From the NCBI GenBank assembly GCA_951406725.2, contig OX597818.1, positions 29,388,001-29,452,000 of the forward strand: a stretch of DNA of 64,000 bases, read 5' to 3'. Origin of the DNA: Octopus vulgaris. Lineage: Eukaryota. A model generated the notes under the pieces. That model made no database searches and had not been told where the DNA came from. It worked only from the letters and a program-made list of their open reading frames with translations. Positions 1-64,000 of this stretch are shown piece after piece (position 1 is the stretch's first letter; each line of letters begins with the position of its first letter). A program made the translations under genes and the position numbers.

Positions 1-1423
1 GCATTTTAAATTAACCAAGTGCCAATAATAACCCTTCAGATATACCATTCTCCCTATTCTAAAAGGTCTAAGAAGCTATTAACTGATATTTTTCTCTTTA
101 CACAAACAAATATAGCCAAATATAAAGAAAACATTTAAATCTTTTACATCTTTTTTGTATCTGATACTCAAAAGCTTTATTTTTAAATAATTATTCAAAA
201 TGTTTTTGATAATGTATTTTGTACTCCATAACCTTTTCTGGAAGAATGGATACCACAGTCCTTGGTACTGCTTAGCCTATTCAAACAATTTCAAATGTGA
301 TAGCTATTGACTGTGGTTACACTGGTTTTGTGTATCAAAAATCATTTCTTTCTCTTTAGATATATTTGTCAGTATATCACTAGAAACAATACATGGAACT
401 GCAATTATAGTACACTGTTACAAATATTTATTTTTGGTAAGATTTTTTTTTAAATGTATATTTTATAAAGTAACAAGTTTTCAATAGAGCTTTTGGTAGC
501 ATTATAAGAACACAATACATTAAAGATTTTGGACAAGATTCTAGATATTATTTATGATTCAGATGTTCCTTTTCTATAAAGTGTGTTAAGTAATATACTG
601 ATTTTTTTTAATGCAAATTATAATGTTTCCAAGATTGATACAACGATACACTCTTGTAAGAATAAATAGCCGAGTGAATTAACCTCAGCACATGCCTTTA
701 TAAAGTTATCCATTATAACATATTAGTCACTCTTAACAAGTAAGTGAAATCTTGTGAGCATTCCATGTAGATCTTTACCAGTTCTATAGATTTGGACTAA
801 ATATCTAAAAATACCATTCCAGTAAGAGTTTCTATGTCATATGCAGCAACTGCATTGGCAAATTCTTATTCTTTTATGCTTATGGATGTCTACAAATAAG
901 CATTTGCCAACATGGAAGGAAGGCGCTAAACAATGATGATTAATGAAGTAAATCCAGTTAAATTCTTGTTTCTTTGTTTTCCAATGTGAATCATTATAAG
1001 ACAAACACAATATGGCTGTTAATTTGTTTACTTTTGGCACTTATGAGAGTTTGTTCTCCAGTTGTCTATAACTAGGCAACAGTTATGACTAATTTTAATT
1101 TGTTGATGAAGTTATCTTTTTTGTTTTTTCTTGTTTTTTGTTGTTTATTTTATTCATAAAACTATATACTAATCAAATCTGTTTCTGATGGGGTTTGGAC
1201 CCTATTAAGTAAATTTTTTTCAAACCATTTCCAGTTTTTGAAATTTGTCTCATCAAATTTGAAGTCTTGATCTTATTGCAGAAATTCTATATTATTTACT
1301 TTTTGACTTTTTGATCATTTTGACATCTGAAGTGTGGCACGCTTGTGCATTTGTACAGGCAATGTTGATTTGATAGAGGGAGTGAATAACTATGCAGCAT
1401 AAATATTTAATTATTATAAACAG

Positions 1424-1793
1424 GCATAGGAGTGGCTGTGTGGTTAGTACCTTGCTTATCAACCACATAGTTCCAGGTTCAGTCCCACTACATGGCATCT
1501 TGGGTAAGTGTCTTCTACTATAGCCTCGGGCTGACCAAAGCCTTGTGAGTGGATTTAGTAGACGGAAACTGAAAGAAGCCCATCATATATGTGTGTATGC
1601 ATGTATATGTTTGTGTCTCTGTATTTGTCCCCCCCCCCCAACATCACCTAACAACCGATGCTAGTGTGTTTGCATTCCCGTAACTTAGCAGTTCAGCAAA
1701 AGAGACTGATAAAATAAGTCCTGGGGTCGATCTGTTCGACTTAAAAGCGGTGCTCCAGAATGGCCACAGTCAAATGACAAACAAGTAAAAAGA
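1424..1793 (+). mobile_element. tRNA-derived SINE, family A
   Basis: A-box TGGCTGTGTGG, B-box GGTTCAGTCCC, body cttgggtaagtgtcttctactatagcc. Further copies at 14275-15212 and 20845-21275. Confidence 0.85.
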
Positions 1794-2706
1794 AACCATT
1801 TGTGCAGCAAAAACTGAACATTCATATGTCATCTTCAATGGGAGATTCTATTGTATATATATATAGTAAGAGGAGGGATATAATATCTAGGCAGATACCA
1901 AATTTCTGTATGTAAAATTCCAAGGCTGGTTCCTTCAGATAATGCATTTTTGGTTAACTTCCTTTAATTCCCATCTGATGTTACAGTTTATTCCTTGGCT
2001 ATTTAGAGTTTAAAGTACAATATTGATAATAAGGAGAATGAAGAATTTGATCATTCAAACTTTGTTTATTTCCAGTTAGTTTATTCATCATAATTTTTCG
2101 ACACATGTTTCAATCACATTAACTGCATATTTATATGCAGCAATTTATGCTTTATTAGTACACTCTCTTCAGGGTATATAAGTATGATATTGTTCAAACA
2201 GGAATTTTCATCCATTATTAGTTTGTATTAGGCTCAGTACTAAAAGTAGTAAACTATTATGTTCATAGATGAGCTGTTTTTCTCAACTGATTGTTTGGCA
2301 AATTTTCATCAGCAGCAACAGTGTTTGTGGAAGTTGACAAATATTCTTGACTAGTTGGGGAGTGGTTATTTATAGAATACTTTTCATTTGATTGATTCTA
2401 CATACTTTATAGTCACATGGTGTTTTGATGGATTTCAGAGTTGATTATATTATTTGAATTTTTGTGAAGGTTATTAATAGTAGTAGTGGATAATTTCTAT
2501 GCAATAAGAACCACTTGGATATTAAGAGAAGTAGTGAGTTGTATTTTAAATTCTTATTATTATTATTGTTATTTTAAAGTGTTAGAAGAATTTAAAATAC
2601 AACTCACTACTTCTTTTAATATTCATGTGGTTCTTACTGCATAGTAATTATCCACTACCACTATTAATAATCTTCACAAAAATTCAAATAATATAATCAA
2701 CTCTGA

Positions 2707-3346
2707 GGAATTTGAACCGTGTTTCGTGGTCTGCTACCACAACAGCTCCTTTATAGGATCCAGTTAGCTCAAGACATCATCAGGAGGAACCACATCCGGT
2801 TTCAGCCCCTACTCCTCTACCGTTTTGACGTTGCAGCCCCCCCCCCACCTTTCGGAGGTGTCTTCAGCTCTGGTGTTGGGTGCATGTCTTCTTTCTTCTT
2901 CTTCCTTCTATTCCTGGCCTCTTCAATGTAGCATCAACGAGTGTCAGTGGGTAACTGACTGTCTTTTCAAATTTCCCTTTAAATACCTGCTGGTAGGCTC
3001 CAGCAGGCAGCCCCAGCAAGTTGTCACATGACACTGTCTCAACTTTAACTGACCAATGAAGGTGCATAGTCTTAGTCCATGCATTCTCTAAACAAGACCG
3101 TCACCTGTCAATCAGCGAGGCTAATTCAGTGTCAGCTTGTCTCACCTAGTGATGTTATTTCCCACCGGCATGTTATGACTTTCAAGCCATTTTTGGTCTT
3201 CCCGCTTCAGCCATATATAGAAGCTGGCTTTTGCGACTGCTTCCTGTACTCTACTTATTAGTTTTCTCAGCTCCGAGCTAGAAAAAACAAATCTTCTTTT
3301 GAATAATGTTGTCATTTTTCTTTCAATGAAGCCCCTTTCCCCCAAG
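2707..3346 (-). mobile_element. 5'-truncated Hero-like (RLE) non-LTR retrotransposon: ORF end plus 3' UTR
   Basis: GERGFI...LRKLISRVQEAVAKASFYIWLKREDQKW resembles the C-terminus of Hero-clade RLE proteins (GxRGF...S(F/x)WLWxKR..W). Confidence 0.65.
2771..2822 (-). ncRNA. Candidate non-circularly permuted hammerhead ribozyme
   Basis: Minus strand reads CGGU-A-GAGGAGU, AGGGGCU-GAAA-CCG, GUUCCUC-CUGAUGA-UGUCUU. Stems I and III pair well; stem II is weak. Confidence 0.6.
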
Positions 3347-4090
3347 CCATGTGACTATAAAGTATGTAGAATCTATCAAATAAAAAGTATTCTATAAATA
3401 ACCACTCCCCAACTTGTCAAGAATATTTGTCAACTTCAACAAACACTGTTGCTGCTGATGAATTTTAGCCAAACAATCAGTTGAGAAAAACAGCCTATCA
3501 ATGAAAATAATGGTTTACTACTACTACTACTACTACTACTACTGAGCCTAATACAAACTAATAATGGATGAAAATCCCTTTTTGAACAATGTCGTACTTA
3601 TATACCCTGAAGAGATTGTACTAATAAAGCATAACTTGCTGCATATAAATATGCAACAAAATGCAGTTAATGTGATTGAAACATGTGTTGGAAAATTATG
3701 AATAAACTAACTGGAAATAAACAAAGTTTGAATGTTCAAATTTTTCATTCTCCTTATTATCAATATATGTGTGTGTGGAGAAAAGAATAAAAAAAAAATT
3801 TGATTTGATGGTTGAAAATGCACCTGAGTCTTAAAACATGTGGCCATTTTGAAACTGTATAACAGATTTATTAAAATACTAAATCAGTTTCAACAGTTTT
3901 TTTTTTGTTTGTTTATCAATGCTAAAAAAAATTTTAGGAAAGATTGAAGATGCAATGGAAAATTCAGAAAAATATGCGAAAAAGATCAAATGTTCATACA
4001 AATTCCAATATTCAATAATATATATATATATACATAAACATACACACACACATGCAACATCAGTATTATAATCCATGATAATATCACTTT

Positions 4091-4473
4091 GGTACTTCTT
4101 GTTTATCTCACCCCCATTAAAAAAATTGCCATTAAAAAATTGGGTTACCTCCCCACTAAAAAATTGAGTTTATGTGGCAACAAGAGATTGAATTAAAAGA
4201 GATCCTTTTGATACAATACTTCAACACATTGTTGACTTTTGGCCTCCTCAATAGGCATGGTATTATTTGTTATTAAAATGTCATCAGATTCAATAAGATG
4301 TTTAATTTTTTCAGTTTTCATGTTTATTAATTTTTAATTTTTTTGTTTTTTGTTTTATTGAGAGTTAAACAATTTTTTACTTGAGGGAGATAACCAAAAG
4401 TACTGATATTTCTTGTAAAACAAGGGGGAGATAGCTCAATTTTTTAATGGAGGTGAGATAGCCAAAAAGTACC
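4091..4473. mobile_element. MITE, Merlin-like
   Basis: ~38-bp imperfect TIRs beginning GGTAC, with an 8-bp TSD ATCACTTT at 4083-4090 and 4474-4481. Confidence 0.75.
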
Positions 4474-6057
4474 ATCACTTTTTTTATATTTAACATTTTC
4501 AATCCTTTTGAATCTAGAGCCAATTTTTTTCATTTATTTTTAATATTGATATATTTAGATTAAAATCCATTCTTTTTTGCATTGTGTGTATATTTTTGTT
4601 ACTCATGTTTAATCATTTTTATATAAAGGGATATTTTACTATATATATATATTGTCATCATAATATAAAATGAATGCTTATATATTGGTGGAATATCCCT
4701 AAAAAAATATGCATGATGAAAATGCCTACCTAAAGTAGACAATTAAAGATTTTTATTTTATTCCTTATATTGTAAGCATTGAATCAATAATACATGTATG
4801 TGATTTGTTAATGAATTCAATATTTTTTCATATTTCATTTATATTATAATTTTATTTTTATTAAGCAGCTTATTATCTTTGTTATATCACTCATTTGTGT
4901 TGTATAACCCTTAAATCAGCTAGTTGAGCTGACCTATGAGCCACAACTGCCCTATTCTTTTAAGAACATATCTAGAATAGATTATCTGATGTGTTCTTTT
5001 CTCTCCCAAGACATGAGGATGTAATTTGAGGGAGATTTGGCTGCATTTTCTAGAAAGTCTGATTACCATGAAGAGGCTTTCTCTCATTGGCTCAGCAAAA
5101 CACATTGTTTGGATACTAGTTTGCTTGATGAAGTGCCTGCCACTTTGCATACTATTAATGGCATACGTTCGTTTCCAGGCAGACACCTACTTTTAATGCA
5201 ATGCCATGATATTTTGAGTGGATATGTTGCACTATTGTAAGCAGTAGTGAAATGCTCGAGTTCATGAGTGCTAAATTAGCTTGCCAAACTGTGCTCAAGT
5301 CTTTCTATGGACCTGGAGGAAGTAGTAGGATATGTTCTAGTGTATTTCCCTTTAAATCCTTATTTGAGGATTTAGCTTTTAGGAGTTTCCAAGAACACAA
5401 CAGTTTATAGTTCATTATACTCTTCTCACATCCTACACATGGACTAAGTGAATTCTAACTAAATATTATATTTTTAAAGTTTCCTCTGAAACTGAATTAT
5501 ATTGACTACTTTCATAAAAACAAATTCTCAGGTTCATAAGAAATGGAGAGTATATGCAGTTATTCTTCTAAAAAATATTAACATTGTAAGAGAAATGAAA
5601 CTTCAATTGAAAATTAAAGCACCATACAAACTTGCCTCACAGATAGTTTGCATCTGCTCAACAGCACCCCTACTTAAAGCTAAATGATATTACAGTATAT
5701 AATTTGTAAATATTTACAAAAAATAAAGTGGTTAGCACTAGTAAAGGTATCAAATTATAAAATTATTATTTTCCTTGTAGAAGTCAGAGATAATGTTTTT
5801 TAATCCATAAATGAAACTGTGATTTTTATGAAATAAAAATAGAAGTGCATGGGTTACTTGCATATATATTTAAGATTATCATTGTTTGTGAACAGGTATC
5901 ACATTGTTTCTTGAACAAATACATGATTACTCTTATCTTAATCATCTGAAATATTTAATTTCTAAACAATTCTACAAACAAATAAGCAATCTTGTATATT
6001 TTAATTTTGTCCACTATTTCAGCAAGCACAGTGAAAGCTAGTCTTTGCTGATGAGAT

Positions 6058-6285
6058 AGTTCTATATTTAAGAGATGAGGAATTATGTACATTATTTACA
6101 TTTGATGGATATTTATCCTCCTCTTGTTTGTTGTTAACACATTTCAACTGATATACTCTTCAGCTTTCATCAGGTGTTTGGGGGAAATTTCGAACCTGGG
6201 TTCTCATTCCTAAGGTATTTTCGATGTTGTTGTTATTATTATTAGTAGTAGTAGTATTAGTATTCCGGTCACTGCCTGGAATCGA
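6058..6285 (-). mobile_element. tRNA-headed hammerhead element, 5'-truncated inverted copy with 3' tail
   Basis: Reverse-complement match to 6365-6550 and 16520-16753. Decayed CTGATGA...GAAA core at 6136-6178. Confidence 0.85.
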
Positions 6286-6316
6286 TTTATAAGCCTTAAA
6301 ATTCACTGCCCACGAG

Positions 6317-6550
6317 CATATGGCGTAGTGGTTAAGAGTGCAGGCTACTAACCCCAAGATTCCTAGTTCGATTCCAGGCAGTGACCTGAATAATAATAAT
6401 AACAATAATAACATAAAAAAATACCTTAGGAAGGAGTACCCAGGTTCAAAATTTCCCCAAGACGCCTGATGAAGGCTGGAGGGTATATCAGACAAAACAT
6501 GTTAACAACAAACAAAATGAAGACAAATATCAGTCAAATGTAAATAATGT
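6317..6550 (+). mobile_element. tRNA-headed hammerhead element, forward copy
   Basis: A-box TGGCGTAGTGG, B-box GTTCGATTCC, (AAT)n, then CTGATGA at 6466. The GAAA strand is mutated. Confidence 0.85.
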
Positions 6551-7923
6551 TTGCTGATGAGGTTGTGATAAAGCCAAAGCATGTTCACAGTTGACTCACA
6601 CACTTGCCAGAAAAAGGAAAATAATATTTGTGATTGACAAATAAAAATTCCTAAAATTGATTTTTTTTTAAATTTCGTAAGCTGCATAATTTCTTTCAGT
6701 ATTAATTTTTGCATAATATATATACTTGTATACCCTTGATTTTGTAAATCCATACTTATACAGGTGGAATGACCACATTTTTAGAGTCATTGTTTCACTT
6801 GTAGATGCCTTTCCTACTGCTAACCACTCAAACATGATGTAAGAGTACAACCTGTTTTTAAATATGCAAACTGAAGTGAGGAGAATTATGTGCCTTGCTC
6901 ATGGGCAGTGGTAGAAATGGATTTTGGAAACTAGGTATAAGATGAGGCTGTATCCAAGATTTATGTTCAGGAATCACAGAGATGGGCAGAGTGAACTTTT
7001 AATTTCTTAATTTAGCCTTAAATATGCTCATTCATCCCCAAGAATACTGTAAATCATATATTCATCTCCAAGACGTTAAAACAGTTCATAGAGCTCACAT
7101 TTTTATGTGAATCTAATATTTATAAAATCTCTTACTTTTGATGACAATCCAAGCCTCCCCACATTATCTTTAAGTAACTTTACATGAATGTTCACGACTT
7201 CACAATCTATTAAGGAACCAATTGAATTGTTTGCATAAGTAGATGAAGCCATATTATGTAATATATTTTTAAATGTACTTTGTTAGAATTTAATGTTTTG
7301 ATTGCAGTCCACTTGTTGGAATACGAGTACTTATTAAATCAGGAAAAAATGGAAATTATAATATTAATAATATAGATGACAGTAAAATAAATGAAGAGTT
7401 CAAACAAGGTATCTTTGTATTTAATTATAACAGTAAAGGTACTTTATAGAAAAGTTCTTACAACAGAAATATCATCTCAAAAATAGCAACAGTAAAATTA
7501 TTATGGCCAAAAGTGTTTATGTTGAAAATAAATGCAGCAAATACATGTACAACTGAAAATGTTTACATTAAATTCTATGAAATTCAATCAGTTCTCATTT
7601 AAAGAAAAACACTTAACCAATAGCTCATATGAACTGGTGCAAACCAGTTCTAATTACTATCATACTATGAAGAAAGAGACAAGATAATAGTCAAAGCCTT
7701 AGGGTTGAGATATAATAAAGTAAAACATCTGTTTTGTAAACTTGCAGATACTGATGCAAGTATCACATTTTGGTAGTTTCAGCCTGGCAGAAGATCGTGA
7801 TTCATTACCTCTGTAATTATTTCTTTAAAGTTTTATGCTTCTTCTGTGATATTCCACATTCAAATACTGTTTACATTACTAATAGTGAATTTTGTATTTA
7901 AATATTTATAATATCAGGCAATT

Positions 7924-8001
7924 TAATTTAATGAATAATTAAATACAAAAGGTGACTTAATCTAATTTAATGAATAATTAAATACAAAAGGTGACTTAAT
8001 C
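7924..8001. repeat. Perfect 39-bp tandem duplication
   Basis: taatttaatgaataattaaatacaaaaggtgacttaatc twice. Confidence 0.9.
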
Positions 8002-9689
8002 TAATCTCACATTACCCTATTTCATTCTTCACAAAGCCACACAGTGGTCATTCCCGTCTTCTAACTTTGAATATTCCAATCAAAATAATGAGCTTCTTTT
8101 CTGGTATATAGTATACTGGAAATTAATCTATATGATTTATTCTATTATTGGAAATAAAATATCCATACATAATTATCATAATTTTTTATTAATAGAAATT
8201 TTATAAATAATAAAATGTCTCTTTTCACAGACTTAAAGTGTACAAAATCCTGAGAAATTGAAAAATCAGCCAATGCCATACCTCTGCTTATCACTCTGCT
8301 TCCATCACTGCTCATGAATACAATACAATGGTCTAAGTAAGACTTAAATTTGTGATAATGTGGTCACTACTTCACTTTAATCCAACAGCTATTATGCCTG
8401 TTTTTCATTGTTTTAGTTTTGTTTCAAAGTTTATTTTTGTTATAATTTTAATTCTGTTAATAAATTTGAATTATACTTTTAAATACCCTTGTTTATTTTG
8501 TTTTGTCTTTCTATTTATCATTTCAATAGAATTTGATCTGACTTTATTCTAAGATACAAGAACATTCAAATCTAAATTGTAAGAACAGTTACTTGTTAAA
8601 AAAAAAATCTTAGACTTTGTATATAGGTACATGGATGTACATATATTTATCCAGATCCTCTTGTTATTGTATCTTGCTACTGAACTAATTAACAAACTGT
8701 CATATGATGACTGCTTTTTATGGCTTAGAGAGGAAAAAGCATACTCATGGCTCTGCAACTTGTGACATTGATGAGTTTATATTCAGCTCAGACAGCTATA
8801 AGTTGATGACATGAATAGAGACAGTTACTTGCATTACTGAAAGTGATATGCAAATTCCTAGTTCAGAGAAGCTGACTTATAGTAGCTACAGAAAAGGCAA
8901 AAACTGCTACTACAGGGAGCACATCTATGATCCAGAGTTTGGAAAATGGATTGGTGAGAGAGTTTTTGCCAATCACTTGAATGACCTTCTTTATGGATGT
9001 GAAGTAGGATGTGTAGGTGAGGTGCATGTATGCAATAGTATTATCCTAAATGTTGGAGCAATAATCTATTGTGGATATCTTACTTGAACACTTTAGAGGG
9101 CCAGCAACCGAACAGAGCTGAAGGAAGCATTTTCTTACCCTAAAGAGGAAAGCTAGTTTTTTGCTTTGTATTTTAGTTATGTATGTTGGATGAAGGTGGG
9201 TGACTGTCACCAGGAAAGCTCATCAGCAGTTAAAGGCCTTACATTGTTTCATTTACTTTACTGAGATCAGTATATTGAAATTTCCTTCTGTCACATTTAT
9301 ATATACATAAATTTGGAATTATAACCCATAATAATGTATTTGTAAATTTGTTTTAGCTCTTTTGAAAGCAGAGTACAACAATATAAGCAGAATATATTCT
9401 CATCTGGTAAGAATAAGATTGATCAATGTATATGGAAACAGAAGGAATACAATGATACTGATTATCTATATCAACAATATGACTGAGTTAAGAGATCAAG
9501 GAAGCATTAAATATACTAAATGCAAATATACTAGGGTCTCACATAAATAACATAGTGAATTGATCACTCTTAGTCTTTGCAACTGAGTAGAATATGCTTT
9601 ACTGAGATGGTTTCATAAGAAACAAACCTATCCAGTGGAGGATCCAGGTTTTTTTTGGTATGTTGACCAAAAGTTTTGAAAAAATTACC

Positions 9690-10040
9690 AGATGCTGTCA
9701 GTAAAGTGAGGGTTGGCAATGAGTATAGTGAAGAATTCTGGGTAGAAATAGGAGTTCACTAAGGATCAGTCCTCAGTCCCCCTCTTATTCATCATAGTCC
9801 TCCTGGCAATAACAGGAATTCAAGACAGGATTCCCTTGGGTGCTCCTCTATGCTGATGACCTTGCTCTAATAGCTGAGGCACTACCAGAACTAGAGAAGT
9901 TTCAGAGTCAACCTAGCAAAAACCAAACTCTTAGTAAGAAGGCAGCAAGTCACAAATCCCTTCAGATGGTCCTGCTCAAGTTGTAGAAAAGATGTAGGTA
10001 GAAACATCATATGATGTACCTAATGTAAGCTATGGACATA
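9690..10040 (+). mobile_element. RTE-type LINE reverse transcriptase fragment
   Basis: Frameshifted SKVRVGNEYSEEF..GVH*GSVLSP..PWVLLYADDLALIAE. Confidence 0.85.
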
Positions 10041-10314
10041 AGCCACCTGACTGGCTCCTATGCCAGTGGCACATAAAAAATCACCATCTGAACATGGTTG
10101 ATGCCAGTGCTGCCTGACTGGCTCCCATGCCAGTGGTACTTAAAAAGCACCCACTACATTCTCAGAGTGGTTGGCATTAGGAAGGGCATGCAGCTGTAGA
10201 AATCTTTCCAGATCAGATTGGAGCCTGGTGCAGCCTTCTGGTTTGCTAATCCTCAGTCAAACCGCCCAACTCATACTGGCATGGAAAGCAGATGTTAAAC
10301 AAAGATGATGATGA
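10041..10314 (+). mobile_element. Short retroposon, family B (tandem units plus (GAT)n tail)
   Basis: ggcattaggaagggcat.cagctgtagaaa core and gatgatgat tail. Second copy at 14520-15056. Confidence 0.75.
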
Positions 10315-11189
10315 AGGTGGGATTGCAATTCGTTACAAATGGACACGTTTTTATGTATTCTAACTTTGTTGTAGCAGACCATATGCGTATGAAACAGTAA
10401 TACTGTGAAACTGATAGAAATAAAATAACAATGTTATATAAACCTTGTTCCCAATTTTTTTGAGGTGGGCTCAGCTAGAAAGGGTGTTGCCCTGGCAACT
10501 AGTGCAATACTGCTACATCCACCACTGCCATTGCTTTCACTAGTCGTCCCTAAAAATCAATCTGCATTGTATATATTGCCTAAAACTTACATCAACCAAT
10601 TTTATTAGCATTATTGCTTGGTTGCTGTTTTTAGATTTGAAACATCCCTCAAAATCAAGATTTTGTCCACTGTCACTGGGTTAATCTCAGTCAATCAAAA
10701 ATTAAATTTGCTCTGTTACATCTATGAGATCTTATATTGGTATTTATTATGCTGAACACTTTCCTTGAGCTATTTTCCCTCAGTTACAGGTTAGTATTAA
10801 GCAGAGAGGTTTGAAGAAAGTATGAGAAAGGCAAACAATCAGAGAAAAGTAAAGTGAAATTGCAAGAGTAAGGCAGTTGATGCCAAAGCAACAAAATGCA
10901 TAGAGATGGAAGAAAGGGATTGCAATAATTTATACAGAAACTTAAAAACAGCTGACAGAAAAGTGCTAAAAGATTTCAATAGATTAAGGATTGTGTAGTA
11001 TACACAGGTTTGTGCATTACAACCAAACATATAAATATTCATTTGGAAGGTCCTTAAGCAAGTGCCTAAGTATTTCAGCAAATTATTCTCAATTCCGGCA
11101 AGGAGGAGAGGAAGCAAATACATACATATGTGCATGTGTGCATGCAAGCAACAGTTTATATTGGTAATATGTAATCCAGTACAATCTGT

Positions 11190-11420
11190 CACATGGCTAA
11201 GCTGTTGGACACTAAACTGGCAACCCTATGAAACCTACTTGGTAAAGAGGGTAGATTTTGTTGGACATCCTGCAAGATGAAAAACAAAACCTGCCAAGGG
11301 GCAATTGAACTCAATGAAACCAATAACCATCAAACAGAGAGAGATTCTAGTCTTTGTTTAGATGTCTCTCTAGGAGAAGGAAATTCCTAAACAACATCAC
11401 TTCATTGTGAAGCCAGATCT
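11190..11420 (+). repeat. Dispersed repeat, possibly a LINE 5' region, homologous to 22028-22330
   Basis: Shared taaactggcaaccc..gagggt..gttggaca..atgaaaaa..acctg..gaactca motif order. Confidence 0.55.
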
Positions 11421-12924
11421 CTTGCGCTTACTTGTTTTCTGGGCTACTTGGAAAAGAGACAGGAAATAAAAGTTGAAATAAATTTGTCTCTATGGAACTT
11501 TGAAAAATACTATTTCATACAACTAAGCCAAAAATTACACCAATTCACTGAGAAGATTGTACATATGTACTTGAATGAACAACTCATACTACAGATCAAA
11601 TAATTCACATTCAAAAACTTGCAAGGAGTACCAACAAGTTTATAACATACTGTGAAGAGTACTAGATGTAAGAAATCTCTATCAAGTCAAGTCACTACTA
11701 TGCAAACAAAAGAACAGTTGACAATAGATGTAGGGCAATGCGACTCTAAAATGAAAGAGTTACACGTTCTTATTAACTGTGAAAAATTTGAGATATTTTC
11801 TTTTATGATATGTGCTCACCAGAACAATGTAGAAGAGACTTAGAAGAGAAAAAACAGCAACAAAATTAAAATACAACCAACATGTGCTCTTTGTTTAGTA
11901 TGACAAAATAAAAATATTCTTTATTGTGCATACCAGATACCTATTTCAATAAAATCTATGTGCTTAAGAGAAAGAAGATAACTATGGACCACACATGAGT
12001 AGTTTGCAAATCAAATAATCAAAATATATTTTCAATATTACTAGCTGAGATACCCAGCATTGCTTGGGATTAAAATGGTACAGTTTGTGTATGTATATAT
12101 ATTACAGTTATGTTGAAACAGGTGATACAAGAAAGTGCAGCATTGACGACAAAACATTTGTGGAGTAAATGATGGTCTAATTCGACAAAGTTACATTTAA
12201 TATGTCTGTTTGGAGGATTCCATGCCCTAACCTATCATAGAAAATTGGGAGGGGGGTATGTAATTTTTGAACCCACCGAAAAGCTGTCAGTGGATATACT
12301 CACCTCTGAGGTGGTCAGCACTGCATCTAACATGATTCACTGTTTGGTTGACAGTCAAAAGAATGGAGGTGTAATGGAGATATTGTATATAAATGGGTAC
12401 ATTCCAGAAATTGGCTGCAATGGTAGATGCAGCTAGGAAGTGAACCGTTGAAATGCTGTTGAAAGCGAAGGGTTGACATTGGATTGCTGGTGTAGAATGA
12501 GAAACATAAAGTGAGCCTATGTAGTAATGAATTACTTGAAAAAATAAGGCACAATAGCTTACCGCATGGTATATATATATATATATAGTATGTCTGTATT
12601 TTTGTATGCAGTGTAAATTAATGAAACAGAAGCACATGTGTGGAACTACTAATTCAACAGTAAATGCTACAAAAATTATTACAGAGAGACAAAGAATTAT
12701 ATATATATATATATAGGATAAATTTCTTAATGTAAAGGTAAATATGTAATTGTAAATACCTTGCAACCTTGCAACTACTGCAATAATTATTAACTGGAAA
12801 TGGAACAGTAAATGCATATTTTTATATATACCTTGGAACTTGCCACCTCATTTTTTTTCAAGAGTTTCACCTCTAGAACTCACATACATGCATTCAGGCA
12901 TGTCATTTGTCACATATGTATATG

Positions 12925-13238
12925 TGGGTGTTGTGAGTGTTTATTGAGCGAAAAACACCTAAAGCTCGACGAGGCTCCGGCAGGGGATGGTGGTGATCCC
13001 TGCTGTACTCTTTCACCACAACTTTCTCTCACTCTTCCTTCCCGTTTCTGTTGTACCTGTATTTCAAAGGGCCGGCCTTGTCACTCTCTGTGTCACGCTG
13101 AATATCCCCGAGAACTACGTTAAGGGTACACGTGTCTGTGGAGTGCTCAGCCACTTACACGTTAATTTCACGAGCAGGCTGTTCCGTTGATTCGGATCAA
13201 CCGGAACCCTCATCGTTGTAACCGACGGAGTGCTTCCA
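12925..13238 (+). mobile_element. SINE family D, 5'-truncated
   Basis: Near-identical reverse complement of 37975-38290. Confidence 0.9.
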
Positions 13239-14274
13239 TAGTGCTTCCATTTGTGTTTAATAAAATATGTAACGTGGAAACACATACACTCACAGACAGA
13301 CATACACTCATATACAAAATGTGATGTCGTCGTCGTCGTTGTGGTATAAAATATTCCTGACATACAATCACATACATATACTAAGATAGCAGCACAGAGA
13401 CATACATTCATGCATGTCAGTCATTACACATGTATATGTATGTATAAATGTGTGTGTGTTTAATAACGTACCTAACATCGAAAGATGCACACATACACAC
13501 TCATACGCTAACAGTCATTTACAAAATGTTATGTCGTTATCGTCATGGTATGAAATGTCCTGTTGACAATAGAAATAATTATCTCTATGAAATGTTATAT
13601 TGTTTTAATTGAAATGAAAATAAAATTTCGTATTGACACAATAATGTACATAATTCCTCATCTCTTAAATATAGAACTGTAACAGAAAGATTATCTCTAT
13701 GAAATGCTGTATTGTTTTAATCAAAAGGAAAATAAAATTTTGTACTGACACTGACCAGCCTTCACATACATATAGTATGTTTAATAACGTACCTTACGCA
13801 GAAAGACACACACTGTGAGACATATACACACCCATTCACACACATTCACAGACATATAATGTCATATGCAAAATGTGACGTCTTGGTCGTCATCAGTCAT
13901 CACGTATGTATATGTATGTATAGATGTGTATGCTTAATAATATACCTAACGCAGAAAGACATACACGCACACACACACTATGAGACATATACACACTCAT
14001 ACACTTACACTCACAGACAGATACTCAGTCATATACAAAATATGATGTTTTCGTCATTGACAATAAAAATATTGCAGTGTAGAAGATGTTTGTAAGCCAT
14101 TCAAGAACTCACAAAAACCTTTAGTTTCAATTAAAACATTTAAATTTCATTGGTGTCAAAATATTTTCATTGCTTTGAAACCGTGGCCTGTTCACAGATA
14201 AAACTTCGCGTTGCATCTGTGAAAGTAACAGTTAGTTCATGATATATGTGTGTGCTTATGTATGTGTGTATGTA

Positions 14275-15212
14275 TGTATTCTTTTATTTGTTTCAATCAT
14301 TTGACTGAGGCCATGCTGGAGCACCACATTTAGTCAAACATATCGACCCCAGGACTTATTCTATCAGTCTCTTTTGTCAAACTGCTAAGTTACAGAGGAT
14401 GTAAACACACCATCATCAGTTGTCAAGCAATGGAGGGGACAAATGCAGACACACAAACATATACACATACACACAGGCATATATATATATATATATTTAT
14501 GTATAAATCAAATTCAATTATTGGCATCCGTGCTAGCGAGGTGCAAAGAGCACCATACGAGTGTGATCATTGACAGATTGGCTAACTGGCTTCTGTACCA
14601 GTGGCACATAAAAGGCACCATTTGAGCGTGATCATTATCAGCGTCGCCTTACTGGCACTTGAGCCCCGTGCTAGTAGGGTGCTAAGAGCACCATCCGAGT
14701 GTGATCGTTGCCAGAGCGACTAACTGGCTTCCGTGCCAGTGGCACGTGAAAGGTACCATTCAAGCGTGATCGTTACCAGCATCGCCTTACTGGCACCACT
14801 GCCAGTGACATGTGTAAAAAGATTTGAGCGAGGTCATTGCCAGTACCGCCTGACTGGCCCCCATGCCAGTGACATGTAAAAGCACCCACTCCACTCTCGG
14901 AGTGGTTGGCATTAGGAAGGGCATCCAGCTGTAGAAACTCTGCTAGATCAAGATTGGGGTCTGGTGCAGCCATCTAGTTCGCCAGCCCTTGGTCAAATCA
15001 GCCAACCCATGATAGCATGGAAAGCAGACGTTAAACGATGATGATGATGATGATGATATACAACAGGCTTCTTTCAGCTTCCATCTACCAAATCCACTAA
15101 CAAGGCTTGGTTGACCCAAGGCTATAGCAGAAGACACTTGCTCAAGATGCCATGCAGTAGGACTGAACCCGGAACCATGTGGTTGGTAAGCAAGCTACTT
15201 AACACACTGCCT
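14275..15212 (-). mobile_element. SINE family A (minus) interrupted by a family B copy (plus, 14520-15056)
   Basis: Tail half 14275-14445 and head half 15060-15212 match 1424-1793 in reverse. Confidence 0.75.
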
Positions 15213-15453
15213 CTCTTATGAAATTCAAATGTTGAATTGAAACCAATGGTTTTTGTGTTCTTGAATGGCTTACAATCATCTTCCATGCTGCATTATTTTT
15301 ATTGTCAACAGGACATTTTATACCACAATGACAATGACATCACATTTTGTATATGACTATGTATATGTCTGTGAGTGTATGTGTATGTGCAGATTTGTAT
15401 GTTTTATGTATTCTCATGCATATAGTTACATATCTAGATATGCTTGTATATAT

Positions 15454-16160
15454 TTAAATGATAAACTTCTGGAAAGTTTTACAGATTTTCACAGTTCGAG
15501 TGATGGATTGGATCTGTAGTCTTCGAATTAGCTTTCTCCTTCCTGGTTTTGAGAAGCATAATTTCTCAAGATTGGTATTTAGGCAGTGTGTTACATATTC
15601 CAGGGCCCCAATAATTACAGATATAAACCCGAACTTGTAATCCAGATAGAGTAACTGCAAATTTCTCAATAGTTCAGCATAGGTGTTCTCTTTTCCACTG
15701 ATGTTAACATCTGCTGGGCAGCTAATTTCCACAACTGTGCACAGTTTCTCTTCTCTATCCCAAATCATTATATTAGGCCTGCTGTGCTTACATTTTATTG
15801 AGGTCTTTACTGGTATATTCCACCAGTTTTCCTTTTTATTATGTGTGGTTATGGCTTCTACCATATTGTGGGTTTTTATTTCTTTGTCCTTGGGATTATC
15901 CTTCCAACGGATTTCATTATAGAGTGTCCTGGCTACAATGTCATGTCTCATCTGTAGGTAATACTATAATGATATTTTCAGACAGCTGCTTATGATGTGG
16001 GTGATATCTTCACAAAATCTACATCGGTGGTCACATTTTACATCTTTTCCTGCACCTCTAACCCTTTTGTGCATCAGGTTCTTTGTTGATATTTCCTGTT
16101 CCTGGATTACAAACACATACTCTTCAAAGTGGGATGTAGTAATCCAGCTATTGGTCCATG
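15454..16160 (-). mobile_element. R4/Dong-like non-LTR retrotransposon 3' fragment
   Basis: CRFC..EDITHIISSC (CCHC), RHDIVA, RPNIMIWD..VEISCP (degenerate RLE PD-(D/E)xK), IIGAL. Confidence 0.85.
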
Positions 16161-16473
16161 ATAATGTGTGTATGTATGTATGTATGCATGCATGCATGCA
16201 TGTATGTATGTATGTATGTATGTATGTATGTATGTACGTATGTGAGCATTTACATATGTGTGTAGACATGTCTGCGTGTGTGTGTATGTGTATGGACATG
16301 CAAATGTATGCTTATGTACTGATATGTGTGTCTGTTCAAGTTGTATATATAACTGTTACTCCGTCAAAGGTTGTATATATGTGTGTGCCTCTGTGTGTGT
16401 GTGTATGTGTGTGTGTGTTCCAAGCACACAATCTCAGATCAAGTCATTTGCTATGCAAGTACATCTTTGTAAA

Positions 16474-16546
16474 CATATGGCATAGTGGTTAAGAGCGTGG
16501 GCTACCAACCCCAAGATTCCGAGTTCGATTCCAGGCAGTGACCTGA

Positions 16547-16600
<54 letters not shown>

Positions 16601-16753
16601 TCGAAAAATACCTTAGGAATGAGAACCCAGGTTTGAAATTTCCCCAAGACACCTGATGAAGGCTGGAGGGTATATCAGCTGAAACGTTGTGTTAACAACA
16701 ATGTAAATAATGTAAATAATATACATAATTCTTCATCTCTTAAATATAGACCT
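16474..16753 (+). mobile_element. tRNA-headed hammerhead element, best-preserved copy
   Basis: tRNA A/B boxes, (AAT)n, intact hammerhead core, tail cataattcttcatctcttaaatataga. Confidence 0.85.
16648..16693 (+). ncRNA. Minimal type I hammerhead ribozyme
   Basis: GACAC-CUGAUGA-A-GGCUG(10 nt)CAGCU-GAAAC-GUU^GUGUU. Stem I is GACAC/GUGUU, stem II is 5 bp, stem III is the palindrome ACGU. Confidence 0.75.
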
Positions 16754-16834
16754 GTAACAGAAAGATTATCTCTATGAAATATTGTATTGTTTTAATTGAA
16801 AGGAAAATAAAATTTCGTACTGACACTGACCAGC

Positions 16835-17430
16835 CCTCACATGCATATAGTATGTTTAATAATGTACCTAACATCAAAAGACACACACGCTGTGAGACAT
16901 ATACACACTCATACTCTCACACACATACAGTCACAGACAGATACACAGTCATATACAAAATGTGACGTGGGCATCATCATCGTCATCTTGGTTAGAATTA
17001 AAAGTAAAAGTATGAAAGTGAAAACATAGTATGTTTAATAATGTACCTAACATGGAAAGGCACACACACTGTGAGACATATAAACACTCATACACTCACA
17101 CACATACAGTCACAGACAGATACACAGTCATATACAAACTGTGACATTATCGTCATCATTAACCAGCCCTCACATATATATATAGTATGTTTAATAACAT
17201 ACCTAACGCAAAAAGACACACACACTGAGATGTATACACACTTATACACTCACATGTCGTCATCATGGTTAGAATTAAAAGTAAACGTATGAAAGTCAAA
17301 CATATAGTATGTTTAATAACATACCTAACGCGGAAAGACACACACATTGTGAGACATATACACACTCATACACTCACTCACATACATTCACAGTCATATA
17401 CAAAATGTGATGTCATCATCGTCGTGAAAA
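16835..17430. repeat. Minisatellite of ~130-180 bp units inside the Helitron (related units at 13280-14050)
   Basis: Recurrent atagtatgtttaataa..tacctaac..aaagacacacac..gagacatatacacactcatac. Confidence 0.8.
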
Positions 17431-17922
17431 GTAAAGCAATATATCACATTCCAATATAGATGTTATTCTTTCACTTTTGTTCTTCGAGTTTTGACACATA
17501 ATATGGGACCAGTGCCAATGTTGCATTGTTTTAATCCAAAATAATTATGTGTTGACAATCACGCGGTCTGATAGTATTACCATGTAAAATTTGATTTGAT
17601 TTGGTTGAGCCATTTGAGAATGCATTGGGAACAGAGAGACAAAGGATTTTATATATATAGATTATTGGAGTGAAAGGATATGTACCAACCTGAATCCAAG
17701 TATAGCTAAACATCTTGAAAAAAGAACACAACTCCATAATTCATACTAGTATAGTTGGTGACATTACCTGGGAAAATAAAATGTTGCAAGACTCTTTTGC
17801 TTAAGTCAGGACAGCTCTTGGCAGTGCATATGTATGTGTGTGCATGTCGTATAAACTTACACTTATGTAATGAGTGTGCACGCTACTTTAGAATAGAAAG
17901 TTGTGAACTTTATTACTTTCTG

Positions 17923-18070
17923 TGCATGCGTGCATGCATGTGTATGTGAATGCATGCATGTGTGTGAATGCATGCATGCATGTATGCATGTATGCATGTG
18001 TGCATGCATGCATGCATATGTGCGTGCATGCATGCATGTGTGCGTGCATGCATGCATGTGTGCATGCATG
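17923..18070. repeat. (TGCA)n/(TG)n microsatellite
   Basis: Direct reading. Confidence 0.9.
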
Positions 18071-19002
18071 TTAGAAATCTTGAATAGAGAATTCTCAGAA
18101 TGGTTTACATATCTTCACTATACCAGTAATGTGGTTTTATTTGGAGAATGTGAAATAGTTTGTTTCATTCTTACTTGGAGAATCCAAGGAATTTTAAGCA
18201 TTTATATAAATCTGTTGTGACAAAGCACAGTGCATCTATGTTAATAGATACAAGGGAAAACATATGGTCATGATACAAGAGCTGAAAGATTCTCATTAGT
18301 TTTTCATAGGTGTCATTCTTTTCTTCACTTTTTAATGAAACTTTCACATTTGCCAAACAGCTACTCACTATAACAGTGCATGACTTTTACTCTGTGTCTC
18401 ATAAAACAATAGTTGGCCCATTGTATTTACACTGGATTGATAGTTTTATTGGAATGTGCCATAAGTATTCTTTATTTTTAAATATGTGGAGAAATTATGG
18501 TTCTAGTGTGCCTTTAGTATGGCCATCAGGATAATCTTTCCTGCAGATAACATTGTATATGTTTACAATGTTTACAGTGTAGAATGTGTGTATCATCAGT
18601 AGGTAGTGTCTTGTGAACATTTTTGAACAGCACCTGATAGGATGGGTGATATCTTGCAAGCTGGTATGGTACAATTGACATTTTCCATCATGAAGGTTTA
18701 AAGGTATACTTATCTTTCTTGTTGATCAAATATTTAGCAGCCTTCTTCCATTTTTGGACAGAAAAGGCATAACCTATGTGAGCTGTGATGTATCTATTGA
18801 AGGTCTATCAAAACTGCTGGTATTCTCTAGCTTGTGATATATGTACCCATTCATAACGTTTTGCTGGTATAAGTTCTTTGGTTCACATGTAACAGTAGTA
18901 TACCCAGTGTACCTATTCAGGAGTTATTTGCCTAATTGTATGATGTTATCATTTTTGCTGTTGAGTACTTACATCATGTACTCATTTCTGATTTTACTAT
19001 TC

Positions 19003-19074
19003 AGTAGGTGTTGTCTAAATAACACAATACAGCACTCAAGTAGGTGTTGTCTAAATAACACAATACAGCACTCA
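19003..19074. repeat. 36-bp tandem duplication
   Basis: agtaggtgttgtctaaataacacaatacagcactca twice. Confidence 0.9.
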
Positions 19075-19261
19075 AGCTTTTGTTATCATTGGTGTGGAAA
19101 TTGCCAATAGACATTAATAATTTCCTAGTCCTGAAGTCCAAGGTGCTGATCTCTACAAATCCCCATTCTAGTATCCCAAAGGTACTAGCACTGGTACTGT
19201 GGGAACAGACATCCTTACCTCCTGATGCTTACTGAAGCATATGTGTATATTTGCACATAAG

Positions 19262-19497
19262 TATACATGCTGGCAGTCACCCATGCAGACCAGCATCTCC
19301 TCTCCAAGCGAAAGGCAAAGGCTGGTACAGCTTGGTACCAGTGATGTTGCAACTCATTTCTACAGCTTAGTGAACTGGAGCAATGTGAAACAAAGTGTCT
19401 TGCACAAGAACACAACACACAGCCCGGTCTGGAAATCAAACTCATAACCTCATGATTGTGAGTCTAACACTCTGACCACTGAGCCATGTGCCCTCAC
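19262..19497 (-). mobile_element. tRNA-derived SINE with CORE-like body
   Basis: Minus strand tggctcagtgg A-box, gtttgatttcc B-box, tcttgtgcaagacactt. Confidence 0.7.
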
Positions 19498-19679
19498 GTT
19501 TATATATATGCCAGCCAGCTCATTTTTAGTTTGTTTTTTTTTAATGGTACGATCTTTTATTCTTTTAATGCTCTTCCTTTCTTTTCTTCCTGTAAAAATA
19601 TGTTATTAATGTAAAGATATAAACCTCATCTTTCAGCAATATATTTCTGGAATTTTGAAGATAGAACTTTAATTTTTCA

Positions 19680-20010
19680 TCTGTTCTATGCTAATTGGTA
19701 TTGTTGTTGTTGCTGTTGCTATAGTTTTGGGTTTTGCAGTCGAGTTTTACTACCTGAATATGAAGGTGGTGAAAGTGAGTAAAGCAATGAGTGAAGAGAG
19801 AGAATTCAGATTGCAAATGTATAAAACTCAGGAAATGAGTTTTAACGTTGGATCATAGCAGTAAATTAAGGAGAGTAACTTGGGAAGATTGTTGACAGGT
19901 TAGAGATGAAAGAATAGATGGTGTGTGCATTAGTGTGTGCAAAGGAGTGAGTAAAAGAGAATAAAGAAATATAAACTTATGTATATATATTTAAGTATAG
20001 ATAAAAATAC
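19680..20010. repeat. Old dispersed repeat, inverted homolog of 25800-26230
   Basis: aacgttgg..gcagtaa..gag.taact.gggaagattgttgacag shared in opposite orientation. Confidence 0.55.
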
Positions 20011-20083
20011 AATGTTGTTTTATCAAAAAAAAAGAATAAGTGGTGTAACTATTTTAGGGATGTATGTGACATAGAGTATATGG

Positions 20084-21370
20084 GAGTGTCGGACAAAAGC
20101 CCCCTTGGACAAAAGTCCCACAGACAAAAGCCCCTTGGACCAGAACCCCATAGTTAAAGTGTGAAAGTGGACAAAAGCCCCACCAATAAAAGCCCCACAG
20201 TTATATTTTTCGATTATTTTTTTCACTTTTTACTTTCAGTCATTAGACTGAGGCCATACTGAGGCACCACCTTGAAGAATTTTTAGTTGAATCTAATGAC
20301 TCCAGAATTTTTTTAATGATTTTCAACCAGCACATGAAGTTAACCTTAGAAGGTATCTCTACATGCTAGAAATAACAGCCAAATCTCTTGAAATTTTTAA
20401 ATAACCCCGTCGTTTTTTATATTTTCTAAAAATCTTTTTACTTGTTTCAGTCATTTTAAAATATATGTTTAAAGTCTTTTGTTTTTTTCTCTCAGCACTT
20501 ACAGATTAATAAGAATAAGTTGACCTTTTGAACTTTTCCTGGTCATTGAAAGTTTAATGGAATCATAACACTGATGTACTAATCGTTTTTATGTTTCTAC
20601 ACATTTCTTGAAGTAAATGCTTTCCCATTTGTTAGAATTTAGAAAATATGTACATTGAGTAGTAAAGAGACTTGTGTTCTGTTATTCTATTATTGATGTT
20701 AAGTTTGATTTATTTTCATTTTCAAACTTTAAAATTATTCTAAAAATGAGGAAAATAATTGAAACACATGGAATATACCATTGTGAGGGATATAGATTTG
20801 ACAATGCTTTTCGATTGAATATTTTGTTTACTAACATAGACGTAAGAGTGGCTGTGTGGTAAGTAGCTTGCTTGCGAACCACATGGTTCCAGGTTCAGTC
20901 CCACTGCGTGGCACCTTGGGCAAGTGTCTTCTACTATAGCTGTGGGCCGACCAAAGCCTTGTGAGTGGATTTGGTAGACGGAAACTAAAAGAAGCCCGTC
21001 GTATATATGTATATATACTCCAGGACTTATTCTTTGGAAGCCTAGTACTTATTCTATTGGTCTCTTTTGCTGAACTACTAAGTTACGGGGATGTAAACAC
21101 ACCAGCGTCAAGCGATGTTGGGGGGACAAACATAGACACACACATACATATATACAAGGCTTTGGTCGGCCCGAGGCTATAGTAGAAGACACTTGCCCAA
21201 GGTGCCACGCAATGGGAATGAACCCAGAACCATGTGGTTGGTAAGCAAGCTACTTACCACACAGCCACTCCTGTGCCTGTTTTTTTTATTTAAATTTTTG
21301 AGGGGTATTTTGTACTGGGAGCTTTTGTCCAAGGGGGTTTTGTCCTAGGGGTCTCTTTTGTCCAGATCCC
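20084..21370. mobile_element. Non-autonomous DNA transposon (MULE-like) with nested SINEs
   Basis: Terminal inverted arrays of GGACAAAAGCCCC. Flanking direct repeat (a/g)gtatatgg at 20075-20083 and 21371-21379. Confidence 0.7.
20845..21275. mobile_element. Two family A SINEs, tail-to-tail
   Basis: 20845-20962 is the reverse complement of ~21154-21270. Confidence 0.85.
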
Positions 21371-22559
21371 GGTATATGGACCATCTGTACAGGTTAGTGA
21401 AAACTAATTTACAGAATTTCTTAAATCCTATTGTCTTGTAATTCTTATATTTTAGCTTATTAAAAGTTGAAATAAATCAAAAGTAATTTACAAAAGTTCG
21501 GATTTTACAATTACCATTTAAATACATAGGATTTTTTTTTTATTTTATTTCATTTCAAAAAAAACTTTTTGCACTTTCCCAGCTAATAACAATCACTGCC
21601 AACTTCAAGTAGTTTGGCTTTCTGGCTTGCAGAATTCGATATTTAGGTGCTGTTTTCTACTGCTGGAGTCCACATGTTGTGGTGTTTGTTTCTCTGATCA
21701 ATCTCAGCCTCCTTATTTTATGTTTTCACTCTTATTACCTTTTATAATCAGTAATCTCACCATGAGTCCTTTTCTTTTTGCTCACTTTTTTCAGTCATAC
21801 TTGCTATATCACTTTCTTATCGAGATACGAAAGCTCTGAAATGAGATATGTAATGTTCAAAGCAAATTTACTAAAGATGAAAGCTGAAACCTGTCTTAGC
21901 AATTTAGATATCTTATGTCTTGCTCAATCTGATCTTTGTTACTATAATCTCTATAAATAGTAGTACTTATTTGTGTCAGGTCGCTCTTGTGTACTACTGG
22001 CAACACGTAATACTGTACAACCTGTTGCATGGTCGGATCATCGGCAACTAAACTGGCAACCCCACCAAGCTTGCTTAGTGAGGAGGGTGGTTGTTGGACA
22101 CCTTATGGAATGAAAAATAAGACCTGTTATAAGGCGGAGGAACTCATGAACAGTCAACGGCCATCCAACAAATGATCCAGGACAAGATCTGAAACTGCAT
22201 CGATGACGATGGGTTTTGCATTGAGGAAAGTGGGGCTAACTCTTAATTTGTCATTGCTCCCAGGTTCGTCCTGGTCCAAAGTGAGCAACTGTTAGGACTA
22301 GGAGAAGGACAACTCTGAACATAAAACTATTCAAGACAGGGAAGTACTTTAGCTACAAACAGGCATATTCCCTAGATGATGATAACACCAATCTAAAATC
22401 CGTGTGATGCTTCCCTAGACTCAGGGTCTGCAGTATGATGTTGTAGCGCTGTATGGAACCAGCCATCTTGGTTTACTCCATGTTATTGGATAACTCCATG
22501 CAGTGCCAGTTAGTGGGTCACGGATTGTGCAACCGTTTCTCCACTATAAACTTCCTAGA

Positions 22560-25500
22560 GCAATCGTTTCCTACATCGTCTACGATTGTTTCGAAGTCCC
22601 ATCGTGATGAGTGCCGAATGGCAGGGGCAGGCTTAGGCTGGCTGCAAGCCCTTAGTTCTGCGCTTGCACACAGGCGGTCTCAGCAAGATGGTCGTTTGCT
22701 TCCTGGACGAGTAGCCGAGACAATCGGTCCTACTGAGACGACTGAGCAGCCTTGTTTAAGGATACGCTACACATCTCAAGATGAGGAAAGGCCTAGAAAA
22801 TGTGGCCTAAAAAACGCCTGCTCACACACCTAATCTGGATGGACAACTGCGTCCGTCGGAATGTCTTTCAAATGCAGTTGAAACATTAAAAGTAAAATTT
22901 AACCCCTGAATGTTGCAACCTGGAATTCTGAACTTTACTGGATAACACTAATACCTCCCTCCCAATCACCGCACTGCCTTTGTTGCGGTGGAACTCCTAC
23001 GCTACAACATCGACGTTGCCGCCCTCAGTGAAACTCACTTCCTTGAGGAGAAGTCACTTACGGAGGTAGGCGAAGGATACACTTTCTTCTGGAAAGGTCA
23101 CCCTGCTGGCTCCCCCCGCATGCATGGCATTGCTATTGCTGTCAGATCAGCTTTGGTTCCATCGCTGAGTCACCGGTTGGCATCAGTGAATGGCTCATGA
23201 CGATGCACATCCCACTAACCCATGGCCATTGGGCCACACTGCTTAGTGCTCATGCACCAACTCTCGCATCAGCCAAAGAGAACAAAGATGCCTTCTACAC
23301 TTCCCTGTATGCTGCTCTGCAGCGCATTCCACATGAAGACAAACTCTTGCTTTTAGGCAACTTTAACGCAGGAGTGGGATCAAACCATCACATTTAGCAT
23401 GGTATTCTCGGTTGGCACAGCATTGGAAACACCAATTCAAACCACCTTTGCCTCCTCGAACTTCATTCTGAATTTTCCCTTTACATCACAAACTCAATGT
23501 TCCAACTTGCTGAGAAACACAAAACAACGAGGATGCACCCCAGGTCCAAGCAATGGCACTTGATTGACTGACTATGCCATCACACAGACCTGCAGGATAT
23601 GAAAATCACCAGAGTTATGCATGGTGCCAACTGCTGGACTAACCATCGTTTGGTCCGATGCCGGCTTCACTTGCAAATTCATCCTCCTATCCATAAGCAA
23701 AATCTGAAGTAGATGCTAAATGTTGTAACTCTGCAGTCGCGTGAATCCCGCCAGAAACTGGCAGTAACACTGGAACAAAAGTTTGCCGAACTCCCTGATG
23801 CCGAGCCTGGACCAACTGATAGACAAACTTTGACGTCAGAGTGGGACACTCTAGCAACCATTATTATCATTAATGCTGCCAAAGATATATTTGGTGTTCT
23901 GAATAGACGTCATCAACTACTCACTCCTACGTGAGATGAATGCTGCACACAGCAGACATCTCTGTCAACCAACAGCAGCCAACCACAGACTTTGGGCAAG
24001 CCTCCGCTCTGAGGTCCAGCGAAAACTTAGAACCATGCAGAACAACTGGTGGAAGACTAAAGTACAAGAAATACAAGGCCATGCTGACACAAGCAACATC
24101 CAAGCTTTTTACGAATCCATAAAGACTACATACAATTCAATTAGAGGATCCTTCTGCCCCATATGGAACGATGATTCACATCACTCATCAAGGACCGAGA
24201 TGGCATTTCAACTGTAGAAACCCCATAGACCCTTCTTTTCTCGACAACATCTCTTCACTACACTCATCGTATGTGTACATGATACACCAACCTTTGGAGA
24301 AATTGAATCTGCGATAAATGACCTCACGTTGAACAAGATATCCGGCATTGAACATCTGCCAGCTGAGATCTTGAGGTATGGCGGCCGGTTCCTCTAAGCC
24401 CGCTTTCATGCTTTCATATACAAAAACAAAGGTGACAGAGTAGTCGGTGGAAAATAGCCGAGGCATCTCTTTGCTTTCGGTTGCTGGTAAGGTCTTGCCA
24501 TTCCAAAGGACTTTCATACAGGAATGATGGCCAGAGTCGACTGATTCTTTTCGGTTCAAGTCAGTGTCAAGCAAGAATGCGTATTTACCCCGGACATCTT
24601 CAACTTCTACATGCAGCCGTAGCCCTCCACGTCAGGCATTCATTCAAACTGAAAGATGCAATAACTATCATGTACCGGCCAGATGGTAGTATTTTCAATC
24701 TGGGACACCTGAAATTTGTAACAAAGACGTCATCTCAACACATCTTCAAGTTGCAATATGCAGATGATACGGCACTTGTCAGCCATAGCTCTGCTGGTCT
24801 TCAAAGGCTCTTGGACCACATGTCAGATGCATACAACCATGCTGGCCTAGTCATCAATACCAAGAAGACGGAAATCCTCCAACAGCCTTGTGCTTCCGAC
24901 ACCAACCCATGCTCCTTCCATGTTGAAGATGCGACAATTGCTAATGTTAACCAATTCACGTACCTTAGCTCAGTCCTCGATCTGACAGACGATATTCAGC
25001 GCCATATTCATCTTGCCTCTGCTGCGTTTGGTCGGCTAAGTACCCGCCTCCTTCTCAACAAAAACATCAACATCAGAACGCGAGTGGCGGTCTACAATGC
25101 TGTTTGTGTCTCAATCCTGCTATATGGCTACGAGTCTTGGGTGCCTTACCGGCGTCATATTAAGATGCTCGAATGGTTCCTCGCCTTCAACAACTCCTTG
25201 ACTTACACTGGTGGAACAGGATCCCTCATGCTGAGATACAGGGCCGAACAAACAGCCAGCCATTGGAGGTAACTGTCGTTAACCGCCAACTCAGATGGTC
25301 AGGGCATGTCATTCGAATGCCTTCAAGTCGATTGCTCCGCCTTGTTATGTACGGCGAACATGATGATGGAAGACGTTCTGTCGGTGGCCAGCAACAAGCG
25401 CTTTAGAGATCACCTAAAGGCAAGACTGAAAAAGTGTTATATCCCTCCCGACAGCCTCGAATCAATGGCTGCAGATCGCGCTAGCTGGCACGATGCTTAC

Positions 25501-25738
25501 AAGACTGGCACCAGCAAACTCCAAGAAGATCTACTGCAGAGTGAAGGGGCACACCGCGCCCGGTGGCACGTGCAGAACCCTGGAAGTCAACAGCAGCAAG
25601 GCTTTACATGCTCCACCTGCGGACATATCTGCCTCTCCAGAATCGGACTTCATAGCCATCAGAGGTCACATAATCACAAATGACGTTTGGGAAAAGTACT
25701 CATCGCTTCGCGATGTTCACGAAATGATAATGATGAAT
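22560..25738 (+). mobile_element. Near full-length degenerate RTE-BovB-like LINE
   Basis: APE domain (NVATWN, YNIDVAALSET, LLGNFNA), RT LQYADD, QLRWSGHVIRM, terminal CSTCGHICLSRIGLHSHQRSH finger, (ATG)-type tail. Has stops, frameshifts and an internal RT deletion. Confidence 0.92.
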
Positions 25739-26819
25739 ATTCATGTATGATCCTACAAATTAATCTTCCTGGATTGCCTCCCTTGTTCTGTTATTTTACT
25801 AGGTAGACCCCCCCCCTTAACCCTTTCCAGTCTCGGTATTATTTTTCTCTTTTCTTTTTTATTTCTTTAACTAATTATCCCTTTATTTTCACATTTTCTT
25901 TCACTTTATTTCTCTACTATTTCACTGTTAATATCTCTTTCTATTATCTGACTGTCTCTCTCCATCTGTAACCGCTTTCATTCATATACTGTCAACAATC
26001 TTCCCGAGTTATCTCCCCTACATTACTGCCGTGGACCAACGTTAGCACTCTTTAACAAGTATTATATATTTAATTCCCGAATTATTTCCCTTGAGCCATT
26101 ATTCACTCCATGTCTTCTAACGTGTGTTGAGTGTGTAAATTTTGAACACGGCGGCAAAACCATACCAGCGCACACATCAACAACGATAATAACAATTAAT
26201 ACAGAACGAAATTAAACTAAAATCTCACTTTCATGTCAAGGAAAGAGATAAATTGCTCAGATCTTTTAGAATAAATCTTTTGTCCAAGACAAAAAAGGTG
26301 ATCAAACTGGGATTCTGTACATCTTAAATATCGAATGCAGCCAAGTAAAAACTAACCAAAAACACTCGACATAATGAAGCTATAAGTAGTTTCCTTCTCT
26401 CCAACTTCCAAATCCATATCCCATTCGAGTCAATTTGCTTTTATTTAAACTTTAAGGGTCGCTGAATGTACTGATATAATAAGAGAATCAATGAAATCAA
26501 CTGCACATCAACAATTGACTAAACTTCACTCAGTATATTCCAGAATATCCCATCGAATCCCATCCCATTTCATCCTCTTCTATCACAGCTATCCTCTGCA
26601 ATCTTCATATCCTATCATGCATGCTCTCCAATAATATCTTGTCCATTCCAACTATATATTTCCTATATTACCATTCTATCTGTCTGTCTGCTTCTCTCTC
26701 TTTCTCTCCCTCTCTCTCACATCATACTTTCTCTCTTCCCATACCATCTCATCCTATTCCATCACATCCTACACGCTATCTGTCCTATCCCTCAAATGTT
26801 CCTTCATTTTTATAGTGTC

Positions 26820-27890
26820 TCTCTTGCTGGCAAGGATCTTTTTTGCCTTCTTTCTTATTTACAAGGATCTCATTTGCATATATATTCACTAACAAGCAGG
26901 GGTGTCATTTAGATAACTCATTTGACATAATTGCTTTTCTGGTTGCAGGCGTCTAATTTGTATTATTGCAATATTAATAGCAGAGACAGGGTGGTGAGCT
27001 GGCAAAATTGCTAGCATGCCCATCAAAGTGTTTGGTGATGTTCTGAGTTCAAATTCCATTGAAGTCAACTTTACCTTTCATTCTTTTGGGGTCAATAAAA
27101 TAAGTATCAGCTGAGTACTTATTGCTGACCTTGTGCCAAAATTTGAAACCAATATTAATAGTAGAGATCTTATATGATCTCTTTTGAATACTTTTGAGTA
27201 ACAGAGACTTACTTTTGTATATTTTATTCTCTAAATGCAAGGGATCTCATTTGCATATTTGTCTTCTTAAAACTAGAATTCTCAATAGCACTTTCCTTGT
27301 CACAAAGATCTAATTTGTATAGTCATTAGCATAGTTGCTTTTTAATTGCAGTTATCTTATTTACATATCTGCTCTCCAAGGAACAGTGCCCCTTTTTAAA
27401 TAGTTACATACCTCTTAATGGCAAGCTCTTATAGAAAAACAATTCTTGTTTATATTGTTATTTTCTTTAGTTGCAATAAAATTCCTATAGAAACTCCAAA
27501 AATAGCACAGACCTCAGATTTACAGTTTTGTCTCTTAGTAACATGTTTTTCACTGCATAGTAGATTTTTCATTTATAAAGTTGCTGTGTAAATTGCAAGA
27601 ATCCAGTTTCATTTATTCTATCTTAGTAGCTAGAAATTTCATTTACATATTTTTTTTCTTTAGTAGCAGGATCTCACTTATTTGTTTCATAGCAATGACC
27701 TCATCCAGATACACTTCTTCTTAAATAGAAAATTTTACTTATGTATTGGGCTGCTTTGTATCATGAATCATATTTGAACCTTAATTGTAGCTATCTAATT
27801 TGCATAGTTACTCTTTTCTTGTTCTCTTAAGAACAGACTCACATTCATATTGTTTCTTCCTGAGCTGGAGACATCTTATTCATTTAGTCA
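26820..27890. repeat. Degenerate ~40-bp minisatellite with core atct(c/a)attt(g/a)cata
   Basis: Core variants recur throughout. Interrupted by a family C SINE at ~26990-27155. Confidence 0.55.
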
Positions 27891-27901
27891 TTCCTTATAT
27901 A

Positions 27902-28389
27902 TTGGGGTGTCCGGGAAGTTTGTGCTGGTTTTTAAAGGAAAGAAAAAAGGTCGATAAATACTTGCCATTACATTTTTAATCAACCAAATATGAACCATTT
28001 TGTTGCACAATGATTCTCCATCTTTCCTTTAGCTTGAAAATACCCTCTTCCCAGAATTGAGGTAGTTTCGTGGCAAATAATTCATCACGGTATCTTTTTA
28101 CATCATCCAAGGAATTGAAATTTTTACCATTAAGACTATTCTGCAGAGACCTGAATAAGTGGAAATTCAAAGGAACAATATCTGGTGAATATGGAGGGTG
28201 GGTTAACATATCCCAGCTGAGCTGCAGCAATTTTTGTCTGGTTCCCAAAGAAACGTGCAGTCTTGCATTATCATGTTGGAAAACAACACCCTTCCTGTTG
28301 GCCAATTCTGGACGTTTCTCTTGAATTGCTATTTTTAACTCATCCAGTTGTGTGCAGTATTTCTCAAAATTAATTGTCTAGTTACTTAG
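27902..28389 (-). mobile_element. Mariner transposon, 3' part
   Basis: HDNARLH..HPPYSPDI..FHLFRSLQN..GSY. TA followed by a TIR-like end at 27900. Confidence 0.92.
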
Positions 28390-31300
28390 AAATAGATTGT
28401 AGTGTATGCGGGAGATTTGAAGTAAAGACACCTACCTTCTCTTTGTTGATGCAGACCTCTCCAGTGGTAACACACCCTTCCATTCAACCAGGAGGGTGCC
28501 TTGCGTGTCGAGATCTTCTCAGGCTAGGCGTCTCATTCTCCTCCTCTCCACAATCGTCATCCGACGAAGTAACAATCCTGCAAAGGTCCAAGACATGTCG
28601 CGGCATTCCATCCACGGAGATGTTGTTTCTGGAATTGACCACCATCACTGTTCCTCTGCTCCATTGAGACATGCAGTGCGCCTTCGTTGGCTTAACCCAG
28701 ACTTCCCCTCCTATTTTCACGCAAGTGGGTCCCTTCTCTTCCTCGTGACACTCTGGCACTTTACTCGGATGCCTCCATTCATATTTAAATACCACTCTGT
28801 GTGGCACAGATTCTTCAGCTTGTCTGGATCGGGTAGACATGTTGTACCAGAAAACTGCTTCCAGCGGCAAAATGTGACCTCTTTCCACTATGGCCTTGAC
28901 TGTCCGATGGTGCCTCTCTATGATTCCATTACTGCTCGGCCTATACACTGCTCTGAACAAGCGACACACTTTGCTCCGGTCAAGCTTTTCCCTCAACGCT
29001 TCCAAACGAAATGCCACCCCATTGTCCATTAGCAGTTCTGCCATGGGAACCCCCTCTAAAAATATTCCATTCAAAATCTGCGCAATCTCGTCAGCAATGC
29101 CCGTTCTCAACTCCCTCCAAATGGCCAGCCGGCCTGGCCTGCAGTCAACCATAGAGAGATACATTCCCTGACAGTAGTGCATCACATCCACAGCTAACCT
29201 CTTCCAGTTGTGCTCCACCGAAAGGTTTCCTTGCTCATTCCCACACGGAACAGGGTCAATGGACTGACACCTGTCGCAGCTCCCGACCACTTTCCGGATT
29301 CTTCTCCTAGTGACATCAGCATCAATCTTCTTCGCGAGATACAGGGTCCTGTCTACACCCAAGTGATGCATAGTGTGCAGTCTCTTCAGTTCAGAGTCTT
29401 CCAACCGACACACTGCAGCTATCTCTTTCTGTGCCTTCTCCAGATCCTCCAACCATGCCCTTTTCACCTTGGTCAAGGCGTCTGCCCTGTTTCTCTCCGA
29501 AGGCATGAAAACCATGTTCAGCTTCAGTCTGAACTCAGCAATCAATTCTCCTAGAACTCCTAGATGGCACTTCACCAACATCTCCAAGGCACCTTTCGTC
29601 TGAACTCTCCTCTCACCGGTGATCCCTGATCCTACCCAGCCAAGCACAGTGGCCAAAAAAGTCCAGATTTTAATTGAGCACAGCCCCCATTTCAGGGCCA
29701 AGTTCACCCCCCTCAGCACCGCATCTAATTCAGCGACATTGATGTAGTTAAAGTCATCTGCTTTCCGAAGCAAGGCTGCGTCCTCCACCTCAGCACCTTC
29801 AATCTCCAACACAACCCCTATCACTATACTGCTAGCATCACACCAGACAGTCCCGCATTCCGTCTTGGGCACATACCAGTTCCTCCTCACCAGGTCTTCC
29901 GCTCTCGTCCTCTCTAGGATTTCCTGCATCATTGCCACTGTCCCTTCTCTCACCTTGTCGCCCCAACTCTCCCCCTCTCCTCGTCTCTTGGTGTAACTGC
30001 ACGCTGTGCACAGCCATCCAGAAATTGGGTAGTGACCGACCAACTTCCCACACACCGAGAACAGCTCTCTCCTGCTGACGCTGGAACTCACCCGATCTAT
30101 CTCTTCGCAGCTTCAGCCCCAATGCAGCTCCCCCTTCCATCGACTACGATGGCTTCGCAATCAGTCCAAACTTCTCCAGATGTCTCACTACCTCGTTGGC
30201 AGGCACTACAGTTTCGTCCACCAAAATGTCGTCTATGTAGGAACTGGTGCCTTTCTAATCTTGTCCGCTTTCCCTAGGATGGACTTAAGCACTACCGCCA
30301 TGATCTTCGGAGCAGAATTCAGTCCGAAACCCAGCCTGGTTAAACAGTACGTCTGGCCCTTGTACCGCACCAGCTGATATCGCTACAATTTGTCGCTCAC
30401 ATGGAGCTGCAAGTATGCCAATTTCAAGTCGACAATCGTCGCTGCCTTGGTCGACTGTATCCACACACGTAACGTCTCGCCATAAACGTCCATCGCCTCG
30501 CCTTCCGTGTGGCACGATATATGCTCGTTTAGCTCTCTAAAGTCCAGCACCGGGCTGACTTTTCCCTTCGTCGGCTGCACCACCGCCATCAGAGGTAGCA
30601 CTCCGCCCACTCCTTCCTCGACCCACCTCTCTACCTCGTCTTCAAATTCGACCTTGGCGTGACCTTTCAGGGTGTGCTGGTAGCAGCTCACCCTGTTTTT
30701 CAGCATCGGGGGCTCGTCTTTACATCGCCACTCTATCGTCCACCGCTGACCATCGAACGCCGCCTGAAAATCTTTGACCTCAATGGTGTAAGCGGTGCAG
30801 TCTCTCACAGGACTCTGCTCTCTCTGGCGATCCTGACTAACAGCGCACGACGCCCCCATGGTTCCGAACGTGATCTCATCTCCTACAATACTGACGCCAC
30901 CGAGGCGGTTGATGGCGTCCATCCTCATCACCCCATCAACCCCGTCTATCACGCGTTCAACCGCAATTACTTGCAGCCTTAGCGTCGCGCCTCGCACCAC
31001 TATCTCTACATTGCTGCTCAATCTTCTCCTCGCTCAGACGTTCTTCTTCCTCCATCTCAAGATATAGAGTCAAAGCGCTCCCTTCCAAATATAGTGCCAT
31101 AAGGCTAGCCACGTCGCTAATGCCTTGCAGTCCCGCCACAAGCCTGGTTTTACGCATCCAGGTCACTACATTGCCCTCACCATTAAAGGGTCTGATAACG
31201 TCGCTGGCGATCCTGATCTTAGCTGCTATCGTGGTGACGTCTTATGTGGAGTGCCGAAATAGATTGTAGTGTATGTGGGAGATTTGAAGTAAAGACACCT

Positions 31301-31530
31301 ACCTTCTCTTCGTCGACGCAGACCTCTCCGGTGGTAACGCACCCTTCCACGAGGCCCGACCCGAACGCTAAAAATATCAGCTGCTTTTCCCTTATCTTGT
31401 CGAAGCGCTCACACGTCCAGTCCTGTTGGCTACCCCGATCGAAAAAGCCCAATGCTCCCTTGCCTGCCCCTTCCTCTTCCGGTCAGCCCCAAGTTCCGGT
31501 CAGCTCCCCAGCTGCTGACGTCATCCCACA
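28390..31530 (-). mobile_element. Gypsy (Ty3) LTR retrotransposon, internally deleted
   Basis: LTR 31245-31530 (TGTGG..CCACA), partial LTR 28390-28482, TTAG TSD. Order is gag fragment, RT (VLDFRELN, YIDD), RNase H (WCDAS), integrase (HHCC, D-D-E). Confidence 0.93.
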
Positions 31531-31770
31531 TTAGGAGAAGCTCATAGTACAGAATTCCTTTCCAATCCCACCAGACACAAAGCAAGACAATTTTAGGGTG
31601 AAGACCCGCTTTTGGGGTGGCTAAGGGTGGCTCATGTCGCTTACTCCAGGATCGCTTTCACTGAACATTTTGGTAGATAATCCATTTCTCATCTTCTGTC
31701 ACAATTTGCTTTAAAAAAGATGCATTTTCATTCCGTTTATAAAGCGAATCACAGATGGAAATGCGATATA
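31531..31770 (-). mobile_element. Mariner transposon, 5' continuation
   Basis: FLKQIVTEDEKWI..LHPKIVLLCVWWDWKGILYYELL joins in frame to LSN at 28389. Confidence 0.9.
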
Positions 31771-31989
31771 TCCTACGCAGAATGCTTTCAATGTAATATC
31801 AAGTTTTAAAACAAACATAATTTTCTTATGGTTTCTTAAACATTCACTAGTACAACACTAAGTACAAAACCAAATATATGGCACCCTAGGCATAACACCA
31901 ACATGAATTTCCAACTTGTTGTCTCTTGAGGTCTCTGGGTGAAAGTTGGAGCCAATTTGTACAAATGTAAAGCAAAAGTCAAACATATG

Positions 31990-31990
<1 letters not shown>
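31768..31990 (+). mobile_element. R4/Dong-like LINE 3' end followed by (TAA)n
   Basis: Homologous to 50362-50593. Confidence 0.8.
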
Positions 31991-32082
<92 letters not shown>

Positions 32083-32083
32083 G

Positions 32084-32476
32084 GATCTTTTCGGTTTGAA
32101 CGAAAATTTCTAGGTAACTAAAAAATTTTAAACTTCGTATACTGGTAGAATGTGTTTATAAAACATCTTTTTCTCTTGGCTTTATTGAGAAAATTCTCTA
32201 GTTTGTAAGATATTAGTTGGTTCTTTTTTCTTCAATTTATGCAATTTCAACCAATCAATTACGTCTATTGAGGTAAAAAAAAAACATTCTGTCCCTCGTT
32301 TAAGAAACAGATTGGGTTTATTTACATTTGAGAAGAAAAAAAGATACCCTTCCCCCACCCCTAATCCTAACCCTAAAACAGATAGAAATGCAATAGATCG
32401 ATATTAGGGTCATAATTATGGGTGACAATTTCATATGACACCGCTAAAAAAAACTGCCGTTCAAACCGAAAAGATC
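32084..32476. mobile_element. MITE within (TAA)n
   Basis: Perfect 19-bp TIR GATCTTTTCGGTTTGAACG; internal ccctaa repeats. Confidence 0.85.
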
Positions 32477-32484
32477 ATAATAAC

Positions 32485-32537
<53 letters not shown>

Positions 32538-34791
32538 GCGCGTTTTCTTATACGCCGACAAAAGCAATAGTTTCGCCGTCGTCATTTTGACTGATAGATA
32601 AAAATTTTAAGAGTTTTAATTGTAAAAACGAATGTCTGGTTTATTGAAACTTCACCTCCAACAGTTGCTCTATGTTATCTGATATAGTTGTAAGCCTTTG
32701 TTGCAGGCTTTCGGATGTTCTGACCTTTAGTTCCTGGTAATTTCGCTTACATTTTTATATCCAAGCAAAACTCAATTAAAATTATTATTAAACTATAACT
32801 TGAACTATGTATGTAATGTAAAATTAATGCCTTTACAAAGATATACGCCATGTATGTAAAGTAACGCAGTTTCAATTAAAGATATATTTTATAAAGTGCA
32901 TAAGCGCATATCAATGAACAAATATTCACTTATAAAATGTTGTAGTAAATATTCTATCAATCAGTATCAGTATTTATTTTATAAATGTATAAACCTATTC
33001 GTACGTGTACCTATAAACTTTCATAAATTTCACTCACTGCCGAATAAAATCAGTTATAAGTTCATTTGCGTTTGACCTTATATTTGTTCGATTTCCAGTT
33101 ACAGAGAATATGGAAACCTCCTTCCAAATTGCTATGACATCAAATAAGTAAAATTATTGATTAACTAGGGTACTTAGAATCATTGGGTAGATTTCAGTAT
33201 TTTTTTTTTTTTTGTTTATTGTTTTCAAATGCAATTGATTCTCAAAAAATCATATAAGTGTAAAGTATCAAGACGCTCTTAAAATGGCTCATAAACATTT
33301 ATTTGATAATGCCTTTATTGAAATTATGCCCTCAAAAGGTTTCCGTAATTTTAAGTTCCGTCAAAATTTCAAAATTGTTCAGATTGATGATTCCAAGTTA
33401 GACTAAGATATTTTTGAAGGTATTATACTAGTTGCGACAGTATGAATGTGGAAGCGACTGGCTGCGTCGCCTACAAAACATGTACGATATCAACTATATG
33501 ATGAGGACGTTCATTCCACAGGGACAATGGTATGTGTCTGAATTGCATTTATTCTTCCTTTGTAAAGGCTGTTGCTACCAATAAGAATGTAAACTTTTAC
33601 AAGATCGCTTTAAAAGTGGAAAATCCTTGAAAATGTTCTTAAAAATGATGAGTCATTCACACTCTATTCCAAGACCAACTGCCAAATGACTCCTGTTGAC
33701 ATTAAACAGGGTTTGAACATGCACAACAAACTTAAACGATCGGTGACTGTCGATTCGGATTAAATGGCTGCGACAGTTGTAAAAAGCCATTTCTGTCTGC
33801 AAAGGGCAGAAAAAGCGTATCCCGAATACGCCAAGGCTTAATAGACATTAACAGAATCTTTGTTAAACATAATCTAGTGGTGAAGTGGTCCAACGCACCC
33901 ATGTTCAACTAGTTATGATGGGAGGATGTATGTGAAATGCTGTCCTGACAAGGAACTGAATATCAGTTATCTCCAGAATATTATATAAAGAGGCGAGATA
34001 GTGTCATGGTTTGGAATGGTTTTTCAGTTCAAGATTATGCTCCTAATCATCGCATCACTAGTCCCATGGATCAAAAAGTCTTTCCGATAGTCACTTGCAG
34101 CCCGCTACGTCGTGACACTTTTAGAGGCCCCTGCAAATTTTTGTTTCGAGGCCCCATCTCTACAATCAAAATTCATAATCTACGCACCTTTTATTCATAG
34201 TTATATTTTACGTTAATCTAGCTGAAGCTCAATATTTCGCGTTATCCTAAAGAACATCTTTAAAAGTACAAGTTAAATTTATTTAGGTCTATTACAAGTT
34301 TTTATAAGTAAAACTTCCAGATATAAATAAAAGAGCACTTCTATAATCCAGACAACTTTCAAAGACAAACAGTGCACTTTTCGCTTCGTGAAATTATCGA
34401 TTTGTTGAGAATAATCAAGATGAGAGCTAAGTTCGTGTTCTATAGATATCATAGGCAATCCACAAAGTCTGGTACACGTTCGTGGTACAATGTAATATTT
34501 TAACAAGAACGTTTACAGGTACAATGAATTACCGTTTTATTTCTTGTAATTTTCAGTTAACATAGTTCAATTCTTCTTCAACATCTTAACCAAAGTAAAT
34601 AAATGACTCATCTACGTACTTTGATCATAACATTGGGCCCCTCAACCGCCGAGACCCCCAGCAACCCTTGCGGTCGCAGGGGCCTAGCGACAGCCTTGCT
34701 TGTTGCTGAAATGAATACTGAAGTATGACTCTGAGCTCTGCATAGTTCAGTTAAATACTTCCCAATATTAGGTCAATATTGTCTCCACTTA

Positions 34792-35358
34792 AGGTGGCGA
34801 GCTGGCAGGAATGTTAGCATGCTGGTCGAAATGCTTAGCGGTATTTCGTCTGTCTTTACGTTCTGAGTTCAAATTCCACTGAGGTCGACCTTGCCTTTTA
34901 TCCTTCCGGGGTCGATAAATTAAGAACCAGTTGCGTACTGGGGTCGATTTAATCGACTGCCCACCTTTACAAAAATTTCAGTCTGACCAAAAATCTCTTA
35001 GACGGATTTGATCATAACATCAAAGTTTTGAAACCGTCGAATTTCAACAATCTATTCAGTGTGATCAAAAATAGAGGGAGATTAAATTCCCATTTCTCAT
35101 TGCCAGCACCTGATGTGTCCATGCTGCATAAATGTCATAGAGAAAAGGGGAGAGTAGGCTTACTATTGGTTTCAAATTTTGATCAGCAATTTCTAGGGAC
35201 GGGGTACGTCAATTTCATTGGCATCAGTGCTCAACTGGTACTTACTTTATCGACTCCGAAAGGATTGACAGGCAAAGTCGACCTCGGTAAAATTTGAACT
35301 CAGAACGTAAAAGCGAACGAAATGCCGCTAAACGCTGCCCGAGGAGCTAACTATTCTG
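34792..35358. mobile_element. Two family C SINEs, tail-to-tail (34792-34980 plus; 35160-35358 minus)
   Basis: ggcgagctggcag..ttctgagttcaaatt..gaggtcgac.ttgccttt body. Further copies near 44250-44420, 49185-49375, 52370-52545 and 60420-60593. Confidence 0.8.
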
Positions 35359-35363
35359 TAATT

Positions 35364-35551
35364 ACAGAAATCCCTCGACTATCGTGGGTGTTACGATCCA
35401 AAACCTCTTACAGAAATAATTCAAATCCCCCAAAATATTAATACCTATCGGCCGCAGAAACCCGCGATATAAATTTACATATATTAGCCAGAAAAATCCG
35501 TGATGTACTGAGTGCGCGATAGGTGAACCCCGATATGGCAAGGATTACTAT
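35364..35551. mobile_element. Tigger/pogo-like MITE (degenerate)
   Basis: tacagaaatccctcgactatcg...cgatatggcaaggattactata imperfect TIRs. Confidence 0.45.
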
Positions 35552-35630
35552 ATAGTTTTCAGTGACAAATCGTTGTTTGAGCTAATAATGGTGTTTTCAC
35601 TTCTTGTTTTAAACATATGGTGCTTGAATA

Positions 35631-36893
35631 CGGTAGGGGAGACCGGGTCAAGTTGTTACATTTTTTCATTTTTTTGCCTTGGCACCCACATAAATGAACA
35701 CAGCTGGAGTTTCTTTTCAGATTTATCTATTGTTATCACCAGCAAAAAACAGAAATTACATAACATTAATTAGACAGGTTCTAATTAATGTAACAATTTT
35801 CCCCGAGTGCAGGTTATGTTGTGACACTTACTGGAGTACTTTGTTACAACTGTCGATAACTCGGAATTATGCTAACAAACAAGTTTAAAATGAATACGTC
35901 TCCTGCTTCTTGCATCTAGGAAGTATTATTTTAATTAATTAACTGTGCTTTGAGCCTCCTCATATCTTAACTGTGATACTGAGAGTCCTCATCAGCCAAT
36001 TTCCCCATTGTTACATGTGCCATCTGGTCGGAATCGTCCTCACCACACGAGATCACACAGAAAGTCTTGTCGTCCATCAGTACAGTCAGTGTGTGCCCAG
36101 TCTTTACAGTTCATGCATTACACCCATTATTCACATGGAAAAGAGTTGGAACACCAATCTGAGCAGACAAGGCATTTCCAATCGGCGACTTGCTTGCTGC
36201 GAGGCTGTTTCCTTTTGCCTTTACCTGATTTAGTTAACTTTCCCTTCCCCTTTGTAGCCTTTTCTGTACTAGTTGCCTTCTTTGGTTTGGATTTCCGTTC
36301 GTTTATTTCATCCACTATGCGCTGTTTTACGGCAACATCCCGTAATGATTTCTTTTCATCCACAACTTTTCTGGCGGCTCTTTCCATGACATCACGTGGA
36401 TTATCCCCCACCCTTTGTAATCTTCCTTTTGTAATTTCTAGGCATGACGTGTTAAACTGAAATAGAAGGGGTAAGTTGTTACATGCCTGGGGTAAGTTGA
36501 TACACTGTAACAATTAGCCCCGACTATGGATTTCTGGGGATTATTTCGTACACAGCACTAGCAATGCATGGCATCCAGGATACACCTTCATGTATCAAAG
36601 GCAACTTCCAACACTTCCTAATGAGCCACAAACTACTTCAGTAACACCACTTGTGCTTTAGTAGTTAAGGAAATAACTTTGTGGCAAAATTTAACTTTTG
36701 GAGTAAAAAAATCGTTTTTTGAACCATACCTTTCCTGGTGACAGCCCGCCAGTGCAATACACATGTGCAGTCATGATACTATGGAGTTGGCCTTCACGAG
36801 GTAGAGACCTGAGTGCCACCTATTTCTTGAAGTTGGAAACAATGGACTTGTAGCAACTTACCCATGTAACAACTAGACCCGGTCTCCCCTACG
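35631..36893 (-). mobile_element. Internally deleted pogo-like DNA transposon
   Basis: TIR GTAGGGGAGACCGGGTC.AGTTGTTACA at both ends. MPRNYKRK start, psq-type HTH fragment, PHD-like C-terminus; DDE domain absent. Confidence 0.8.
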
Positions 36894-37970
36894 CAGATTG
36901 AAAATTAAAACATGTTGAAATAAAAGAATGATATTTCAGTATAAAATGGGTAACTTGTGTATATACATATTTAATTCATACAAATTTCAACATCTGCTCA
37001 ATTTTCAAAACCTTTAGTGTACATATGCATACCTTTGAATGTGTTTTTGAATTCTAGATTAAATGATTGCGAGAAAATTGAGATGATTTATTTCCAGCTA
37101 GAAATATTGTTAATGACTACACAAATCACATGTATTTTGAACGTTAAACCTCTATGGCGATAAAATTCAGTTGCTGTCCTCAGCTGAGATTTTACTATTA
37201 TATCTCTTGTCTGCATCTTTTACATGCAATTTTAGTCTATAACTCTGTTACGCTTCACTCGGTCACGCCAATTGTTTCAACTGACTCTTCACCAAACAGT
37301 ATTTTCCCCCTCTCTTTATTAAACACTGAATGTTTTCCGAATTAATCAACTCGTTTAATAGATAAAATCAGTTTGCTTTAGTGATAATAATGTCAACCAT
37401 TACAGTTCAGTAACGGAAACATGACACCGAATGATACGCAACATAGCTTCTTGTTACGGCTTTATCTATTCATTTATTCATAGTTAATTATTTCACTGCA
37501 ACACTCCAAAATTGTGTGAAATATTTTCCTTTGAATATCATCGCCTGATAGAATGGTGAATAATAGATAGTTATTTCAAATAACAAATGTCAACCAGGCA
37601 ATGTAGGCAGATGATTTCATAATTATAAATCAATTATTAAAAAAGCAAAGGTGAAGTATAAAGAGAATAAAATATTATGTAGTGTTTCATTTCGTTGAAC
37701 TACTTCGAAATTTATATGGGTCGGAAAATAGGAGGAACATGTATTGTGAGAAGAGACTGCAAATGGCCGAATGGATACGGTGCCAGGTAACCAGCTGAGA
37801 TGTCAGTAGTGTGTATCTTTTAATTAACACTGTTTACCATCTGTGGTCACGACATTTAACTTCCATACGGTTCGATCCTTAAGCTATGAACAAGTACTGC
37901 TGGGTACAGAAAAAAAAACAACTCTATAGGGTGAGGTAGAACTGTAATATGGATTACAGCTTCAGTAGCA

Positions 37971-38361
37971 GGAAGGAAGCACTCCGTCGGTTACAACGAC
38001 GAGGGTTCCGGTTGATCCGAATCAACGGAACAGCCTGCTCGTGAAATTAACGTGTAAGTGGCTGAGCACTCCACAGACACGTGTACCCTTAACGTAGTTC
38101 TCGGGGATATTCAGCGTGACACAGAGAGTGACAAGGCCGGCCCTTTGAAATACAGGTACAACAGAAACAAACAGGAAGTAAGAGTGAGAGAAAGTTGTGG
38201 TGAAAGAGTACAGCAGGGATCACCACCATCCCCTGCCGGAGCCTCGTGGAGCTTTTAGGTGTTTTCGCTCAATAAACACTCACAATGCCCGGTCTGGGAA
38301 TCGAAACCGCGATCCTATGACCGCGAGTCCGCTGCCCTAACCACTGGGCCATTGCGCCTCC
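37971..38361 (-). mobile_element. Full-length young SINE, family D
   Basis: tRNA head TGGCCCAGTGG / GGTTTCGATTCC, CpGs retained, 15-bp TSD ACAGCTTCAGTAGCA (37956-37970; 38362-38376). Confidence 0.93.
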
Positions 38362-39412
38362 ACAGCTTCAGTAGCACAGCATGAAAAATGTTGGGTTCTG
38401 CTAAACTATACTGCACAAATTATGCTTCATGAATCGGTGAGTTAGTTATTGAACACACAACTTACCACCACAATCAACTTTTAGGAGAGAGGAAGGAGTG
38501 TGTTGGGACATGCAGAAAAGCACATTATATTATGAATCGAGGAGATTCACAATATATTATGGACTATACATATCACAATGCTAGATTGAATTATAAATGA
38601 CTGGTGAAATACTAAGGAATCACTAACATTTGATACATATTATGCCAAAGTTACTCAAAGTTAGCAATTTCAAATCTTAATTTCTTAGAAATTGTAAATA
38701 ATAGCTGTGTATGTTAGTTTGCCTCGGTCAACTTTACCTTTCATACTTTCAGTTGATTGCTCTCCTTCTCTCCCTCTTCCTCTCTCTCCCTCTATCTATC
38801 TTCTCTTTCTCTCCCCCCCCCCTCTTTCTCTCACCTTAGATTATATCTGTAATTTATAAGTTCAGCCTTGTTACATAGTGTCATAATGTTTCGTTTTGAG
38901 AATAACGTCAAAGCTATTCGTTTCTGTAGGATATACTCAGCTACTTATATGTTAATTTCTCAAGTAGGAAGCTAGATGGTTGAACAACTGAATGATCGTC
39001 GTCAAGATCGACGCAAACCCCACCATAGTTAATGAGCCAACAGAAGTAGAAACTAGTCTCTACCACTTGGGAACGTGGTCATAATGGTCCACTATTTAAT
39101 TAACTGCTATTCAAACTATAGGAAATATTTCAACGGATTAGTAACCAAGTATCGAAACATCGGTCTTCATGTTGGTTTCTATTGTTGTCGGAATTTTCAC
39201 TCGAAATTTATTTGTTTAGGCTGTCATTTGTTATTGTCAGAGGTGAGACAGAGTTTGATCTAGATTAAGTCATTCAATTCTATTTTCAATGACCTAGTTC
39301 GATTACAGCACAGGTATATATTCGAAATACCTATTGAAAACGCGCTCTTTCCCTCGGCCACTTGGTGACAGTTTACTTCTGTCGTCACGGAAATCAGAAA
39401 CTTAGCTTCTTC

Positions 39413-39674
<262 letters not shown>

Positions 39675-41175
39675 CTTTTTTTTTCAACTATTACCCCAAA
39701 ATATTACTAAGAACCACCTGTATATCATATTAATTTTTCTGTTTGATATTCCATATTTCTGATTCTGTGGCATCATCACTATTAACAAATATATATATAT
39801 ATAAGAGGAAGAAGACGATAGCATTTTTTTTTTCTAGTTTGGCACTTGGAGCAAAGGTGAGCCGTTGATTTATAGACTCGATCGGAAAAAGTCTGATTGG
39901 AAAAGTTCAACGTCCTTGTTACTGTCAGGAAATAGTCTGGTGCTCATGTTAGTAGTTCGTGTCAATAAAGAACATGGAGACGGGGTTTTGAGGGGTAATT
40001 AGTAATAATTCTTCTTGAAACATTGTGCTAAGTTTATTCTAAAAAAGATTTAAAGACCACTTTAGACGCCCGATGCGACTATTTCTTGTGATGTTCATAT
40101 GAGAAATAACCTAAAAAGCTCTTAAATCTGTTAAATTCTAATCGCTGATGATATGAGCGATATGTTCTTTTAGCGAGCCTTATGCTTATTCATTCGTGGG
40201 TGCTGTCATATTTCAAACATTATTCAAAATAGATGGTTTAATGTAGAAATACAAGACTGAATAACATAATTTGATCTGATTTGCTCAATCATTTGGAATT
40301 AGACAAGACCTATTAGAAAAGTCATGTTTTCGAGCAAACCTCTGGAGTTGGGCTGATATAAACGTATCTAAGTTAAATACAGAAAAATTTAAATAAAAAA
40401 AAACTTTTGCTTAATTTTTATGTATTTTTATCTAAGCAATTTACATATTGATAAAATTGAATATATCGAATGAAAATTTAGTATGTTGGCTACCTGATAA
40501 ATTTCAATCAATGTAAGACAACTTACACAATTGATAGAATACAGAATAGATTAGTTTTTATGTGAAAAATCATGACAATTGGTAGATAATCATCTTAAAA
40601 ACTGAGATGATACATTTCGAACTAAAGAAAGCTTAAAAGGTAATGGGAACAAAAATTTAACTTGAATAAATAAAAATATGATGTGATGTTTAGTACTCAT
40701 AGCAACCAGGAGCAATCAGACAAAAATTTTAAGTATGTTGTTTGTATCAAACTACTAATTAAACAAGAAATGACAGAATCCTTCTCAGTAAAGGAAATCT
40801 TATTAAAATGTTGAGTAGAAGGAATTAATACTGAGAGTATCCAATCTGTTTTCTATTGTCTCTTGGTCTATAAAAACATTTTCAAAAACTGGAGAAAAAA
40901 AAACAAGTGGAAGCATAAAAATATTCTCTTTTATACAAATTGTGCAAAAACAAGAACAAGTGAATTGCATTCAATTTTTTTAGACCTTGATTTTTTCATA
41001 ATTTTATTGGAACCAAAATAAAGTAGGTTTTTTTTTCCTGATTGATTGTCCCTCTTCTTTTCCCCTTGAATTTTAGAAAACAGTGTCTGGTTCATTTAAT
41101 GCATTTTATTATTTATTTGGTAAATCATTATTTGATAATACATGCGATGGCATACCAACATAAGACATTACATGT

Positions 41176-41268
<93 letters not shown>

Positions 41269-41652
41269 TGCATAGACATATATATATATATACATATCAG
41301 ATCTGGTCCCTATAGTAGAGTACATTTTTTCATAAACAACCGCTTAAAATCTTCCCACAATTAATATACTGTAGTGAACGCACATAAATGAAGTTGTGCA
41401 TTTTCATGTGTTTGTGTATTTTCGTGTGTGTGTGTGTGTGTGTGTGTGTGTCTGTGTGTGTGTGCACATACGCAAACTAACATACTTATGAATGTATGTA
41501 GAATTATATATACATAGCAAATGTATGCATACATGTATACATACATGAATTAAAAATACATTTATGCCCTCTTTTATGATCTGTGGTTTAATCTGGAAAA
41601 CAGCGACTCGTCGGTGATTGGTATGAAGCATATCTACTTTTGGTAGTTCGTC

Positions 41653-41767
41653 TCACTTTTTGCCGGGACCATCACCACTTTCAAGAAATCTCAACAGTTC
41701 TGCTAGTTCTGCAGCTTCCTGTGCAGTGCAGAGATGTTCAAAATTTGTAGTGCAACCTTTTTTTATT
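41653..41767 (-). CDS. Calcitonin-type neuropeptide precursor, last coding exon (mature peptide)
   Basis: Acceptor tattttaccag|A, then (R)IKK-GCTTNFEHLCTAQEAAELAELLRFLESGDGP-GKK-TGA. This gives a dibasic site, an N-terminal Cys pair, a helical middle and a C-terminal Pro-Gly-Lys-Lys amidation signal, the calcitonin/CGRP-family signature. Confidence 0.85.
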
Positions 41768-42793
41768 CTGGTAAAATAAATAGAATGTCATTAATTTTTG
41801 AAAAGAAATTTTGTGAATTCTTAGGTATTAAAAAGTATGAAAAACAACTATGCTACAGTTCAAGCTAACATTGAGTTCATCGTGGTCACTCGACTTGTTA
41901 GCTACCAGATCTCCCTACAAACACCTTTAAAATAAAGAAAAATAAATTGACTGATATAGTCATAAATGCATTATATCTGAAGTAAAAAAATGTGTTAGTC
42001 ATAATTGGAATATACGCTTGCTCGACCAAGGTTGGAGCTAGTCAACTGCTGGTCAAAGAGATCATAACACCGTTCCTATACTCGTAAAAGGATAGAAACC
42101 TTTCAGGAAAACTCTTCATCGCCTCTACTCTTCTGCGAAGCCGAGAACCATTGACAAATATGTTGGTTGAAACCATCAACAATTATAAGTGTTACGAAGA
42201 AGATTATAAACTCTTTATGGATGATCTAAAATTATTTATAAGTAACAAATTAAAACTGAACGGTAAATTGAAATAGTAAAATCTTGGATTTAAGACAGCC
42301 ACACATACAAGTAATTAGAACTACATTAAACAACCAGTCAAATGACTGAAACAAATAAAAGAATGAAAGAAAGAAAGAAAGAAAGAAATCAGAAGAAGCA
42401 ATTAATTCAATAAGTGGAACAGGAAAGGGAAAAAAATTAAAACTTTACTGCAGCATCTTCAACAGTAACAGCAGCAGCAGTGACAACAAATGTGGAAGCA
42501 ACAGCAACTAAAACAACAGAACACACACCAACATCAAAGGCCACATCATAGACAGCAGCAACAAAAAGAACATATAGGGGCAGGTAATATTTTGGTATAA
42601 GACCCGGGAAGAAGTACATCTTCCGAAACTGTATATGACAGAGACCTGAATATTATCTAGTATATGCATAAAATAACAAGAAAATTGAAGCAAACTGCCG
42701 AAGAATTGTTACTAATGAGACACGGAGAGAAGTTGAAATATGTCATTGAACTGGAAATAAGCAGAATATGGGATGTGAAAGTAAAAACAACAG

Positions 42794-43182
42794 TGTAGCA
42801 AGTAGCCATTTTAAAATAACGCGCCAATTGGTGGTAGCTGGCAATATGACGTAATGTCGTATTGCAAAGAAATATTATTGTCGTTTTTCCATTGGTTAAT
42901 ATAACTGCTCATATAGAGATTATAAAAGTTACTTAAAGAATATATGTGCGTGATTTCGATTCTTTTAAGTCAAGTTGAGCAGTTATAAAAACCCTGGATT
43001 TTTGGAAAAACTTTAGTGTTTGTTGGATGTAACTGAACTCCACGACACTCACTCCTTTGAGACATTGGTGATTTTCATACCATGTCCAAGGAAAATCCAA
43101 CAAGTTTTATTTGAATTGTTGTGATTCATTTATTAGTTAGATTTATGAATTAGTTAGTGAAATATATAGTCGTACTTCTACA
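42794..43182 (+). mobile_element. Solo-LTR-like element; first ~120 bp repeated at 44038-44160
   Basis: TGTAG..CTACA termini, with CCAAT, TGACGTAA and TATAAAA motifs. No TSD seen. Confidence 0.45.
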
Positions 43183-43641
43183 CGACGAAAATTATCTTTT
43201 CTTTCACATGTACATAATACAAAATGTTATATTTATATAATAAAACTAATTAAGAAAATGTTTTCTCTTCACGTTCTTCAACTGTGTATTATGCATTTCT
43301 GTAATCATTAAATTGTATTTTCTTATAGCGGTTAAATGAACACGAAGATAATATTATACATACATGACGCTAATATTTGTTAGCGTTCCATAAAGTATAT
43401 TTCTCTATGGCGTTATATACTGTAATTCGGATTTGCGTATAATGATAACACTTAAGTTATAAGTGACGTTTTAATCATTATATACACCCTTACTTTAAAA
43501 GCCAGATAAAATAATCTATTTCCAAATAGGAAACACAATAAATAGCATTACATTACTGTAACAAAACTAATTAGAGAATATACGATATAAATATAACCTA
43601 AGTGAAAGCTCATGGTTGCTTAAAACCGCTTATAGGAAAAT

Positions 43642-43683
43642 TGGTGACCCCGACGTGATCCGAACACGCAGCCTTCTGATCTG
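43642..43683 (-). pseudogene. tRNA-Trp 3' half with CCA end
   Basis: Minus strand CAGATCAGAAGGCTGCGTGTTCGGATCACGTCGGGGTCACCA matches the metazoan tRNA-Trp 3' half plus CCA. Confidence 0.85.
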
Positions 43684-43778
43684 TGAAAAAGACTAGAAGT
43701 GGCAGAATTGTACATTTTCCCAAAAAACTTCCTCAGTTTGTTTGAGGATTTTCAAAATTTTTTTTTATATATTCCTGG

Positions 43779-43820
<42 letters not shown>

Positions 43821-44424
43821 GATTTTTTTTCCAGTGAACTGAAATGAACTGTATATAAACATTATAATTGTAAAGCCGTATTGAAAGGTTAATTTCATTT
43901 GTTTAACATGTAATTTATAAATGCATTGTATATATTGATGTGTTATAACTATTAATTCAAATGTTGTTTTGAAATATATATGTATTACGAATTTCTTTTT
44001 CTCAAAATGTTAACAATTTTTCTGGCCAAGGGCTGAATGTAGTAAGTAGCCATTTTAAAATAACGCGCCAATTGGTGGTAGCTGGCAATATGACGTAATG
44101 TCGTATTGCCAAAGAAATATTATTGTCGTTTTTCCATTGGTTAATATAACTGCTCATATAACATCAATAATAATAATAAAAATAAGAATAATAATAACAA
44201 TAATAACAACAACAACAACAACAACAATAATAATAATAATAATAATAATGGCTTCAAATTTTGGTACAAGGCCAGCAATATCAAGTCGATAACATCGACC
44301 CGAGTGTTCAACTTGTACTTATTATATCGACCCCGAAAGGATGAAAAGTAATGTCGACCTCGGTGGAATTTGAACTCAGAACGTAAAGGTGGACGAAATG
44401 CTAACGACTCTTCCAACACGCCGC

Positions 44425-44486
<62 letters not shown>

Positions 44487-44779
44487 TGATGATGATGATG
44501 ATGAAATATTCGCCCTTCAAGGATGAATTGTGGAATCTTAAATAACTAAATTTCATAATTTTAAAGTAAAAAAACAATATGGCTTCCCAAATTGAATGGG
44601 GAAAGGGCTCTTGCAACAGCTATCATGAAGATAGTTTTCCTCCATTAACTACTGAAAAGGTGTATATAACAACAACTACAATAACAACAACAGCAACAGA
44701 AACAAACGCGTAAATGAAACGTGGCGCTCAACATCGCAGAATCCATCCAGCAACAAACCAACCTTAACACATATATAAA

Positions 44780-45720
44780 ACTATAACAAATAAAAGTAAA
44801 ATTTTAATTTGTGCTGCGACACGTCTGACTCAGCAAAGCATACATAACCAGGGGGATAAAATTCAGAATGGTAGGGGTGACTTTCTCTATAGAATATGAG
44901 CCCAAAACGCACTCCATTGTCACCCTAACGAGTAACGAACTGGTCCTCACATCAATTTACTTAGACCGTAGAGTTTTTAAAATAAAAATAGTCGACGTGC
45001 TCCCAGAAGTCAACAGCTGATGGTTAGTGGCCCTCTTCGACACAAAAGAGAAGACTAATATTCTACATGTCCAGAAGCTGCAGGGAAATATTGGTCGGGC
45101 TAGAGGATAGAGCTACTGATCCAAACGGTTCACCAAAGCATCGAAACTTTCTTGAACGTAATAAATCTACCAGACAGCACAAAATTACATGTGACCATTG
45201 AGAGCAGAAAGCTGAGGCGTTACTTATGCGTTGACACAAACTCCATCAAGGCTTTCTGTTTACAATAAAGGGAAGAAGAGAGACCACCTCTTCTGCTGAC
45301 ACCATCACCACAAAAATAACAATACTAACAACAAAAATAGTAGTAGCAGCACTAACAGCATCAATAACAACAAGATTAAAACTAACAGCCGTGGAAACAG
45401 AAGTAATACTAGCAGTAGCAAAAGTGACTGCAGCATTTTTAACAGTAACAGCAGCAGCAGCAGTAACAACAAATGTGGAAGTAACAGCAACTAAAACAAC
45501 AGAACACACACCAACATCAAAGGCCACATCACAGACAGCAGCAACAAAAACAACAGAGACCCTCAAAACAACTGCAACTATATCAACAAAAGAACACCCC
45601 CAAACCTCCCAAGACACACCATATTGACATGCCATGTGGTGAAGATGATGATGAGGACACCAAATGGCATATGCTAACAAATGCAGAAAAAGAAACAAAA
45701 ATATACCAATCCAAAAAAAA
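44780..45720 (+). mobile_element. Degenerate L1/Tx1-like ORF1 region with Thr/Ala-rich tail (part duplicated at 42437-42570)
   Basis: Stop-ridden coding-like sequence and low-complexity tract, upstream of L1-like ORF2 remnants. Confidence 0.45.
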
Positions 45721-45939
45721 CTTGGAGATACGAACAAATTGGGGAGGTGACTTCAAGTAAAGATACAGTAATACCACTCCCAAACATTTTACCGTGACGG
45801 CTGACAAAAGAGACGAAGTGTTGCTAAAAGCCGATAACAGCCGCGGAAACACAGGAAGTGATGATTGGTTGCACGGGCAGCAAGAAAATTGCCTGAATTG
45901 GATAGTCTGCCTATAAGCTTTATATGCCAGGCTTGTTTG

Positions 45940-46760
45940 GAGGCTTCTTGGTGTTCCGTTATCCGATACTATAGTGTCCAGGACACCGTATCGCGCAAAA
46001 AGTTCGTGAAGGAACCTTATTGTCACCTTCGAGGTTGGTTTACTGCATTTACATATCTCCGGCCACTTGGTATAGTTGTGTGCCATGATCAGATAATACG
46101 CGCCGTTTACCGGTCCAGCAAAATCTATATGTAGCCTGAACCACGTACTATCTGTTTGGAATTTCACCGGTAATGACTATGCTGCGAGAGCTCAACCTCT
46201 GCAGGATTTCACCAACTGTTCAATATCACGGTCCATAGTAAGTCAATACACGTAACTCCTCATTATTGATTTCATTCTTGAAATCCCTGGATGTCCCATA
46301 TGAACTTCACTTAGTACACGTTTATGTAGTGCGGCTGGCACTACAACTTTTTTTGCGTACTTCAATACATTATCACACAGAGAAAAATGGTTCGCAATTT
46401 TACGTCTATTTTTATTTTATTTTACCTTCAACGTTTCTTTCATCTTAGCAATGAATTTGTCATTCTCCGACTTTAATTTTATATCTTGAACAGTTACTGG
46501 CAGCCTCCAGAATGACGTGACACAAATATGTTTTTTATTTCATTTTCCGCTCGCAACGCAGCAATCACGGTATCTTCGAATAGTTCCGTATTTTTTTGAA
46601 TTAGCCTTGATAAGCAATCCCAACTTCTTGGATGGTATATACTCCACCGTAAAGTCGTAATTCAACAATATCGTGCCCCAGCATTGTAACCTATTTGTAG
46701 TATGGGTAGGAATTCCTTTCTTTGACCCAAAAATTGATAATAATTGTCGGTGGTTAGTTC
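45940..46760 (-). mobile_element. Gypsy RNase H/integrase remnant
   Basis: LLSIFGSKKGIP..RLQCWG..YDF; GHPGISRMK; RLHIDFAGP..FARYG..TIVSDNGT. Confidence 0.85.
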
Positions 46761-47699
46761 TTGATGATACACCGCTCTTTTGTTCTTGCGAGAGACAATA
46801 TCATTTTAGACGCACAATAGGATTTAACTGTTAAAAGATGGTTGGTAAAAGCGTCGCAAACTTGTTCGGGCAGTTTTAACCGCCTGATAGTTATCGACTG
46901 GAATTCTCGAATATACAAGTGTAGACTGTGCATCGGCCATCCAGAATGTTACTGAAACGGGCTTTTGTGAGGTCAGCGGAAGGGACTGTGTAGAGTGTTC
47001 ACAGTTTTAACAGTTGTGTACACTGACTCAAAATATGTGACCTGCACCCTCGACCTAGATAAGACACATAAACAATGATACAAGCTCCCGGAATCTGAGT
47101 GACGAATTAGGTTAGGCAATCAACTTGATTAATGAATTAGATAAATGAATTAGTTAAGAGCTAATTGACAGAAGTATTCGTCAACATCCTGTGGTGGAAC
47201 GCTTTGAAAAGATTGATTGCAGATGAATTAATAAAGTTTGCTAAAGAACTGCCGAAAGAAGAAAATAGGTTAGGCTCAGGGTTAGGAAATTAAAATTATC
47301 GATTACGAAAAGTATCGGTACCGGTGTGCTAGAGATGAGGATGGCGCACCATTTTCTGAATGTAGCGCTCGAAGATTGCATTGTTTGAGGTGAAGCATAC
47401 GTTCTTAAACACGAAAGAAAAAAAGTCGTACGATTGTTTCCACATTGCAGACATGGAAACAAAGCTCCAGTTAGATCTCTGACGGACCGGGAAGCGCGCG
47501 TGCTACTCGACTTGAGATGTGTGCAGCTTTTCAGTGGCATTTTGTTCAACTGTTTAGAGAAGACAATGAACTGGAGACGATAGTAAACTTTAGTTCCCAC
47601 CATAACGCCCTGCAGAGGATAAGGAATATTGTGAAAAGTCGATAACAGTAGCGAGGTACAGTTAGTAGTATGCAGTTGTATGGGGGTCAAATCACTTAG

Positions 47700-49138
47700 T
47701 TTTGATGATTTGTCTTATAAGCTTTACATATATATTCCTGAGTTGTTCACCGACCTCTGGACAGACATCTCCTGCAACTGAAAGCAAGAATGGGCCAATT
47801 CCCGGTTATATGGACCGGAAAGTAATAGCTTCGCCACTGAAGTTACGCAAGTAAGGTATACGTAATTGATAACTTCCGGTTAATATCTCTACTGAAAGCA
47901 GAGTTTAAGATTTTAACCAAAGAGCTAGCAAAGAGATCGGTACTTCTCTTTAGTAAGGCAGTTGTGAAAGAGCAAACCTGCACGATCCCAAGCAGATCTA
48001 TCTACGATATCCTCCTCATAGTGCAATACACCTTAGAAAGGATAGATTCTGCGGATCTCTGATCCATTCGCATCAACACAAAACTTCCGATAGTATATAT
48101 CAACGTTATTTAGCGACTGCCATTAAGATAGTCGGTTTTGATTCCATTTTCCAGAAGTTACTTTAATTTTTGTAGGTGATCAGGTGTGGTTATTCTCTTT
48201 CAATAACTCGTCTTTTTGACAGGATTGCACTCGTAAGACAGATGAAGATTGAGCACCTGATAGCTGGAATATTCTCAACCTCTCACAACTCTATACTTGT
48301 TCATTAATGTATTCGGTGGAAGCTACACGTTAACAATCTTTAGAAGATTAGAGATGGGCAAGAGCGATAACGTTCTCATAAAGAAACTGAGTGTTGACGA
48401 GAATTAACTGATTGGTCTATTCTAGAATACTTCGGCTCGGTGACTATGGATAACGTTTAGGATTTCCTGGTCTGACAGTACTACAGAAGTACATTGCTGG
48501 CTCGAAATAAACTTTACAGGCACGGATGTGCCGTTAACCAAGCCTGTCCGTGCTACATGCATTCGTTCAGGGTACTGACTTGTGGAGGATTGTCGAACAG
48601 CGTTTTTCACGCGTAGGGCGTATGTAGTTGGCAATCGAGTTCAACGTAAAAATCACCGCGATCCTTTGGCCGCAAAAGATAAGCAAATTTTCTCTGTCTA
48701 CTGTCTACTTGGCGAAAATGGTTGTGTTGAGGATGCAACTGAAAAGATTGATGACAGACACTTTTCGTTTAGGCCATCGATTTTTTAAAGTTTCACTTTA
48801 AGATAGGGTGAAGGAGGTGCTTCCCTCCTCCCCAGTTCCCCAGTAAATTTGTGCAAGATGGTGTTGAACATGACCTGCATGAATGGACCTGCTCTCAGCA
48901 TGTTTCTTTAAATTGAGGATTGGCTACTGGAAGATGGCACTTGTCGTTGATGTTTAAGAAATATTGACTCTATGGGTTTCTTTGGTCGGTTTTAAGTCGT
49001 TGCCCCTCACCTAATGGGGAATCTTCCCTGTTCATATTTTATTGTTTTGTTATTTTTTACATGCACGATTGTCTTTGTATTCCATCTTTTGTATTGTCTC
49101 CCAATATTTTGGAGTCCTTGTGGCAAATGAAGAATGGA
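47700..49138 (+). mobile_element. Degenerate L1/Tx1-like ORF2 and 3' UTR
   Basis: ISLLKAEFKILTKELAKR..EQTCTIPSRSIYD. 3' end gtggcaaatgaagaa resembles the 3' end of the 54019 element. Confidence 0.65.
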
Positions 49139-49489
49139 TTATTATTATTGTTATTATTATTATTATTATTGTTGTTGTTGTTACTGGTGAGCTGGCAGAA
49201 TCGTTAGCACGCTGGACGAAATGCCTGTCACTACGTTATGAGTTCAAATTCCGGCGAGGTTGACTTCGCTTTTAACCGTCCGGAGTCGATAAGTACCAGT
49301 GAAACACTGGGTTCGATGTAATAGACTAGTTCCCTCCCCCGAAATTGCTGCCCTTATGGCAAAATTTAAAATCAGTTTTATTAGTGTTTATTTTTGTCCT
49401 CCATATGTTCACCGCTTAGTTCTCAGCAATGCTTTGAATTTGAGAGATACGACAGATACTTTGAAAAGTTGAGAGATACGACAGGTTAG

Positions 49490-49757
49490 CTTGAGAAGTT
49501 AAGCAGTTGTGGTCGATGAAAAAGGCAGCATTAATATAATACCAATAATAGTCGGAGCCATGGGAACAGTGAGAAAAATCTCGAGAAGTATGTGGAACAA
49601 ATATGGACTGCAATAAGGGTGGAGCACTTTCAGAAAACAGCACCGCTCGAATACTCTGGAAGGTGCTCGAAGAATAAGGGGTGTTACCTTAGTTCACTGG
49701 TAGTGAACAGCTGACACTGTAGTACATCTCCAGCATTAGAAGCTGTGCAAAGGCAAT
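49490..49757 (+). mobile_element. R4/Dong-like 3' fragment 1
   Basis: IIPIIVGAMGTV..QKTA, then 3' UTR and (AAC)n(AAT)n. Confidence 0.7.
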
Positions 49758-49760
49758 GAT

Positions 49761-49802
<42 letters not shown>

Positions 49803-49820
49803 AATAATAATAATAATAAT

Positions 49821-50593
49821 ACATGTCGTGTATGCCGACAACAAAATGAAACCATTGATCATGTTGTCTCCAAATGCAGTCTTTAAGCGCCTACAGAGTA
49901 CCTCAACAGGCATGATAGAGCTGCACAATATATTCACTGGGTAATTTGCAAAAACCTGGATTTGCCCCATGAAAAAAACTGGTGGGAACACAATCTACCT
50001 CCAGTGCTTGAAAATGACCACATCTCACTCCTCTGGAACTTCACCATTCAAACTGACAGAAAGATAGATGCAAATAGGCCAGACATCATATTGAAAGACT
50101 TCAGACAAAGAACATGCCTCCTCATTGATATGACTGTCCCAATCGATATAAACGTATCTGTCAAGACCTACCAAAAACTGAGCAAATATAAAGATCTTGA
50201 AATAGAAATCAGCAAAATGTGGAACCTGAAGACTAAAACAATACCTGTTGTCATAGGTGCCCTGGGAATGATAGCGAAAGGGGCTGATTGCTACTTAACT
50301 CAGATACCAGGAAACCCCAAAATGGCAGAAATTCAAAAGATAGTGCTCATGGGAACTGCTCATATCCTACGCAAAATACTCTCTATGTAATCCCAAGGTT
50401 TAAAACAAACTTTTTTTAAATTTTTTAAAAAAATTTATTTATTAGACATTCACTAGTACAACACCCCAAAAAAAAACAAATATATGGCACACTAGGCATA
50501 ACAACAACGTGAACTTCCAACCTGTTGTCTCTTGAGGTCTCTGGCTGAGACTTGGAGCCAACTTGTACAGACATAAAGCAAAAGTCAAGCATA
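49821..50593 (+). mobile_element. R4/Dong-like 3' fragment 2
   Basis: RHDRAA, LWNFTIQTDRKIDANRPDII..IDMTVP..K..KY..IPVVIGALG..GTAHILRKIL, then (AAT)n. Confidence 0.92.
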
Positions 50594-50678
<85 letters not shown>

Positions 50679-50724
50679 TATAATTATAATAATAATAACA
50701 ATAACAACAATAATAATGATAATA

Positions 50725-51974
50725 AGTCAAGGTCAATGAGGCATATCAAAAAAGGGTGAAGATGGTGTTGAAATCCAACCTGAAAGCCAAAAATTTGATT
50801 ACCGCAATGAATATCTGGGCAGTTGCGGTGGTCAGATATAGCGCGTCAACCCTCAAATGGACTAAGGAGGAAATATCAACACTGGATAAAAGGACGAAAA
50901 CATTGATGACGCTGCATGGGACGCTACACCCTAAAGCAAACGTAAACAGTCTATATATGAAAAGAAAGAATGGTGGCAGAGGACTAATTAGTATAGACCA
51001 TTGTATAAGGAGTGAAAGGAGAACGCTTGCTGAGTATTTGATAAATAGTGATGAAGACCTGCTGCAATATGCCGCGAAAGATATGAGTGTAAATGCAGAT
51101 GACATTATGGCAAAGCAGAGTTTAACCAAAGAGCTGAGAAGAAAAGAAGACCTTGAAATGAGAATACATGGTCAGCTTGAAAGGAATACACAAGACGTTA
51201 AGGATAATACAGCATCGTGGGCATGGCTTGAGCGAGGTGATTTGAAGCGTACCACCGAAAGTCTGATCATTGCTGCACAAGACCAGGCACTTGCTACCAA
51301 TTCAGTGAAGTATAACATCTATAAAACTTCTGACACCCAGAAATGCAGACTCTGTAGAAAGAGTGTGAAAATATGACACACTTCAGAGCCTTGCACAAAA
51401 AGAATACAAACGCCACCACGATAGAGTTTGTACTTTCATTGGCTCTTGTGCCATAAATACCAATATGAAGTGACAGAGAACAGGTGTGAGCATGTACCAA
51501 GTAAAGTTATGCAGAAGGATGAAAAAGTAACGATATTCTGGGACTATGATTTTCAGATGGATCGTGTAATCGAACACCGTCGGCCGGATATTGTCATATT
51601 GAATAAGAGAGAGATAAATACTGTCAGATCATTGATGTAGCCATACCAAATAATATGAATGTAGTGAGTAAAGAAGTTGAAAAAATCACCAAGTACTCCG
51701 AATTGAAAGTGGAAATGGCAATATTGTATGGAATGCGAGAGGGTAATGTAAAAGTGATACCACTGGTGATCAGGGCGTTAGGCTCAATCCTATTGAAACT
51801 CCAAAACTTCTTAAGGCAACAGGAAATCCCATGCAAGATTGATGTCTTGCAAAAAGCAGCCTTATTGGGCACAACGCACATCTTAAGGAAAGTATTATCT
51901 GTCCGAGGTCCTCGTTGTGACTTGACAGATGACTAAAGACTCCAATGCGTTTTTATCTACACTGTGTGACGAAG

Positions 51975-51975
<1 letters not shown>
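50725..51975 (+). mobile_element. R4/Dong-like 3' fragment 3
   Basis: LYMKRKNGGRGL, IIAAQDQAL, CRLC, RRPDIV, GTTHILRKVL, then (AAT)n. Confidence 0.92.
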
Positions 51976-52057
<82 letters not shown>

Positions 52058-52117
52058 GTAATAATAATAATAATAAGAAGAAGAAGAAGAAGAAGAAGAA
52101 TAAGAATAATAATAAAA

Positions 52118-52330
52118 GATTCAGACATATACATAACAAAAACACCAGGACTTACAAATATATATAACATACAGAAAATTGCACTACTGGGCACTGCACA
52201 CATCCTATGCAAAACACTTTCAACAGAGTAACCATAAGAGCATCACAGCAAACCACAACACATACCCAAGGCACACAGAGCTGCGCTCTGTAGTAAAGTG
52301 AAAGCACGTTATAAAAATGAAACTACTGAA
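52118..52330 (+). mobile_element. R4/Dong-like 3' fragment 4
   Basis: TPGLTNIYNIQKIALLGTAHIL, then 3' UTR and (AAT)n. Confidence 0.85.
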
Positions 52331-52799
52331 TAATAATAATAATGAGGATAATAATAATAATAATAATAATCCTTTCTACTATAGGCACAAGGCCTGAAAT
52401 GTGGGGGAGAGGACTAGTCGATTACATCGACTCCGGTATTTCACTGGTACTTAATTTATCATGCCCGAAAGGATGAAAGGCAAAGTCGGCCTCAGCGGAA
52501 TTTGAACTTCAGAACATAGCAACGGGCGAAATACCGTTAAGTATGAACATGTTTAAACTTGAAAAATTTTATGAAAATATTATACGTTTAGGATTTTTAT
52601 AAAATCTGGATTCATCCATCCACCATTCACCTTCTTCGATCACTATTCCTGGTAGGATTGCTAGGAAAGAGTCTTCAGGCACCTCTTCCACAGGGTCCTA
52701 TGAGAAGCAGCCGTCATTAAACATTTCTGTTGGATTCCCAACTGAGACTAAGGATATTATCAACCATCTCTCTCGTGGTCTATTACTATCTATTCCGTC

Positions 52800-53110
52800 A
52801 GTCAGCTTAGCTTGAAGAATCTGTCTGCGATCTTTTCCTGTGACATAGTATCCATATGTTCGTAGTACTGGACAGGTAGCGACTCAGACTGGAGAGCGTC
52901 TCTGATCTCAGAGTACCGTTACTCCAGAGATCAATTCGGAGGAATCCCATTTCGGCCGCTTGCATTCACGATCTTAATCATTTGATCTAACATTCATGAG
53001 CATAGGTGAGAATAGATACGAAAACCAAACTGAATACAGCAAGTTTGGCTTTTTTACCATTTTCTATTCTGAGGATCGAATACTGAACCTGGCACATTAC
53101 TGTATCGGCA
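52800..53110 (-). mobile_element. RTE-type LINE remnant
   Basis: KAKLAVFSLVFVSILTYAHEC, a post-RT motif. Confidence 0.6.
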
Positions 53111-53519
53111 CTTGCAAGTCTAGCATATAATTCAGTGGAAAGACAGTTTCCATAACAAATTATGCACGTTGTTGCTGTTGTTATCCAAGGTAACCAACCC
53201 AAAAGTTTGTATATCAGGAGGTACCCTGTTCAAAATACTCGTATTATTATTTAACCTTAGGTCAGTTTTTATCAAATATGCCTATAATGAAAGATACCCT
53301 AACCATGACTCTCCAGTCTTTTTCAGGCATATTGTACCCCTGGACAACAGTATCTAATGTGTCCTTTTTAAGGAAGGGTGCCATCTGAATGAGCTTTGAC
53401 AGTTCCTATTTCTAGCTGCTCAAACGACCATATAGAAGCTCCTTCATTGTCCTTTATTTAGCATGACATGACGTAGTCTGGAAGAGATTTGTCAGCATTT
53501 ATAGCAGGCTGAGCGATAA

Positions 53520-53550
<31 letters not shown>

Positions 53551-53971
53551 CTCTTTCTCTCTCTCACACATCCACACCCACACAATGTACTCACACTCAG
53601 ACTCACAAACACAATGCACTCACACACACGCGCACACACATACACACAATGCACTCACTCGCATGCACAGTCACACGCACTCAAACACATATGGAGACAT
53701 TTGGTATTAGTATGGGTAAAAAGACTGAAATGACAAAAAGGCGTTCATATAGACAGACAGACAAGACAGGCAGACAGACAGACAGAGAGTCGGGCAGATG
53801 GGCAGACGGGCAGACGGACAGACAGACAAACAGATAGGCAAACAGATAGGCAAACAGATAGACAAGCAGAAAGACGGGCAGACGGACATACAGGCAAACA
53901 GATTAACAAACAGGCAGGCAGACAGACAGACAGACAGACAGATAGATAGATATATATATATATATATATAT

Positions 53972-54018
<47 letters not shown>

Positions 54019-55225
54019 TGTTTCTTTATTAGCCACACAGGGCTGCACACAGATAGAACAAATTACAAGGTAGAGCTTTTCTTTTGAAGGTTTAAGAAAG
54101 AAAAAAAAAAAAAAAAAAAAAAGGAAGGGGGAGTTTCGATCAAAAGGGATCGTAAAAGGAGAGAAAGAGGACAAAAAAAAGGGGGGTTTAAAAAAAAAGG
54201 GGGGAGGAAAAAAATTGATCAATAGGGATCGTTATCACAGAAATGTCAATATGAAGTGTAAAGGGGAGGACAGGTGAGGTTTACCCGTGCAAAGAAAAGC
54301 CTACGGAAAAGACCACGGTAACCTCGGTCAATGATGTCACATTTTATATTTCTTTTTTTTTTTTTTTTGCAAATAAGCAACTCTCTGTTTTCGATTTCTG
54401 GGTTCATAGGACTATGCTCAAGGTGGCTTCGTCATTCATACGTGCCATTCTTGCTACATTCACCCATCTTTTTTTAAAACATTCGCTAGACAAAACTTGC
54501 CTCTCTACTCTCACTTTCCTTTTCAAGTGGTACTTGAAGAAGTTGATGAGAGATTGACCAGAGAGGAAAGTGTTTGTCTCCAATCCTTTCAGACGCGTCC
54601 ACCAGATACATTCTTTCGCCATAGCCACAAGGATGATGAAAATAGCTCTTCCTTCCCGTTTGAAGGAAGGAGGCGTGACAATATTGACGATAGACTCAGC
54701 TGATAAACCGACTCGTCCCACACGTGACAGCAGTTGTTCGACGTAAGCCCACAGGTCGGAAATTGTTGGACACTGAACGAGTGCGTGCAGAACGGTTTCG
54801 TCGCTCTGACCGCATCTCGGGCAGGTCGGCCCCGTGTTTCTCGAGCCGTGTCTGTAGAGCTTATCCCGAACGGGTAGCGCTTCTCGGTAGCACTGCCAGG
54901 CCAGGGATCTCTGGAAGTTGTCCATGGGCCCTGGCCCGAAAGTCGTCCTGAACAGGCGGGTCAGGTACTCCTCGTCGACGTCCAGGTTCGCCCCGAGCTC
55001 GTCGTCGTACCTCCCCTCCACTAAACCCCTATAGAATGCTTTGGTTGTGTTGAAGTCACTTAAGGTCGACCCAGGACGGCAGAGTTGCTTGAGAGCAACG
55101 CGACACTCGCGGTGCCATTCGCCCTTCCTCGGCCTCTTTTTGATCCACGACTGCAGTTCGGTCATGGAGACGAGCTGCGGGAAAGCGTGCCTCACAAACG
55201 GCGACCACACCTGTTCACCGTCGTC
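54019..55225 (-). mobile_element. Young 5'-truncated L1/Tx1-like LINE inserted in (GATA)n
   Basis: Uninterrupted ORF2 C-terminus with CPRC..ETVLHALVQC finger, U-rich 3' UTR and AATAAA. (TAGA)n on both sides. Confidence 0.9.
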
Positions 55226-55285
<60 letters not shown>

Positions 55286-55355
55286 TAGCGATTCTAATCT
55301 CCTCAATCAAAAATATTCTGAATACATCGAAACTGGAATGAGAGTGAGCACCTAC

Positions 55356-55412
55356 CTTGTACCACCTGTACCCTCGAGTAGAATTTTCAAGAGGTTTGTA
55401 GACGCTCTTTTA
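55356..55412 (-). CDS. Calcitonin-type precursor, pro-peptide exon
   Basis: Acceptor tttccattcatcttacag, donor AG|gtaggt. 57 nt, phase 2/2, open frame KRASTNLLKILLEGTGGT(R). Joins in frame (AG|A = Arg) to the 41767 exon. Confidence 0.7.
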
Positions 55413-55653
55413 CTGTAAGATGAATGGAAATAATTATCAAAAAAATAATTTAAAATATTGGCTTTTTGTTTCGGTGTTGGGTATGGCAAGATTTAATGGA
55501 AAAGGTCTATCCTAAACGTATTTAATAGATATGAGAATTACAACTGAATATATTTTATGTAGAACAACGTAGATTTCTAGACGGTTAAAAAATGAATTTG
55601 AAGGGTTCCGGAGACAAGTAGAAACAAATTGATAATTGAAGCCATTGTCCTAA

Positions 55654-55743
<90 letters not shown>

Positions 55744-55768
55744 GGATAGACAGAGAAGACAGGCAGGC

Positions 55769-55855
<87 letters not shown>

Positions 55856-55883
55856 CAGAGAAGACAGGCAGACAGACAGACAA

Positions 55884-55960
<77 letters not shown>

Positions 55961-56018
55961 CAGACAGATAGATAGACAGAGAAGACAGGCAGACAGACAG
56001 ACAGACAGACAGACAGAT

Positions 56019-56087
<69 letters not shown>
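55654..56087. repeat. Compound (GATA)n/(GACA)n microsatellite
   Basis: Direct reading; three higher-order units delimited by gacagagaagacaggcag. Confidence 0.95.
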
Positions 56088-56365
56088 AATAATAACTCAT
56101 TAGTTTCCTTTTAATTTGTTCTTTCAAAGACCACTTTATAGATGAAAAGTTTGCCCTTAGATAAGTGAAACCAACTTTAACCTTAACTATTTGCAAATAA
56201 CTTGTTGATAAGTTTCTGAAGCACATCAAATATTGTAAAGCTACGCTTGTGGTGTAGTGTATCTCATGTGGTATCTTGCAAATAAATGATTAGGTAAATG
56301 TTTTGTTCAAATAGGCTTAGTGAATTAGATCCAGTCATTTTTTTGTCCGTTGATGTTCCTGCCGG

Positions 56366-56966
56366 TGTAGTTATTGCAATTCTTATTTAACTCTTTAAGA
56401 CATTCCATCCGTCTTTATCCAGAGAATTATATCTAAGTCTGTGTTGTCTAAAGTGTATATGTTCACATTTTGCATGTTTACCTTTAAGTAGGCGTATATC
56501 GATTTGTACGTTGTTTTTTTTTACAAGTGGTCGCATGACCTGGTCACGTGATAGTTGAGTCCTGTTCCATCCCATCACATGACAGACCAGCCGAGCCTGG
56601 GAAATTTGTGCCTGTTCGCTGGGAGCCAACTGTCAGCTATATAAGGGTGGTGTTCTCTATTTCTTTGGTGAGGCGAGTTGCGCGGTCAGGTTCAGATCTC
56701 GACAGAGATCAAGTTTTATTTCGCTGATAGCCTCCGACGCGTACGCCTGTTTTTGCCTGCCAGCAGAAGTCATGTCTCGTATTTGTTTTCCTGTTCAACG
56801 CCGCATACATCATATACCAACTGCATGAGAATCATTGTGCATATTTGCTGACAATATTATATTTCAAGATGTATCTCAGCAACGTTACCGTGTTAATACT
56901 CTTTAACAGATTGAATAAATCATCGCATTTAATCTTCGTGGTTTTATGTTTCTTCCTTAATCTACA
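56366..56966 (+). mobile_element. Solo-LTR-like element
   Basis: TGTAG..CTACA termini, TATATAA near 56638, AATAAA near 56914, CpG-rich. No TSD seen. Confidence 0.45.
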
Positions 56967-57830
56967 TACACACGTACATTGGAACTCAAACCAGCTTTAT
57001 TCATCAACTCAACTAACTCCGTGAAATGTTCTCTAAGACAGGTTTGTTAGCGAGCTATTTGACAGTTATTTTAGTAGGTGGAGCTACTACGTAGATTCTT
57101 CCTCGTTAACTCGATCCTGTTGTTGTTGTTATTGTTGTGGTGTAGTGGGGCAAGTGGAATACAGTGAATCATGATAATTTTTGAAAACGTGAATATTCAA
57201 AAGGTTGGTTTCTACTAGCTTTTCGCAATTCAAACATTCGTTACTTCATTTTATGAAAGACATCATTACTTGACCATTACTGTAGAATATACAAGCTAAG
57301 CAACCTAGTTTTTAATACCTTCATCTATTCAAACTTTACTTGCGCTGAGGTCAATGTAATTTGCTTACCGGCTCCCACGGAATTGCTGGCCTTAAATTTG
57401 AAACTGATATAACAAATTATTTTAATTCACTGAAATAAAAATTCATTTTTAAACAAAAATGATTCTGTGAATTCATTTTACAGTGTTAAAGCGAATGAAG
57501 TGCTTTTTAAAATTTTCCTTTGTATCATTAAATTTATTGTTTTCTTAAGTTGCTGTTGAAACAGTATGTATATGATTTTGTGTTAAAGATTCCTTAAGTG
57601 TGCCTAATATTTGAAAGAATTTAGTGGTCGTTTTTTTTGTAACAGTCTACAATTGACTGCTATTCCAATAATTTAATAAAATATGGCGCTAGTTATATTC
57701 TCGGTCTTCTTTGAGTTGTTCAGTCTTATGTCGATTCACTGTTTCGCGGGAGATAATTCACTGCGTATTCGGCGTAGAGCATTGACTACTAGCATATGAC
57801 TTAAACAGATTGTATGAAAGTATGCCATAC

Positions 57831-57875
57831 GATCGTTTCGATCGCTGGTCGTCCTCAGAGCGACAACAGTGAAAA
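57831..57875 (-). CDS. Calcitonin-type precursor, exon encoding end of signal peptide and RxKR site
   Basis: Weak acceptor tttttatttaaaag, donor TC|gtatgg. 45 nt, phase 2/2, FHCCRSEDDQRSKR(S). In frame with both neighbouring exons. Confidence 0.55.
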
Positions 57876-58193
57876 CTTTTAAATAAAAATATGAAACTCA
57901 ACCTCGTGCTTTGTATTACATATGAAAGTAATCTACTTCAGTGTAACTAATTTCGGCGAAGCAAATACATTACACACACACACATACACACACACATACA
58001 CACGCGGGCACGCGCACGCACACACATACACACATACACACACACACAAATACATGCATACGTGACTGCATGCATGCATGCATACATACATACATACATA
58101 CATACATACATACATACATACATACATACATACATACATACATACATACATACGGGCGCAGAATTATGTACATACATACATACACACGGGCGC

Positions 58194-58342
58194 CAGGGGT
58201 GGACTGAGCCGTCGGTCAATCGGGCACTGCCCGAGGGCTCGGAGCTCAGAGGAGCCCGCGCTCTACATGTTAACTTATCACTGCTAAGGGGCCCGGCAAA
58301 CAGTTATGCCTGGGGGCCCTTAATACTCTCAGTCCGCTCCTA
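58194..58342. mobile_element. Short hAT-like MITE
   Basis: caggggtggactgag / ctcagtccgctccta imperfect TIRs and gggcc motifs. Confidence 0.6.
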
Positions 58343-59814
58343 GTGCAAGCTATTTTCCTAAGGAAACGTTGTCGATTACGCAATCTAATTTTCCGATATC
58401 GTCTCGGAAAGTGGCATGAAAGGTTTAAAATTTTTCTTTCTGTTGATACTTTTAATATACTTTTATTTCCTTTAATTTTGTTGATTTCTTTTACTGTACT
58501 AATAATGTAATCTTTTTATAAACGGAGGCATTTAGCTGGCTTTTACGGATGAGTGTACGATAGTGAACAATCTTTTTTTAGCAACACTTCATTACAATAT
58601 TTGAAGCGATTTGTTCTGTAGTCGGCATCTCAAGAAATGGATTTTCGGTTGATACCCAACACGCTGTTGACTCGACATCTGCTTTTAGATGAAAATGGCC
58701 TGTAAATTGGATGTAAAGGCCTATAAATAGCCTTTGCCCTTACATTTTCATTGCATTGTCTGAATGTTGAAATGCGATTGTAACAGCTTGTTCTCAGCTC
58801 TTCGTCTTTCCATGCAGCTAATAGCGATGCTTCTGTTTCAAAACTTAAATCAGATTGACTTCTGTATAACCTAATTTAAATTCATTAAATTCTATCTCTC
58901 TCAGAATAAATTGAAAATTAATTGGCCAGATATTTTCTTTTGTTCTCAAGCTTTTTCCTTTCTTTTTTATTCTTTCTTTGTTTTTTCTCTTTTCATTTTC
59001 TATCTCATTTTATGTTCTTTTGGTATTATACTTCATTCATTTCTCTCACTTTAGTTTTTCCATCAACAGTTCTACGCCGTTTCTTATATACAGTTAAAAA
59101 AAAATTTTGTAATCACTTTTCATAGCTAAAAGACTCTTCAATTACACAACGAATTAAATTGCTAATGATAGGATAAAAGTAATGAGTCTATAGGAAAGAC
59201 AAAATTTTGTGTTATAATTTTCAAAAGTAGATATATATGAAAAAAGTATCTAGTATTCCACAAATATTGAATTTTATCTTCTTGAAATATCACCAGCATA
59301 TTGAACAAGATCCTCTGAATGAATCTTTTTGATATACATTTTGGAAACTGGCCAGGAAAAAATGTCAACTATCTTGTCAAAAGAGCGAACACTTGATGGT
59401 TTTTGTTTGTGTTTATTTTTAGTATAGTTACCCTAGTTGTAATTTTTGTGCCTCCATAAACGCAGTCTTTTGTTTTCAATTATGATATTTAAATTGTGAA
59501 ACCGATACACAGTGCAGAGCTACTTAATGTGGGGTCTACTGCATAATATATGTTCCTTGCTTAACATTAATGTTCTTTGATTTGGAAAGGGCATCTACTC
59601 AAATCTTGGAGAGGTTGAATAGATGATGAGTGGAGGTGTGTACTTGTGTGTGTATATATACGTGAATATATATCATTTCTCATGCATGTGTTTAATTTCG
59701 GTTTTTCTGGTTCTGTTTAAATATTCCTGTTTCAATATTTATCTCATACAGATCCGGCTGCAAAATTATGTTGATTAGATTTACAGAAGTACAAAAACGA
59801 AATCGTTAATAACT

Positions 59815-60043
59815 ATTTCTTTACTTCCCACAATGGGCTACACACAGAGGGGACAAACAAGGGCAGACAAACGGATTAAGTCGATTATATCGACCCCAGT
59901 GCGTAACTGGTACTTAATTTATCGACCCCGAAAGGATAAAAGGCAAAGTCGACCTCGGCGGAATTTGAACTCAGAACGTAACGGCAGACGAAATACGGCT
60001 ACGCATTTCTCCCGGCGTGCTAACGCTTCTGCCAGCTCGCCGA
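59815..60043 (-). mobile_element. Young family C SINE
   Basis: CpG-rich copy ggcgagctggcagaagcgttagcacgccggg. Confidence 0.85.
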
Positions 60044-60960
60044 AATCGTAAATAACACGACTAAAATTACTAAAGTCAAAATAAAGTGATACTAAAAGCA
60101 TGAAATGACAGTAACATTCATTAATATCATGGTGGCTTGTATTATAATTCTCTAATCTCTTGTAACTGAAGTCGGTCTATAGAAACAGAATCTAATGTCA
60201 TTGTTAGTTAATTGAGGTTTTCATTGTAAAGAAGCCAATAATTTTCTCCTTCGAGAATGAATTCCATTTTCTCCCTCGAATGCTCTATTTAAGTATTAGT
60301 TACAAATTCTTCATATTTAAGTTTCGATTAAAAATATTGCTATAATTTTACGGAATAATCTTTCTAAACGACCTCTCAGTCACTTTGAGTTTGCGGAACG
60401 GAAATCGCCTGCGAATGATGGTTTTAATTTTTTGCACAAAGCCAGCAATTTCAGGACAGGAGAATTGATTACATCACCACAGTACTTGACCCCCGACAGG
60501 AAAAGTCGATTTTGGTGGAATTCGGACTCAGAACATAAAGACGGACGAAATGCCGCTAAGCATTTTGCCCGGTGTACTAACGATTCTGCCAGCAAATAAT
60601 ATTGTGTGTATTATGTTAAAAATATTGCGTTTTGCGCGATGGGAAGAATATCTATTTGTAACTATTCATTTGTAATATTTATTGACGTTTGATATATTCC
60701 ATATTTTCAGAGAAGTGGAGCAACAGAAACCATAGACTGCTGTACTAAATGGCTTATTACTTTTAATTTACATCTCTGCGTACCGATAACAAAGTGAATG
60801 CCACCGCGGTTGAGTTTTACTTTTTATTGTCAATGAAACCATTAGTGTTTTGAAGTGCGATTTTGTACCAATGTAAGAATTCAATATATTCCATTGCTTT
60901 GGTGAAGCGAGTATGTTGCAAATTCAAATCTTGCAAAATTTAAAGTCTCCCTACACGTAC

Positions 60961-60992
60961 ACAGTTAATAACATCGGAAAATATATAAGCAT
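60961..60992 (-). CDS. Calcitonin-type precursor, signal-peptide exon (exon spans 60961-61015; ATG at 60992, or an unseen upstream start)
   Basis: Acceptor tttatatttcag|G at 61015, donor GT|gtacgt. Hydrophobic frame IGNLVVV-MLIYFPMLLT(V); its phase-2 end matches the next exon. Confidence 0.6.
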
Positions 60993-61642
60993 CACAACTA
61001 CCAAGTTGCCTATACCTGAAATATAAAGCCTATGAGTTAAATCAAAATCAAATATGTATACAGTAATAGCTCACTTTACAATGACCCGCTTTACGAGACC
61101 AGGGTTTACGAGTTTTATTTTATAATATATTTTTTAAGTACAAGATCCAAATTTTGAACGAAGTGCAGAAGTTTCTACTACCATGACAAAGTCTTCTGCT
61201 TGTTAGCGAAAAATTTATAGATAGCGAAAAAAGCTTTCTTCTAAGCAAAAACTCTAGATTTGTTTTTGTTTTAATTTACAAGTCCGTCTACGAGTGCTTG
61301 TGAATCGGCGATCGCGTCGAAGTGGTGTGCTCGAATCTAGTGCCAGTGAAAGTGATTCAGAAAATAATAATAATAATAATTTTTTGTTATAAATGATCTT
61401 GATATTCTTTTTACTTTACATAAAATATTCTTTACATTCTACTCTTGTTTATTGCCATTTATTATAAATTTTATAGGTAAAATATTTTTCTGGAAACGAA
61501 TTACGATTTTATAACATCGCTACTATGAGAAATTATTGTTCTGCTTTGCAAGTCTTCGCTTTACAAGCGGTCTCTGGGAATAAATTAACTCGTATATCGA
61601 GTCATTACTGCATATATATATATATATATATACACACGCACG

Positions 61643-61714
<72 letters not shown>

Positions 61715-61717
<3 letters not shown>

Positions 61718-61938
61718 GGGAGTGCTGAAAAGTTCTTGGCTTCGGGTAAAAAAAAAAGAAAATACAGGAGGGTCATTTAATTACGCGTTTATTCAACATA
61801 TCCCACTCTGAGATTCACACATTTATTGCAGCGGTCATTCAGTTTTTCTAAACCCTGTAAAAGAACTCGGAAGGTTACGCCATCAACCAAGTTTTTTGCG
61901 ATACCCTTAAACTCAGGAAGTTTTCAGCACCCCCTCAG
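61715..61938. mobile_element. Mariner-type MITE between (CA)n and (TG)n tracts
   Basis: TIRs aggg.gtgctgaaaa.ttc.tg at both ends. Confidence 0.75.
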
Positions 61939-61999
61939 TATATCTGTGTGTGTGTGTGTGTTAGTGTGTGTGTGTGTGTGCTAGTGTGTGTGTGTGTGT

Positions 62000-62037
<38 letters not shown>

Positions 62038-62899
62038 TGTGTAAGTGTGTGTGGGTGTGTCTGTGTATGTGCAGGTATGTATTCTGTCCTTGGGTGAGGG
62101 AACATGCTGCTCAGTAGATCGAAATTATTCTCGTGCTCTTACTTGCCCCCTTCGTTTTCTCTCTTTTGCTACGGTCTAACAAAGTTACATCTTTTGATTG
62201 TACGATGTATTTATGGTTGTATTGAAGCAAAAAAAAAAATTGAAATAAAAGAGAAATATTCGATAAAATTAATTATTTAATTTGGCGATTTCGTCTTCAA
62301 TGCCATTCATTTAAAACTGTAAATATACGGTGTCTCTGAATTAACTATTTCAATGAAATCGAGCAAATTTTATATAAAATGATAGAATCTTATGTTTATT
62401 ACTTTATTATGATGCCAAAGCAAATAGATTTTATAAATCTTACGTCAAAACTTTATTGAAAATTTTCAACATGTGCTCCGTTTGTATCCCGCCAATTTCA
62501 AATCTATCATTAGCAATGCGAAATACATTTTGAAGCGTTTAAGGAGTTATCACCTGCACTGCTACTTGAACTATTGTTCCATTGTGGTTATGGGGGTAGA
62601 GAAAATGATTACAGCTAAATTGAAAAGAAGCTGTTGTGGACAAATAAGCAGGATTCAACAAGAGTGAAAATAACATTATGAAAAAGAAATTATAAAAATT
62701 ATAAAATTATATAGAATTAAAAAATTGTAAACGCATTTTAAACACTATAAACATAAATAAAAGTGAGTTTCTAAAAACATTGTCCGATTTCACTGTAAAG
62801 ATAGTTAATTCTGGGATACCTTGTATATTACTTTTAAAACTGCAAAATTGACTGCTGAAAAGTTTTCTAAAGTGCATAATACAACTGTGCAACAGAAGA

Positions 62900-63340
62900 G
62901 AATTAAAAAAGGGAGTGGTCAGACATCTCTGCGGAAGTTCAAGTTACTTTTGATAAAAAGGATTCGAAAATTCTGAATAGTATTCTACAATAGATCTTCA
63001 GTCCATAATCAGCTTCTGTAGTTCCTCTAAAATCCATAGATGGCACGACACTCATTAAAGACCCGAAAATATGATGGAACATTTTGCTGGGTCTTTTTCA
63101 ATCTCTCATTGCAGAACAGGGCAATTGTTGATGAAGTATATCTTGCTGAAGTATCAACACGATATACTTCATCAAACTGGCTGTAAGCTGCAGGGTATGG
63201 AGTAGTTTTAGGAATTAAACCGATCAAAACTAGCAAGGCATAAGGATTAGATGGAATCCCAACAGAACTGCAACATATTGAGAGGCGAAATGCTATGACT
63301 GGCATACTAAATATGATAGCATGTAGCTGGGAAAGAACAT
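62900..63340 (+). mobile_element. RTE-like LINE remnant
   Basis: IKPIKTSKA*GLDGIPTEL, matching the RT N-terminal KAPGxDGIPxE motif. Confidence 0.6.
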
Positions 63341-63417
63341 CTACACTATAAGAGCAGACTGATAGAAGTGTTTATACACAAATATGTTTATACACAAATG
63401 TGTGTGTGTGTGTGTGT

Positions 63418-63498
<81 letters not shown>

Positions 63499-64000
63499 CT
63501 TCCTCGTGGTATCACTCTCGTGGAGTCTGTTAGCAAGGTTTATCCAGATTGTTTTTGAATCGGTTAATGAAACCTATCTGCCTCTCAGTGCGAGCCAGAA
63601 AGCAATCTTAGTTTTACATCAAATAGTGGTATTTATTGCAGACATGATTATTTCGGTGTGATAACATCAAGAAAAATGCATTGAGCAGCAGTTACCTCTA
63701 CATTAGGTCTTTGTCGGCTTATCAAAGTCCTTTGATATTGTTAACAAAATGGTGTAGTGGAAAGTTCTTGGAAAGTTGGGTTCTCCACCAAATTTTGTTT
63801 AAAATATTTAAGGAATTACCCCGTAACGTAAAGGGTCGAATCATTTTCAAAAGACAACCTTCTAATAAAATGCTGTAAACAATGGAATTAAACAAGATAT
63901 TCCAGCCTCTACTCTATTTTTCAATATTATTCACTACTTTTCTAATATCTTCCAAGATTTTGACATTGATATCCAGCTGCGGTTTAGAAAAACTGGTATG

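What the first reader, a model, noticed from the sequence alone, without database searches (positions are those of the whole stretch)
41653..61015. Hidden four-exon calcitonin-type neuropeptide gene missed by the ORF track
Seen: four small minus-strand exons with GT-AG sites and matching phase-2 junctions splice to an 82-aa ORF: MLIYFPMLLTVFHCCRS-EDDQRSKRSKRASTNLLKILLEGTGGTRIKK-GCTTNFEHLCTAQEAAELAELLRFLESGDGP-GKK*. Predicted product is a 31-aa peptide with a Cys2-Cys10 bridge and Pro-amide. A second piece, ASTNLLKILLEGTGGTRI, is bounded by dibasic sites. Knowledge: lophotrochozoan calcitonin-type peptides have this layout and act on family B GPCRs. Inference: exon linkage is my assembly; exon 2 is the weakest and extra exons or an upstream start are possible.
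Basis: partly seen in the sequence, partly recalled or inferred. Interest (0 to 1): 0.72.

Follow-up and report, generated by a model that had tools for sequence, protein, structure and literature searches.

The report
Second octopus calcitonin-type neuropeptide gene
This is a real, spliced octopus gene for a short precursor predicted to be secreted and to release a 31-residue calcitonin-type signalling peptide; it is an ordinary but overlooked second member of a known family, and its true front end lies outside the window rather than in the two exons first proposed.

Summary
Real gene, half-wrong model. All four proposed exons have AG/GT ends and phase-2 junctions and read as 82 aa. Spliced contigs from 4 of 4 likely-RNA runs laid (4 studies) confirm the 55356/41767 junction. 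The same contigs join exon 55412-55356 directly to a signal-peptide exon 8 kb beyond the window (C5:29460208-29460091), with exactly 57 nt between it and the last exon. The corrected precursor is 90 aa, equal to residues 101-190 of a public 'hypothetical protein' whose ends are probably mis-modelled. It has a hydrophobic leader, KR, an 18-aa spacer, KK, a 31-mer with Cys2/Cys10 and terminal Pro, then GKK-stop. This matches the C-x7-C type of molluscan calcitonin; a pygmy-squid precursor in a published set looks orthologous (11 of 31 identical, by eye). The catalogued octopus calcitonin is a different gene 80 Mb away with the same last-intron position. Processing, tissue and receptor are untested. 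New member of a known kind.

The parts
41653..41767 (-). Coding part of the last exon: one base + I-K-K, 31-residue peptide, G-K-K, TGA (41655-41653)
   Evidence: Sequence; covered by spliced contigs in 4 of 4 runs; identical to P0001
41665..41757 (-). Predicted mature calcitonin-type peptide, 31 aa, Cys2/Cys10, Pro31; calculated monoisotopic mass 3318.53 if amidated and disulphide-bonded
   Evidence: processing inferred from family rules
41435..41652 (-). 3' UTR, read without a splice past the stop; contigs stall at 41435-41443 in a GT microsatellite. Candidate poly(A) signals at 41592, 41117, 41110, 41008 (untested)
41768..55355 (-). Intron 3, 13,588 nt, GT-AG, phase 2; holds retroelement fragments and microsatellites
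   Evidence: Junction in 4 of 4 runs; length; fragments
55356..55412 (-). Middle coding exon, 57 nt: K-R site and most of the 18-aa spacer
   Evidence: Loose ends match its two ends; 57-nt gap in all 4 contigs
55413..64000 (-). Window part of intron 2 (16,678 nt in all). It runs off the window's end to the two upstream exons, which lie OUTSIDE the window: (a) the true signal-peptide exon, 118 nt, G000:C5:29460208-29460091 = L005:1622-1505 (window-equivalent 72208-72091, ATG at 72191, AG/GTAAG, phase 2); (b) a 5' leader exon without ATG whose 3' end is at G000:C5:29468146 (window-equivalent 80146) and whose 5' limit is unknown because contigs stop after 127-162 nt at a TATC microsatellite
   Evidence: the leader exon's loose end is shown for 3 of 4 runs
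57831..57875 (-).
60961..61015 (-).
40828..40866 (-). Extra 3' coding piece of the public model P0001; not joined in any of the 4 contigs

Best explanation
This is a spliced, transcribed octopus gene of at least four exons whose three coding exons give a 90-residue precursor that is predicted to be secreted and likely cut to release one 31-residue, disulphide-looped, Pro-amidated calcitonin-type peptide, which would signal through a family B (secretin-type) G-protein-coupled receptor. Shown: the exon chain (leader exon, signal exon, 57-nt exon, last exon), the reading frame and the stop. Inferred: the hydrophobic leader (about residues 1-17 to 1-21) targets the protein to the secretory pathway; a prohormone convertase cuts after KR35-36 and KK55-56; carboxypeptidase E trims the terminal KK, which needs no endoprotease because the stop follows; PAM turns Pro-Gly into Pro-amide; Cys2 and Cys10 form the ring. 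The 18-aa spacer is most likely pro-region, not a second hormone. By analogy with oyster, the receptor is likely of the lophotrochozoan 'cluster A / L-DCc2' calcitonin group signalling by Ca2+ and cAMP, with a likely role in ion or water balance or neuromodulation. The gene is the paralogue of the already catalogued octopus calcitonin and the likely orthologue of the short pygmy-squid precursor.
For: Junction 55356/41767 in 4 of 4 runs from 4 studies; the same four contigs (661, 668, 627, 642 nt) carry the signal exon joined directly to 55412, with a 57-nt gap in 4 of 4. Intron cover is 0-7 against 27-1247 on exons, and the last exon is single-copy, so a retrocopy does not explain the joined form. 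The spliced frame equals P0001 101-190. Leader hydropathy 4.20 over 8 residues with a basic residue near the start. Peptide length 31, C-x7-C and Pro-Gly-basic match the C-terminal peptide of the molluscan precursors listed in the supplement of PMC6425005; by eye 11 of 31 identical to Idiosepius notoides.202702 and 9 of 31 to the Lottia peptide, ungapped. The Idiosepius precursor is of similar length with the same layout. The known octopus paralogue at C5:109.86 Mb has its inferred acceptor at the same place (one base plus three codons before Gly1) and aligns at score 26 against -22 +/- 8.6, 0 of 2000 shuffles. Defining features and receptor pairing: passages of PMC7200681, PMC8557429, PMC12638048.
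Against: No profile evidence: Pfam finds nothing on the last exon or a calcitonin family on P0001; phmmer over 1.84 billion representatives returns only P0001 and a chance VWA protein; two further protein searches found no homologue; the Atlas lists neuropeptide precursors (PDH 0.91, DH31 0.90) but only 1 of its ten best family hits shares a family with the best. The squid comparison is by eye, not computed. The shuffle test is lenient (global alignment, ends anchored, paralogue found by motif). KK is a weaker convertase site than KR (my own knowledge), though R53 sits at P4 and the Modiolus precursor also has RKK there. The run type is the tool's guess; tissue is unknown. No peptide or receptor data.
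Confidence: 0.85

Rival explanations
1. The gene is a calcitonin-type precursor, but KK55-56 is cut poorly, so the main product is an N-terminally extended 51-residue peptide starting after KR35-36 (alone or beside the 31-mer).
For: KK rather than KR precedes the peptide, while a KR lies 18 residues upstream. The four contigs show no other letter at the KK codons, so majority A-to-I recoding to KR is not seen (contigs drop rare variants). Mussel CALCIIa lacks a consensus N-terminal site, so atypical N-termini occur in the family.
Against: R at P4 and an RKK precedent in Modiolus; the squid orthologue and the octopus paralogue have KR at this place, so the 31-mer boundary is the conserved one.
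Confidence: 0.15
2. The reader's four-exon, 82-aa form exists as a minor isoform from an internal promoter near 61 kb.
For: All splice sites are canonical and phases match; contigs show only dominant paths and I did not lay them on 57-61 kb.
Against: 0 of 4 contigs contain these pieces; 42 comparable cassettes occur in the same intron; the leader would be a weak signal peptide.
Confidence: 0.04
3. The public 203-aa model is right: translation starts 100 residues earlier, in an exon at C5:29476247, and the protein ends in an extra exon at 40866-40828.
For: It is a deposited model with usable splice sites, and its second exon overlaps the RNA-supported leader exon.
Against: 4 of 4 contigs read through the TGA without the 3' splice. 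At the 5' side they hold 127-162 nt, which is 13-48 nt more than the model's 114-nt exon, and stop at the microsatellite edge; if contiguous this includes an in-frame TAG (inferred from lengths, letters not seen). The extension would bury the signal peptide.
Confidence: 0.04
4. The peptide has left endocrine signalling and is an exocrine product (for example a salivary-gland hormone mimic) or a non-calcitonin peptide of similar layout.
For: It is divergent and acidic, with no profile hit; depth differs about 45-fold among runs, though contig depth cannot rank expression.
Against: A likely orthologue in a squid with the same layout; shared intron position with the paralogue; the cephalopod venom preprint mentions calcitonin only in an abbreviation list (passage only).
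Confidence: 0.05

Closest known systems
Idiosepius notoides.202702 calcitonin precursor (supplementary file 3 of PMC6425005)
   Same: Short single-peptide precursor, similar start of the signal peptide, leucine-rich pro-segment, dibasic site, 31-mer with Gly1, Cys2, Cys10, an EAAE run and Pro-Gly-basic end; 11 of 31 identical by eye
   Different: KR instead of KK before the peptide; no dibasic site in front of the pro-segment; short tail after the amidation site; aromatic residues near the C-terminus replaced
Catalogued Octopus calcitonin precursor (octopusVulgaris.26696 / Ocbimv22002419; located here at G000:C5:109861818, L020)
   Same: Same chromosome, same inferred phase-2 intron position before the peptide, Gly-Cys start, Pro-Gly-basic end
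   Different: 34-mer with C-x10-C, only 6 identities in the alignment, 80 Mb away on the other strand, has a C-terminal tail
Molluscan C-x7-C calcitonin peptides (Lottia Lotgi1166645; C-terminal peptide of chiton, scaphopod and bivalve precursors; mussel CALC, oyster Cragi-CT)
   Same: 31 aa, two N-terminal Cys, C-terminal Pro-amide signal
   Different: Many of those precursors carry two peptides; this gene has one and no second motif in 124 kb; the NLGxH loop consensus is not kept
DH31
   Same: Calcitonin superfamily, 31 aa, Pro-amide; second Atlas hit at 0.90
   Different: DH31 lacks the cysteines; this peptide has both
CAI9722611.1 / P0001, 'hypothetical predicted protein', labelled Octopus vulgaris
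   Same: Residues 101-190 are identical to the corrected precursor
   Different: Adds 100 N-terminal and 13 C-terminal residues that the contigs do not support; carries no functional name

Membership tests
Lophotrochozoan calcitonin-type precursor | Transcribed, spliced open reading frame | tested here: met
   4 of 4 runs; 90 aa
Lophotrochozoan calcitonin-type precursor | N-terminal signal peptide | tested here: inconclusive
   Hydropathy fits well (8-mer 4.20, 12-mer 2.92, one basic residue) and small-residue cleavage sites exist after 17, 19, 21; SignalP not available
Lophotrochozoan calcitonin-type precursor | Two N-terminal cysteines in the mature peptide | tested here: met
   Cys2 and Cys10; feature named. 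The bond itself is not shown
Lophotrochozoan calcitonin-type precursor | C-terminal Pro followed by Gly and basic residues | tested here: met
   Pro-Gly-Lys-Lys-stop, read through in 4 of 4 contigs
Lophotrochozoan calcitonin-type precursor | Mature length 31-33 aa after a dibasic site | tested here: met
   31 aa after KK; range from PMC7200681 section 7. KK is the less usual pair
Lophotrochozoan calcitonin-type precursor | Sequence similarity to known members | tested here: inconclusive
   By eye 11/31 and 9/31 to published peptides; above 2000 shuffles against the paralogue; no Pfam or database hit
Lophotrochozoan calcitonin-type precursor | Shared intron position with a family member | tested here: met
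   Paralogue's acceptor (inferred from DNA and the published precursor, not from RNA) lies at the same offset and phase
Lophotrochozoan calcitonin-type precursor | Amidated, disulphide-bonded peptide detected in tissue | not testable with these tools
   Needs peptidomics
Lophotrochozoan calcitonin-type precursor | Activates a calcitonin-type family B GPCR | not testable with these tools
   Shown for oyster and mussel peptides; an O. vulgaris CGRP-receptor candidate is listed in PMC12919962; I did not search the genome for receptors
DH31 | No cysteines in the mature peptide | tested here: not met
   Two cysteines present; definition
Two-peptide calcitonin precursor (chiton, scaphopod, mussel type) | Second calcitonin-like peptide in the same precursor | tested here: not met
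   One motif in six frames of 124 kb; no spare base between the coding exons in 4 contigs

The most novel reading that the evidence does not exclude
Coleoid cephalopods keep two single-peptide calcitonin genes although octopuses have almost no shell, and this overlooked, fast-diverged one has taken on a new job: the weak KK site and a newly gained upstream KR let one precursor yield a 31-mer, an 18-mer and an extended 51-mer in a regulated way, giving a new ligand set for octopus calcitonin or PDF-type receptors.
Probability: 0.12. Interest if true: 0.5.

Novelty: new member of a known kind. Interest (0 to 1): 0.3.

Why it matters
It adds a second calcitonin-type ligand to the octopus neuropeptide set and corrects a public gene model that hides its signal peptide, so it can be synthesised and tested on octopus family B receptors. 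Calcitonin signalling in molluscs has been tied to shell calcium and ion balance (PMC7200681), and a near shell-less mollusc with two such genes is a useful comparison. It does not introduce a new mechanism. It also shows that exon chains assembled by eye inside long introns can be right at the conserved end and wrong at the front.

Tried and rejected
Public 203-aa model: 3' extension not in 4 of 4 contigs; 5' extension unlikely but not directly excluded. Hidden second calcitonin exon or tandem copy: none in 124 kb (window plus 60 kb upstream); a peptide split by an intron would escape that scan. Retrocopy as source of the joined form: last exon single-copy. A-to-I recoding of KK to KR: no other letters in 4 contigs, which cannot show minor editing. 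Protein searches: only P0001, none, P0001 plus a chance VWA protein P0002. Pfam: nothing relevant. Atlas structure hits all under the bar. Run search: no holder is on record as RNA, kinds are guessed; four other organism labels hold 0.24-0.68 of the sampled words, but I did not lay them, so I do not count them as conservation. Literature: an exact 10-residue motif found 0 papers in main texts and motifs found 0 places in the supplements of PMC6425005 (6 files, file 3 cut when stored) and PMC8557429 (1 file). Schwartz 2019 and Cardoso 2024 are not held. The cuttlefish neuropeptidome paper (Zatylny-Gaudin 2016, recalled, not read) and bioRxiv supplements, which I did not open, may list this gene or its orthologue. 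Earlier scan notes: 8 shown of 10, none on this gene; none. No structure or complex prediction was run.
Full report
Observation. The four pieces are in the sequence as described. The window is G000:C5:29388001-29452000 in a 2.80-Gb genome, and the last exon matches once. The surroundings are AT-rich, microsatellite-laden DNA with retroelement debris. Positions above 64000 below continue the window's numbering into the adjacent genome.

RNA test, last junction. Twenty of 24 listed runs hold the last-exon stretch or part of it; none is on record as RNA, the kind is guessed. I laid 4 of them, from 4 studies. Each has one contig that covers 41470-41773 and then leaves the genome; the loose letters are the reverse complement of the end of exon 55412-55356. 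Intron depth is 0-7 against 27-1247 on the exon. A canonical GT-AG join with a single genomic copy shows these are spliced transcripts. The contigs run through the TGA with no joint.

Finding the real front end. The only protein hit among 57 candidates was P0001, CAI9722611.1, an unnamed 203-aa protein labelled Octopus vulgaris. Its other parts map upstream, beyond the window. Laying the same 4 runs on L005 showed the same four contigs (same lengths and depths) covering L005:1505-1624, with loose letters on one side equal to the start of exon 55412 and on the other side equal to an exon ending at C5:29468146, in the 3 runs (X1, X2, X13) for which those rows were shown; the fourth run's contig covers the same piece at matching record positions. 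Record positions leave exactly 57 nt between the signal exon and the last exon in 4 of 4 contigs. The dominant transcript is therefore leader exon, 118-nt signal exon, 57-nt exon, last exon, with introns of 7,937, 16,678 and 13,588 nt. Limits: contigs drop rare forms, and I did not lay them on 57-61 kb.

The precursor. From the ATG at 72191 the frame is 90 aa and equals P0001 101-190.

Mechanism. Shown: exon chain, frame, stop. Inferred from established prohormone processing (my own knowledge): signal cleavage, convertase cuts, carboxypeptidase E trimming, PAM amidation, disulphide ring. The weak step is the cut at KK; an extended 51-mer is the main rival. From the literature: oyster calcitonins activate cluster A / L-DCc2 receptors at nanomolar level with Ca2+ and cAMP output (passages of PMC8557429 and PMC12638048), and a mussel peptide activates one CALCR at micromolar level and raises mantle calcium (abstract and passages of PMC7200681). 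For this gene, receptor and role are analogy only.

Comparison. PMC7200681 section 7 gives the family features: 31-33 aa, two N-terminal cysteines, amidated Pro; PMC6425005 passages add that DH31 lacks the cysteines. In supplementary file 3 of PMC6425005 I read a calcitonin block of 20 entries, 4 of them cephalopod: two Idiosepius, one O. bimaculoides, one O. vulgaris. None is this gene. Idiosepius.202702 has the same short layout and 11 of 31 identical peptide residues by eye, so it is the likely orthologue; no tree was built. The catalogued octopus precursor maps once, to C5:109861818 on the plus strand; it encodes a 34-mer with C-x10-C, has its inferred acceptor at the same offset, and aligns above 2000 of 2000 shuffles under a lenient test. 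Against: no Pfam, phmmer or word-index support and only weak Atlas leads, which is expected for a short divergent peptide but leaves membership resting on motif, layout and intron position.

Novelty. I found no print record of this octopus peptide in seven paper searches (listings only, except the passages cited) or in two sets of supplements, but two key papers are not held and others were not seen. Two calcitonin precursors per species is already known in oyster, mussel, limpet and sea hare and in Idiosepius. So this is a new member of a known kind with a corrected gene model. Interest 0.3.

Noticed in passing
window 54404-55306 (-): 300-codon open stretch with a zf-RVT domain (E 2.7e-08): 3' part of a LINE, 50 nt into intron 3 on the gene's strand, starting at a TATC microsatellite
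   Followed up: partly
window 28484-31534 (-): LTR-retroelement-like region with a 542-codon open stretch (DUF7047, E 5e-20) and further frames; observed only
   Followed up: partly
window 22952-25683 (+): Fragmented LINE with a reverse transcriptase piece (RVT_1, E 3.2e-07)
   Followed up: partly
window 27976-28377 (-): Mariner-like transposase fragment (Transposase_1, E 2e-04, under the curated cut-off)
   Followed up: partly
window 45583-46800 (-): Integrase-like fragment in intron 3 (rve, E 1.9e-05, under the curated cut-off)
   Followed up: partly
window 49887-51936 (+) and 15454-16311 (-): Similar-looking fragments, by eye the 3' ends of a non-LTR element with a restriction-like endonuclease (recalled resemblance); no Pfam hit for 50726-51373
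   Followed up: no
L005:1926-2324: Short repeat in intron 1 hit by hundreds of contigs in three of the four likely-RNA runs, arranged partly as an inverted pair; probably a SINE
   Followed up: no
L020 (G000:C5:109860318-109863355): Last exon of the catalogued octopus calcitonin paralogue; it was not returned by any protein search with this gene
   Followed up: partly
L005:983-1391: Two low-depth intronic contigs of run X1 differ from the genome at 5 bases and one 3-base insertion; likely alleles
   Followed up: no
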